Part shown: positions 1-64,000 of the stretch, piece after piece
How positions within the stretch are numbered: the stretch's first letter is position 1
Layout: each line of letters opens with the position of its first letter
Program-made: the position numbers and the translations under genes
From: Takakia lepidozioides
Taxonomy: Eukaryota; Plantae; Bryophyta
Direction: 5' to 3'
DNA length: 64,000 bases
Assembly (NCBI GenBank): GCA_030704615.1
Contig: CM060732.1
Location: 67,642,001 to 67,706,000, forward strand
The notes under the pieces: model-generated
Seen by the model: the letters and a program-made list of their open reading frames with translations, nothing else
Told to the model about the DNA's origin: nothing
Databases searched by the model: none

Positions 1-419
1 CGATTTACAGGCCGGTAATCACCGCACATACGTCTCTCCGTCCAATTGCCATAGACATCCTTCTTAGCTGGCATCACTGTGGCTGAAGCATACTCTCCAC
101 CAGAGAGCTCCACCAAACCTGCCTCCCAGAGATCTTGAGTCCTCATCTGAATCAAAGACCTCTCCATGTCACTGTATCTATAGGGTCTCCGAAAGATTGG
201 CGTGTCAGTGGCCAACTCAATACGGATCTCTTGACCCTTCAGTGCTCCCAAGTCCTTCAAACTGAAGGCAAAGCAATTCCTGTAAGCCCTCAGGAACCGC
301 CGTATACGTCGTCTCTCTCCTCCGGTGACAATGGGTCCAATGTCAGGCTCCCAATTGTCCTCCGTAACTGCAACCTTAAGTCCAGTGGGCTTAGAGGTAG
401 AGGACGCGTCCCGTGGTTG
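1..419 (-). CDS. Reverse transcriptase N-terminal part (gypsy-type), in frame with the DNMT ORF after one TAG
   Basis: Manual translation past TAG(422-420): QPRDAS...FLRAYRNCFAFSLKDLG...PIFRRPYRYSDMERSLI...GLVELSGGEYASATVMPAKKDVYGNWTERRMCGDYRPVNR. This matches the gypsy RT KKDG..RMCxDYRxLN motif. Confidence 0.85.
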
Positions 420-2069
420 CTATGCTGCAACCTCTTGAGCAGTACTCCCTTCCTGCTCAGTCAATGACAAGGCCTCATCCTGCCCCATCATCTCATCATT
501 GAGAACCTCCTCATCCCGAGAAGAATCCCCAACCTCATCCATCACAGCTGCCTTCGCTGCCAACTCCCTCTGAACCTCGAGCACCTCCCACGTGTGCCAT
601 GGATGTCTACACCCCGTGGTCCTCACCGGCTCGCCCCCACTCGCTGCCTGTACCGTCTCGGTAGGCAGAGAGACCGTCAAGGGAAGTGCACTCCGCACTC
701 TACGTTGCTCAGCCATAGCCAAGCTGACAATCCAGGTCAAGCAATTGAGATCCATTGCTTGCCCCAACACCTGACGACGTGATGCCTCAGAAAGAGAAGG
801 CACCGCCGTGGTCCCAGTGGAAAACCCCATAGCCCGCTCTCGCTCGTCGGCATTAGGCTCCACTAACTGCTGCAACTGAGCATCCCACAGGAGGCCAGGT
901 CCACCATCCCGAAAAGCATGGGATCCTGGGAAGCTGAGCAGTGTAGGTAATGCTGCTCGTGGTTGACCCACCCTGTTGACCACTGCCAAAGGCGAACGGT
1001 CATCGTGTCTCACACGTTGAGACTGCCTTCCTGTGTCCAAAATGCCATCCACGGTGAGGTGTGCTGGCCGCTGCACCCCATCAAATGCACGCTTGAGCAG
1101 TGCGGGTGGCATCAAGTTAGTCCACCATAGTCGTGGACGATGAGCCCGTGACCCCACTGCAGCTGCATCCAGCAATACTGCTGACCCAAGCCACGACCGG
1201 ACTTGATGCACACTGGCCATCACCCTGGCCCGAGAATCACCCATCAGTGGTACATTCTCCAAGATGTATGCTGGAGATACAGCTTGATGAAGCTGCAAGC
1301 AGCGCAAAATCCGCACCATCTCCCAAAACAGACCCGTCCTCGAGTCTCGCAATCCATTGCCATGCCCGGCTGATGAATGCCCTTGGCAGGGCCAACCTGC
1401 CACTATCAGATCAATGGAGCCAACCTGCTCCAAATCTTGCGCCCCCAACAAGGAAATGTCTGCTGGCAAGGCTTGTTGGTATCCACGAACTGCAGACACA
1501 GGCAACAAGTCAGGGTACTGCTGTACCAACTGAGCCACATGGCGCAGTGAGACGCGTCGTGCAGTCTCATCCCTCTCCACATACAGGTAACGCCTTACCC
1601 GCACACCTGCCTGTAGCACAGCAGCCAATCCGGTGCTGATCCCGCCAAACAAGTCCAGAAGGCAAATGCCTTCATCCGGCCGCTGCCACACAAGAGGTGT
1701 GGTGTCCAATGGCGACAACTGAGGTGGCCCTGGTGCAATCACCGCACTCTCCTCCTCTCCTGACGGTACAAAAGCTTCTACCCAAGCTTGTTGCACCCGT
1801 CCATCAGCAGCTTGCTGCAAATCCTTGCTCGTACCCCACAACGGAGTGTGAGCAACCATGGCAGGCAACTCCGCCGTACCATGCATGTCATCCTGCTCTG
1901 CTGGAGGTGGCACATCCTCTGCATGGGCATTGCCTTCCAGCAACTCTCCAGGCCAACTAACTGCAGCTGTGAAGGCGGCTAGTGTTGGCATCTTGCCCCG
2001 CTGGGCAGCTGCAATACCCCAATGAATGTCACAGGGAGCTGTGCACGGCGACCATCCCCTGACTGCCAT
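420..2069 (-). CDS. DNMT3-like C5-cytosine DNA methyltransferase domain of the retroelement polyprotein
   Basis: Motifs in canonical order: I LDLFGGIST; II YVERD; IV AGWPCQG (catalytic PC, ~1381-1400); VI ILENV; VIII AHRPRLWWTNL (cf. DNMT3 AHRARYFWGNL); IX ERERAMGF; X RRQVLGQAM. Confidence 0.92.
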   Translation of the reverse strand: MAVRGWSPCTAPCDIHWGIAAAQRGKMPTLAAFTAAVSWPGELLEGNAHAEDVPPPAEQDDMHGTAELPAMVAHTPLWGTSKDLQQAADGRVQQAWVEAFVPSGEEESAVIAPGPPQLSPLDTTPLVWQRPDEGICLLDLFGGISTGLAAVLQAGVRVRRYLYVERDETARRVSLRHVAQLVQQYPDLLPVSAVRGYQQALPADISLLGAQDLEQVGSIDLIVAGWPCQGHSSAGHGNGLRDSRTGLFWEMVRILRCLQLHQAVSPAYILENVPLMGDSRARVMASVHQVRSWLGSAVLLDAAAVGSRAHRPRLWWTNLMPPALLKRAFDGVQRPAHLTVDGILDTGRQSQRVRHDDRSPLAVVNRVGQPRAALPTLLSFPGSHAFRDGGPGLLWDAQLQQLVEPNADERERAMGFSTGTTAVPSLSEASRRQVLGQAMDLNCLTWIVSLAMAEQRRVRSALPLTVSLPTETVQAASGGEPVRTTGCRHPWHTWEVLEVQRELAAKAAVMDEVGDSSRDEEVLNDEMMGQDEALSLTEQEGSTAQEVAA

Positions 2070-3466
2070 CCAGGCCTGTAGGATGCTGACTCCTCCCAGA
2101 AATCCAGGGTGAAGCCCATGGGGTATAACACTGCCCCACCAACGAGGACATCGTAAGAGACCGCGTCTGTCACAATGGCCTTGGCTCGCATCACTGAGCC
2201 ATCTACAGGATGATCCGGCTGCAGTCTAATAGCCAACTGATGCCGTGTCATGCCGCGAGCCTGCTCTGATCCTCCCAGAGATGTCTGTATCTGGAAAGGA
2301 CAAGGCTCCATATCCGCCTCCATGAGGCCCAAACCTGCAATAGCAGCTCTGCCCAACATCAGTGGCTGAGCTCCTGAGTCCAACAAGACCCGCAGTGGCC
2401 GGTACTTCTTGCCTGCCGGTCCACTCAAAGTGAAAATGCCTCCCTGGTTGTCTAACAAGACAACTCCAGGTGTCACCATGGCGCGCTCAATGGCTGGCCT
2501 AGCTGGCAGCTCCGTCAACCTGGCAGCTGCAGCTTGCCATGGCGCAGCCGTGGCAGTCTTGACCCTCAAATCCGAGGATCCCTCTGCCACTATACCTTCC
2601 ACTAACTCCGCAGAAGATGAAGTGACCTCCCCACTCTCACAGAGAGTTGCTGCTAGTCTGAACACTGCAGCTGGTCTCACCCCCGGCGTCGCAATCATGG
2701 TTGCCGAGAACAGTGGGGCTTGACACACAGAGGTGGCTGCCCCCAATAACACACCGGCTGCACTAGCCTTGGTAGCAGGTGTCAGTGCTGCACGTGTAGC
2801 TCTCCCCAATGGCATAGTAACCTCCGCCTCGGTAACAGTCGGGCGAGAACTAGGTGCCATGGATGGCGTTGACACTGTCTCCGCCAAGGTGAATGACTGA
2901 GGCAGCCTCGCCTGACGGCTTGCCTCCCCACGTTGTGGATCCAACTCCACCTCTGCACCTCGTGGCTCAGGAACTCGTGCTGCTCCTCGAGTCACGGCTG
3001 CAGCAGACTCCACCTGCTCTAGTGGTAGTGCTGCTCCGCACATGAATCCCATGCCTCCCATATCTCCTCCCTCAGGAGCAGGAGGTGGACCATCCCGCCT
3101 GGGAGCCGGTACCGCCTGAGCTATAGCCATGGCAGCGAGCCTCTGCTCTAGCTGCTGAAGCCGATTGGCCATGCCTTGGTCAACACCCTGACCTCCGCGT
3201 CCTTGGCCATGTGGAGCTTGCCCTTGGCCTGCACCTCGTGCCCGACCACCTCGTCCTCTTTGGGCTGGTCCACCTCGCCCCCGGCCACCATTGTTCCCTT
3301 GGAACTGGCCTGGGCGCAACTCAGGATGCAAGTCATAACACTGGGCATCTCCATGCCCATACTTGCCACAATGCCCACACTGCAACTGTGCAGGCTGTGC
3401 TTGTGCCGGCCTTCTGCCATTCTCTGGGCAATCTCTTTGACATGGGGTCCTCCACATGTCCAACAT
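1979..3466 (-). CDS. Nucleocapsid (CCHC knuckle, RGG-rich) plus aspartic protease, frameshifted polyprotein segment
   Basis: CGHCGKYGHGDAQC knuckle, GRGRGG repeats, VLLDSGAQ active site (~2371-2390), YDVLVGG downstream motif. Confidence 0.85.
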   Translation of the reverse strand: MLDMWRTPCQRDCPENGRRPAQAQPAQLQCGHCGKYGHGDAQCYDLHPELRPGQFQGNNGGRGRGGPAQRGRGGRARGAGQGQAPHGQGRGGQGVDQGMANRLQQLEQRLAAMAIAQAVPAPRRDGPPPAPEGGDMGGMGFMCGAALPLEQVESAAAVTRGAARVPEPRGAEVELDPQRGEASRQARLPQSFTLAETVSTPSMAPSSRPTVTEAEVTMPLGRATRAALTPATKASAAGVLLGAATSVCQAPLFSATMIATPGVRPAAVFRLAATLCESGEVTSSSAELVEGIVAEGSSDLRVKTATAAPWQAAAARLTELPARPAIERAMVTPGVVLLDNQGGIFTLSGPAGKKYRPLRVLLDSGAQPLMLGRAAIAGLGLMEADMEPCPFQIQTSLGGSEQARGMTRHQLAIRLQPDHPVDGSVMRAKAIVTDAVSYDVLVGGAVLYPMGFTLDFWEESASYRPGWQSGDGRRAQLPVTFIGVLQLPSGARCQH

Positions 3467-4619
3467 ATCACCCCTGGTTGCTGTTGGCCTGCAAAAGATG
3501 CCACGGGCCTCTGCACCTGAGGTCCCCTGTAAGCTCCATGGAACTTGGGCTGGGCAACCTTGCCCCCCTGACCACGCTGTTGGGCAGTCCCTTGTGCCTG
3601 TGGGCTGACAGCTGTGCCCCGTACAGGCATGTCCTTGCCAAATCCAATTGTAACAACTCGCTCCTCCACCATGTTGAGCTCAATCCGCTCAGCCAGCAGA
3701 AACACATCTGCTAATGTGGGTTGGGCTGCTTGTAACAGGGTTGCATCTCGCACCCTTCTCTTGAGCTCCTTGTCCAGAATTCCATACCAAAACTGGATTG
3801 CCTGAGCTTCAGTAACCCCTTGGGTCACACTTATCAAGCGCCTCATACGAGTGTACGCCTCTCGCAGGCTCTCACTGGGTTTGCGCTGGAAGTCTTGCAA
3901 ACTTCGCAGCTTCTCTGTCCGTACACCTTGGTAGTTCCTCCGCAACTCCTGGAAGAACTCCACCACCGGGTTGAATCTAGGCACATGTGTTGTAGTGTGG
4001 CAGGAGGAGTAGTAGCACCTTTTGAACTGGTACCACCTGCAGAAGTACCAGCACTACCTGCTCCACTACTAGTGCTGGCAGTGGGAGCTATTGGTACTGA
4101 TGCAGCTACTGGTCGCGTCGTGCCTCGAGTAATGGAGACGTAGTCAGGTGACCAATACATCCTCCACTCCTCAATCTCTGCTTCATGTCCTCGCCTGAAC
4201 TCGTGGTAATCGTCCATAGGCGGGCCTTCCAAATGCTGGAACAGTCCCTTCCACGCCATGAATGGGGTGAATAGCTGTGGATTGCGCATCTGCTGCAAAT
4301 CACACCAGCTGTCGAACTCCTGGATAAAGTCATCCAACTCGATTGTGCCCACAGCTCCAGAGTACCTACGAGGCCCCTTGGTAGCTCCATACATCTCCTC
4401 CATGTCGTCCCACAACAATGGCGAATGAAAGTGCACACCTGTTGATGAAGCCTCCGAGTCTGTGTCTGACTCTACAGTAATTGAGGGTGGCGGTGAAGGT
4501 GGTCTGAACCGAATACCTCGTCTTGTGAACCCACTCTCACTGTTACTGCCTGTAGCCGTACTCCCCTCAAAACCCTTGGGTAACTCCGTAATGACACTCA
4601 CAATGTGCACCTCCTCCAC
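3148..4619 (-). CDS. Gag capsid (two frameshifted ORFs, 3843-4619 and 3148-3984)
   Basis: FQRKPSESLREAYTRMRRL capsid-like motif and CWTCGGPH knuckle. Near-identical protein at 32194-33546 (+). Confidence 0.8.
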
Positions 4620-5365
4620 GTGACACTATAAGGCTCTAGTACTAATCTAATAGTGACACGGGTGGGCACCTGTTGCAGTTTAAGGGTCATATCCCAATGG
4701 CTCAGGGCACCTGCACCTGCATCCACCGCAAGAACTCCTATGGTTGGCTGGTCATCAACCCAGCCTCACCATAGAAGAAACACTGGTGGTCTTGCTGGTC
4801 ATCACTCCAGCCTCACCACCGACAGCATACTCTAGGATTGACCGGTGATCAAATCCGGCCTAATCCCTATGAAAGCAAGCGCCCACACAAAACCAACATG
4901 GCGCACAGTCAAGCATGCAGGTGTTGGGGGGGATCCAAACACAAGAAATCAAAACATCAACACCCCCACACCAAAATCCAGCTGCAATGCTGATCCTGCA
5001 GAATATCCCAGCCCAAAACCCCGGACTGACTGGCCTCCACCAAGAGAGGCTTTGGCAACTACAAGTACAAGGTAATGAAAATAGTACAGAGATGGAGGGG
5101 AAGAATAGAAGCCCGACCAAGCAAGATCTAATCCTGATCTATGCTATCAACTGCCAGACTTCTCTCAAAGTGCCTCGCTCTGCATGATGGTAAGGTGTAG
5201 GAGGTATATCTATGTCCAGAAACCTGCCACTAACCTTGTCCCAAGCTACAGTAGCTCGCTCTAACCAACCCTCCTCCTCTTTCTGCCAGGTAGAGACAAA
5301 GCAATACTCCCCTATCTCCCGCTCACTGAACACTAAAGAAAACAAAGGTAGGGTCTGATAGTCTC

Positions 5366-5887
5366 TCAACTCGAAAGCTTTGAGACGGTTGCGGGTGTCC
5401 TCATTGCGAATGATTGCATCCCTTCAAACAGAACAAACTTGTCCTCGCTAATGAACCCCCGCTCGTGGTTGCCTTGTGCAGAGCGTGTCCGGCTGCAACG
5501 CTGTCTGATTGCACAAACTTGTGTAGCTCCTGCTCCTCTACTCCAGTACACCACGGCCTTGTGGCTGAACACCTTGGTCCCCGGGGCTGTCTTTGGCTGT
5601 GTTCCAAGCCTAGCTTTCACCCACTTTGGTATTTCACCTACAGCTGCAGAACTGCTGGCTCCAACAGAGTTCTGACTGTCCAAGGCGATATTGAGGCCCT
5701 CAATGCCAACTACAGCAGTCTGTTGTCTACTGCTAATGCCTGACTCCCAGTATGCAATCAACTCGTCCAACTGTTCTCCACTCAAATCAGTCTGAGTTCC
5801 TTGGGAAACATAAATCCTGTCCCCTTGTGTGCACAGACTAAGAGAAGAGACCTGCCCTTCAATTACGTCCTCATTTCCCCCAGCCAT
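5366..5887 (-). CDS. Unknown 173-aa ORF in the element leader
   Basis: ATG-initiated ORF in the element's sense orientation, upstream of gag. No recognisable domain; not seen in copy 2. Confidence 0.25.
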   Translation of the reverse strand: MAGGNEDVIEGQVSSLSLCTQGDRIYVSQGTQTDLSGEQLDELIAYWESGISSRQQTAVVGIEGLNIALDSQNSVGASSSAAVGEIPKWVKARLGTQPKTAPGTKVFSHKAVVYWSRGAGATQVCAIRQRCSRTRSAQGNHERGFISEDKFVLFEGMQSFAMRTPATVSKLSS

Positions 5888-6377
5888 GCAAGGAGTACAT
5901 CCACCAATTTGTCTCTCATATAGACCAGAACAGGTTCTAGAAACAGGATTGTGGATCTTTCATGGCACACTCACACTCTAAAAATTCCATAGATTTTTAG
6001 CAGAGTCCCAAAAACAAAAACCAGGTCTAGGTAGGTAGATTCCCCTTTCTGCAGCTATCCCCTCAAAAACTGTGTCAAACGGAGTTCATTTGCCAAAGAT
6101 ATGACCAAGGCTCTAAATCCTTTAACTTAGATCAAAAGGGTTTTTTTCTTTTTCTTTTTTTTTTTCTTTTCAAATTTAAAAATTCAAATGAAGGTGAGAA
6201 GCTCTTTGGAAACTTCCCCTATCCTTACATGCTTTTCCACCTGGGTCATGCTTTCTCCCTGCAGGGGTGGAATTTGCATATGCTTATCAGCGTTGGAGAG
6301 GGCGGCAAGAGCGGACGTAGTGATTGCGGGCGTACAGAGCTGAAGGATGGGCTTTAGGGGCTATGGCGGCTGTCTCA

Positions 6378-6551
<174 letters not shown>

Positions 6552-8149
6552 TCAGCATAGACACCAGCAGAGACACGACAATGGCATAGTCGCCAGAAGC
6601 TCTAGCAAACGCACGCTTATCACCCATACGATGCTCAACGTTGCACACTACAGGATCTGGACTGATCAAGGAGTCGTTTCTCCATAATGTGACCCAGTCG
6701 AAACTATGTGGTTTGCTGTTGCAATGATGGAAGCGAGAGAGCTCGGAAGAAGCTTCACGAATTCGGCTTCAGGGACGAAATCGCTGACAACTCGAGCATT
6801 TCTATCTCTCTTGTGTTTGTGACTGCAAACTCTACATCTTGCCAGGATGATCCGAAACGGAGTGATCTTACCACCCGGCTCTGCTCAGCTCTCCGAAAGC
6901 CTGTTAGATAATAGAAGCCAGGAAACCTAGAACCTTCACTCCAAAACTTCTTGACTGAATATCGGTGGAACTAGGTAGAGTGCACGCTGCGTGTGGAAAG
7001 GGGCGGGAAGGTTGGTAATAGTAGCAACTCGGAATAGAAAGGGCAGCACGTCGCGCGCCATAGATTTCTAGACGGGCCACCTTCTCTGCCACTTTCACCG
7101 CACATAATCTCCAGCCTGGCGATTCAATTCGAGATCTTGGCTGCAAGACTTGCCGGTACCGAGCTTAACGCTTCTCAAGTGATGTCACCTGCTGAGTGAG
7201 CTCGGCAACTTCCATGGCCTGAACGTTGCCACTGTGCAAGTTAGCTGGGGAGGTGGCGTGCAAGTCAATGACGAACAACCTGGTGAGGACATTTTCTTGC
7301 CTTTTCCTCCCCCTTCCCTCCTCGCTTCGGCGTCCTTTCAATGTACTAAGCTAGTGAGCCATGGCCAGAACTAACACCTCCTCTCCATTCAGTTTGATCA
7401 CCCTTTGCACCTCTGCTCCCCGCATTTCTCTCCACTACTTTGAAGAGTCCACACCCGCATCTTTATACCGGAAGCTGGCCTTTCAACAAACACACAACCC
7501 AACTAAGGCATCTGAAAGCAAGATCGGGAAGAGCACATCGAAACTCTCCACGTACAAGCCGGGGTCCTCCAGATTCCATGCCCGTACCACCTACTTCCCC
7601 AACAACGAAACCAGACCCTCTTCAAGCTCTACATCATCGTCTTCAAAGTACCACAGGCCTAGCCGTCACCTGCTCCAAAACTTGTAGACAGCTTTTCCCA
7701 AGCACTAGCCTCCTTTCCTAGAAAACTCGGATGCCCACAATCTTCCGCACATTGGCGAATTGGGCCTTCAACATACAGATGTGACTTTTAACTCCCAAAA
7801 TGTATGGGCCTGAGCAGCTCTCCAGCTATCCATTTCACTCCAGGCACTTTGTATTCATCCTAGGGACGTTGTGTCAGTGCAGATATCAGCGTTCACAGCT
7901 TGCCAGTGCTGCTCCATGCTGCATTTTTAAGTCTCTCCTTGTGTACTCCAAAGCCTCTGGTGACTTGGTAGCTTCAGCGACTGTAATAACAGTGGCGGCT
8001 CCGGCATCGTCATCCTCTAGGCGTTTCAGGGCACGCTGAATCTTGTGGTCACATTCAATGATATGCTTCTCAAACTAAGCACTACTTACACATAGGTAAT
8101 CTTGCAAGTGCTAACCCTCAACTCCTACCTTGCACTCACAGGTAAGAGA

Positions 8150-8163
8150 TCATCTTTCTCGAG
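8150..8163 (-). promoter_or_regulatory. Putative self-priming PBS (CTCGAGAAAGATGA), complementary to 8347-8360 inside the terminal repeat
   Basis: Directly follows the ...TATCA repeat end; exact 14-nt reverse complement of 8347-8360. Confidence 0.75.
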
Positions 8164-8512
8164 TGATAGAAAACCAACGAACACACTGTTTACACAAAAC
8201 ACGAAAACCAAACCATCACTCTTAGAAATAGTAGTCGAGCTAGGGGCACCCCAAGCTATGGGGACTCCACCCCACAACAACCTACACTCCCATCATGAGT
8301 ACACTCAGATCTAAACGCATGCAGGAGCTCGGTCGCGCAGGCTCAACTCGAGAAAGATGAGCCGCGCGACTGCCGCTCTCGTGAAGATAAGACGGACCAG
8401 GTGTCAAACTAAACTTGACATCTGATTTAACACTTGACCTAAATCCAAGTGTTAAATACAAATAACTAGTTTTATTCTAGCTGTTTTCACACTATGCTTA
8501 TTTAACTTGACA
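8164..8512 (-). repeat. 5' terminal repeat (segment A) of copy 1
   Basis: Minus strand starts TGTCAAGTTA and ends TCTATCA. Shares its start, the GCTCATCTTTCTCGAGTTGAGC block and its end with 28833-29149. Confidence 0.8.
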
Positions 8513-10177
8513 TCTTCTCTCTTTTCCAAGGACACGGTATGTGCCTGGAAGGACTCTCCACTTCCTTCCACACTCGCCAACCAATGGTTTCTCCAAGTGT
8601 CCAGAATCCAAATTCCCATCCTCGTCATACACCTCTTTGAACAAGCAGAACACCCAATTCAGTGGGAACACTGTAACCAGCTCATCCTCATGAACAACTG
8701 CAACCCACGTCGTCTGCAGTGGCAGTCAGTGGAAGACTACCTGCATTGGAATGAAATCGGGCGAGTCTATCTCGCTCCCTCGACATGTTTTCCTACGCTG
8801 ACCGAAAGTTGCGATTCACAACGGAATCCCTGAACTGATAGCCCGTAATTCTCGAAAGGGGATCCACCACGAACAAATTGAGGTCAACAAGGGTAGCACT
8901 AACCCAAAGGCTGCGGGCGATGCATCAAAAGGATGTAGGAATGACATGCACTGAACTTCGCAGACAACCACACTGAGAGACACCAGCTAGAAAAACTGTT
9001 TTCAAAGACAAGAAGCCACAAGAAGCCGTGCTGTTTTTGGATGAAAAACAAACCCTGAACATGACATGAAACCATCCTTTATGGAAAGACGGCAACAACC
9101 CTGGAGAGCAGTAAACAGGAAGACCCCGAATGTAATGAGGTTGTGCCGTGCCAGAAGAGCACAGCACAAACACTGACACTCCAAGAGTCACCTCGCACGG
9201 ATGTGTGCAACACAAGATCATTTCCGACACAACCCTTTATACCGAATGACCCCATGGCGACGATGACGGCAAAATGCAAAGCACAGGGTAGGCAGTACGA
9301 CACACGTGGATGCATATGTGAAGCAAAATATTTATGGCGAATCTGCAAGAACTGCTCGAAATTGAACTAGCATTAGATTTCTACGGCACTTCGAATTTGA
9401 AACAATGCAAGAAGGCCGCATGTATGGCAGGCGTCGAAGTACATCTGACATATATCATAAGTACATGCAACGGATGTACATATTTTTTAGCACTTTATTT
9501 CTTGAATAATACAAAGACGCCGAAATGGATGAATTCCGTTCGCACACAATAACAACACCCGCATCCAAATACGGTTGACAATGTCCAATTTTGATTTTTG
9601 TTACATGCAATAGCAACCCTTGTTGCAAACGTCAAACTGGAGAGCTCTAGAGGCATCGTGGGGAGCCCTTGTTTCCAGCGGAGGAGGAAGAGAAGGAAGT
9701 CATTATACTTCACGAGCTCTAGAAATAGGAATAGAGCCAGATATAGAATGAGGATGGAAAGAGTGGACGAAGAGGAAAAGGCGGAAGAAGAGGGCAAAGA
9801 GGAAAGTATGGCGATGGAAAAAGGAATCCGGAGAAGAACAGCAGCCTTCCATAGTTCCAAGAACAGATGAGGAGGACACTACATCCGAGGGAGAGGTAGA
9901 CGCCGAAGATGATGTTGATGCTGGCCTCACGAAGAACCTCATAGTGGAAGAGAGGATGGCGGAGATGCTCCAGAAACATGCGATGCGTGGAGAGCAGTCC
10001 GAAGCGCAAAGGGTCCTCGGCGATGGGGAGTCTTCTGGAGTAGCCCAAAAACAAGTACATCTTTGAAACCCACATTGTGCTTCATTGCTGATGTGAACCC
10101 AAGTTGAGATTCTATTTCGATATGAACATAGTCTACACACGGCATCTCTGCCAGATTGCATCAACCGCGAACAAGAA

Positions 10178-12663
10178 GCTCAAACAGTGTGCGTTGACGC
10201 ACACTGTTTGAGCCTTCCATTTTGCTTGCTTGTTGATGTGCCAAACGCCAATTGGGGGAACTAGGGCAGGTTCAATCCACCACGAATTGGAGCTCAAAAA
10301 GTGTGCGTTGACGCACACTATTTGAGCCCCGCATTTTACTTGGTTGATGGTGTGCAAAACGGCCAGATAGGGCCACTATGCCCGGTTCAATCCTCCACTA
10401 TTTGGAAGCTCAAACAGTGTGCGTTGACACACACTGTTTGAGCCCCCCTTATCACTGTTCTTCTCACAAAAAAATTACCCAGCCAGAGTATCTCTTTGAG
10501 GTTCAATCATCAATTTCCTGGTAGCTCCAGCAGTGTGTGTCAACTCACACTATTTGAGCCCACCTTGTCATTGTTTTTTTCATTTCAAAATCGGCCACAC
10601 AGGGCGTGTCTCTGAGGATCAATGAACACTTACCTGGTAGCTCAAACAGTGTGCGTTGGCGCACACTGTTTGAGCCCACCTTTTCATTGATTTTTCATCT
10701 GAAAAACCTCAACAAACGGCATGTATTTGAGGATCAATCATCACTTACATGGCAACTCAAACAGTGTGCGACAACGCACACTGTTTGAGCTCACCTTGTC
10801 ATTGCCTTTGTCATCTGAAAATCAGCCACATAGGGTATGTATTTGAGGATCAATCATCACTTACCTGGCAGCTCAAACAGTGTGCGTTAACGCACACTGT
10901 TTGAGCTAACCTTGTCATTGCCTTTTTCGTTTGAAAATCGGCCACATAGGGCATGTCTCTAAGGATCAATGAACACTTATCTGGCAGCTCAAACAGTGTG
11001 CGTTGGCGCACACTGTTTGAGCCCACCTTCTCATTGTTTTTTTCATCTCGAAATGGGCCACAAAGGACATGTATTTGATGATCAATGAACACTTACCTGG
11101 CAGCTCAAACAGTGTGCGTCAACGCACACTGTTTGAGCTCACCTTGTCATTGCCTTTTTCGTTTGAAAATCGGCCACATAGGGCATGTCTCTGAGGATCA
11201 ATGAACACTTATCGGGCAGCTCAAACAGTGTGGTTTGGCGCACACTGTTTGAGCCCACCTTCTCACTGTTTTTAGCATCTCGAAATGGGCCACAAAGGGC
11301 ATGTATTTGATGATCAATGAACACTTACCTGGCAGCTCAAACAGTGTGCGTCAACGCACACTGTTTGAGCTCACCTTGTCATTGCCTTTTACGTTTGAAA
11401 ATCGGCCACATAGGGCATGTCTCTGCGGATCAATGAACACTTATCTGGCAGCTCAAACAGTGTGCTTTGGTGAACACTGTTTGAGCCCACCTTCTCATTT
11501 TTTTTAGCATCTCAAAATGGGCCACAAAGGGCATGTATTTGATGATCAATGAACACTTACCTGGCAGCTCAAACAGTGTGCGTCAACGCACACTGTTTGA
11601 GCCCACCTTGTCACTGTTTTTTTCCTGTGAAATTCGGCAATACAGGGCATGTCTGTGAGGATCAATGAACACTTACCTGGCAGCTCAGACAGTGTGCGTC
11701 AACGCACACTGTTTGAGCTCACATTTTCTTATTTTTTTTCATCTTAAATTTGACCACAAAGGGCATGTTTTTGAGGATCAATGAACTACCTGGAAGCTCA
11801 AACACTATGCGTCAACGCACACTGTTTGAGCCCACCTCCACATTGTTTTTTCGTTTCAAAATCGGCCACACAGGGAATGTAACTGAGGATCAATGAACAC
11901 TTACCTAGCAGCTCAAACAGTGTGCGTTGGTGCACACTGTTTGAGCTCACCTTCTCATTATTTTCTCATCTGAGAAAAGGCCACAAAGGGCATGTATTTG
12001 ATGATCAATCATCATATACCTGGCAGCTCAAACAGTGTGCGTCAACGCACACTGTTTGAACTCACCTTGTCATTGCCTTTGTCATCTGAAAATCGGCCAC
12101 ATAGGGTATGTATTTGAGGATCAATCATCACTTACCTGGCAGCTCAAACAGTGTGCGTCAACGCACACTGTTTAAGCCCACCTTGTCACCGGTTTTTTCC
12201 TGTGAAATTCGGCAATACAAGGCATGTCTCTGAGGATCAATGAACACTTACCTGGCAGCTCAAACAGTGTGCGTCAACGCACACTGTTTGAGCTCACATT
12301 TTCTTTGTTTTTTTCATCTGAAAATCGGCCACTAAGGGCATGTCTTTGAGGGTCAATGAACACTTACCTGGCATGTCTCTCAGGTTCAATGAACACTTAC
12401 CTGGCAGCTCAAACAGTGTGCGTCAACGCACACTGTTTGAGCCCACCTTGTCATTGTTTTTTTCTTGTGAAATTCGGCATCATGGGGCATGTCTTTGAGG
12501 TTCAATGCACACTTACCAGGCAGCTCAAATAGTGTGCGTCAACGTACATTGTTTGAGCCCACCTTGTCATTGTTTTTTTCATTTGAATAGGGCCAAATAT
12601 CATGTTCAAAACACTTGAATTTGGAAGCTGAAACATTGTGCGGCAACGCACGGTGTTTTCGGC
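10178..12663. repeat. Tandem array, ~22 units of ~116 bp, each with a 36-bp palindrome GCTCAAACAGTGTGCGT(CA/TG)ACGCACACTGTTTGAGC
   Basis: Palindromes at about 10178, 10293, 10408, 10524, 10640 ... 12407, 12523 and a degenerate one at 12628. The intervening sequence is also repeated. Confidence 0.95.
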
Positions 12664-12779
12664 CCCCACAATGTTTGTTTTCTGGTGAGAAATTTGGCCA
12701 CACATGGCCTGTCTGCCATGCTCAAACACCGTCGTTTCATGCCTCTCTCTTATATCAATTTGAATGAACAACCCTGCAG

Positions 12780-13130
12780 GAGAAGATGCAAAGTGTGGCG
12801 GAGGAGATCCCTTCGGGGCTGGGGAAGGAGATCATTGTTGATGTGGACGATGAGTTCTATGAAAGCAAAGCTGCTGAGATGCTGGGGGGTAAGAAGGTAA
12901 ACTCTCAGCTTGTGGTGCAAAGTATGCTTGCCCCGGGTGGGAGGTTGAAGATTCCCCTGTGTAGGTTGGTTTCCATGCCCGTCGTTCGTCCACCCCTCAT
13001 CAAGGACATCCTGAAGCTGGAGGCCGAGTTTGTTCATGGGTATTTGGATGGATCCGCAGTGTTTTCCGTTTGTACTAGGGATTCCAGAGGCAATGAGCTC
13101 CTTGTGGATGAGTCAATCGTGGACTCCTAA
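12780..13130 (+). pseudogene. Truncated exon of a ParB/Srx-like gene (paralog of 43857-44464)
   Basis: KKVNSQLVVQSM...VRPPLIKDILKLEAEFVHGYLDGSAVF aligns with LKVNSKKVIHSM...VRPALHHDIKKLQGDFIHGYLKGSAVF. Preceded by a CCCTGCAG acceptor-like site. Confidence 0.75.
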
Positions 13131-14219
13131 TGATTTTCTAGAAAAAAAATAGGTGCAGTGAAATAGGTTTGGATAAATTTTTACTTTTTTTATTTTTGGG
13201 GGTTTTTTAGGAAACACCAGCCCTAGCCGGTGGGCCTTGAGGGAAAACTAAACCCCGTAACAGGGCCATGAAGGCAACAAGGGCAGAGTCCCAGTTTGAA
13301 GCAGAAAGACAGCTTACTGGGTTTGAACCCCACACCCAGTGGTCAATGCTTTGGGTACACGCTTACCATGGGGTAATTCAAATGTTGTTTAAAGAATCAT
13401 TTAAAAAAATTCGTGACAGGAGTGGCTATATAATTCAATGTAGCATGTCATATGATACATTGATCTCTGCACATCTAAGAGCATCTCTAGTGGGCCCCTA
13501 TAAATAGCCCCGCTATTGTGGCATGTGGTACTGGCCCGATAGGTTCCTAAAACAAATAACGGCCAACTTCAATTTGGCCCACCCATTCCCATTAAACTGG
13601 CTCCTTATTGGTGCTCAGAGTTGTGCGCTTAAATATGGAAATGCAGCGAGGGCGGCGGCAACTTCAAACAACCTTGCAACAAGAACTCGAAGACAACGAT
13701 TACGAAGAATGTTTGTCAGCAATTCGATAAATCAACTTGGATATCGAACCTCTTCAAGTATGGTGGATGTAGGCCAGGGTGCGCATAAATCCTCACATTT
13801 GGATCTTGCTTGCTTTTCCCCAAATAGGTGACACCCGCGGAAATAGGCCCTGTATGCATGCTGACGTGGCGTGAGCCTGTGCTGGGCTCATGGTTTCCTA
13901 TGCTCACAGGCTCACGGAATAGCACCCCCCCCCCCCCCCAAGTATGAATAAAACAAAAAAAAAACGTAGCATGAACAACCATTGGAAAAAAAACCCAGGC
14001 CAAAAGCCTTGAAAAAAACCCTAGCAACCTATGATGCAGCAACCACTCTAGCAAACGTGGAAAACACACTTACCCGCCTGTCACTCCTAGCTGACAACCG
14101 TGACACTGTAGGAGGGCACCCTGATAGTGTTTCCTACAAATTAATTAATCCATGCCACAAACAAACCCATGCCACAAGTCAGTAAGCAATGTGAGGGCTG
14201 ACTATATACACATAGCAAT

Positions 14220-15342
14220 TCAATGAGGAACAAAATACAGAGTCGCGATGATGCCACTTACCAAGCGTGCTTCCACCATTGCCTTCCCACCACGACTAGT
14301 CTTGGTAGGATTCTGAATTGCACCATTTGTCTTCTTCATGTTGCCCGACACTTTGTGGAACACCTCTGTCTGCCAGTAACTTACAAGCTTGTTCCATACC
14401 TTGTCAAATACAGTAAGGGGTTTCCCCTTACCACCCAACCACGCAGTGTGTGCTTCATAACGCTGGCTCTTCATTATTCTGCCAATTGTTTGTTTTAGGT
14501 GGAAGTCTTTTAACTTGTGTGGCGTATATAAAAATAGCTTAGTCAGGTGATCTCTGATTTCGTATACAACTTCATCAAGTTGGTTGTTGATGGCAAGGGA
14601 ACAATCTAGCTTGCAATAAGCCTGTCCTTTAAGGGCAGCGTGCCATACATTCCGGGTCTGACCATACGGGGCTCCTTTGAGGTTCGTCGCAATCACCGTG
14701 GGAGGAAGACCTGCAGCTATTCTCTCTTCCTTCACCTTGGCAGCTTCAATTTTGGCTGAGCTATTAGCCCTCCTTAAAGCATTGGTTCTATCATTCTGAA
14801 ACGTCACCCTCCCCTCCTTCAGAGACCTCCGTGCGCTCAGGAGAATTCAAAGCAGGATCATGCCAAGTAGGGACTGGTGGCCATGGCTGTTGGCTAGAAG
14901 GCCGAGGACCATACTGGCCATACTGTCCATAAGCAGGAGGATATTCTGGTGGCCTGCCACCCCCATAGCTATTAGGGGGTGGCAAATATGGTGGAGGAGG
15001 ATACTGGCCATACTGCCCATATGGAGGAGCACCATATTGACCCTGACCATACTGAGTGCCAGACTGTGGGTACTGAGGCATACCATAATAAGGTGGGGGT
15101 ACTGGTGGTACAGAACCCACAACGATGGGAGAGTTAGGGCCGCCTCCTGCGTTCTTGTGGGCGCCATCTCCATTGCTAGCAGCAGGGATCGTGGATCCAG
15201 TGCGCTTGTGCTTGCCCTGAAAAGAAATTCCCCCAGTACAATGTGGGTGATTACACATACATATAGGCAGCAAGCAGCAAATCCTTGAATTCAAGATAAC
15301 AAACTGGAAGCACATATCATTTGTAAAGACAAGATTATCCAA
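14220..15342 (-). pseudogene. En/Spm TnpA/Ptta-like (Transposase_24-like) accessory gene, frameshifted
   Basis: Pro/Tyr/Gly-rich N-terminus followed by KPLTVFDKVWNKLVSYWQTEVFHKVSGNMKK..SRGG, resembling the W..L..YW...S..NK..R..GG pattern. Adjacent to Tnp2. Confidence 0.55.
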
Positions 15343-16687
15343 AACTCAGTATGATCTTGGGCAGTAAATCTCCCAAATTTGATTGGCCCCAATGATGTCC
15401 TCCCAGTACATTTTTGAACCCTCTTAGGTATGGGGTATTCCTGAAATCCATAGCAAGAATTCAAATGGACAAACCTGATGGGTCCATGAGAAGTATCCCT
15501 CCAAGTTTTGGAGATATTCTGGGTGCATAAGTAACCCAAGTATCTCTATAAGTAGCCATTGTAGCTTAGTACCAGGATGTTGGTTTCATGGGGCAAAGAA
15601 TTTGAACACACCTGAAGTCTACATTGGCCTGACATCATGCCTTTGGCACTTCAACTTGTCTAGTGGAAATCATTTGTGATTGTGCCTTGGCTGACCCCTG
15701 CATTGTCCAACTTCCTTGTCTTGACAGACATACCCTATCTCTTCATGATCTTACCATACCCTATCTCTTCGTGATTTTACCAAAAACATACATAATTTGA
15801 ATCATGGTCATTGTGAAGAACTATAACTCACAGACGAAGAAGGTGTTCGTAGTGTAGATGATGGGCGTTTTTGTCCTGCAACATGAGCATGGGCATGTTC
15901 TCCTCGGCTTGCCGTGGCATCCGCCGACGACGCACTCGCCTCGCACTGGCGTGGAAGGAGTGGATCGTCCTCATTGTCCTCAGAAGAGCCCTCATGCAGA
16001 ATCGTAGTCTTCATCGTCTTTAGTCTGGCACTTTGCCTTGCAGGACCTTGATCCCTAGCTTTTTCCTTCGGAGCGCGTGGCTTGCGAGGGCGATTCGCTC
16101 CCGCAAGCCTGCACAAACACCTCCATGACCTCCCTCTCAAACAATCACAAACAAATGCAAGCATACATACCCTAATACTCTTAAGCCTACGCTGAACCAC
16201 AGCCGCACCCTACCAGGACGTAATGGCTGCCCACAAATGACGGCGGACATCTCCCGCCTAATGACACACCCTCCTCAAACCTAATCGTCACTCACTGCAT
16301 GTTGTTTGTCTCTCTGTTTGTACAAGTCGCAGCTACTCGCCCCCATTTGTGCTATGAAGCTTATGATCGTTGTAGGAAGGTTAGAGGATAAGGCGAATCG
16401 CAAGTTTAGTGGGTGGGTAACCAAAGTCAGGAACTAAACTCACCCATCTATCGACTACTTGAACGTTGCTTCCACCTCCTTTATGGTAGCAATCCGGCGC
16501 TCTCGGAACTTCTCGTACTCAGTGAGAGGGACTGTCACTTCGAAGACCTTCCGCTTCACCATGGACACTCAGAAATGATACTTATAGTATACTATAGATA
16601 TAGAAATAGCACATTGGCAGCTGGTGCAAAACAAGAGACAATGCACTGTGCGTAGCATGCAAAGAGGGAAGGGGTGACGTTCAAAGC

Positions 16688-19600
16688 ATGTACAGTGCAG
16701 GTGGTGACCGGATGCGTAGGCGTAGAATAGATGACCGTCTATGGCGAATGGAAGAAACTTATGCCACAATGAATGGGCATACAAAAATGCTATGCAACTG
16801 CGATGAGTGTCATGGAGGAAAAGTACTGTTGTTGGAAACAGTGAGGAATCATTACATGATACACGGGAGGGATCCTCTTCTCCGACGCTGTTCTCTTCCG
16901 GTACGATCGTCACTTTCCCTTCAGCACTTTAGTTTGAATTTTGAATGCAACGATCCTCTTTTCCACATGTCGACATTTCGTTGGGTGATTGTAGTCAAGA
17001 AGTCATAAGATACAGACGTGACTATGACTACGCCATTTCCGTTATCACTTTAATTAATGCACATGTCGTGTTTTCATTGGTCATGTGTAGTCATGTAGTC
17101 ATATATGACTAACTAAGTGACTGCAACTATGACTTCAATGGCTACAAATGTCGTGTTTTGATTGGGTGTATATTTATAAGATACATACGTAAATATGACT
17201 GCATCACTGCAACGTCACCGTGCCTCCTATGTCATAATATGAACAAGTGTCACATCGTTGTTGGTCCACTCACAAGATGACTATTGGGATGCAGGGATGT
17301 GAATATTCAGATGATGAAGACGAAGGCCCTGCGGCACAGCGGGAGCCCAATGTCACAGAGAACGCAGATGAGAGTGGTGGATTGGAGGTAGAAATGCAGC
17401 GTGCATTGCAGGAAGCGTTTCTCTTTGCAGATGCAAACAGAGAGGACCCCATTCATGGTGGAACCGATCACACATTTGCCGATCATGACGATGACCTCGA
17501 CGATTCCGGAGACAATGAATTTGATGAGAATGCTCACCTGCACGTTGATCCCGAGTATGATAAACTCTTCCGACAGTCGCAATGTCCACTTTTTGAAGGG
17601 TGCTCGATCAGCCGGCTGCAAGCAACTGAACGCATGCACTACCCACAAGTGCACCAATGCATTTGTGGATGAGCTTCTGGGATTGTTGCGTAAGAGTTTT
17701 TTGCCTAAAGAGAATTCATTGCCGAAAACTCACTATGAAGCAAAAACCATGATTGCCAAGATGGGATTGCAGTATACACCATGATTCATGCCTGTGAGCG
17801 TGGTTGTGTACTCTTCCGTGGGGAGTATGAGAATGTAGACATTTGCCCAGTGTGCCGCAGTTCCCGTTACATTCCAGGTCGTGGAAGTGTGCCCAAGAAA
17901 GTATTGCGACACTTCCCTGTCATTCCAAGGTTGAAACGTATGTACCGATGTAAATCGATCGCTAACCTCATGACATGGCACGACAGACATAAGAGCCAGG
18001 ATGGGTTGGTTCGACATCCAGCTGATAGCAAAGCATGGAGACACATTGACACCACATTTGAGGATTTTGCTGCAGAGCCACGATCTCTGCGATTTGGATT
18101 GGCCTTAGACGGTGTAAATCCCTACGGAGCTCAATCCACAAGTTGGAGCACATGGCCCGTTCTCTTGGTCAATTACAATCTGCCTCTGTGGTTAATGACC
18201 AAAAAGTTCTTTGTCATGTTAGCGCTACTGATTCCTGGTAAGGAGTCTGTTACCTCGGACAACGTAGATGTTTACCTGATGCCCCTAGTGGAAGAGCTAC
18301 TGGAACTATGGAGAGGGATTGCAGCTCATGATGTTCCTCGTGGTCAACGCGAATTCACACTGAGGGCAGTGTTGATGTGGTCAATCCATGACTACCTTGC
18401 ATATGGCTTGCTCTCAGGTCAAGTGACGAAAGGTTATGCTGGTTGTCCAGCTTGTGGACCCGGGGTGACTTCACAGCAGTTACACACATGTGGAAAAATT
18501 GTTTTCCTAGGCCACCGAAGATTTTTGGCCCGCAATCATCCATATAGAAGGTCAAGAATGTTCAATGGCGCTACTGAGCATGGAACTCCTCCAAAAACGC
18601 AGACTGGAACACAAATCAAGGAGCTTGCAACAGCTCGCACTGCATGGGTGGAAAACGGAGGGACGCCAGATAGCAGGACAGACCCAGCAAAAACTCATGG
18701 AGTTAAGCGATTGTCAATTTTATATGTCTTACCTTATTGGGAGGTAATTCCTTCATGGCCTTTAAATGGCTGTGTACATTTTTGCGTTTTCTGTTTAAAT
18801 TGTGATGAGTAAATGCTCAATTGCTTATGTGTTCATTTTGTAGGGTCTCCTCATCCGCCACACGTTTGACGCAATGCATTGCGAGAAGAACTTGGCTGAA
18901 AATATTATTAAAACTATCTTTGGTGAGAAAGACACATTGAAAGTTCGCCGTGATTTGGAGCTACTTGGGATGCGCCGGAATTGTGGCTACAACGTGATCC
19001 TGACAGAGCAGATACGTTAATTATGCCTCCTGCCCCTTATGTCCTCACTGAGGCTGAGTTACAAGTCTTTCTGGAGATTGTTGCAGGAAAGTGCCAACAG
19101 GCTACGCATCAGCTTTCAAAAAGCATGTGGTGAAGAAGAAGTTGTCTGGCATGAAATCACATGACTATCATGTGCTCATGCAGCAAATTATACCGCTTGC
19201 TATCCGTGGGCTCATGGCAAGTGGTCCTCGAAGGGCCATTTTGCGAGTATGTCGTGTATTTAAGAAGTTGTGTGCAAAAGTGGTGAATCCTGTAGAGTAT
19301 GAGGAATTGAGAACTGAAGCAGTTGTCACTCTGTGTCTTATAGAGAAGGAGTTCCCACCATCATTTTTTGATGTGATGACACATCTGGTTGTTCACCTAG
19401 TGGATGAGTTGTACTTATGCGGGCCCGTAGCATCTCGTTGGATGTACCCCATGGAGCGGGCAATGAAAGATATGAAGGGCTACGTAAGAAACATGGCAAG
19501 GCCCGAGGGGAGCATGGCAGAAGGATACCAATTTGAAGAAGCATTGGGTTTTTGCACAGAGTATATGGCAGGATTTGATGGAAGTGTACGAAGGGTGTGG

Positions 19601-20816
19601 GATGCAGATGAGGCAGAATCTGTGGAACGTGAAGTTGTGGAAGGAAGTTCTAAAGCCCGAAAATTGAATGACCTGTGTGATATTGTACATGAGTACATCA
19701 TTCAGAACCATCCTCGTCTGTCAGTCATGTTGGGGTAAGAAATCTACTTCATTGACATTCAGATTTCCAAGTTTTAGTCATTTATCATTAGTTGGCATAT
19801 GGCGTCTTTTCATATCTCCCACGCCACCTCTGTCAATCTCCTGGCTGACCCTCGGATTGTGACAGGATATATGAAGCAGAGTCCACACGGATAGAAGCCA
19901 GACGACGCTTGTTTCGTGAGGAGCAAGGGCTGGAAGGCATGAGCAATCCCACGGCAATTCAGTACCCTCCTGATTTGCATCCTTGTCCTCCATTTGCTGT
20001 TTGGCTCCCTCAAGGTGTACGGGATCATCTCTCAATTCAATCAGATGGGCTTGATCCTACAACACGTGAGGAATTACTGGATCTTTCAAGGCCTCCATCA
20101 TTTACTGCCCTGTCATTCAAGAGTATGACAGCGTATGGTAACCATTACAGGGTTACATCCCCCGGCATGAACACAACAAGTATGGTGTCTTTTGATTGTG
20201 GAGTCTCATCTGTTTTCCAGCACCAGCCATTACCAACAATTCAGGCAATGACATGGAGGAACCTACAAGATATGTGGGTCTTATAAGGGAGATTTTGCAA
20301 ATTGACTATGGCCAAACACAGCCTATAGTGTTTTTGTGTTCGTGGGTACGGGCGAGTCGCGTGGGTCGTCAACCTATGTCAATGAAGCAGGATGATGCTG
20401 GCTTCACACTGGTCAATTTTAACCGTATGCTTCCACCTTCTGAGCAACCTTTTGTGTTTCCTGGCCAGGTTGATCAAGTGTTTTTTTCTGATTGTGTGAA
20501 GGAGCGGGGTGAAAGTCGTCCTAGAGAAGAGCCCCGAGCACGTAGAGTGGTCTGCGACATATCAATTGATAATGATGATGTGGCGGAAGTGGAAGGATTG
20601 TTAGCCCCACAAAGACTAGAGGAGACTCTGGTTACTGATGGCCCAACATGCAGCCGAGCGGTACCGGTTACTCCAGAGCAGGTGGCCTCCTTGTACCTCC
20701 GAGCACCCCGTATACGTGGTGATGATGTTCAGCCAACCCTTGGACAAGATCAAGTCTGTGATGAAGACAGTGATACATGTAGTGACCCAGACATAGATGA
20801 GGATGATGAAGATTAG
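16688..20816 (+). pseudogene. CACTA (En/Spm) Tnp2/TnpD transposase, multi-exon, with frameshifts and stops
   Basis: Transposase-associated CNCDEC..VRNHY; IHACERGCVLFR; RHPADSKAWRHID; LALDGVNPY; DAMHCEKN; MKSHDYHVLMQ; FPPSFFDVMTHL; RWMYPMER; EQPFVFPGQVDQVFF. Confidence 0.92.
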
Positions 20817-21039
20817 ATATGCTAGATTTGTGCACTCCAGTTATAGACCATGCATGATAGTTTAAGGTGTAACACTCCCTTCGCATTCCCATTAAGATAT
20901 CATGCTTGGACAGTGGATTTTATGATCAATTATGGAGTGCTTTCCTTTCAGCACCCTTTATTCATTTGTTGTTGCAATTGGCTTTGGACCAACCCGTGCT
21001 GGTACCATTGCCATGGGTTCTGCCTGCAATGTTTTCTTG

Positions 21040-22360
21040 CCATGGATTCGGCACACGCCACGAAAGGCCATCCAGACCATCCTCTGGAAATGCTCCAATG
21101 TTGTTTCAAACATCTCCACATTGCAATGGATACAACACTGACATTAGATGAGTGAAAGTGAGACTAGACCTCCAGCCAGCCGGCTTTCCCACATCAAATT
21201 GAAGGGGATCTGTAGAGGATAGATAACGGCTGTTGCCTTCTCAATGTCTTTTCCAATCACCTCTGCAATGAACTGGGGTATAAGATCCTTCAAATCACAA
21301 GTTTGAGCATCACGCACAAGCCACTTACGGGGATAGAGTTTCCAATGCGAACCATTGGTCTTTTATTGATAGCATTGTTGTTGTAAAATACATGGACCAA
21401 CATGGTCATTTTTGGGAATGACATATAGTACGTTTCATGTACTATGTAAGCATGCAACTATGTACCAGTGACGTGGCTTGTTCGCCACTTAACCTGTTTG
21501 CCCATTCAGCCATCTCCACATTGCCATGGATTTTGCATGCTGGATTGTGAGGCCATCCACACCGTCCTCTGGAAATGCTATCATGGGGTTTCAGCTATGT
21601 CCACATTTCCCTGGATTATGCCTGCACGAAGCAAGGCCAACTGCATTCAGCACCCTCCACTTTATTATAGTATTGCAGCAACATTCAAAGCACTTCAATT
21701 TGTATCCATCGAGAACATCTAGGCTGGAAAAAGACATTGTTGCAGCAGAACTTAGGAAAGTACTTCTCCCTTCCACTACACACGTGAAATGAAAGAAGCC
21801 AACCAACAGCATACCAACCAAGAAAATATGAAACCAGCCAAGAAAAGAGCCAATATATGCAGTGAAGGTCGACACTAAATTTATCCAACACTTACATTAG
21901 AAGACAGAAGCTAAGTCTTACCTCCATAAGCTTGCCCACATCAAATTTGGGAGCTTTCAGAATTTTTCCTTTCCGGTTGAATGAACTTGGCTACAAGATC
22001 CTTCAAATCACAAGTTTGAGCTTCACACACAATGAACTTACAGGGATTGAGCTTCCAATGCGAACCAGAAGTCTTATATTGATAGCATTGTTGTAAAACA
22101 CATGGACCAACAATGACAGTCTCTGGAATGACATATAGTACAGTTTCTTGTAGTATGTCGCACACAACTATGTACCAGTGACGTGGCTTCTTTGCCACTT
22201 GCCTCCTTTGCCCATTCAGCCATCTCCACATTGCCACGGACTCTGCATGCACCACGCAAGGCCATCCACACCATCCTCTGCAAATGCTATAATCAGCCAT
22301 CTCCACATTGCAATGGATTTCGTCCGCACCAAGCAAGGCCAACTGCATTCAGCAGCCTCC
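21040..22360 (-). pseudogene. Captured PPR E-motif fragments interleaved with the RPS3a pieces
   Basis: VWMALRGACRVRGNVEMAEWA and LALLGADEIHCNVEMA, repeated. Same motif as the PPR pseudogene at ~58240-58310. Confidence 0.7.
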
Positions 22361-22885
22361 ACTTTATTATGGTATTGCAGCAGCAACATTGAAAGCACTT
22401 CAATTAATATCCAACAAGAACATGTAGGCTGGAAAACAAAAATTATTGCAGCAGAACTTACGTTCGTACTCCTCCCCTTCCACTACACACGGGCAATTTA
22501 ACCCCTGGTACCTCAACATGCTCCCCTTCAAGCTCTTCCAACTCACCAACATGTCGCTCTATCTTTGCTCCCACCTCCTCACTGTATGTGATCCCCATGA
22601 AAACAGCCAAGCAACAAGATACCAGCCAAGAGAAAACAGCCAATGTATGCAGTGAACGTCGACACTAAACTGAAACTATCCAGCATTAAATTAGAGGAGG
22701 GAAGCGAGTTCTACCTCCATAAGCTTGCCCACATCAACTGGGGCTTTCATAATATTTACTTTGTGGATGAAGGTGTTCTGTATAGGATACATACTGGCTG
22801 ATATCTTCTCAATGTCTTTTCCAATCACCTCTGGAATGAACTTGGCTATAAAAACCTTCAAATCACAAGTTTGAGCTTCATGCAC
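21205..22885 (-). pseudogene. RPS3A: Captured fragments of 40S ribosomal protein S3a (eS1), three degenerate copies
   Basis: EAQTCDLKxxxAKFIPEVIGKDIEK..YPIQNTFIHKVNIMKAP.DVGKLMEV (22715-22880) and last-exon-like YSEEVGAKIER (~22550-22600). Further pieces at ~21205-21320 and ~21920-22030. Confidence 0.8.
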
Positions 22886-23679
22886 AATGATCTCACTCAT
22901 CTTCCACCGAAGCAAGCCGAGACTTGTAACATTACTTACATCAGGCTGCATATCGCGAAAACTGGTGAAGGACCTGCATGGATGAAATACTGGCTGCATA
23001 CAATGTTTTGCAGTGTTCCTGACAAGCAACCACCATTGCAACCGTCATGTTCTATGGAAATTCTGTTCTCTGTCTCTATCTCTCTTTCCCACTCACACAT
23101 GAACCTCAGAAATGGACATCAAAGACTAAAAATGCCTTCATTATCCCAAAAACTATTGGCTGGTGTACTTGAGCTTCTATGATGGATCCACATGTATATG
23201 TCTTCAAATCCACGTGTACAATAAAGTCATATAAATGCCTTTTTAAAATGCCCAGTGTAGTGATGTAGTCATATAATAGAGTCATGAATCAAATGCAGAC
23301 AAACAGTCAAAGTTTAATGCCATGTCATGCTGTGGTTGAACTCGGCCAATGGATGAATACATTCGTGTATTTGCCTTCGAAATGACACGTGTAGCGATGT
23401 AGTCGTATAATTAGAGCTGTGTGAAACCAGTCCAGTAGGGAGTCATAAACATCCATAAACGTCGTCCACGTGTAGTCAAACATATCACACTAGTCATATA
23501 AACCATTCCGTCATTTTGTGGTCAACAATGTTTGACCAAAGCTTCCTAACTTTCCGGAGTCATGTAGTGATAAAACTATGACTGCAACGCATTTCAGCGC
23601 TCTGTAGTCATCTACCTAGTGCAGTTTTTATGACTCCGCCAAAGCCGTAGTCCTAAAAACGCTCATCTCTTGTAGTGAT

Positions 23680-24340
23680 TTCAAGCTAAACTGATGTAAA
23701 AAAATTAGATCCCAAAAGCTATTTCATCCCCCTTTGTTTTGTTTTGGTAGCGTGAGCTTGCAGCTTCACATTTTGGCCTCTTATTTCTTGTCAATTCTAT
23801 CAATGCAAGTGTGTGATGGAAGGGGTGGGGTCAGATTTTGGGATCGAACTTATTGACATCAATTTGGCTTACAATGAAACTTGAAAACAGAATTAGATAA
23901 TCAAGCTATATTTCCAAAGACATATCATACACAATCAGCAGTAGAGTAGCCAAAAAATAAAGGGCAAGAATGTAAGACAAGCTCCAATTGGCATAAACAA
24001 ACAAAATAAAGTGGTAAGGTCAGATGTTGGGATCTAACTTTCTGACATCAACTTGATTTACAATGAAACTTAAAACAATTCAGACAACCAAGTTATCTTT
24101 TCAGAGACACAGAGTCACACACTTCCATAGAGTTGACAATAAACAAGAGAGCAAAATGTCAAGCAAACTCAAACTGTCATAAAGTTTAAACAAATGAAAA
24201 AGATGAGGTCAAATTTTGGGATCTAACTTTTTGACATCAATTTAGCTTGAAGTGAAACTTGACAACAGAATTAGACAACCAAGTTACCTTTCCAAAGACA
24301 CATCACACACTTACATTGATAGAGTTATCAAGAAACAAGT
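23680..24340. repeat. ~190-bp degenerate repeat: three direct copies plus one inverted partial copy
   Basis: TCAGATTTTGGGATCxAACTT..TGACATCAA..ACAATGAAACTT at ~23830, ~24020 and ~24210; inverted version at ~23680-23720. Confidence 0.7.
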
Positions 24341-25607
24341 AAACCGTAGTTTTCCCACTATGCAGCACCCCTACCATCATGCAGTCAGGATTCTTGCATT
24401 TTTCTATCAGTCGTCGTTCTATTTGAAACAAGTAAGGAGTGTGCTCGTCTTCTGTCAATGGCTCCCAAGTTCCCTCCAGAATGGGTTTGAGGGTTGCACA
24501 GATGTCAATCTGAGCTATCAAACGACGATATTCATTGGTTTCCAAACATCTTCCTGCACCTCGTGACGCCAATCGTGCATCACCCATAGATGAGTTACCT
24601 CGATAGAAAAACCATTTGAAACATATTTCCTGCCAACAGTCTGACTAAGTATTCAATCTTCACATTTTTCACCTCTTCACCCGATCTAGCCCAACCACAA
24701 CATGGTAGTCAAGTGTTTCAAATGTTGCCACTCCAGGGACTTGGTGATTACCTCATCTTTCAATTCAACGTTGTAAGGCATCTGTACCTTCACTTGCATC
24801 CTTGAGAATCTCCGCCATTGTTCTCCCGAAAACTTTCTCCAATAAAGTTCCATACGTATCTTTCCCCCATTTGTTGTCATCATCATCCGCGCCCTGCAAG
24901 TCATCAATCGCTCGGGCAAACTCTAATAGAGTCGGCCTCCGGAGTTAGGCTCCCTTCGCTGCTAGCTACGATTGATACCACAATCGGATGGATCTGCCGC
25001 AACTGACCTAGTAGGCAACGGCTGTGCCTCATAGAATTGATGTCCGAGGCATACAGAGCCAGCGGGGAATTGCTAAACCGTGAGCAAAATCTGTGAGCAG
25101 AATTCTGCTCACGCTTCTGCATATGCTCACCTATAACCGCGGACACCTATTCGGCCTAGAGGATCTATTATTGCGGGTTGTGTCCAGTATAACATGCATA
25201 CCAATTCATCGTTATGGATGAATGATGGATGAAAGATGGATGAATGGGCGATGAATGTATGCTCGACGAATGGCACATGGATGAATGTAGTTTGTGGATG
25301 AATGCAAAATTAAGATGCATTTTTGAGTAGTGGTTGCTAAATCCCCCTAGCTCTAGAGTGAACCTCTGCCCACTGCTGAGGGTTGTGATTGTCCTTTCAC
25401 CAGATATCATAAGTCGAGATAGATGCTGACACATAATTGCAAAGAAGGTGGAGAGGCCATTTGGTGCTTTAAACTAAATAGCAAACAGCAGATTCATTCC
25501 GACGAAGAATATCCTCTGCTTCTGGAGTCGGAGTCCAAAACGAAGGCAGAACTGTCTATGAAGACACTAGCCCTGCTTTGCACAAAACCCTCTCTGTCGT
25601 AAAGCAC

Positions 25608-25930
25608 AGGAGGGGGAGAAGAGAGGAGACTAAATTCGAAAGCTGCAACCTCCGCATAACATGACAATTTAAAATCTGCTCTTGGATTTGGGAAAAATTG
25701 CGGGTTGACAAAGAAAGGGAGAGACCGTGGCGACCTAGGACTCCTGCGCACACACACACAAACAATGTAAGGGAGGGGGAGAAGAGAGGAGACTAAATTC
25801 GGAAGCTGCAGCCTCTGCATAACATGGCAATTTAAAATCTGCTCTTGGATTTGGGAAAAATTGCAGGTTGGCAAAGAAAGGGAGAAACCGTGGCGACCTA
25901 GGACTCCTGCTACACACACAAACAATGTAA
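25608..25930. repeat. ~160-bp tandem duplication
   Basis: GGGGGAGAAGAGAGGAGACTAAATTCG...GGCGACCTAGGACTCCTGC...ACAATGTAA occurs twice in succession. Confidence 0.85.
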
Positions 25931-26129
25931 GTCCACACACATTATGTTGGCCCAAACTTGTGCAAGAAAAATGGAAATAGAAGGATGCGCCGTCGTGTCA
26001 GTGAAGTGTCACAACAGAACTAGCACTTACTCACATGAGAAATCGGAATCGACATCCAGAGCATCAGGCTCTTACAGATCCTGCTCCACAACAATGTTCT
26101 CAGTCTGGGTCGAATGCGATGACCCCCAA

Positions 26130-27030
26130 GACAGAGGTGCGATGACTTGAGAGTAGAGCTGCTCGTCCCCCTCCATCCCAAAGAAATGCCTTCTTGCATA
26201 CTTGCATGCATGGAACGAAGCCCCTGCAACAATGCAAATGGATCTATGAAACAAAGTCAGAAGTTCAAACAGAAGGCAAAGAAGTGCACCCAAGAAATAG
26301 AAACTGATTGGGCACCAACTTGTACCCATGGACAGGTCCACCACTTTCCCACCATGCTAGCTGCATGTCTCAATCAAAGTTTGCATGAAAGCGGGCGACT
26401 CTCCCGAGCACCTCTCCATGGAATGCCACTAGTTTTTTTCAATGTCTGCGACGAGTCCACATAGTTGTGGATAACATCGGATTCCACTAGATTGCACTCT
26501 GGGTCTATGAGAAGTCCCCCTTCCCAAACGTCAAAATGGCCAACATGAGCAGGAGTGGTGTCAGGCCGAATTCGAGCAAGACAAATGGCCTTGAACACAT
26601 GGGTCTGCACCAACACCAAGGGTATTCTGTTAGAAATGTTGTGAAGGGAAATTCTACGAAATAATAACACACAACAAAGCCCCAGAGAGTAGGTCCTTCT
26701 GCCCGGGAAACTCCGCATTAGATAGAGGGGTGTTGACACAGGTCCAAATTTTGCGGATTTTGAACCCCGAGGACTTCATGTAGCTGTGAAGCATCCGACA
26801 GGATGTCGTGTCCTCACCCTGGAAAATCAAAAGTGAGCCCGCATCAAACAGGAACTTGTTGCTGAAAGTGAATGCCCACTGCCAGTAAAGAGAATATGAG
26901 CATTCCAGGTTAGAGTTACATCTGTGGGAATGATATCAGGCATAGGAAGCCCATCTGGGATATCAAGGATGACAAGATCAGTCGCGTAGGGCTGCTGCAC
27001 TCCATTCACCCATCATGGCGTCCTGGTCAC
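26130..27030 (-). pseudogene. Beta-class N6-adenine/N4-cytosine DNA methyltransferase domain (3' exons of the interrupted ParB-like gene)
   Basis: Manual translation across frameshifts: TDLVILDIPDG (motif IV position); FSNKFLFDAGSLLIF; GFKIRKIW; PWRGARE.SPAFMQTLIETCS*HGGKVVDLSMGT | intron | GASFHACKYARRHFFGMEGDEQLY (cf. VLDPFxGSGTT..A...GR.FIGIE.D). Confidence 0.7.
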
Positions 27031-27111
27031 CTGAAATGAGGACAGGCAAACGAATGAGATTGACAAATTGCTGTCGAGACACCCGAACCAGTGATCCGTA
27101 GTACCTCCCAT

Positions 27112-28362
27112 ATTAAGATGTCGTTGACGACACCTTAATGTACCACCTACGCACACCCAATAATGCAACAAAAATGATTAGAGTATGATAGATGCGGTGG
27201 GCTCACCAGGGTGAGGAAAGAGCATAGATGGTCCCATGTAGGTGACTTGACCTCCACGAAAGTGGACTTTCTTGACTCCATCATACGGAGGAAGCTCACG
27301 TTGGCCGTTTTACGCTGGAAGTGCGGGCCCACCACCCTGGACACATGCAGCCGGGCTTCGTAAGGACATTTCTTTGCTCTATGTGTACTGCGCTGATCTA
27401 CCGCGGTGGATGTGTGGGTGACCTGTGTGTGCTGTGTCTAGGCAGGTTGCACAATCAAATCAACAGAACCCCCAGCTGACCCAACAGTCTCAGCAGGGTC
27501 TGCCACTGCAGCCCCAGCAGCCGCACCAGCCGCAGAAGCCTCCCCAGTCTGTTTCCCCTTCTTTTTCTTCTTGCCGTCAGCAGGGTGGCCGGTTTTGCAG
27601 GCTCTTTCTTATTCAGCAACGCCAAGGCTCTTTGCTGCAACTCCTCATCTGTCCCGGGGGCCAGTGAATCTGCATTCTCATTCTGATTCCTCAAGAGATT
27701 CTCCTCCCAGGGAGTCGAAGCTCTCGGGCAGTCCACATACCACCCACAGTCATGGTAATGTGCCCGACCCCGGTCCTTCACAATGCCAGTAGTGTACATT
27801 GTGGTTTCATCGTTTGGGTTCGCCCATCCACGAATGAAGTCTGGATCCTCACTGAGTGTCTTCTCCGGAATAAGAACGAAGCGAAAGTACCTGCAGACAA
27901 GAAGACCATCCCACTTAGAGAATTTCCTTGAACGCAATAGAAATGGTCATTGAACTGCTATAAATGGTTGCATTTCACTCTCAGGATTAAGGTGTCGTCA
28001 ACGACATCTTAATCCAGGCACTAAGAGACATGACTCCACAATTGATGTTGGCAACTTATTAAAAAAAAAAAAACCATGGAAGATCCCTCTCCATGGCAAA
28101 CTGATCCCAAGACGGCATGGATTTAAGGTATCGTCAACGACACCTTAATTCCATCTCTGAAATAGCAATCAAACAAGAGAAGGGCACAACATAGAACAGC
28201 ACAAGACTGCATTGTAATTGAAAGTAGGGACAGAGGTGCAGAGATTGACGCCACCTTAAATCAAACCCCCTTATAGGATGGAAGTCCCATAAGGTCCATT
28301 GTCAGCAGGATCTAGGCCTACCAATAATGCGTACATTAAGGTGTCATTGACGACACCTTAAT
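27112..28362. repeat. Dispersed 28-bp palindromes ATTAAGGTGTCGTCAACGACACCTTAAT in putative introns
   Basis: Copies at 27112-27139, 27986-28013, 28122-28149 and 28335-28362; partial copy at ~28245-28260. Confidence 0.85.
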
Positions 28363-28832
28363 CCCCCCCCTACAAAAAAGGAATTAAGTCAGTGCACACA
28401 CCTGTACAATAGACGGTTCATTGCCTCCTCGCCGTTGTACTGATGATCGAAATCTTTAGATCGAAGAATGCCTCCCTCTTTTTCGAACTCCCTGTTCCAG
28501 AGCTCCCTTCTCCATTTACGGATGTAGGACTCAAACTTGATGTTGGGAGCTGTCATGGTGATCTTGTAGTCTAGTAGTGACTTCTCTAATGTTTCAATGG
28601 CCCGCTTCTCCAGCTGCAAAAACAACGACCATATTTGCAGGGGTTCAGTAGAAAAAAAAATGAAGTCATTCCAAACAATGTGGAACGTTGGGAAATTCTT
28701 ACCTGGCTCCAGAAGGTGGTTTCGTGCAACCATGTCTCGAATGTGCGGTCGCTCACAGGTGTCACCACTCCAGTCTCAGGGTCCTTATGTGGTTTTGGGA
28801 AATTGTTTGTGTCCCGGATGATTGGATCCGAG
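27230..28832 (-). pseudogene. Middle exons of the interrupted ParB-like/MTase gene
   Basis: Reading frame DPIIRDTNNFPKPHKDPETG... starts exactly at the insertion site and continues EIWNS from 43161. Further exon-like ORFs at 28389-28733 and 27455-27890. Confidence 0.6.
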
Positions 28833-29149
28833 TGTCAAGTTATTTTACCACTAGTGTGAAACTAGCTAGGAAATAGCTAGCTTTTACATATTGACATTTG
28901 GGATTGGCCCAAGTGTCAATCCAGGGGTCAAGGCAGATTTAGGCCCTGGAGTGGTTATCTTCACGGCAAGCGCGGAAGGCTCATCTTTCTCGAGTTGAGC
29001 CTCACCGCGCCTAGCTATGGCGCCGTAGTGTGGATTCCCCATGGCGTGGGGTGCACTTGGCTTGACTTGTATTTGAGTGATGAGGTTATATATGCATGAG
29101 TTTATGCTTCAGATTTGTGAGCTCGTGCTTGTATTCTTCTTCTTTATCA
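28833..29149 (+). repeat. Terminal repeat A1
   Basis: Near-identical to 42667-42981; TG...TATCA. Confidence 0.95.
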
Positions 29150-29165
29150 CTCGAGAAAGATGAGC
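29150..29165 (+). promoter_or_regulatory. Putative self-priming PBS CTCGAGAAAGATGAGC
   Basis: Exact 16-nt reverse complement of 28979-28994 within A1; directly abuts the repeat end. Confidence 0.8.
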
Positions 29166-30669
29166 TCGTATCTGTGAGTGCCAGATACGAGTTAGTTGTA
29201 GCACTTGTGGTTTTTGCTTGAGAATGAGAGAAACCAAGTTGTTATGCAAGGAGCACCGTGGAGCTCTTGGTTGTTAGAAGCGAGGCGATGTGGGTTACGA
29301 GGTGGTAGACCTTGGCATTCGATCTTCAGCTTCAGAGATGAAAGCACCATGCTGCAGGTAATTCCAGAGCACCTTGATGGTTTCAGATTGTGTACATGCA
29401 TGAGCAAGCACGATTGGGAAGAGGACCAGTCAAGAGCAGGTTTGTGGCAAAGCTGAGAACTGGACTTGGGAATGCGAGCTTTCATTGTGTGAAGGATTGC
29501 AAGACCAAGCGAAAGGGCTGATTTGGCTTGGGGCAAATCAGTGCACTTTGTGGAGTATGGTGAGATTGGGTTTCAATCTCGAGCTTCAGCATTGAGAGGG
29601 CTCTTGTCATGGCAAGAGCAGGGCTGGAACAGGAGCTAAGAGGTGCGGCAAGGCCATGGAATGTGCACCTAGGGTTTCAGAGCTTGGAAGAAGAGCTCTT
29701 GCACCACAAGAGAAGTGTCTTGTGGCTGGAAATGTAAGCCTTAGGGTTTCAGGAGCTTGGCAAAGGCTGTGGAGTGCTTAGTCTTGTCTTAGAGAGCATC
29801 AAGGAGCCAAGGAGCCAAGATAGGGGGCTGATATCTCTTGTGTGAAGAGGTTGCATGTGTGGAGCATGTATTCAGCTCATTGAAGCTTCCATCTTCAAGC
29901 TTGGAGGGCAAGCAAGGAAGAGGGAAGGGCTGACTTCCCTTATGTGAGGGCAATGCATGTGTGGAGCATGCTATCAGCCTGGTGAAGGCTTGCACTTTCA
30001 GGTGTGGGAGTGCAAGAAAGGAAGGAAGGGGCTGGTTTCCCTGTAGGGCATGTGGAGCATGCTTTCAGCCTGCTGAAGCTTGTATTTTCAGGTTTGTGGG
30101 TGCAAGAAATGAAGCAAAGGAGCTGATTCTTATGGTGAGAGTGGGGCATGTGTGGAGCATGCCTTCAGCCCATTGAGGCTCTTGTTTTCAAGCTTTAGAG
30201 AGCTAGAACGGAAGGTCTAGGGCTGGTTTCCACTTGGAGTGAAAGAAAAGCACTTGTAGGGCCTATGTGAGTTGGGGTTTCAACTTCAAGCTTGAAGGGA
30301 GCGCAACTCTTGAAGCAGCAGGTGTAGGGGGGCTGGAATAGGCTCTAAGACAGATGCTATGGCCAAGGAGAGTGCTTGAATGAGTGCTCACAAGGGGCTG
30401 GGAACCAGCAGGGCTTGGTTGTTTGCCATTGAGTTTAGTGGCGTGTTTGGGAGGCTAAGTGAGAAAGAAGGCTTGGTTTGTGGCAACCACCTCATGGCTT
30501 AGGGCTACTATGGTGGTGTGTGGGAGCCGAAAGAGCAAGAATACCTTGCTGATTTCCTCACAGCCGCCATAGCTCGGTGGAAAGAAGCCTAGAGTCCAAG
30601 AGACACAAACCCTAGCTTGGCGTGGCTAAACCCCTTGGAGAAATGGCTAAACTGCCAGAGCGGCCATGG

Positions 30670-31440
30670 ATGGGGCTGTGTGAGGGGCTGTGTTGCCTGA
30701 GGCCTGTGGGGTGAGGGCTGTGAATGTGTGCCCTTTGGGGCTGTGAGGGGCTGTGAAGGGGGGGCTGTGTGTGAGGGGCTGTGGGCTGTGCCGTGGCCTT
30801 TGGGGCTGTGAGGGGCTGTGACAGGCTGTGCCCAGTGGCCTGTGGGGGCTGTGACACCTGTGACTGTGATGTGTGGGGGGCTGTGACGGGCTGTGAAAGG
30901 CTGTGTGTGACAGGCTGTGCCTGGCCTGTGGGGCTGTGACGGCTGTTGTGACAGGCTGTGCCTGGCCTGTGGGCTGTGACGGGCTGTGAGGGGCTGTGAC
31001 AGGCCGTGCCTGAGGCCTTTGGGGCTGTGACGGGCTGTGAGGGGCTGTGATGTGAGGCCTTTGGGGCTGTGAGGGGCTGTGAGGGGCTGTGTCAGGCCGT
31101 GCCTGGCCTGTGGGGCTGTGATGGGCTGCTGTGACAGGCTGTGCCCAGTGGCCTGTGCTGTGATGTTGTGACAGGCTGTGCTGGCCTGTGAAGGGGCTGT
31201 GACAGGCTGACTGTGAGGGGCTGTGATGAACCAAGGCCTTTGGGGCTGTGAAGGGCCAAGGGCTGTTGTTGACTGTGACTGTTGTGAGACGGGCTGTGTG
31301 ACAAGGCCTCTGTGACAGGCTGTGTTGTGAAAATGTTCTGTGACAGGCTGTGTGGCCTGTGGGACTGTGACGGCTGTGAGCTGTGTGGGCCTGTGCTGGT
31401 CTGTGGTGGCCCGTGTTGACCTGTGGACGGCCTGTGCTGA
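30670..31440. repeat. Low-complexity GGCTGTG(A) minisatellite in the element leader
   Basis: Dozens of GGGGCTGTGA/GGCCTGTG units. Confidence 0.9.
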
Positions 31441-32193
31441 CTCGTGGAGGCACTGGTGGACTGCCTAAGGACTGGCATGTGGTCTGGAAGGCCGAATTTT
31501 GAAGCTCGTGGAGGGCGGTTTGAGGAGTATCTTCATGATATTCCCATGGTCATGCAAGTGAGGGAAGAGAGGAGAGGAAGAGTGTTGGGATGAGGGCATG
31601 CTGGGGTTAGGCATTGCTTTAGCTTCTCTTCCTCGTAGTTTCCACCCTCTCATTAGGCCAAGACCTTTCCGTAGGTGGAGGCAAGAGTCAGTCCGGGTTT
31701 GGGCTGGGGTGTCCTTGCAGGAGCAACACCGTGGAGTTGTTTTTGGTGTGGGGGAGTTGTCGTTCTGATTTCTTGTGTTTGGATCCCCTCCATACCTGCA
31801 TGCTTGACTGTGCGCCCATGCTAGTTTTGTGGGCGCTTGTTTTTATAGGTGATTGGTCCGGATTTGATCACCGGCCAGTCCTAGAGCATGCTGTCGATGG
31901 TGAGGCTGGGGTGATGACCAGCCAGACCATCATTGTTTCTCCTGTGGTGAGGTTGGAGGTGATGACCAGCCAACCATAGGAGTGCTTGCGGTGGATGCAG
32001 GTAGGTGTAGGCTATGTTAGGAACTTAGTATTCCAAACCATAAGCCGCAACAGGTTCTCTACCCGGTTACCTTGTGGAGAGGGGGTTAGGGACATGTTCA
32101 TGACCGGTTGAGTGTCAACACGGAGGTGCCACTAGTTGCTGGGACAGTGCCGGTTCGAGCACTAGCGATACTAGTGGGTACACGAGACGAGGT

Positions 32194-35100
32194 GTGCGGT
32201 TTAGGCCACCTTCACCTCCTGTGTCTTCTACGGAAGGTTCTGATTCGGATTGTGAATCAGGAGGACTCATACCGGCGGTGCAAGTTGTTTCTTTGCCATT
32301 GTTGTGGGACACAATGGAGGAGATGTATGGAGCTACCAAGGGCCACGAAGGTACTCTGGGGCGGTGGGCACCATCGAGTTGGATGATTTTATCCAAGAGT
32401 TTGATAGTTGGTGTGATTTGCAGCAAATGCGCAATCCACAACTATTTACGCCTTCATGGCATGGAAGGGCTGTTTCAGCACCTTGAGGGGCCGCCTATGG
32501 ATGATTACCATGAGTTCAGGCGGGGGCATGAGGTTGAGATCGAGGAGTGGAGGATGTACTGGTCACCCGACTATGTCTCCATCACTAGGGGCACTAGAGC
32601 CACGAGGGCAGTGGCTACACCTGCCGCTGCACCGGCAGCTTCAGCAAGTAGCAGTGGGACTAGTGGGACTGGTGGTACAGTAGCTACGACGTCCACCCAA
32701 GCCACTACCGCACCAGCACTAGCACCCGTGCCTGCCTTCAACCCTGTTGTGGAGTTCTTCGAAGAGTTGAGAGGGAACTACCAAGGGGTGAGGACAGAGA
32801 AGTTGCGGAGCTTGCAAGAGTTCCAACGGAAGCCGACCGAGAGCTTGAGGGAGGCTTTCACTCGCATGAGGCGCTTGATAAATGTAACCCAAGGGGTTAC
32901 GGAAGCTCAGGCAGTCCAATTCTGGTATGGGATATTGGACAAGGAGCTGAGGAGAAGGGTGCGGGATGCAACTCTCCTACAAGCGGCCCAACCCACCTTA
33001 GCAAATGTGTTTTTGCTGGCAGAGCGGATAGAGCTCAACATGGTGGAGGAACGAGTGGTCATGGTGGGATTTGCTAAGGAGACACCACGGGGTAGTGGTG
33101 CTCCTAGCCAACCACTACCTCAACGTGCTCAAGGCAACAAGGGGGCTCAGGTGAAGCTCAGGGAAGGGCAGAGAGGACCTCAGATGCAGGGGTCTCTCCC
33201 TTCATTTGCTGGCCAACAACGGGCGATGTGGTGTGCTGGACATGTGGAGGACCCCATGTCAAGAAGGATTGCCCAGAGGGAGGCAAAGGGCCGGCACATG
33301 CACAGCCTGCACAGTTGCAGTGTGGGCATTGTGGCAAGCACGGGCATGGAGAGGCCCAGTGTTATGGTTTGCATCCTGAGTTGCGCCCAGGCCAGTTCCA
33401 AGGGAACAATGGTGGCCGGGGGCGAGGTGGAGCAGCCCAGAGAGGACGAGGTGGCCAGCCACGAGGCCAAGGGCAAGCTCAACATGGCCAAGGACGCGGA
33501 GGTCAGGGTGTTGACCAAGGCATGGCCAACCGGCTTCAGCAGCTAGAGCAGAGGCTCGCTGCCATGGCTACAGCTCAGGTGGTACCGGCTCTAAGGCCGG
33601 ATGGTCCACCTCCTGCTCCTGAGGGAGGAGATATGGGAGGCATGGGATTCATGTGTGGAGCAGCACTACCACTAGTGCAGGTGGAGTCTGCTGCAGCCGT
33701 GACTCGAGGAGCAGCACGAGTTCCTGAGCCACGAGGTGCAGAGGTGGAGTTGGATCCACAGCGTGGGGAGGCAAGCCGTCAGGCTAGGCTTCCTCAGTCA
33801 TTCACATTGGCGGAGACAGTGTCGACGCCATCCATGGCACCTAGTTCTCGCCCGACTGTTACCGAGGCGGAGGTTACTGCCATTGGGGAGAGCTACACGG
33901 GTAGCACCACTACCTAGTGTTGCCAAGGCTACGGCAGCTAGTGTGCTGCTAGGAGCGGCCACATCTGTGTGCCAGGCTCCATTGTTCTCGGCTACCATGA
34001 TTGCGACGCCGGGGGTAAGACCAGCTGAGGTGTTCAGGCTGGCAGCTACACTCTGTGAGAGTGGGAGGTTACTTCATCTTCTGCGGAGATAGTGGGAGGT
34101 GTAGTGCCGGAGGGATCCTCGGATTTGAGGGTCAAGACTGCCACGGCGGCGCCATGGCAAGCTGCAGCTGCCAGGTTGATGGAGCTGCCAGCTAGGCCAG
34201 CCATTGAGCGCGCCATGGTGACACCTGGAGTTGTCATGTTAGACAACCAGGATGACATTTTCTGTTTGAGTGGACCGCAGGCAAGAGGTACCCGGCCACT
34301 GCGGGTCTTGTTGGACTCGGAGCTCAGCCATTGATGCTGGGCAGAGCTGCTATTGCAGGCTTGGGCCTCACGGAGGCGGATATGGAGCCTTGTCCTTTCC
34401 AGATACAGACGTCTCTGGAGGATCGGAGCAGGCTCGGGGCATGACACGGCGTGAGTTGGCTATCAGACTACGGCCGGATCACCCTACAGATGGCTCAGTG
34501 ATGCGAGCCAAGGCCATTGTGACAGACGCGTCTCATACGATGTCCTGGTTGGTGGGGCAGTGTTGTACCCCATGGGCTTCACCCTGGATTTTTGGGAGGA
34601 GTCAGCTTCCTATAGGCCTGCATGGCAGTCAGGGGGAGGGCCGGCGTGTGCAGCTCCCTGTGACGTTCATAGGAGGAGTTGCGGTTTTTGCCCAGCGAGG
34701 CAAGATGCCGACACTAGCAGCATTCACAGCTGCAGTGAGTTGGCCTAGAGAGTTGCTTGAGGGCAATGCTCATTCAGAGGATGTACACCTCCGGGAGAGC
34801 AGGATGACATGTATGGTATGGCGGAGTTGCCTACCATGGTTGCTCAGACTCCATTGTGGGCACGAGCAAGGATTTGCAGCGGGATGCTGATCGACGGGTG
34901 CAACAAGCCTAGAGGCTTTTGTACCGTCAGGAGAGGAGGAGAGTGGGGATTGCACCAGGACCACCTCATTGTCTCCATTGGACACCACATGGTAGTATCC
35001 GGATGAAGGCATTTGTCTTCTGGACTTGTTTGGCGGGATCAGCACCGGATTGGCTGCTGTGTTACAGGTAGGTGTACGAGTTACCTGTATGTGGAGAGGG

Positions 35101-35330
35101 ATGAGACTGCACGACGCGCGGTTGCTCAGTTGGTGCAGCGGTACCCTGAGTTGTTGTCGGTGTCTGCGTGGATATCAGCAGGCCTTGCCAGCAGACATTT
35201 CGTTGCTGGGGGCGCAGGATTTGGAGCGGGTTGGGATCTGGTAGTGGCAGTTGGCCCTGCCAAGGGCATTCATCAGCCGGGCATGGCAATGGATTGCGAG
35301 ACTCGAGGTTGGGTCTGTTTTGGGAGATTG
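32194..35330 (+). pseudogene. gag - zinc knuckles - protease - DNMT N-terminal half (frameshifted, truncated)
   Basis: CWTCGGPHVKKDC; CGHCGKHGHGEAQC; VLLDS; LLDLFGGISTGLAAVLQ; WPCQGHSSAGHGNGLRDSRLGLFWE. Similarity to copy 1 stops at ~35330. Confidence 0.88.
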
Positions 35331-35492
35331 GAGCTGTATCTCCAGAGAAACTTGTTGGACAAGGGCCTCACCTCAAGATCCCATGACTTTGCCGGTGTGT
35401 TGTGGCAGTGGGCACAATCAATCGATGCTCTGGCGGATGCTTGTGGACGGCCACATGACCAGGTTCGGAGATGGGGTCTTCTCTTGCAGCTG

Positions 35493-36214
35493 TGTCGCGC
35501 ACCTCACTTCGGTAAGCTCCCCTTCAAGTCATAGTTACTCGCTTTGATGCGCGCGCCTGACTCCCAACCTGGCCGCCCGGGCCAACTTGGAGCTTCGGCT
35601 GCTCACCGGGACATAACGGTCCCCCTTTGCTTCCCACTAAACCCTCCACCTATTTGGGACTAGGGAATTCCCTTTGGTAGATGGCAGTCCGGAACAGCTC
35701 CCCACTCTTTGGTCGCTTTCCGGCTCGCTCGCTTACTCACTAGTTTTTGGTCACCAACGGGCTTGCACCGTTCTCGGGGTTACTACTCCCTATATATACT
35801 TCTGTAGCTGTCCGCGGGGGTTTCACAACCAGCCATGCCATTTTATGGCGAACCACCACGAAAACCCTCGACTCCCGGTGATGAGTCGCGGTGAGTCTTG
35901 GCCCACTCCCACGGCCCCTATGGACCGTGATGAGTCCCAAGACTCCCCACGACTCCCACCACGAGGTCTCCGCCCCCATGGTGAGTCCTATGCCACCCCC
36001 ACTAAGTCCCGCTAAGCTACCACCACCCCTTGTGGAGCCACCCCCACGCAACCCGGTGTGCGGGGCTCCACCTAGTGAGCGCCTCCGCCTCCTTGAGTGC
36101 CTTGGGCACTCAAGGGTGCTTCAGCCCCCCATACCTATCGCTGCCGCTGCCCCCACCACAGGGGCAGCCCCTCATGTGTCCCGACCCCCTGCCCTCAAGG
36201 CAAGGGCCGCGACA
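35493..36214 (-). repeat. 3' LTR of the nested chromovirus
   Basis: TGTCGCG...CGCGACA; matches 41705-42421. Confidence 0.93.
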
Positions 36215-37059
36215 CACACCCCTACCAACAGGGAGTCGATGTCCTCATCGACTTGTCCATTTTGTAGAAACGAACATCCAAGTTGTGGCGTCCCACATCA
36301 AGGAGTTTGTTTCCGTACCATGGCGTCCCATGGCAAAGAACCAAACCCCACACTTGACTCTACTCTCCACTAGCTAGTTCGGCCGACTTCCTCCAAGTCC
36401 CGGCCAAGGGTGGAGCCTCTCCAGCTCCTCCCAGTGCACTCTTCTTGGCCTACTTCAAGGCCAAGGAACGATCCTCCCCGAGGATCGAATCGCCTTACTG
36501 CAACAACATTGCTTGCGATCGCTCATGATGCCGCTTTTGGCATCACCTTGAGCAAGGGTTCACCTGGAACCCTCTTTGACTAGGAAGATAACCTTGAACC
36601 AACCGTGCGCCCCAATCACTACAATTGGGTCCGCCTTGGAATGCTGGCCTGAGGTACGGGAACACGCCGAAGCCGCACTACGACTTCGTCCCGAGGCTAC
36701 ACGATTATAGTACGTGAACGGAAGCACGTAGCTTCCGCGTTAGCCCGCACTACAAGGCAACCCCCTCGGTAGCGCAGTTATAGTACGCGCACGCGCCAGG
36801 TGCGCACTAGCACGTGAACTCCCAAAGAAGGCGCAAGTTTCCTTGCCCCTTGGATGGGGTCACCCGATTTCGGCACTACGCAAACACACGATTAACCCAA
36901 TTTACCTCTCCCACTTTTATAAGCTAGCATGCATTCTACACACTAGCCAACCATACCATGCATCACCATTCCAAACAAATAGGACGCACAACATTTGGAA
37001 CCATTTCATTTATACACTTTTGTACAATACAAGTTTTTGCAATCGGATTCCTAAGCTAG

Positions 37060-40000
37060 CTAAGCCGGGCTAAGCATGCATTTCCTCCCCCACGCTCCAA
37101 GGTTGATGTCCCCATCAACGCTCTTCCGCTTTTGAGGTCGCCCTTCGAAAGCTGCAACCGCCTCGGATGCGTTTCCCATTTCTGAGGCACGCACCCAAGA
37201 TGCCTCCACATGATGATAGCCCTTCCATTTGACGAGATACTCCGTTTCTCGGTTCTTGAACCTCCTCGACTTAAGTATTGCCTCCACCTCGTACTCAGGT
37301 TCATTTTCATGATCCAACAGCATAGGTGGCGGACGCAACACTTGATGCCGATTCGGACGCGCTTCATCTTTGAAGTAAGGCTTCAAAAGGGAGACATGGA
37401 ATACTGGGTGCACCTTGCTGTTTGCCGGCAGCTCCAATTCATACACATCCTCATTCATAACCTTCCGAATGCGAAAGGGTCCCGCATACGGAGGTACGAA
37501 CTTCGGACTCACTTCCGGAGGTAGTCGGAAATTCTTGATGTTCAACCAGACCTCCGTGCCTGCCTCAAACTTCACTTCCCTCCGCTTCCGATTCGCCTGC
37601 CTTTCATACCGTTTCCTAGCTTTGGCAATGTTGTACTTTGCGAGCTTCAACAAACGCTCGCGTTCTTCCAGTACGCCGCTACTGCCGGTTCCTCAACGTC
37701 CTGGGCGGCCCAACTTGTCGGCACCAGAGGTGCTTTTCCATAGACCAATACGAAAGGGGAAACTCCCGTTGCGGAGTGTTCTGTGTTATTATAACAGAAC
37801 TCTGCCGCGTCTAAGTGTTCCACCCAGTCTGTTTGGTCTGCCGACACGTAATTCCGCAAGATCTGCTTCACTACGGAATTCACTCTTTCGTTTGGCCGTC
37901 GTCGTAGGTCGGAAGGCGGTGCTCATCTTCAGCCTCGTCCCCATCTTCTTCCAAAGTGCCTCCAAATTTACTCGTAAACTTTGGATCGCGGTCCGAGACA
38001 ATATCCTTCGGGACTCCATGATGCTTTAAGACGTGGGCGAAGTAAAGTCGCCCTGTCTCCTGCGCCGTTGCCGTCTCCTTGGTGGGGATGAAATGGCCCA
38101 TTTTACTGAACCTATCCACCACCACCATGATTGCATCGAATCCTTTTGACAGCGGCATAGCAGTCATGAAATCCATCGAGACGCTTTCCCAAGTCCCCTC
38201 TGGAATCGGCAAGGGTTGTAACAGCCCCGCTTGCTTTTTGTACTCGCTCCGGTTTTGTTGGCATGTGGTGCATGTCTTGACATACTCCTGCCTCCTCCCT
38301 CAGTTTGGGCCAGAAATACTCTTTCTTCAAGAGTGCCGCAGTGCGCTTGGCTCCGCCGTGGCCCGCAAGCGGGCTATCATGGCATTCTCTCAAGAGGCTA
38401 TCTCTGATCCCTCCCTTTGGCACGTAGAGACGTTTTTGCTTATACCGGAGCAGTCCATTTTGCAAGTGGAACTGCGATTTAACCCCCATCCTCAAGTCCT
38501 GCATCACGGACTTCGCCAGCTCATCCTTCCGGCAAGCCTTCCGGATCTTCCTTTGGAGCGCCGTCTCGCCCTTGTACACCAAAGAGCTGCTGCTTTCTAC
38601 TTAAAGCATCGGCCACCACATTGTCCCGTCCCGGTTTGTACTGGATATCCACGTCGAACACCGCCAAAGTATCTTGCCACCTAAGTTGTTTTGGGGACAA
38701 CTTGGGCTGCGTGGCAAAATACTTCACCGTGACATTGTCCGTGAACACCTTCACTGGGTTGGAACCAACATAGTGGCGCCAAAGCTCAAGGCAATGCACC
38801 ACCGCCTTCATCTCTTTTTCGTGCGTCGGCCACCGTCGCTCCACTTCATTCAGTTTCTTACTTTCGTAAGCCACTGGACGTCCATCTTGCATAAGTACAC
38901 CCCCAATCGCGAAGTCCGACGCATCTGTATGAATCTCAAACGGACGATCGAACTCCGGGATTTTCAAGACTGGAGCTTCCGCCATCCGCTGCTTCAATTC
39001 AGCAAAAGCTTGGCCACAAAATGTGTTCCATACCCAGACTTTGGATTTACACAGAAGGTCCGACAGCGGCCCCGCGATCTTGGCGAAATTTCTCACATAC
39101 TTCCGGTAATAGGAGGCGAGTCCTAGGAAGGATCGCACTCCCGGGACCGAAGTCGGAGGCTCCCAGTCCAAGATCGCCCTCACCTTTCTGTCATCCATTT
39201 TGATCCCATCCTGTGTAATCACATGCCCCAAGAACTCCACTTTGTGACCCCGAATTCGCACTTTGAAGCTTTGGCATACAGCTTCCCTTCCGCAATTTTT
39301 GGAACACCCTTTTGAGGTGCTCCAGGTGCTCCTCCTTTGTTTTCGAGTACACCAAGATGTCGTCGATGTACACGATCACAAAGTCATCCAACCACTCCTG
39401 AAAAGGCTGTTCATCAGCGTGCTAAATGTCGCTGGTGCATTGGTGAGCCCAAAAGGCATCACCAAGAACTCATATGAACCATACCTTGTCCTGCACGCGG
39501 TCTTCTCCTCATCTCCTTCCGCCACCCGAATTTGATGATAGCCGGAGCGCAAGTCGATCCGGCTGAAATACTTCGCTCCTGCCAACCGATCGAAGAGGTC
39601 GTCGATCCTTGGCAAAGGGTACCGGTTTTTGATAGTCACCTTATTCAAGCCCTGTAATCGACACACATCCGCAGCGTCCCATCCTTCTTGTCTGCGAATA
39701 GCACCGGGGCTCCGTAAGGTGACTTCGGCCGGATGTACCCCTTTGACATTAGATCCTTGAGCTGAGTCTTCAGCTCGACCAACTCTCTGTGGCTCAACCG
39801 GTAGGGCGCCTTGGCAGGCGGTTCCGATCCCGGTATCACCTCAATCTTGTGGTCAACTCCTCTTCGCGGTGGCAAGCCGCTTGGTAAATCCTCCGGCATC
39901 ACATCCTGGTATTTCTCCAAAATCCCCTTGATCCAATCTGGGCTCGGCTCCCCATCGCCTTCTCCCTTCACTTCTCTAATGTAAAGCAAAAACTGGGGCT

Positions 40001-40470
40001 CGTGTGCCTCCTCCACGGCCCACTCCCTTGCTGACAGAAGGTTTATTCGCCCTCCCACGTTTTGGGCGTTTCCGACACTCGTAAACCTCGCCACCATTCC
40101 CACATGGCAGCGTGACTACTCTCTTGCGGCCATCTATGACCGCTCCGGATTTGCTCAAAAAGGTCATCCCCAAAATGAGATCCACTCCATCGATCTCGCA
40201 GATGGTGAAGTTCTCACGTCCCTCCCAACTCCCCAGTTGAAGAGGAACATCAAACGCCAACCTTGTCGCCAACTGTGGTTCTCCTTTGGCAGAACGCACC
40301 TCAATAGAGGCCCCCACGTCACTTGTCGGGAGTCCCAGCTTTGTGCCGTTGCCGGTGTCATGAAGGAGTGCGACGCTCCTGTGTCCACCAACAACGACAC
40401 ATTAGTTCCGGATATTATCCCATCCACGAACAATAACTGACTCCCTTTTCGTAAGGCGCCAGTTTCCTGA
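37060..40470 (-). pseudogene. pol: protease, RT, RNase H, integrase, chromodomain (many frameshifts)
   Basis: LLVDTGASHSF; [14 protein letters not shown]; [12 protein letters not shown]; YIDDILVYS; DASDFAIGGVL; HDSPLAGHGG; VVVDRFSKMGHF; GPF; EYEVEAIL..YLVKWKGY. Confidence 0.95.
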
Positions 40471-40559
40471 TACAACTCACAAGAAAATTTGCCTACCTTG
40501 CAAGTCCTGGCGACCACCGCTTCCACCAAGCGACTGATGGTATCTTCCGACAGCTCCGT

Positions 40560-41575
40560 GGTCGCCCGAGTCATGTTCAATTGCCGGGCTTCGTGCACTT
40601 CTTGGCCATGTGCCCGGGCTCCCGCAATTGAAACACACTCCATCAAAGGTCGCCTTCTGTCCGCCATAAGCCGCTCCACCCGCTTTTCCTTTCGAAGCAC
40701 CGGGTGCCGCCTTGACGTGTGAAGGCCCTCCCTTCGATTTCCACGTGCCATTGTCGCCGCGTGGCCTATCCCACTTCTTTTCCGGTCGGAAGGAGTCACC
40801 TTTCCCGCCGGGTCTTCTTGTGGTTCAGCTCCGTACGGCCTTGTCTCTCACCCCTAGGGACATCCGAGAAACATTCAGCCCTCTCAATTGCCTCGTTCAA
40901 AGTCTTGGGTGGCTTCTCCTCCAACTTCCGCCTGGCCCATGGGGCCAGTCCCGCCACAAAGTTGAAGACCATTTCTGGTTCTGCCATGTCCGCGACTTCG
41001 AGCAACAGCACATTGAAAGCCTGGACATACCCCGAATGTCATCTGTTTGCTTCAAATTCCTCATCTTGTCCGGGCAAGCCAGGACGCGTTGAGGGCACAA
41101 ACTGTCTCTTCATCAATTCCTTGAACCCACTCCAGTTCAAGGTTTCCGGGCTTGGACCTCGGTCGTGAAGGCGTTTCTGCCACCATTGTTGAGCATAGCC
41201 CCTCAAATAGGTGGGAGCCACTTCCACCCGATCCTCGTCACTCAACTTGGCCGCCCGGAAGTACTGCTCTAGCTCCAGGAGCCAGGTGTTGAGTGCCTTC
41301 CGATTTCGGACGCCCTCGAAGGTGCCGGGTTCCTTAGGCTTCACCTTAAACTTTGCCTTAGTGGAAGTGGCATTAGCCGCCTTCAACACGTCTTTCAACG
41401 TCCCGCCAAACTGCGCCAACAACCCTTCCCAAAAGGCTGCCGGCATGGGAGGCATCTGTTGGTTGTCGGAGCTCTCAGGATTCCTCGGGCTCCGACTCCT
41501 CGGATTCCTCCCGCTCTTGAGCGGCCTCGTTTTCGGAAACATGCATCGCTTCCTCAAACGGCCGCTCGGTGACAC
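40560..41575 (-). pseudogene. gag of the nested chromovirus
   Basis: KPKEPGTFEG..WLLELEQYF..YLRGYAQQWW; FVAGLAPW..PKTLNEAI; knuckle remnant CFNCG at ~40620. Confidence 0.85.
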
Positions 41576-41690
41576 GTCGCCCCATCGGGCTCACCAGGAT
41601 CATCATCTTTTGGGCCGTTCCGCTTTCGCTTTGGCTTGCCCGACCCCATGATGAGGCCAATCCCAAGGACGATCGCGTACTGAACTCTAA

Positions 41691-41702
41691 GCTCTGATAC
41701 CA
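41691..41702 (-). promoter_or_regulatory. PBS complementary to tRNA-iMet (TGGTATCAGAGC)
   Basis: GCTCTGATACCA on the + strand, 2 nt from the 5' LTR. Confidence 0.93.
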
Positions 41703-41704
41703 AG

Positions 41705-42421
41705 TGTCGCGCACCTCACTTCGGTAAGCTCCCCTTCAAATAGTTACTCGCTTTGATGCGCGCGCCTGACTCCCAACCTGGCCGCCGGGCCAACTTGGAG
41801 CTTCGGCTGCTCACCGGGACATAACGGTCCCCCTTTGCTTCCCACTAAACCCTCCACCTTTGGGACTAGGAGAATTCCCTTTGGTAGATGGCAGTCCGGA
41901 ACAGCTCCCCACTCTTTGGTCGCTTTCCGGCTCGCTCGCTTACTCACTAGTTTTTGGTCACCAACGGGCTTGCACCGTTCTCGGGGTTACTACTCCCTAT
42001 ATATACTTCTGTAGCTGTCCGCGGGGGTTTCACAACCAGCCATGCCATTTTATGGCGAACCACCACGAAAACCCTCGACTCCCGGTGATGAGTCGCGGTG
42101 AGTCTTGGCCCACTCACCACGGCCCCTATGGACCGTGATGAGTCCCAAGACTCCCCACGACTCCCACCACGAGGTCTCCGCCCCCATGGTGAGTCCTATG
42201 CCACCCCCACTAAGTCCCGCTAAGCTACCACCACCCCTTGTGGAGCCACCCCCACTGCAACCCGGTGTGCGGGGCTCCACCTAGTGAGCGCCTCCGCCTC
42301 CTTGAGTGCCTTGGGCACTCAAGGGTGCTTCAGCCCCCCATACCTATCGCTGCCGCTGCCCCACCACAGGGGCAGCCCCTCATGTGTCCCGACCCCCTGC
42401 CCTCAGGCAAAGGGCCGCACA
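41705..42421 (-). repeat. 5' LTR of the nested chromovirus
   Basis: Direct repeat of 35493-36214. Confidence 0.93.
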
Positions 42422-42500
42422 TAGGTGGAGGACTTAGTGAGGCTATGGTCACTATCACATCTTGTGGCTACCTGGACTTAGAGGGACCTAAGCACTAGCT

Positions 42501-42510
42501 AGGGGGGCGA
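42501..42510 (+). promoter_or_regulatory. Polypurine tract of copy 2
   Basis: AGGGGGGCGA immediately before the T-TGTGTGG start of B1. Confidence 0.7.
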
Positions 42511-42664
42511 TTGTGTGGACTAGTGACTGACTAGTTGTAGCCTAGTGGTTGGACTAGTGGCTGGACTAGTGGTGGACTAGTGGTATACTAGTGTGTGGTG
42601 TGCACTTGTGTTGTGTGGTTTTGGATAGCGATGTAGTTGTGTAGCGATATGTATGCGCACGACA
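42510..42664 (+). repeat. Terminal repeat B1
   Basis: ATTGTGTGGACTAGTGACTG...GTATGCGCACGACA, repeated at 42983-43160; rich in (GG)ACTAGT. Confidence 0.92.
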
Positions 42665-42666
42665 GC

Positions 42667-42981
42667 TGTCAAGTTATTTTACCACTAGTGTGAAACTAGC
42701 TAGGAAATAGCTAGCTTTTACATATTGACATTTGGGATTGGCCCAAGTGTCAATCCAGGGGTCAAGGCAGATTTAGGCCCTGGAGTGGTTATCTTCATGG
42801 CAAGCGCGGAAGGCTCATCTTTCTCGAGTTGAGCCTCACCGCGCCTAGCTATGGCGCCGTAGTGTGGATTCCCATGGCGTGGGGTGCACTTGGCTTGACT
42901 TGTATTTGAGTGATGAGGTTATATATGCATGAGTTTATGCTTCAGATTTGTGAGCTCGTGCTTGTATTCTTCTTCTTTATC
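42667..42981 (+). repeat. Terminal repeat A2
   Basis: Copy of 28833-29148. Confidence 0.95.
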
Positions 42982-42982
42982 T

Positions 42983-43160
42983 ATTGTGTGGACTAGTGAC
43001 TGCCATAGTGGCAGCCTAGTGACTGACTAGTTGTAGCCTAGTGGTTGGACTAGTGGCTGGACTAGTGGTGGACTAGTGGTATACTAGTGTGTGGTGTGCA
43101 CATGTGTTGTGTGGTTTTGGACAACGATGTAGTTGTGTAGCAATATGTATGCGCACGACA
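42983..43160 (+). repeat. Terminal repeat B2 (right end of the element)
   Basis: Copy of B1 with a ~23-bp extra segment; ends GACA followed by the TSD. Confidence 0.92.
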
Positions 43161-44464
43161 CGAGTTCCAGATTTCGAGCCACCTCACTTTTTGAGCAGGG
43201 TCAACCATGGAAATCAACAGACGGTGGATCTGTTCTTGTGTCATCTCAAGTTTAGTAGGCTTGTTCCAGTGGATCCGAATCTGCTCCAGAAACCCCTTTC
43301 CCAGTCCAGGGTCAGCAATTCTTATGTGCTTGTCAAACGCACTCTTGAGGTTCTTCCTCGCCATATCCATCTCCTCCTTTATTTTGCTCTCTACCCCGTT
43401 TGCTGTTCTCTCATCCTCCGGAGTAGTGGCATAATACTCCTGCTTGGCTCGCTCTCTAGCATCTGTAATTTCTTGCTGTGACACAAGGACGGTGGTCTCT
43501 TATTACATCACAGGCCATGTAACGACAACTTCAATCAAAAAATGAAAGAATGTAGAAGTCTGACAAGGAACTAGTCTTACCGCGTAGAAGTACTCGAGGA
43601 AAGCTTCCCTCATCAGATTGTACCAAGTTTTAGATTTCTTGATTGTTTGGCATTTCTTCAGTGTCTCCGCAGACAAGACGCTGGAGAATGTTTCCAACGG
43701 CATGACTCCGATACTTTGCATCCAAAACAATGTATGCACTATGTTCGTTGTGACGTGTGATGTCTCCGTGCCCCTGCATTCAAAGCATATGAGTACAAAT
43801 TCTTCAAGCTTGGGACAGACATGTAATCCAAAGAAACAAAATAAAACAAGACTTACTTGTTGACATCATGCATTGCAGTCAGAAGTTATGTTATTTTGCC
43901 TTGTGGATCCAAAACCATTGACACAACTCGATGGTGCCAGTCTTTGTTGTCGGCATACATTCTCGTGATATATTCCGTCCAAGCAACCAAACGGTGATTA
44001 CCATCCTATACAAAGAACATCTTCCCCATGTGCTGCCTGTGAGATGGGTTTTGGGAAAGCTTTGCCTCAAACTCCGTGTTCACTTCTTTCCAAAGTAGGT
44101 CCCAACCGGCCATAATCTCCTCATCAACCATTTTCTCTGATCCCTGGATGTCTGTCACTGAAACGTAAAAGACTGCGGAGCCCTTCAAGTACCCGTGGAT
44201 AAAATCACCCTGTAGCTTCTTGATATCATGATGCAGGGCTGGACGAACGGCAGATATGGAAATCATCCTTCATAGAAGAATCATAAGGGTGCCGTCCCGA
44301 ACTTCCATGGAATGTATGACCTTCTTGGAGTTTACCTTCAAGGTGTACATCAGAGAATGCACTTTATCTTCATAATTGTCACATGGGTCTTCCTCTTGAG
44401 TTTCAGGAACAGATGTCTCTTGTGCAGGCTGGCTTTCCCCCACCTTCTTCCTTTTTTTTTGCAT
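43161..44464 (-). pseudogene. 5' exons of the ParB/Srx-like domain gene (interrupted by copy 2)
   Basis: KMFFV*DGNHRLVAW (DGNHR at 43991-44005; ParB/Srx DGxHR motif; TAG probably from TGG). GTAAG donors at ~43856 and ~43580. Exon QEITDARERAK...EIWNS. Confidence 0.7.
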
Positions 44465-44499
44465 TCATTTGTGTGTCTAGGCATCAGATTCAGACCACT

Positions 44500-45446
44500 A
44501 TTAAGGTGTCGTCACCGATGCCTTAATATGACTCTTCATCCCTACTTCAAACTACGCCTACCTATGGAAAAGTTGCCTTCATCTGCTTCAAAGTAACCAC
44601 TACACTTGAAATAACACCATAGATTAAGTTGTCGTCAACGATGCCTTAATTCGACTCTTTTTTCTGTTTCAAACAACCCTCGTAGTGGAGACTCTGGACC
44701 CATTACACTGTTCTTCTCTGCTTCAATGTAAGCCTCAATGTGCATTTGACAGACCAGATTAAGGTGTCGTCAATGATGCCTTAATTGAAGCAGAGAGGAA
44801 CATGATCAAGGATGGAGAGTCTGCACATTCCGGGGTTGTTTGAAACAGAAGTCTCCCTAAAAACAGATTTTACACTCCATATTAAGGTATGGTCAACGAA
44901 GCCTTAATTTGCCTCTTAATTTACGTTTCAGACATCCCCTCAGAGTGCAGACTATCCACCCTAATCATATTTTTCTCTGCTTCATACTACTCAAAACAGA
45001 TTTGACAGACAGATTAAGGTGTCGTGAACGATGCCTTAATTCGCCTCCTTATTTTTGCTTAAAACAGTCATTCAATGTGCAGACTCTCCACCCCTGATCC
45101 TGTTCCTCTCTGCTTCAAAGTATCCATAAAATCAGATTTTACACTCCAGATTAAGGTATCATCAACGATGCCTTAATTTGCCTCCTAATTTATGTTTCAG
45201 ACATCCCCTCACTATGCAGACTATCCACCCTAATCTTGTTCATATATGCTTCAAAGTATGCCTCAAAACAAAATTGACAGTCCAGATTAAGATGTCGTCA
45301 ACGACGCCTTAATTCGTTGTCTTATTTCTGTTACAGCCAACCCCTCACTTTCCAAACTCTCCACCCCTAATGTTGTTCCTCTCTGATTAAATGTTACCCT
45401 CACTGTAAATGGCAGGCCACATTAAGCTGTCGTCAACGTCCTTCAA
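44500..45446. repeat. Array of 8 palindromes ATTAAGGTGTCGTCAACGATGCCTTAAT, ~125-135 bp period
   Basis: Copies at about 44500, 44623, 44758, 44881, 45013, 45150, 45286 and 45421. Confidence 0.9.
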
Positions 45447-46199
45447 CGCCCGCAAAGACAGCATTGCGTTGGATGGGCGCTCCCGGGTAAGAATGCCCAT
45501 CTGCTTCGTAGCGGCCTCCTGCACAAGAGTAACACCACTGCTTGGCTTGGCAGGCCTTCCTCCTCTCTTATAGGTGGCATTCTCTCCATCCTAGCCTCAT
45601 GCAAGAGGGGAAGTTCCAATAGCTCCTCCAGCTGCTTATCCAGTATATACGGCTCCTCACCTCCCCGACACTGCAACCCTTCGCCAGCAGATCCCTCCCC
45701 CTCACGTTCTCTCTCTCCCTCAAAAAGATCAAGCACCCTCCGAGTCTTGCTCATCATCTCTCTCGCTTGCAACCTTTGCCTCGCCGACGTGTAGTAAAAG
45801 AGACTTCCGACGCGACCTTTCCCTTGCAGAAACAATGTCGTTCTTGGGAGGCTCCAGTGTGAATAGTTTGAAATGACACATACGAGACTCTCATCTTCCT
45901 ATGCACCACGAAATGGATGGATGGCGGTTGGGGTTTCATCTATGAAATCATCCATTTAGGCTTTTCCCCTAAAACAATAACGGTTCTTAATTAGCTTGTT
46001 CGAATTGCGGCGGGGGGTTGTTTGATGTGCAACTTGGAAATGGGCAACTGGCATGGACCATCATTGCCGGTCTGGGCCCTGTTAGCGGAACCTTTGAATG
46101 GATACCACGTACTCGTGGGTGTCAGTTGGTGTTCGACCAACATAGGGGGCGTTAGGGAATGGGCTGCGGATTTGTCCGTAGGAAGCAGATAACCAGAGC

Positions 46200-46500
46200 A
46201 AAATTGAGTCTGCTAGAGCCCTGCAGTGCCGGATTACCCAAATTGTGAATGTCCCCTCTCCAGGCTATGGGCAGGTGTACAGTATGGTGACAACGGGATC
46301 GGTTCTTCAAGACAGAACTTATGAAATTACTATTGGCAATTTTCCAAATTGCACATGCCCGGACTTCGACAACACGATATCAAGCTCCATTGGAAAGAGA
46401 GGAAAATTTGTCCCAAGCAAACATCTTTACTACATCTACATTCACAGGATGTTTTGTGATCCACAACGAGACATGTGCACAAATGCACAATGGGTCCCAG
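46200..46500 (+). pseudogene. SWIM zinc-finger gene fragment, divergent from the ParB-like gene
   Basis: TYEITIGNFPNCTCPDF...FVP(S)KHLYYI matches CxC-xn-CxH with the third Cys mutated. Confidence 0.7.
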
Positions 46501-46512
46501 TGACGTTCTAAC

Positions 46513-47314
46513 CAGTGTTGGGCGGTTCTTGCCTTTTTGAAGGAACCTTCGGTTCCGGTTCCACAAATTTTTGAAGAGACGGTTCCGGATCCGGATCTGG
46601 TTATTTTTTATTAAGGCGGTTCCGGTCCGGTTCAGGTTCCGACTTTTTAACATGGGGGCGGTTCCGGTTACCGGTTAGTTGCTGGAAAAAAAACACCGGT
46701 TCCGGTTAGGTTCCGGTTCTTTTTAAAAAATATATGAAATTCTTTTAATTTTTTATTCTTCTGGAAAATTAGATGAACTGATCTGATTGGTCATACTGAG
46801 AATTTTCAACTAAAACCAGGGAATTTATTAGTAAAACAGAAGTAAATAAACTTATATGTTTTTTGTGATTGTCTTTTATGGTATATATAACTAGTTATAT
46901 ACGCATGGTCTCCATTAAAAACGGAAAACCAGAGATTTTATAAGTTGTCGTACGGTGTAGCAAAGAACAACTAAAACAAACTAACTACATAAGGATCTTA
47001 ATTCAAAATACAAAACAAATTAAACATGTGTAATTCTATGGTTACCTTTTATGGTGCAGCAAAAGCACAACTAAAAAAAATACATAAATTTGGACCGGAA
47101 CCGGAACCGGAACCGCTTTGGAGCTGGAACCGCCGGTTCCCACACATGTGGTCGTAGCTGGAACCGCCGGTTCCAGTTCCCACACAATCCCCAATGAGAG
47201 GTTCCGGTTCCGGTTCCGGTTCTGCACAGGCGGGTCCGGTTCCGGTCCGGTTCCACATAACCGGAACCGGAACCTGCGGTTACCCGGGCCCAGGCGGGTA
47301 ACCGCCCAACACTG
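46513..47314. mobile_element. hAT-type MITE
   Basis: TIR CAGTGTTGGGCGGTT; 8-bp TSD GTTCTAAC/GTTCAAAC (7/8); dense CCGGTT/CCGGAA subterminal repeats. Confidence 0.9.
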
Positions 47315-48169
47315 GTTCAAACACTTCTGCAACGAGATAGGTTGTTGTGATTACATTGGTTTTTTTTTGTTTTTTTTTTTGGTTTTTTTGCATGAATTCT
47401 TCATCTGTATATGGAATTAATATGCAAATAAAAAATAAGAGCCAATAAATATATCATTTCGCTTGTTAGGTATTTGTTTTGCTAAAAATAACCTCTGTTA
47501 GATGTTAGATCAACAAAATAGTGTTGGGAGACTAGATAAACATGTTCAAAGTTAATTTAAGCTCCATGAAGAGTTTTGTAAATGCTCACGCATCGTTTGA
47601 TCAAAAGACTTATTCACATATTGTAAAAATGATATAGAACTTGTTGTTAAAAAAATTGGCTTGGACAATTCAAAGGAAACAGATAAGGAGCGATTTGGTT
47701 GGTATCAAGATCACAAAGTAAAAATGATAGCTGCAACACAAGGAGAATCCATGGCCCCACATGGATGTAGATGGAAAGGCACCCATTTTAGTCCTCCAAA
47801 TTGATTCAGCCAGTTGCAAACCTGGTAGATTACATGCTCATGGTGGTAGGTATTTCTATCCATAAGATCGCTACTCAGTCAGCAGACAAATCATTGATTT
47901 GAACTACGAAAGATTGCGGCAAGCTGCAATACTCAGCGCTTCCCATGGTTTACTCATGTAGGCAAGCGAAACTAACAGACACAACCTTAGAGACTCATCG
48001 TCACATCCTTGTGGTCAATTGTTAGAATGTGTTAAGGATGTACAAACTATGTACTCGTCCCTGACACATACGAGCCAAATAAACTCTGACTCCAATTGGA
48101 GATGATAGAAAGGAAGAGTTGTCGCTTGCGCTTTCAAGACTCCACGAGGAAGAAGTGCCAAGATATATG

Positions 48170-48417
48170 ATACCCTACATTTCTTTATTTACCCTTTTCA
48201 TTTATCCTCAACTATTAAACATTTATCTGCGGATAAAGGGTATATGGAAATTATGTACCCTTCAGACGGGTAAGGGTAAGGGTATCTCAGATTAGTTACC
48301 CGTCTGAAGGGTAAGGATAAGGGTAAATGAAATGGGCCAATCCAGGTAAATCATTTACCCTTACCTTGATTTATCCGCTGAGTAAATCCGGATAAATGAT
48401 TTACCCTCACAACACTA
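48170..48417. mobile_element. MITE remnant with TTACCC/GGGTAA repeats
   Basis: Inverted repeat TACCCTTCAGACGGGTAA..TTACCCGTCTGAAGGGTA; right end CACAACACTA. Confidence 0.5.
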
Positions 48418-50263
48418 GTATGTCCAGATCACATGTTACATCACACATAGTGAACATATATAAGACATATGCTAAATAAAAATAACACTCTAAAAATCAA
48501 CTATTCATTCATGAGCCATGAGTACGGTACTAATCCTCACACCCAAAGGTCATGAAAACCCAAACATTTTAACCACGTATGACAAGATAGCAAAATTTGA
48601 ACCCCCAAGCACAATGCACTCCAACTAAAAGACCGAGCAAGTTGGTTTTTTTTATTGTTTATTTTCTATTTTTTACTCTCAAGCAATTCGTATACGTTTA
48701 AAGAGAGGACAACATCAGTGTGGTTGCTTTACTAAGTCTCCAACTTCTCACTCGTCACTAGAAAGTGAAACAAAATATACAACCAAGATGTAGCCAAGTG
48801 GTAATGGGCACATACGCACATACCACCTCGGAAGTGGTTGTGCGTTCAATCCATTGATTGGTGTCACAAAGGTGTCCAGTCCACCTTCTTGCTGGAAGGC
48901 AGTAGTCCTTCGGGTCAAGAGACACCATAATTTCATCATAATTTCCGTTTCCTTGGGGAGGCGTCATATATTATGTTATTATAATGAAGCTGAACATTAT
49001 TCAAAGTTTGAGCTTGGGGAGTTGTCCCTTTTGAACCCTTTTCTGAATATATGCTCTTTCCTTGTTTGAGACCTTCATGCCACACTTGTATGTATAACGG
49101 CTTGCAGCTGGTCTTCCTCAGGGTCTACCAAGTGTGCACCTTTGCAGAGGCCTCTAGGCTGTATGTGTGTTGATGCAGAATGAAAGGTTTCTGTGCAATT
49201 GTTGAATGCCCCCAAGACATCTATTTCTAGTACCAGAGAAGTGTTGAGGTTGTGATTGAATGGGCAGAGCAGGAGCTATTTGTTTTGGCATTCCCATCGT
49301 TGTAACAGTCAAATTGTGTTGCTTTCCTCTGAAAGCACCAGGCTGAATTCTGCACAGTAAGTTAACACAGCCATGAAAAAGGGAATCCTCATGGCCATGG
49401 CAATTGATCATTCTGTCTCTCTCTCTCTCTCTCTCTCTTTGGTATTTCGAAGCTATTCTCAACCCATGAGCAATGAAGTCACAGTACGGGACATTACCTC
49501 TTGTGACCGGCTACTCTGGCTGATCAAAGACCCATAAGCAACTGCACTTTCGGTAGGTCGTCCTAAGGAGCTGCAAGGTTCTTCGAAAGCTGGGCCTCTG
49601 GTGGATCTCGAGCCCGAGGAAGCATAATCTGGAGAAGTCTGCCGATTGTAATAACTCATCGCTGCTTATGGATGCTCTCTTCTTTCGTGGACTACTCCCC
49701 TGCTCCATCTTTATGTTTCTTTCTCAATACATATCCTGACCTACAGTCCTATAAGGTCTCACCCATAGTTTCAACAGTACAACCGGCACATCGTCTACGA
49801 GCCTACAAGCGTCCCATGGCGAGCTGATTTAGAGATTCTAACTGCCTTCAGATGGCTGATCAGTACATGCAGTTAGACGTGGATTCCCTAAACCCACAGC
49901 CAGCACCGCAGCTACGAGATCTGCTCTTCCCCTGCAAACATACGATGGATATCCTCACATAATCGACTTCCGATTACTTATGCATAGACAGATTCACTTT
50001 GAGAGGCCCAATCCTTGAACAATCGTGGTGAATATATCTCGCAGAAACATCAGAAATCCAACCAGCTGATCAGCTCATTATAGTCAATCACGGGCCGGGC
50101 CTCCTCCGACCCATTACCAAATGGACATTAGGGTAGTAGGTCTGCAGTAAACCAGTGGAACCCTATTCAGAATGCTCTTGGTTTCATGCACAAAGAGAAG
50201 CCGGATCGACTATCACAGTGAGGGAGGAGCTTAGTTAGACGAGATTTATTTGAACTTGGCAAG

Positions 50264-51807
50264 ATGGAGGGAGCGGGAGGGAGTACGAGGATGGGAAGCA
50301 GGTCATCTACAAGGCATGGTCCCGCATCAGTGTTTCATGGGCCTGTGAGGCGATGGCGGAAGTCATGGGTACCCGTGCCTACGACTTCTCCTTCGGCTAC
50401 CTCATCACGGGTGCTTCTTTACAAATGGAGTCCTGCGGCTGCATCCGTCTCTGGTACGTGAGTCCCTATTAACATGGATTTGGCATTCAAGCTATTGAGG
50501 GCTGTGTTTGATCAGTGATTGTTCTGGGGGATTGCCACAGGTGTGAAGGAGGCTGGCACAGAGGAGAGTGTTCCGAAATCCTTGCAGTTCTTGTCTGTAG
50601 GTCTTCGCCTCATCTTCTGTCTCTCTATGTCGATGGCTATCTCAGAAGTTCATTGACTTCCTGTAACCTCGGCTATGACCTGTCCTTTGAGGGTACAGTC
50701 CCCTTGGGACTCTAACCCACCGTGCCGGTGGTGGGGTTTTTACCACTGGGTGTGAAACTCAGCGCGATTGCCATGGCAGCGAGTGCTAAAGCAGCTCGGT
50801 TATGAGTTGTAGGAGTTAGGGCTGGCATGGACGTTATCTGATATTGCCGTCCGAATGTGATTCCAGTGCCAAGCACTTTGTAGGGACCTGAGGTTATATG
50901 GGCAAGCTTTTGTACATTGTTATGTCAGAATACCCGAAGATATTTTTCTGTGCAGGTTTCTGTAATCCTGGCACAGAAGGAAGAGGAAGCAGCCAGAAAG
51001 GCTGCTGAGGAAGCCGAAGCTGCAGCACAGGCGCAGGATGAGGACCAGAAAGGCATGGAGATAACAGAGCTGGATGCCAATCTATCAGAGGCCTCTGCTC
51101 AGGACACTAAGGTAAACTGCATATGGTGGCAAAGACGGATGGAGTTGGACTGGCTGTCCTGCATCGCCAACTTGTGGCAAGAGACCAGCGCCCAGTTTGG
51201 ATGACATAAAGGGAGTAGAGGGGTAGGGGTATTGGATGAGCAGGATAGAGCCCACTAGCATTATGGAAGGTGACAGTAATGGTTTTGGTGGCGCCATTTC
51301 AGGAGGCTGGTGTAGATGCTTCTGCAAACACTGGGAGCGGTCAAGAAGAGGGTGTAGAAGAGATGGCAAGCCAAGATCCAAGTTTAGATGGTAAGCATGA
51401 TCCCGCCGTCGACCAAGTGGCCATTTCTTTCGACGAACCACGAGACCAAGACCAGGCAAGCAAGATGGAAGGAGATGGCACAACCTTCGAAGCTGACCTA
51501 CAGGTATTTTGCCTCTGGGTCTTATAAAAGACAGTGCAAGCATCCTTCTTTTCCTGTATTGTCAGTTATTTGGTTTGAGCAGGGGTTGACCTAAACTGAG
51601 AGTTTTGTTCCAATTGACGGTGAAAACGTATGTTACTGAGGAACAGTAAGCAATGTTTAAATGCTGGACACAGGTCCGGTACTTTAAAGCTGTGAGTGGG
51701 TGCATTGCAGAAGAAATCTGACAGTAGATTGGTGGGATTGTGTTCAGGAGCAGGAAGATATACAACAAGCAACTGACAGTGCTCCCATGGACATGGAGGG
51801 GTTGTAG
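50264..51807 (+). CDS. BCL7-domain homolog (plant SWI/SNF subunit BDH/BCL7-like), about 5 exons
   Basis: MEG..RMGSRSSTRHGPASVFHGPVRRWRKSWV...LLYKWSP resembles the plant BDH N-terminus. Downstream acidic GT-AG exons at ~50541, 50957-51110, 51303-51503; last exon ends TAG 51807 (3' exons tentative). Confidence 0.75.
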
Positions 51808-54800
51808 AGTTCAGAGGATGACATGTGATTGATTTGGGGACTTGTCAGTTTGATCTGGAGTGTCTTTGTTAGATCAGCACTCCATCACCTTGATTGGAAT
51901 TGTAGTCAGCCATGGCCTAAGGCAATTCCAGGCCGAGATTCATAGCCTGGCAGGATCAAACAGACAAGAAGGCTTCAGGAGGTTTGGTGTCTGGTTGGGA
52001 ATCTGGGCTCATAGCTCAGAGGTAACAGTCACTTATTAAATCTTGACAGATTCGCCTGTGCTCCATGGAAAAATGACTTATAGCCCTGTACAGCCTTATA
52101 AGCCTGACATGAGCCCTTATATAAGCACTGCACAACTCTTCCAAACTGATTGTCTGGCTTAAGCAAAAGTCGCTCTTACATACTGACCTTTCTTCCACTC
52201 AAACCCTGAGACTCAGCTTTTTCTTTCAATAAATTTTGAGAGTGAATTTGTGGCAAAGTTGTGTAGCAAAGGAGAGGTGTATTTTGTGTGTTGTTGGTTC
52301 AGTTTCTTATTTGTTGGAGAGAAGAAACTGCAGTTTGAGTTGGAGTGTTGATTGAGAGATCCGCACGATAACCATGGTGTTGAATATCTATGGGCTTGCC
52401 AATTCTGCTTGCCCAGACATGTTTTGCCCACCTGTTTGAGAAGGATGTGGAGGATTTTGTGCTTGAGCCTGTGGATGTGAGCTGCGGCGCTCACAAAAAG
52501 CCTGAGTACCTGAAGTTGTAGGTATGTGATGCTTTCCTGTTTCCTGTTTTCGCTTGAGGAAGGTGTTGGTCAGCTCTATCGAATCATATGGACACATTGG
52601 ATTCTCTTTGTTGGGCATTCATTGTTGGTTGACTATCGTGTTTTGTCCTCTTTTGTGTATGCCCCTAGAGCTAAAGTTCTGAACTACTAGCAGCATTTGT
52701 TTCTTGATCGCTTCTGTCTAGATGGCTTTATAAATGAGAAAATTCATTGTCATTCATCTTGCTACACTGTCTACACCAATTCGTTGACTGGTGGATCGCA
52801 GTTGAGGTCTCAGACATTTGCATTTTCCATAGTTTTCTCTGACATGTGCATCTTTGGTTGTGCAGCCCTTTGGAGTGATCCCCAGTCCTACAGGATGGTG
52901 ATTTGACACTCTTGGTGAGATCCCAGCTCTAGGAGTTGTTGCGGAACTCCCTAATAGATAATCTGATGGGGGCCGCAAGCCACCTTCATGGATACTGAAT
53001 ATCATCATTGTCACGCCCATTTTCTTCTAAGCTCTGCATTATCTCCACATCTTTAACTAGTAGCTTGATAGCAAGCGGTAGATCAGCTGCTTGAGGCAAG
53101 AGGGATGGGTGATGTTCATATCAATTGCTGCGCATCAGTTTTTGTAATACAGAAATAGAAGTGGCTGACCAGTCGAAGATCTTTCATTGAGACTATGTAT
53201 TTGCTGTTCCGCATATTGTTCGTGACAACAACTGGTTTGTCATTTTCCATATCATGCTTCTGCATGGACGGCACTCACTGCCTTTATTGTTAGAAGTGTT
53301 TTCCTAATCAATGAAGACTGTCCAAATTTCTGTCTAAATGTGTTGCCACAAGACTGCATCTCCGATCCTTCTTCCCATGCTGCAAATGTAACAAGGATTA
53401 AACTGATAAGAATCAGTAACCATGAAGTGTCGGGAAAGCCCGAAGTTTAGAAACCAAAGAAGCTTTTTGGACTCCCTCTCTACTTCTCTCTGCACATGAG
53501 CCAGCAGACCTGAACATCCACACTCATTTGCAAGAGTGAGGAACAGCCTTGAAACACCAAGTAGAATATATCTCTACAAACCATGCAACCAAAATTATAC
53601 TGCCTCGATCTAATTTGAGAAGAGGTGCTCTGGTATTTCATTGCTGGGCCAACTAGCACATTGAGTTTTCATAATTCATCATTTGCAGAACAATAAGTAG
53701 ACATTGCTGGCCTTCAATGCTATGATACCAACTACAAATACTGCCCACCACACTCCAACCAAAACAAAGGAGGGAAAAGCCCTTGATATTGGCTTAAACC
53801 ATCTTTGGTTCCAAGCAAGCAAGCAAGATCCAGATTCCTAAACTTATCACATCCAATTCTTTGGGAAGAGAAGTAGGTTGTCATTTTGAGATCAAGGTAC
53901 CACGGATGGCGAGACATACATTTAGAAACCCAGGTCCCACAAAGCTTGAACACTCTGGGTTCATCCAGTTGTAACCTTCACTCGCCGCTTGCTAGCCTAT
54001 TTGAAAACTGAAAGAAATAAGAAACCACTCAGAGAAAAGGGAAATCCAACACAACGGTCTCTCTACCACCCCGCTTTTCCTTGACCCAGATGTTCTGATA
54101 GAAGAGTAGTTACAGCAGGCACCGCCCACCACTCCTTGCCATGTCACAGCCCCTCGTGCAATACATTCCACTCCCTCTCGACTCTCGAGCTTCTAGATCA
54201 GAGCCTCCACCAAATTTCTCGTATGAATCTCTCCTAAGCCCGAATTCTGAACGAAAATGTATCTCTGGATCTGGAAAAGTGCCGATTTTCAAGAACTACT
54301 GTCACAGCTCCTGGATTAAAAGATATCCTCCAAAAATATCTGCAGCCATGAAGAATGCAACTTGATACCAGAGTGTAAGGTTTGTGGCATTTCAAAAACC
54401 TGCATCGATCCATTGTCTCGACTCTCGCCCTTGCAGGTACAGCCAATAAAGTTCTTATTTGACTTTCTTGGCAAGTACTTTTGGGGTGTATGGCCTTCTC
54501 ATGAGTACATTAATCCTCTCATCTGCTTCTCCCGCATCTGCCTTCATAGCTCTGTGTCTAATGGAGGCTCAAGTTGTTCGGTGGCTAAGACTGATTGATC
54601 TGTCATCAATCTGTTGTTGCCATCCAGTAACTCAAGAGATTCCAAGAGATGTTTCAGAACCCTAAAATTCATGGCATTGCTACAAAGCTGGAAACTCATG
54701 GACTATGAATAGATCACCTCTTCAGTGTCTTCTCCCTCCCCCCTCCAGTCTTTTTGTGGTAACATGAGTCTAACCTTCTGTTGGTTGGCAACAATGAACG

Positions 54801-55157
54801 TTTATCTATTGCCTTCCAAGAAAGCACAGGAATCGAAGAATACATAAACAGACTTAAATGTAATTAACTTGAACCTGTGATAGCCTTCTTTACAAATGAA
54901 GGGCTCCAGACATGCACAGATAATCTCAAAAGTATGGCCATAAGCACCACTTCTGTCTAATTCTCTAGGAGCAATTTCCAGGTGATTTCCACCTCGCTCT
55001 ATATATCCTCTGTACATGTCCGTTTGTAAGCAACTATTGTCTTCCTCTCTTTCACCACAGACAGAAAGAGGAAAAGCAGAGGGAGAAAATCATCTCCATG
55101 CATATATAATTGTGTAACGAGAAAATGGAGTAACATTTGCTACTGTTCCCTCTACAA

Positions 55158-57377
55158 TCACAACACCCACTGAAATACTGGGCACTTTGAGCACTGCATA
55201 TATAAGGCAGTGATATCAAACCGGCTCTCAAGAGAGAATGACAGCTGTCCATAGCAATCTGACTCCATGTGCTCTTGGACTACATCAGCCAAGCGCCGCT
55301 GTAGATAATCCAGCCCCACCTGCGAGCACCACACCCGCAGAAAAAGACAATCAAGTAAAACCCTGGTCACATCCCCAAAAAGTTTCATCCACCATGATGG
55401 ACAATTGAAACTGATACATCGCGAGGCCTGACATTCTGACTGCCAAATCCAAGGCATGACACCCCATGTCAAACTGCTGGATGTAGGTCACCTGGCTGTT
55501 TATATGCCTACTAAAATTACAACATATCCAAACAATCGGATTGCATCAATAAATTTGCAGGTGCGTTATGATATGGATAACCAATACCTGGTCATCTTGA
55601 GTATCGAGTCGGAACTGGCCACATGTGCAAAAAATAATGCACTGGGTCTGATGCAAGCACCGTGTTCTACATAAAGGGCACAAAACCCCTCCCTCCTGTA
55701 ACACCATAAACACCACAGAATTCAAAGCTTCGATATCTTCTGCAATCTCTTAGCTACACATGGTCTACCATGATATGTTAATTGATCATCACCACATGAG
55801 GCTGCCATCAAAGAAGCCTTGGCAGAACAAATATTTGTGTCAAAAGGAAGACAGCAAGTGGGTAGAGGACAACCCATGTACCTCATTTTCTTGCCAACGC
55901 TCTACAAGTGCAGTCAGTGACTGGTCTTCAAGGGTATCAGCTGCCTCATACTCCCTCAGCAGTGCAGCCTCTGCACCCACACACACACAAACCCCTATAT
56001 AATCCCCTACAATGTCTTGCCACTACCTAGCCTCACATAAATCTTCACACATTTTTGGCAGGACTCTTTTATGTAAAGGTAAGGCCATTCTAAAAGCTCA
56101 TGAAAGAGAATTGCTTCTGTTCCAGCCACCTAATTCTTCCTTCCTGTTCATTTAACTTGCTAACGGCAGTTGCTTCAGGACTCCAAGTACTATCTTTAAA
56201 GAAGAACTACTCCTCTGTCTTCAAAAGCATGGAAGTGCTCTTATCTGCAAATGACACACTAACCAATAGAAGACATGTCATTCCACCTTGGTTCTGCAAT
56301 TCAGCTTGCAGATCGTCGCAGAGAGCGCTTTCCATAGCCAACATGAGCTCCTCATAGTCTTCATTTGCTAGCTCTGATGGCATCTGTGATGTCATCGGCT
56401 CATATTCCCAGATCATCATATCTGCATCCTGTTCTTGGGGTACAGCATCATGCCCACTCTCCTTCTGAGGATCCTCGACATTTACTGATGTTTGCTTTAC
56501 TTTGTTGAGCTCATCAGCTACAATGCGCCCAAATGCTGAGACAACCTCCTAACTTGCGCCCAGGATAACCGCAAGTTAGGTTCTCTCTTCCTCTCTCAAG
56601 GGGTGACTTTGATCTAGGAGGCAATTCATACAACTTCTAGGGAAGTTGAAATCAAACCCTTCGTTAACAGGTTGCAGGGGGGTTCCCCACAGTAGGGACA
56701 TGCTAAAACACAGAGTCAGGGACATTCTTTTCTCCATAGCATAGAGAAAAGTGGTAGCATGTCTATTCATACAACCAGGTTCACCTTTGTCAAGACATCA
56801 GCGGTGAGTGGCAAGATACTGCGGTAGGGTTGTGCAAGGGCAATATTCAGAATGAGTTGGACAGGACGAGGCGTCTTGTTTACTCATCAACCTTATTGTT
56901 ATTGGCACCGATTGCTGGAGAAGAGGAGCCTTCACACCGGATCTTCCACAACAGTTGTCTCCTTTCGTGCCGCACTCTTTGCAGGCATATCTCCCTCAAC
57001 TGGAATAGCAACAGCAATGAATTTTAAGAACAGTAATCGATTACTGTTACAACGATGGGAATGCCAAAGCCAATAACCCCTGCTCTGCCCATTCAATGAA
57101 CACTTTCTCGGGCACCAGAAACAGATTTCCTGGGGGAATTGAACAATTACACGGAAACCTTTCATTGTACACCAACACACACACAGCCAACCGGCCATTG
57201 CAAAGGTGAAGACTTCATAGACCCTAAGGAAGACCAGCTGCAAGCCATTCATTATACATACAAGTAACTGTGAAGGTCTCAATTCAGGAAAGAGCAGATA
57301 TTCAGAAAAGGAACCTTTTCTTTCCATTGTGGCTGCCGTGATTTCACTGGCCTCCTTACTTGGCCGCGATCCTCCAT
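55158..57377 (-). CDS. RPA-interacting protein (RIP/RPAIN-like), multi-exon
   Basis: Exons MEDRGQVRRPVKSRQPQWREK | LREICLQRVRHERRQLLWKIR | ..IWEYE..EELMLAMESAL | EAALLREYE | VLCPLC..IFCTCG | LQRRLADVVQEH..C..LYMQCSKC*. Confidence 0.85.
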
Positions 57378-57718
57378 CACCCTCTGATCTTCGCTCCAAT
57401 TCCGATGCATTAATCAGCTTGCATATAGCACAACACAGCTAAAAAGGAAAAGAGATAGACGAACACTTTGACCTCTCGCTGCACAAGACAAAACTCAAAC
57501 CCCTCAGCAAACCCTATTTTGGCGGCAAAGGGAGCTGACAAGCGGCAACAGATGCATTCATCCACACAAGTCGACATCCATCGAAACTAGTCTCACAAGG
57601 TTAGTATCCATCCTGGACATTTTGTTGCCAGTGGTCTTTGGCGTTGGATGAACTGAGTAGCTGCACAGATCAATGAGTGAAGCAAGACACTCGCACCTTT
57701 CTAGAAACACATCGTTGA

Positions 57719-58900
57719 CCAGTAATCCCCACAATAACAAACCCCATCTTCAAAGTGGTGAAAGCGGTTAGCATCCAGTACAAAAATTGCTCGGCCAACA
57801 ATCTTTGAGATGAACTTGGTGGAGGTGTGGCAGTCACCCTACACCCCAAGATGAGGTGTCCTTAGGGGCTGTGCTGATCAGCCCAAAAACGATGGCCAGC
57901 TTCTCATTGTGGTGGTAGAGAGAAAATTCCTTTTGCTCCTCCCTCACATCATGCAATACAAAGTGAGTGTCACGCACATACCCTGCCTCCATCTGCCCAG
58001 ACAATATTCTCAGCTCAGCATGAATTTCCTTAATTTTGGGATGCGATTTGTCATCTACAACAAATGTGTGCACCCCTATTGCCAACCTCAATGCAGCAGC
58101 AACCTGGCTCCTTTCTAACCCCCTCTGACCTTCATCATTTTTCTCACCTTTGCACTATCCTCCCACCTGCCAGCTGCAGCATAGATGTTTGATAGCAACA
58201 CATAAGTCATGACATCTGTTTAGAATAGATGTTGCTGCACGTTCAGCCATCTCCACATTGCCATGGATTTTGTAGGCACCAAGCAAGGCCTTCCACACCA
58301 CAGCATCTGGTTTGACTGGCATTCTCTTAGTGAGGTCCTTTGCCTTGTCCAATTGCCTGCCCCGTCCAAGGTGGTCCACCTTGCAGACGAAGAGCATTAC
58401 TGCTGGGGCGACACCATGATCTTCACTCAAGGAATCAAAGTAGCGTCTTCCTTCATCCAGTAGGCCAGCATGGCTGCATGCATAGAGAACGCATATAAAC
58501 GTGATACTGTCTGGCTTAAGCCTTCCTTTTGCATTCCTTCAAATAGTTGCAGAGCCTCCATATGACAACCATGCTGGGCCTATCTTGCGATCATTGCACT
58601 CCATGACAGCACATCTCGTTCAGCCATATTGTCGAACACTCCCTTTGCATCTTCGATGCTTCTGCATTTGGCATACATGTCCACCAGGGCAGTATTCAGA
58701 TGACAAGAATTCCCGCTTTGATGATGTCACCATGGACCTCTTTGCCATTTTCCAGGGCTGCCTGGCTCGCAAGCGCATTGCAAATGCAGACAAAAGTGAT
58801 GTGGTCAGGCTTCACCCCTTCCCACAACATTTGCTCATATGTCTCCAAAGCATTCCTAGCTACCACACCCATGCTTGGTTAATCCTCCCATCATTATATT
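57719..58900 (-). pseudogene. PLS-class PPR-E-DYW RNA-editing factor pseudogene
   Basis: LVDMYAKC; ACSHAGLLDEG; WKALLGAYKIHGNVEMAE; HTFVVDDKSHP; HNEKLAIVFGLIS; DCH..TKFISK; [16 protein letters not shown]. Has frameshifts and a deletion in the DYW domain. Confidence 0.9.
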
Positions 58901-60979
58901 CATGATCACACATTGCTTCTGCACTCTGCTTTCCAGCTTGCAGGCTTTTCATCTTGACGCTCTTATGCAAGAGACAGACAGAATCTGCTGAAATGCCTCA
59001 TTGGTTTAAAGTCTGTAGAGCCTCTTTCAGTTGCCCTGCCTCACACAGCATCCTCACATGTGCAGAAGTGCCAGAAGAGGCATTGTGGACTCCCTCTCTT
59101 GGTCATGGTCGAGGTGCCTGCAACTGTGTAGCAGCTGCTGCTGCTTCTTCCAGTTGACCATCTACCCATGCAGGTTCCTTATAGCTCTCGATCCACAGGG
59201 AAATCATTGGTAATCTTGTGCTTGAAATCCGCTCTTGGATGAATCTGGACCCATACCCTGCTCCTTCAGCTATCCCTGCCTTTACCAAAATCATGCGCAT
59301 ACATTGTCGCCTTGCAAACACCCCGACCCTACCTATCACACTAGTTCTTATGGTGAATTGCGTCTGCTTCTCTCTGGAATCTACCAGGCATTCATCTTTT
59401 TGCCCCGATTGTCCCACCATTGAATGGGGTCGGAAAAATATTCATTCCAGAGCTTCTCCTCGTCTATGATATCCGTTTTATGGATTCCTGTTGGCAACTG
59501 GTAACATGTCCAAATCACTCTAATCCACCATAGACCCACCCAACGAGCTTATTAGCAGAATTCAACATGAGAAATCAGGGACGACTTTGATAAGAGGGCA
59601 AAACAGGCTTATCTTGGAGCTAGAAGAAGGTGCCTCACCACATTGTCCTTGACCTTGTGTCGTGACCCATGGGGAATTCGACCACCACGGTGCAGCTGAG
59701 CAGCCATAGATTGAAACCCGGCCTCCTAAGACCAAACTGACCTTCCCAAGTACCTTGTAAACACCAGGAACGATGATACTAACAGGAAGAGCCCACATTT
59801 GCAGAGTTCCTGTGCAGTTCAAAGGTTGCATGGTGCCCTTTCAGATACCAGGTTTTGGTTCACCAACCCACCCACCTCCGAGCTTCTCTAGAGAAATCGA
59901 CAGAATGTGGAAGACGCCCTACAAGTCATTCTCTTCACTGAAACGCTGGACTAGTCTCCCGATTCCAGTCACATGGGACGTTTCAGTCGTTACATTTCAC
60001 ACCTATTGGCTCATTTTAAGAATTGAAAATGTCGAGAACATTCGGATAAATTGACTAACAGACTCCTCCAGCTTAGCAAAGGCTTACAGATGAAATCATC
60101 CATCCCACGCCCAACGAATGATATATGAATGTCGCTTTTCATCTGGATGGCCAAATAATGCAACAGCTGGGGGTTCCCTATCATTGGCCGCTACCGTCCC
60201 ACTTACTAATTACCATCCCAATTTCGAATATATATTAATCTTAACTACTGTTAATTAGTGCCAATAACCCGAGTTAGGGCGGCTTCCAAGTTCAGAATCA
60301 TTGGCACCTCGTTCTGGACGTTGGGATCTCATTTCCGCCACGTGGTTGCCATGTGGACGAGGCTGATTCTCTTATTCTTTGATACTTGGGACCCCAAACT
60401 TCGTCTTTTACTTATTAATTTGAGAAAATATATTCAGTCAATTGTATGGAATTAATAATGAATCTATATGAAATTCCCTAACAGCTGTGTAAAGAGCCAT
60501 CCGACTGGCAAAATTCGGCCACATTTTAAAACATTTGGTCCCACGCCAATCCTGTCATTTTCTTACTTATTTTTCTAACTACTCTTGGAGCAACAGCTCA
60601 CAGTAAAAAAGGAAATCACCTGGGGGCATCTCACAAATCGGGGCCCTTCATATAGTTAGAGGAGAAAATAACCTCTTTCATAGTAGCGTCGCCATGAGGC
60701 GCCGGAGCCAAGGTAAGGGGGAAGAAGATCATATGATCATACCACACCCGACAAGGTAGCAGGATTCGAACCCAAAATCACCTGGAGGGCACTCCGTAAT
60801 TATTTACTTATTCTCAGAAAGTGTGGTGTGAAATGGCCGGAACGGTAGGATAAATTTTCTGAAAATTATTAGTGGATTCCGGGCCACATGAATCAGAAGG
60901 AAAAGAAGGGAAGAGAAAACATGTCACATCGGGAGAGACAAATTACCAAGGCCGGTAAAGGCAGGCTCCATGTTTGTAT

Positions 60980-61750
60980 CAGTGTTGGACCATATCATCA
61001 ACATTTCATACCAGCTAGGGTATGGTATTGTCGGTGAAGAGGCCTCCTTCGTACCTGGCAGGTAATGGTATCAAGGTAGGTATTAAGCTTTTAATGTACC
61101 GGTCTGGTATGTATATTGTTTTTGTTTGGTCTGGTATGGTATCAGTATTTCAAATTTCAATTCTTATATTGGGGGTATATCAATACTGGTATCAATACAA
61201 TTTATTTTTTATTTTTATTTATTTTTAAACTGAAAAATAAAAATATGTCCGAATTATACCGCTGAGGTGATCACTTCAGGGGCTGAAGTGATCATCTCAG
61301 CGGCCGAGTGCCGCAATTCATAATAACAAGGAGCTGGAGCTCACCTGAAGTAATTTGAGGTGAGATACAAGAGCCATATTACAAGCTGATAAATGAGACA
61401 ATGCTCCAAGCCTAAGCAGATTTTTGAATGGCAAAATCAGAGCCTGCCATTCAGATCGTCTCAATCAAAGAGCCGCAACTCTCCATTGCTGCACCCTAAA
61501 TCCCTAATATTGCTACCTAGGGTGCAAGTGAGGGAGGAAGACATAGTACTGGTATCAACAAAGTTGCGTTCCTTGCGATACCAGACTGGTTTGGTAGGAG
61601 CCCAGGTATTAGCGTTATACTATATTGCCCCCAATATGTTCTGCCCGGGGTATTGCCAGTTGCTTATACCCGCCTTGGTCTGGTACCCTGCTGCGATACC
61701 CTTACCCGTGCTGATACCCCGCCTCACCCCCATATACCGGTCCAACACTG
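60980..61750. mobile_element. hAT-type MITE
   Basis: TIR CAGTGTTGGACC / GGTCCAACACTG; TSD GTTTGTAT/GTTTGTAC (7/8); GGTAT/ATACC subterminal repeats. Confidence 0.88.
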
Positions 61751-63000
61751 GTTTGTACTGCTCCAAAATTCCCTTTCTAGAATACTGATTCCCTCACCAG
61801 AATATCCCAATTACGTCCTCCACGGCCGGGCCAGTTCTATATTACGGTCCTTCGGCCGGAGCATTTTTCGTAATTTGTTGGTTTCCGACCCTTTCAGTCC
61901 ATGACTCGGATTCCCGAGTCGTTTGCTTGATTTCATTTTCAGAGCGTTGGGGGGGCTCTTATTTATTGGGCTGGTATATTGCAAGCACGGCAGGAAAAGT
62001 TTTGCAGCAGGCTTGAAATTCTTACCCTTGGACTCCAAGGGCTTTTATTTCTGGCAAAATTTCGCACTTTTTCGACCTAAAAAGATAAAATGGAATATTC
62101 TGTCATAAATTCCCTATTTCTCATGGATGAAATCGCCAAATTTCTCCAAATAAAATATAAATCTTGGATGTTTTCGCCTAATATGGATGATTCTATCCAA
62201 ATTTAAGTGGATGAAAAGAAAATATGGCTATTTCTTCCAAAACTCAGTAGCCACTCCTGTTATTTTCCAAATTTCACAAAAAAAAACACTGTAGTAAGTT
62301 GGAGTTACCTAGATTCTCCAGGCCAGGAAAGTCCGAGGGTAATAATTTAGCCCACACCTAGAATCGGAATATTGTGACAGGGTAACACAGGTTTCACGAC
62401 AGCAGTTGGAAGCAGGAACAACCTCCAGGGGGGAAATGCTCCAGCATATTTCAAAACGAGGATACCAGAAAGAGGTCCCCAAAACCGAGGTGACCAACAG
62501 CCGGTCGTAGACCGGCTGAGCCGGTGAGAAGTCCTTGATGAGGGAGAGAGAGAGCGGGTGGGCATCAGATCGGTCGCATTGCGGGCAAGGATTCGAGAGC
62601 GGGAGGGAGAGAATGAATGGAAATGGAGATGGAGAGGGAAAGTAGGTTTGTGGAGATGGCAGGGTTGTGGTGACGAGCTGTGTTGTGTACTGGATGCCTG
62701 CATGTTTGCTGCTAAACCCTGCGTTGGTGATGTTTGTTGAGAGGGGGAACTGAGGAGGTTGTGTGGTGAGAAGGAGAAGGGAAGATTTTAGGATGTTTGC
62801 ATAGATCTCTGTTTGATGTGGACTGTAATGTGAAGTACAGATGAGGCAGAGGGCGGGTGGACCGCGTGTGCTTGTTATTGAGGAGTGATGGCGGTTGTGT
62901 GGTAGCGATTAGGGCGGGCGGGAGGTGTCCTGGGGTGTTTGTGCCCCTGGGGGGCGGATCTACAGACGAGAACGGGGAAGGCAGGTGGTTGGTGTTATAG

Positions 63001-63314
63001 ATGGAGGATTTTGCCAATATTTTGCAGCGAGACTATGGATTGAAGCCCCAAGGGAAAGCGGCACCTATGGCCTCTGGTGCCGGTGGAGCTGCGGGGAGCA
63101 GTCGAGTTGGATCTGCAGTCGAGAAGGGAAACAGCGGGACTGGATCTCGGCGCTCGAATCGCGCTGCCGCGCCGTTGGCTGCGGCGGATAACAGTGATGA
63201 CCTCTTCTTCAAGGCCGGCAATGGCGTCTCAAAATCCTCAAGCCGAGGGTTGTATGCCGACCCATCGCCTGTTTTTGGGAGCGCATCTGACGACATCTTT
63301 GGCGGCCCTCCTAA
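63001..63314 (+). CDS. Auxilin-related (J-domain) protein, first exon; gene continues beyond the window
   Basis: MEDFANILQRDYGLKPQGKAAPM...DDIFGGPPK matches the plant auxilin-like N-terminus; GTAGG donor. Confidence 0.85.
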
Positions 63315-64000
63315 GTAGGCATTTCTGAACTTCTTGTCTGCACGGCATCCATCTTCCTGTGTCCGTCCGTGTGTCCTACGTATCCTGGCACACATTGTGT
63401 GCGTCATGCGTCCTTTACGCCTGTTGGTCTATTGCGCAAGAGTAGCGTGGGCCCTCTCACATCTATGTGTCTCCCTCGCTCTTGGAATTAATCGTCTTTC
63501 ATGTCATTTGGGGAGCCGTAAATTATTCCCAAAGCCCTCTTCGTAAGTCCAGAACGGGTCATGCTTTCTGCACTCCTTGCCTCTCACATGTGCAGTGCTA
63601 TAATCTCCAGCATTCTGGGATTTATTCCCAAGTTCGGAATCCATGTCTTGTGCCACTCTTGTTACTTCACCACAAGCTTGCGATTGCAAGAAACCTACTT
63701 GCATGTAAGCTGTTGAGCTCTCCCTCGAGTAATTGCTGAGATTCTCCTCTCTTGTGTTCCCTTGTCGAGCAGCCTCCAGACACTTGGCTCTAGATGAAAG
63801 TTTGTTCACAAAGCCTCCCTGGCCCTATATTTTAGATAGTTGCTTTTCATATGTTGGTCTTGCATTGTTGCAATTCTAGTTCGGTTCTTAAATATAACAT
63901 GAACTCCATCTGTGCTGATACTGTCGCAGTCAAACAATGTGGATTCACTCTGAATACAAATTGTAATCCGACCTTGCAGAGCTCAACCAGGGCTCTTGTT

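Follow-up and report, generated by a model that had tools for sequence, protein, structure and literature searches.

A conserved stop codon between a DNMT3-type methyltransferase and reverse transcriptase in a Ty3/gypsy retrotransposon family of bryophytes

Closest described systems

Gypsy elements that carry a cytosine methyltransferase (DNMT) are known in print from one alga, and their enzyme has never been shown to be active. KnitGypsy-Dnmt3 of Klebsormidium nitens is described by de Mendoza et al. (2018; PMC5890265) as a Ty3/gypsy element whose DNMT3-related domain is unpermuted, free of introns, and under purifying selection, with DIRS-like repeats in the order A1 ... B1 A2 B2. The same account states that the Klebsormidium enzyme produced no methylation in yeast (a result its authors call inconclusive), that the related retrotransposon enzyme SymbioDIRS DNMT3 established de novo CG methylation there, and that the host methylome of Klebsormidium is ordinary; it discusses effects on the insertion site and the host methylome, and suggests RNA methylation for SymbioLINE. 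The first-pass annotation had named precedents in dinoflagellates and charophyte algae, which the literature bears out, Klebsormidium being the alga. According to a 2019 opinion paper, land plants such as tracheophytes lack DNMT-carrying elements.

The window analyzed here, 64,000 nucleotides of the Takakia lepidozioides genome, contains a family that shares these structural traits with KnitGypsy-Dnmt3. Going by the published description of the algal element, its DNMT lies in one open reading frame (ORF) with reverse transcriptase (RT) and RNase H, whereas a stop separates DNMT from RT in the window family, which also appears far more abundant. It is this conserved stop that is new; DNMT-carrying gypsy elements as such were already known. 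Outside subscription journals, Repbase and figures, the literature search turned up no description of land-plant members or of the conserved stop; PMC12344493 speaks of "streptophytes", and its supplements may list such sequences.

Other described systems share single features with the family. Elements of the DIRS/PAT/Ngaro type have the same A1-coding-B1-A2-B2 layout, and one of them, SymbioDIRS-Dnmt3, also carries a methyltransferase; in the window family, by contrast, the ends are TG...CA, target duplications measure 4 bp, a polypurine tract is present, the relatives have a DDE integrase (rve) with a PHD finger, and no tyrosine recombinase was seen. In-frame stops join two frames in tobacco mosaic virus (TMV), MuLV (gag-pol), SIRE1 (pol-env), and rice gypsy candidates (PMC2754532, PMC2194720), but the candidate readthrough stop of the window family comes after the protease and an accessory enzyme rather than after gag or pol. 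Its 3' hexamer fits the TMV signal CAR-YYA, for which 32% readthrough (TMV) is given in a plant reporter, and which also works with UAA (PMC2754532). Some groups of plant Ty3/gypsy clades in REXdb have GAG-PROT as the first ORF, but the text of that classification contains neither "PHD" nor "methyltransferase" (Neumann et al. 2019; PMC6317226), whose clades include Phygy, Selgy, and Chlamyvir.

Two damaged copies in the window

The window contains two damaged copies of one Ty3/gypsy family. Copy 1, on the minus strand, is larger than the 1..4619 originally noted, with its 5' start at 8512. Its terminal repeat A1 (8165..8512) begins with TGTCA and shares ~70% identity with A1/A2 of copy 2. The high-copy 5' leader of the family (4404..6100; 4316-5056 is common to copy 2) precedes gag with two zinc knuckles and a spacer (2491..4403). 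The Retrotrans_gag match (E 0.0011) is below the cut-off; relative to Marchantia P0001, identity is 46-65% (tblastn), with the alignment beginning at the first residue of P0001. The aspartic protease (PR; 2021..2490, motif LLDSGA, Asp 2380-2378) lies in a region that scores with the Asp_protease_2 profile in relatives. The methyltransferase (690..1700) is followed by the start of the RT frame (1..419; gypsy RT at 353-1), which is in the same frame as DNMT, is truncated by the window edge, and is 72% identical to Marchantia P0003 and 71% to Sphagnum P0033.

The first-pass annotation had placed DNMT within a PR-DNMT-RT polyprotein. The order stands, with PR upstream and RT downstream in the DNMT frame, but the continuity does not: a TAG (422-420) and three frameshifts (near 4000 and 3440 in gag, and near 2016 behind the protease) interrupt it, and the frames of PR and DNMT differ. 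Contigs from the same organism show single-base indels relative to the window at all three places, so the frameshifts are either private to copy 1 or assembly errors. A single polyprotein frame is ruled out by the frameshifts together with the family-wide stop between DNMT and RT.

Copy 2 (28833-43160, plus strand) retains the leader, gag, PR, and the first third of DNMT (31657..35330), reaching just past PCQ and with many indels; pol beyond that point is deleted. It is 82.5% identical to copy 1 over 31657-35328 (70 gaps) and has the same PR-DNMT junction, as had been noted.

The methyltransferase domain

The first-pass annotation had proposed a profile search, dN/dS estimates, and a look for RNase H and integrase. 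In the profile search, minus-strand ORF 420-2225 matches PF00145 (E 4e-13). The C5 motifs were all located in this ORF, free of introns and in canonical, unpermuted order: I (FGG, 1649), II, IV (PCQ, Cys 1388-1386), VI (ENV, Glu 1259), VIII (RxR, 1139 and 1133), IX, and X. The domain has an open frame with complete catalytic residues, and C105, E148, R188, and R190 are conserved in at least 90% of 58 alignment rows. DNMT3A scores 93 bits against the domain, compared with 57, 40, and 31 bits among the comparators DRM, DNMT2, DNMT1, and HhaI; DRM2 (46-57 bits) matches solely via its permuted C-terminal part, and DNMT2 reaches 18-31 bits. The structure model (pLDDT 95.7) has its best PDB matches in DNMT3A/B (Z 29.4, rmsd 2.5 over 274 residues), with HhaI at Z 24. 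By profile and predicted fold, the domain is a DNMT3-type C5 methyltransferase, as its motif order had suggested. Although animal DNMT3A/B/C and plant DNMT3 are the best PDB matches in sequence and structure, they are only 20-25% identical, and the window domain lacks PWWP, ADD, and the plant accessory domain. Phage methyltransferases score 64-82 bits with the same profile, so the donor may have been either a host DNMT3 gene or a phage or bacterial enzyme; two of the three Atlas rows are phage clusters, and the protein searches brought up no host DNMT3 that could serve as an outgroup.

Comparison of the window with other loci yields a dN/dS of 0.09 for DNMT and 0.10 for RT, with deep dS (~2.6) near saturation; between the two window copies, DNMT dN/dS is 0.19. 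In close locus pairs, constraint on DNMT is weaker than on RT (0.55-0.71 vs 0.39-0.58). Judged from these substitution rates, the domain is under purifying selection. The enzyme is likely to be catalytically active.

A conserved stop with a readthrough-type context

Between DNMT and RT, copy 1 reads TAG CAA CCA (414..422, minus strand). Among the 56 sequences with a placeable RT start (55 loci and the window, with many sharing a subfamily or even a single insertion), 48 have a stop followed by CAA-YY immediately 5' of the RT frame, against background frequencies of 45/5094 for a stop plus CARYY and 9/5094 for a stop plus CARYYA. Across the five subfamilies, the context is TAG CAA CCA in that of the window; TAG/TAA CAA CCC in the largest (L007 type); TAA CAA TCA in L059/L063/L074 and TAA CAA TTA in L077, which together form one subfamily; TAG CAA CCA in L034; and TAG CAA TCA in L084. 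The CAR-YYA hexamer is exact in four subfamilies and matches at five of six bases in the fifth, with the downstream frame in phase. The motif is absent at the first upstream stop in 8 of the 56 sequences (a sense codon in L044; no motif in L062/L070 and L064-L069). In L084, an intact relative, exactly one stop separates ORF1 from a 1047-codon frame encoding RT, RNase H (RH), integrase (IN), and PHD, whose first Met lies ~115 codons in. No support emerged for a conserved RNA stem 3' of the stop: z is -2.5 for the window and lies between -0.2 and -0.8 for three relatives.

The possibility that the TAG is a decay mutation is ruled out by its family-wide conservation and by a contig of run X7 covering 1-794, which differs from the window at five positions but not at the TAG. 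Comparison of the loci thus gives the family layout as gag-PR-DNMT(stop)RT-RH-IN-PHD, and occasional readthrough of the stop is likely. The first-pass annotation had missed the stop and its readthrough signal, which put DNMT in ORF1 together with Gag and PR.

Distribution of the family

DNMT matches 244 clusters (50% identity) at E <1e-30, and named relatives come from the liverworts and mosses Marchantia, Calypogeia, Riccia, and Sphagnum. Together with the stop-bearing loci, they bear out the earlier view of a family trait rather than a one-off capture. Several intact ORF1s of Marchantia are filed under gene names, and five of them (1278-1281 aa) terminate at the place matching the conserved stop; 49 of 77 proteins with PR ahead of a whole DNMT terminate 50-180 residues past DNMT. 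The five stop-bearing subfamilies are 40-66% identical in DNMT. The full order gag-PR-RT-RH-IN is present in L003, L054, L084, and other loci, where RNase H and integrase were found downstream of RT; the window itself has gag-PR-RT. The integrase of the relatives combines rve and H2C2 and carries the PHD.

In the DNMT tree and the RT tree alike, the stop-bearing group falls next to P0085 and within the PR-DNMT-RT layout; the DNMT of the window branches as the sister of the named members from liverworts and mosses, a weakly supported placement (84). In relatives lacking the stop, DNMT either shares a frame with RT or follows RNase H, so the wider group does not require dosage at the level of Gag. 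No hit named K. nitens was among the relatives in the protein searches, and in viral contigs three loci have only distant methyltransferases; genome contigs contributed one informative contig.

Split repeats and element ends

Instead of two complete flanking LTRs, the family has split repeats in the order A1 ... B1-GC-A2-B2. In copy 2, A1 (28833..29148) is 99.4% identical to A2, and the 3' end (42499..43160) comprises a polypurine tract (~42499-42508), B1 (42511-42664, ending in CACGACA), the GC spacer, A2 (42667-42981, beginning with TGTCA), and B2 (42982-43160), the whole being flanked by the target-site duplication CGAG (28829..28832 and 43161..43164). Loci L051, L054, and L058 have the same layout and junction, and the junction recurs in L084. 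All seven complete units examined (six distinct insertions) have 4-bp target duplications, and the family has TG...CA ends and a polypurine tract ahead of B1. The ends were located via the repeats; scanning for a 5'-end motif told little, with 9 matches where 7.5 were expected. The combination of split repeats with a DDE integrase points toward an unstudied replication route. These termini, which link the family to KnitGypsy-Dnmt3, had also escaped the first-pass annotation.

Proposed role of the methyltransferase and alternatives

We propose a model that, taken whole, could equally prove right or wrong. ORF1, encoding gag, protease, and DNMT, would terminate at the conserved stop, and low-rate readthrough would add RT, RNase H, integrase, and PHD, so that DNMT would be made in bulk, at the level of Gag rather than RT. 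From its position in ORF1, DNMT is probably packaged with Gag and freed by the protease; it would then act on newly made cDNA, methylating its cytosines before or while the copy integrates, with the PHD of the integrase selecting chromatin. If the enzyme is active, we lean slightly towards the element's own cDNA as its main substrate. A new copy might benefit by resembling old, methylated host DNA on arrival; alternatively, the element might silence itself, limiting harm to a haploid-dominant host.

CpG depletion was rejected as a sign of self-methylation. The CpG odds ratio at synonymous sites is 0.15-0.26 in the family but 0.15-0.21 in a CACTA element without DNMT from the same window, so host methylation explains it; relative to a chromovirus, the family stands at 0.49 vs 0.90. 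The absence of a distinct signature also suits a version in which the same layout and readthrough supply a DNMT acting in trans on host chromatin, be it the insertion site, sister copies, competing elements, or genes. Dosage at the level of Gag may exceed what one cDNA needs, and such effects are among those discussed for the algal element. This version is nevertheless unlikely: DNMT lies within the particle-forming frame and adjoins the protease, which is the usual route into the particle; the domain search found no reader domain joined to DNMT in ORF1; and the reported host methylome of Klebsormidium is ordinary. A role in binding DNA, RNA, or host proteins, or in RNA methylation, would accord with the inactivity of the Klebsormidium enzyme in yeast and with the suggestion made for SymbioLINE (PMC5890265), but the SAM-binding and catalytic motifs are all conserved, the fold resembles that of DNA enzymes, and DNMT2 scores far below DNMT3A, which makes such a role improbable. 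That the domain is a neutral passenger recently acquired by the lineage is largely refuted and has very little left to recommend it. Both window copies are damaged and dN/dS is high in close locus pairs, but the clusters are numerous, the domain is retained across liverworts, mosses, and other lineages, dN/dS in deep pairs is ~0.1, and the DNMT and RT trees are congruent.

The stop could also be a true one, in which case pol would come from a spliced RNA, be driven by an internal promoter, or depend on reinitiation, and CAA-YY would be a by-product of protein constraint. The L007 subfamily has an in-frame ATG two codons downstream of the stop, with C rather than A at +6, and Tca2 is described as having, besides a weak internal promoter, a gag-pol stop that gave no readthrough in yeast (PMC2194720). 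However, neither the window nor L084 has an ATG close to the stop, and intact copies keep the frame across it. Two codons past the stop, the residue may be Pro, Ser, or Leu, yet the bases remain YY, which fits an RNA signal. Six plant gene models link ORF1 to pol via introns, but at six different junctions, and splicing was rejected as the link on this ground. A true stop thus appears distinctly unlikely.

A broader reading is tentative and, as a whole, doubtful. The family may represent an unnamed, widespread retrotransposon branch of green plants, recently active in Marchantia and with about a thousand copies in this genome, in which a viral-type leaky stop loads a de novo DNMT at capsid stoichiometry, cDNA is methylated before integration, and a DDE integrase inserts a DIRS-like circular intermediate through its palindromic CA-GC-TG junction. 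The DNMTs of this branch, hidden among "hypothetical" Marchantia genes, could add unexplained de novo methylation in bryophytes.

The window family extends DNMT-carrying gypsy elements to liverworts, mosses, and the host of the window. Because Marchantia is a transformable model with methylation mutants and several intact ORF1 copies, the question of why a transposon retains a silencing enzyme becomes directly testable; a leaky stop predicts DNMT at the level of Gag, not RT. If the stop is leaky, a plant nuclear element would offer an example of TMV-type readthrough. DNMT gene counts and analyses of methylation mutants in bryophytes may need to allow for element-borne enzymes.

Other sequences in the two copies

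The 64-kb window contains no match to Rfam. An unrelated chromovirus is nested within copy 2 (35493..42420, minus strand; LTRs 98.2% identical), with no matching target duplication seen at its ends. The leader of copy 1 includes a low-copy stretch (6134..8100, minus strand) with a poly(A) run (6134-6182); read depth is ~thousandfold lower from 6100 and stays low through 7100, where depth coverage ends. Within this stretch, ~6430-6660 translates into a broken fragment that presumably resembles ribosomal protein uL2/L8.

Coding layout and identity of the methyltransferase

Copy 1 of the element lies on the minus strand, where domain searches, translation, and tblastn locate gag, an aspartic protease (PR), a C5 cytosine methyltransferase (DNMT), and the beginning of a gypsy reverse transcriptase (RT) at 1–4403; the first 139 codons of the RT frame are inside the window. 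The intron-free frame described in the first-pass annotation holds for the methyltransferase, which is open (690–1700, minus strand) and carries motifs I, II, IV, VI, VIII, IX, and X in canonical order, but not for the whole polyprotein, which is broken near 4000, 3440, and 2016 (tblastn with a Marchantia relative as query) and by an in-frame TAG between DNMT and RT (422–420, minus strand). The three frame breaks are private decay or assembly errors, because one-base indels occur at all three places in contigs from runs of this organism; some of these contigs depart from the window at only 1–7 letters in 300–670 bases. The second copy that had been claimed is present on the plus strand; it is 82.5% identical to copy 1 and ends just past the PCQ motif.

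The annotation of the domain as DNMT3-like and unpermuted, unlike DRM, agrees with both profile and predicted structure. Searched with a profile built from 58 relatives, the PDB gives DNMT3A/B/C first (67–93 bits), ahead of DRM (46–57), HhaI (33–40), and DNMT2 (18–31), and the AlphaFold model of the domain (pLDDT 95.7) is nearest to DNMT3B (Z 29.4) and DNMT3A (Z 29.3), with HhaI at Z 24.5; Foldseek was concordant. The same profile scores three methyltransferases of viral contigs at 64–82 bits, and phage matches to the DNMT reach E 8e-15, so the domain may derive from a host DNMT3 gene or from a phage enzyme. At least 90% of the aligned rows conserve the catalytic Cys and Glu and the two Arg. 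Neutral evolution, which had been named as an argument against the family's use of the domain, is not what the median dN/dS between the window and metagenome loci indicates (0.09 for DNMT, 53 pairs, dS near 2.6; 0.10 for RT, 40 pairs). Copies 1 and 2 differ by dN 0.061 and dS 0.317 (83 codons), and close pairs give dN/dS of 0.55–0.71 for DNMT and 0.39–0.58 for RT, values raised by post-insertion decay.

A conserved stop codon between DNMT and RT

The start of RT could be placed in 55 of the 80 metagenome loci. Among the 56 sequences that include the window, the first in-frame stop upstream of RT is TAG or TAA followed by CAA and two pyrimidines in 48. Because most motif-bearing sequences are members of a single subfamily, one that clusters with Sphagnum proteins, the independent count is reduced to five subfamilies (DNMT identity 40–66%). 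The stop reads TAG CAA CCA in the window (422–414), TAG/TAA CAA CCC in loci of the L007 type, TAA CAA TCA or TTA in L059, L063, L074, and L077, TAG CAA TCA in L084, and TAG CAA CCA in L034, whose contig has two earlier stops and ends before RT. Exceptions are L044, with a sense codon, and the decayed or motif-free L045, L052, L053, L055, L062, L070, and L064–L069. Across the whole window, CARYY follows 45 of 5094 stops and CARYYA 9 of 5094. According to the consulted sections of PMC2754532 and PMC2194720, CAR-YYA is the readthrough signal of TMV, functional in plant cells and also after UAA. Comparison of the window with three relatives found no shared RNA stem 3' of the stop.

In locus L084, which is intact, a single stop is followed by 1047 codons encoding RT, RNase H (RH), integrase (IN), and a PHD; the first Met of this frame comes after about 115 codons. 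The locus spans 1–9285 of a contig whose ends overlap by 127 bases, so that it is either circular or a repeat collapsed to a single B-GC-A junction. This contig sits in a bacterial MAG, evidently as eukaryotic carry-over; the proteins P0074 and P0314 also stem from plant or algal retrotransposon contigs placed in bacterial MAGs.

Of the 77 proteins in which a whole DNMT follows PR, 49 end 50–180 residues past DNMT, 16 continue, and 12 are cut or otherwise arranged. Five of the continuing proteins are plant gene models; they and one additional model bypass the stop through six distinct junctions. The stop-bearing group is separated from the others with a support of 0.947 in one tree and 93 in another, yet P0120 and P0121, which also terminate after DNMT, sit outside it.

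Proposed function of the stop and the enzyme

The arrangement is best explained by a first reading frame for gag-PR-DNMT, closed by a probably leaky stop, after which most ribosomes would halt while a minority would extend into RT-RH-IN-PHD; expression of pol by another route is unlikely. Retroelements require about 20 Gag per Pol (PMC2194720, in the part consulted), and the position of the stop 3' of DNMT would place the enzyme on the abundant Gag side. The simplest use of the enzyme, whose activity is predicted from sequence, would be the methylation of cDNA inside the particle, as proposed for the DIRS-type element SymbioDIRS-Dnmt3 in the sections of PMC5890265 consulted.

Two observations caution against over-reading. 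The Klebsormidium enzyme showed no activity in yeast (PMC5890265, same sections), and synonymous-site CpG odds ratios are 0.15–0.26 in the family, 0.15–0.21 in the CACTA element of the window, and 0.54–0.61 in its chromovirus; CpG avoidance in the family thus equals that of the CACTA element and exceeds that of the chromovirus, and it is not diagnostic of self-methylation. A DNMT acting in trans is a lesser possibility, with perhaps one chance in five, and a role of the domain other than DNA methylation is quite improbable.

Distribution and relation to published elements

The domain is a family trait, as had been proposed, and is not absent elsewhere: 244 clusters (50% identity) match with E below 1e-30. 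Named relatives come from Marchantia polymorpha (74%), Calypogeia fissa (74%), Riccia sorocarpa, and three Sphagnum species. Three protein searches, with 93, 45, and 85 matches, brought up no name from vascular plants, hornworts, or Klebsormidium. The Marchantia cluster has 18 members, and 5 of the 15 listed are gag-PR-DNMT proteins of 1278–1281 aa annotated as hypothetical genes. In the source organism, summed contig depth puts the element about a thousandfold above adjoining low-copy DNA, a rough guide rather than a copy number.

DNMT follows PR or precedes RT in 57 of 253 proteins and follows RNase H in 110; the remainder are DNMT-IN only (29), DNMT only (56), and RT-DNMT (1). In trees of DNMT (99 rows) and RT (49 rows), with the second layout (DNMT after RNase H) randomly subsampled, these two layouts largely separate. 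The second may reflect a domain move or a second capture and is absent from the consulted parts of the papers examined. This larger layout, with DNMT between RNase H and integrase and a C-terminal PHD, is found in P0039, P0040, and about 110 further metagenome proteins. P0251, an RT-DNMT protein, has a C-terminal Dam adenine methyltransferase; it probably represents a DIRS-type element that combines both enzymes, with a DNMT from the same group as that of the window.

The consulted sections of PMC5890265 describe KnitGypsy-Dnmt3 of Klebsormidium nitens as combining, like the window family, the enzyme, gypsy domains, and repeats, but with DNMT within the RT frame, whereas a stop separates the two here. 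Such elements are said to be absent from land plants such as tracheophytes (PMC6338049, in part), and "streptophytes" are named with citation of the 2018 paper PMC5890265 (PMC12344493, in part). The family is not described in the consulted portions of 10.1101/363937, PMC6317226, PMC8557442, PMC8616336, and PMC6453930, and the published literature searched held nothing on land-plant members or a conserved stop.

Terminal repeats and integration

The split direct terminal repeats are arranged as A1-coding-B1-nn-A2-B2 in the full-length loci L051, L054, and L058 and, in part, in L003, L009, L010, and L049. Ten loci terminate after a single B; these endings are likely deletions or assembly collapse, because the same 3' flank occurs in L037 and L049, in one with A2-B2 and in the other lacking them. 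Copy 2 occupies 28833–43160 on the plus strand, beginning with A1 and finishing with B2, with CGAG duplications on both sides, 99.4% identity between A1 and A2, and a polypurine tract ahead of B1; its pol is mostly replaced by a chromovirus and a deletion. A1 of copy 1 begins at 8512 (minus strand). All seven complete units (six distinct insertions) are surrounded by 4-bp target duplications, with no common target sequence among their flanks.

The junction of copy 2, CACGACA-GC-TGTCA, recurs in L003, L010, and L084. This palindrome looks like two integrase ends joined via two normally trimmed bases, pointing to a possible circular intermediate or to an internal template that serves both ends. 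The PHD of L084 is nearest to those of CHD4, PHF12, KMT2D, UHRF1, and KDM5; many of these are readers of unmethylated H3K4. In L061, L063, and L074, family sequence in inverted orientation interrupts the copies, forming inverted repeats of 650 bp and 320 bp.

Other features of the window

Inside the leader of copy 1, a broken, intron-free fragment of low-copy depth (6134–6680, minus strand) lies upstream of a poly(A) run. It resembles ribosomal protein uL2/L8, is deeply covered in parts by sequencing run X7 (presumed RNA), and may be a host message that was captured or retroposed. In the leader of copy 2 (29149–31656), the inserted DNA is of a different kind and includes short GC-rich tandem repeats at 30742–31448; the stretch from A1 to gag seems to be one where foreign sequence is tolerated or accumulates.

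The chromovirus (35493–42420, minus strand; gag, PR, RT, RH, IN, and chromodomain; LTRs 98.2%) is young, with many frameshifts and slight CpG depletion (0.90); that young elements have so many indels hints at errors in the assembly. Pieces of a CACTA/En-Spm element (14220–20816; Transposase_21, DUF4218, DUF4216, and Transposase_24) adjoin a tandem array of about 20 units of 116 bp (10175–12715), each with a palindrome (TCAAACAGTGTGCG...CGCACACTGTTTGA).
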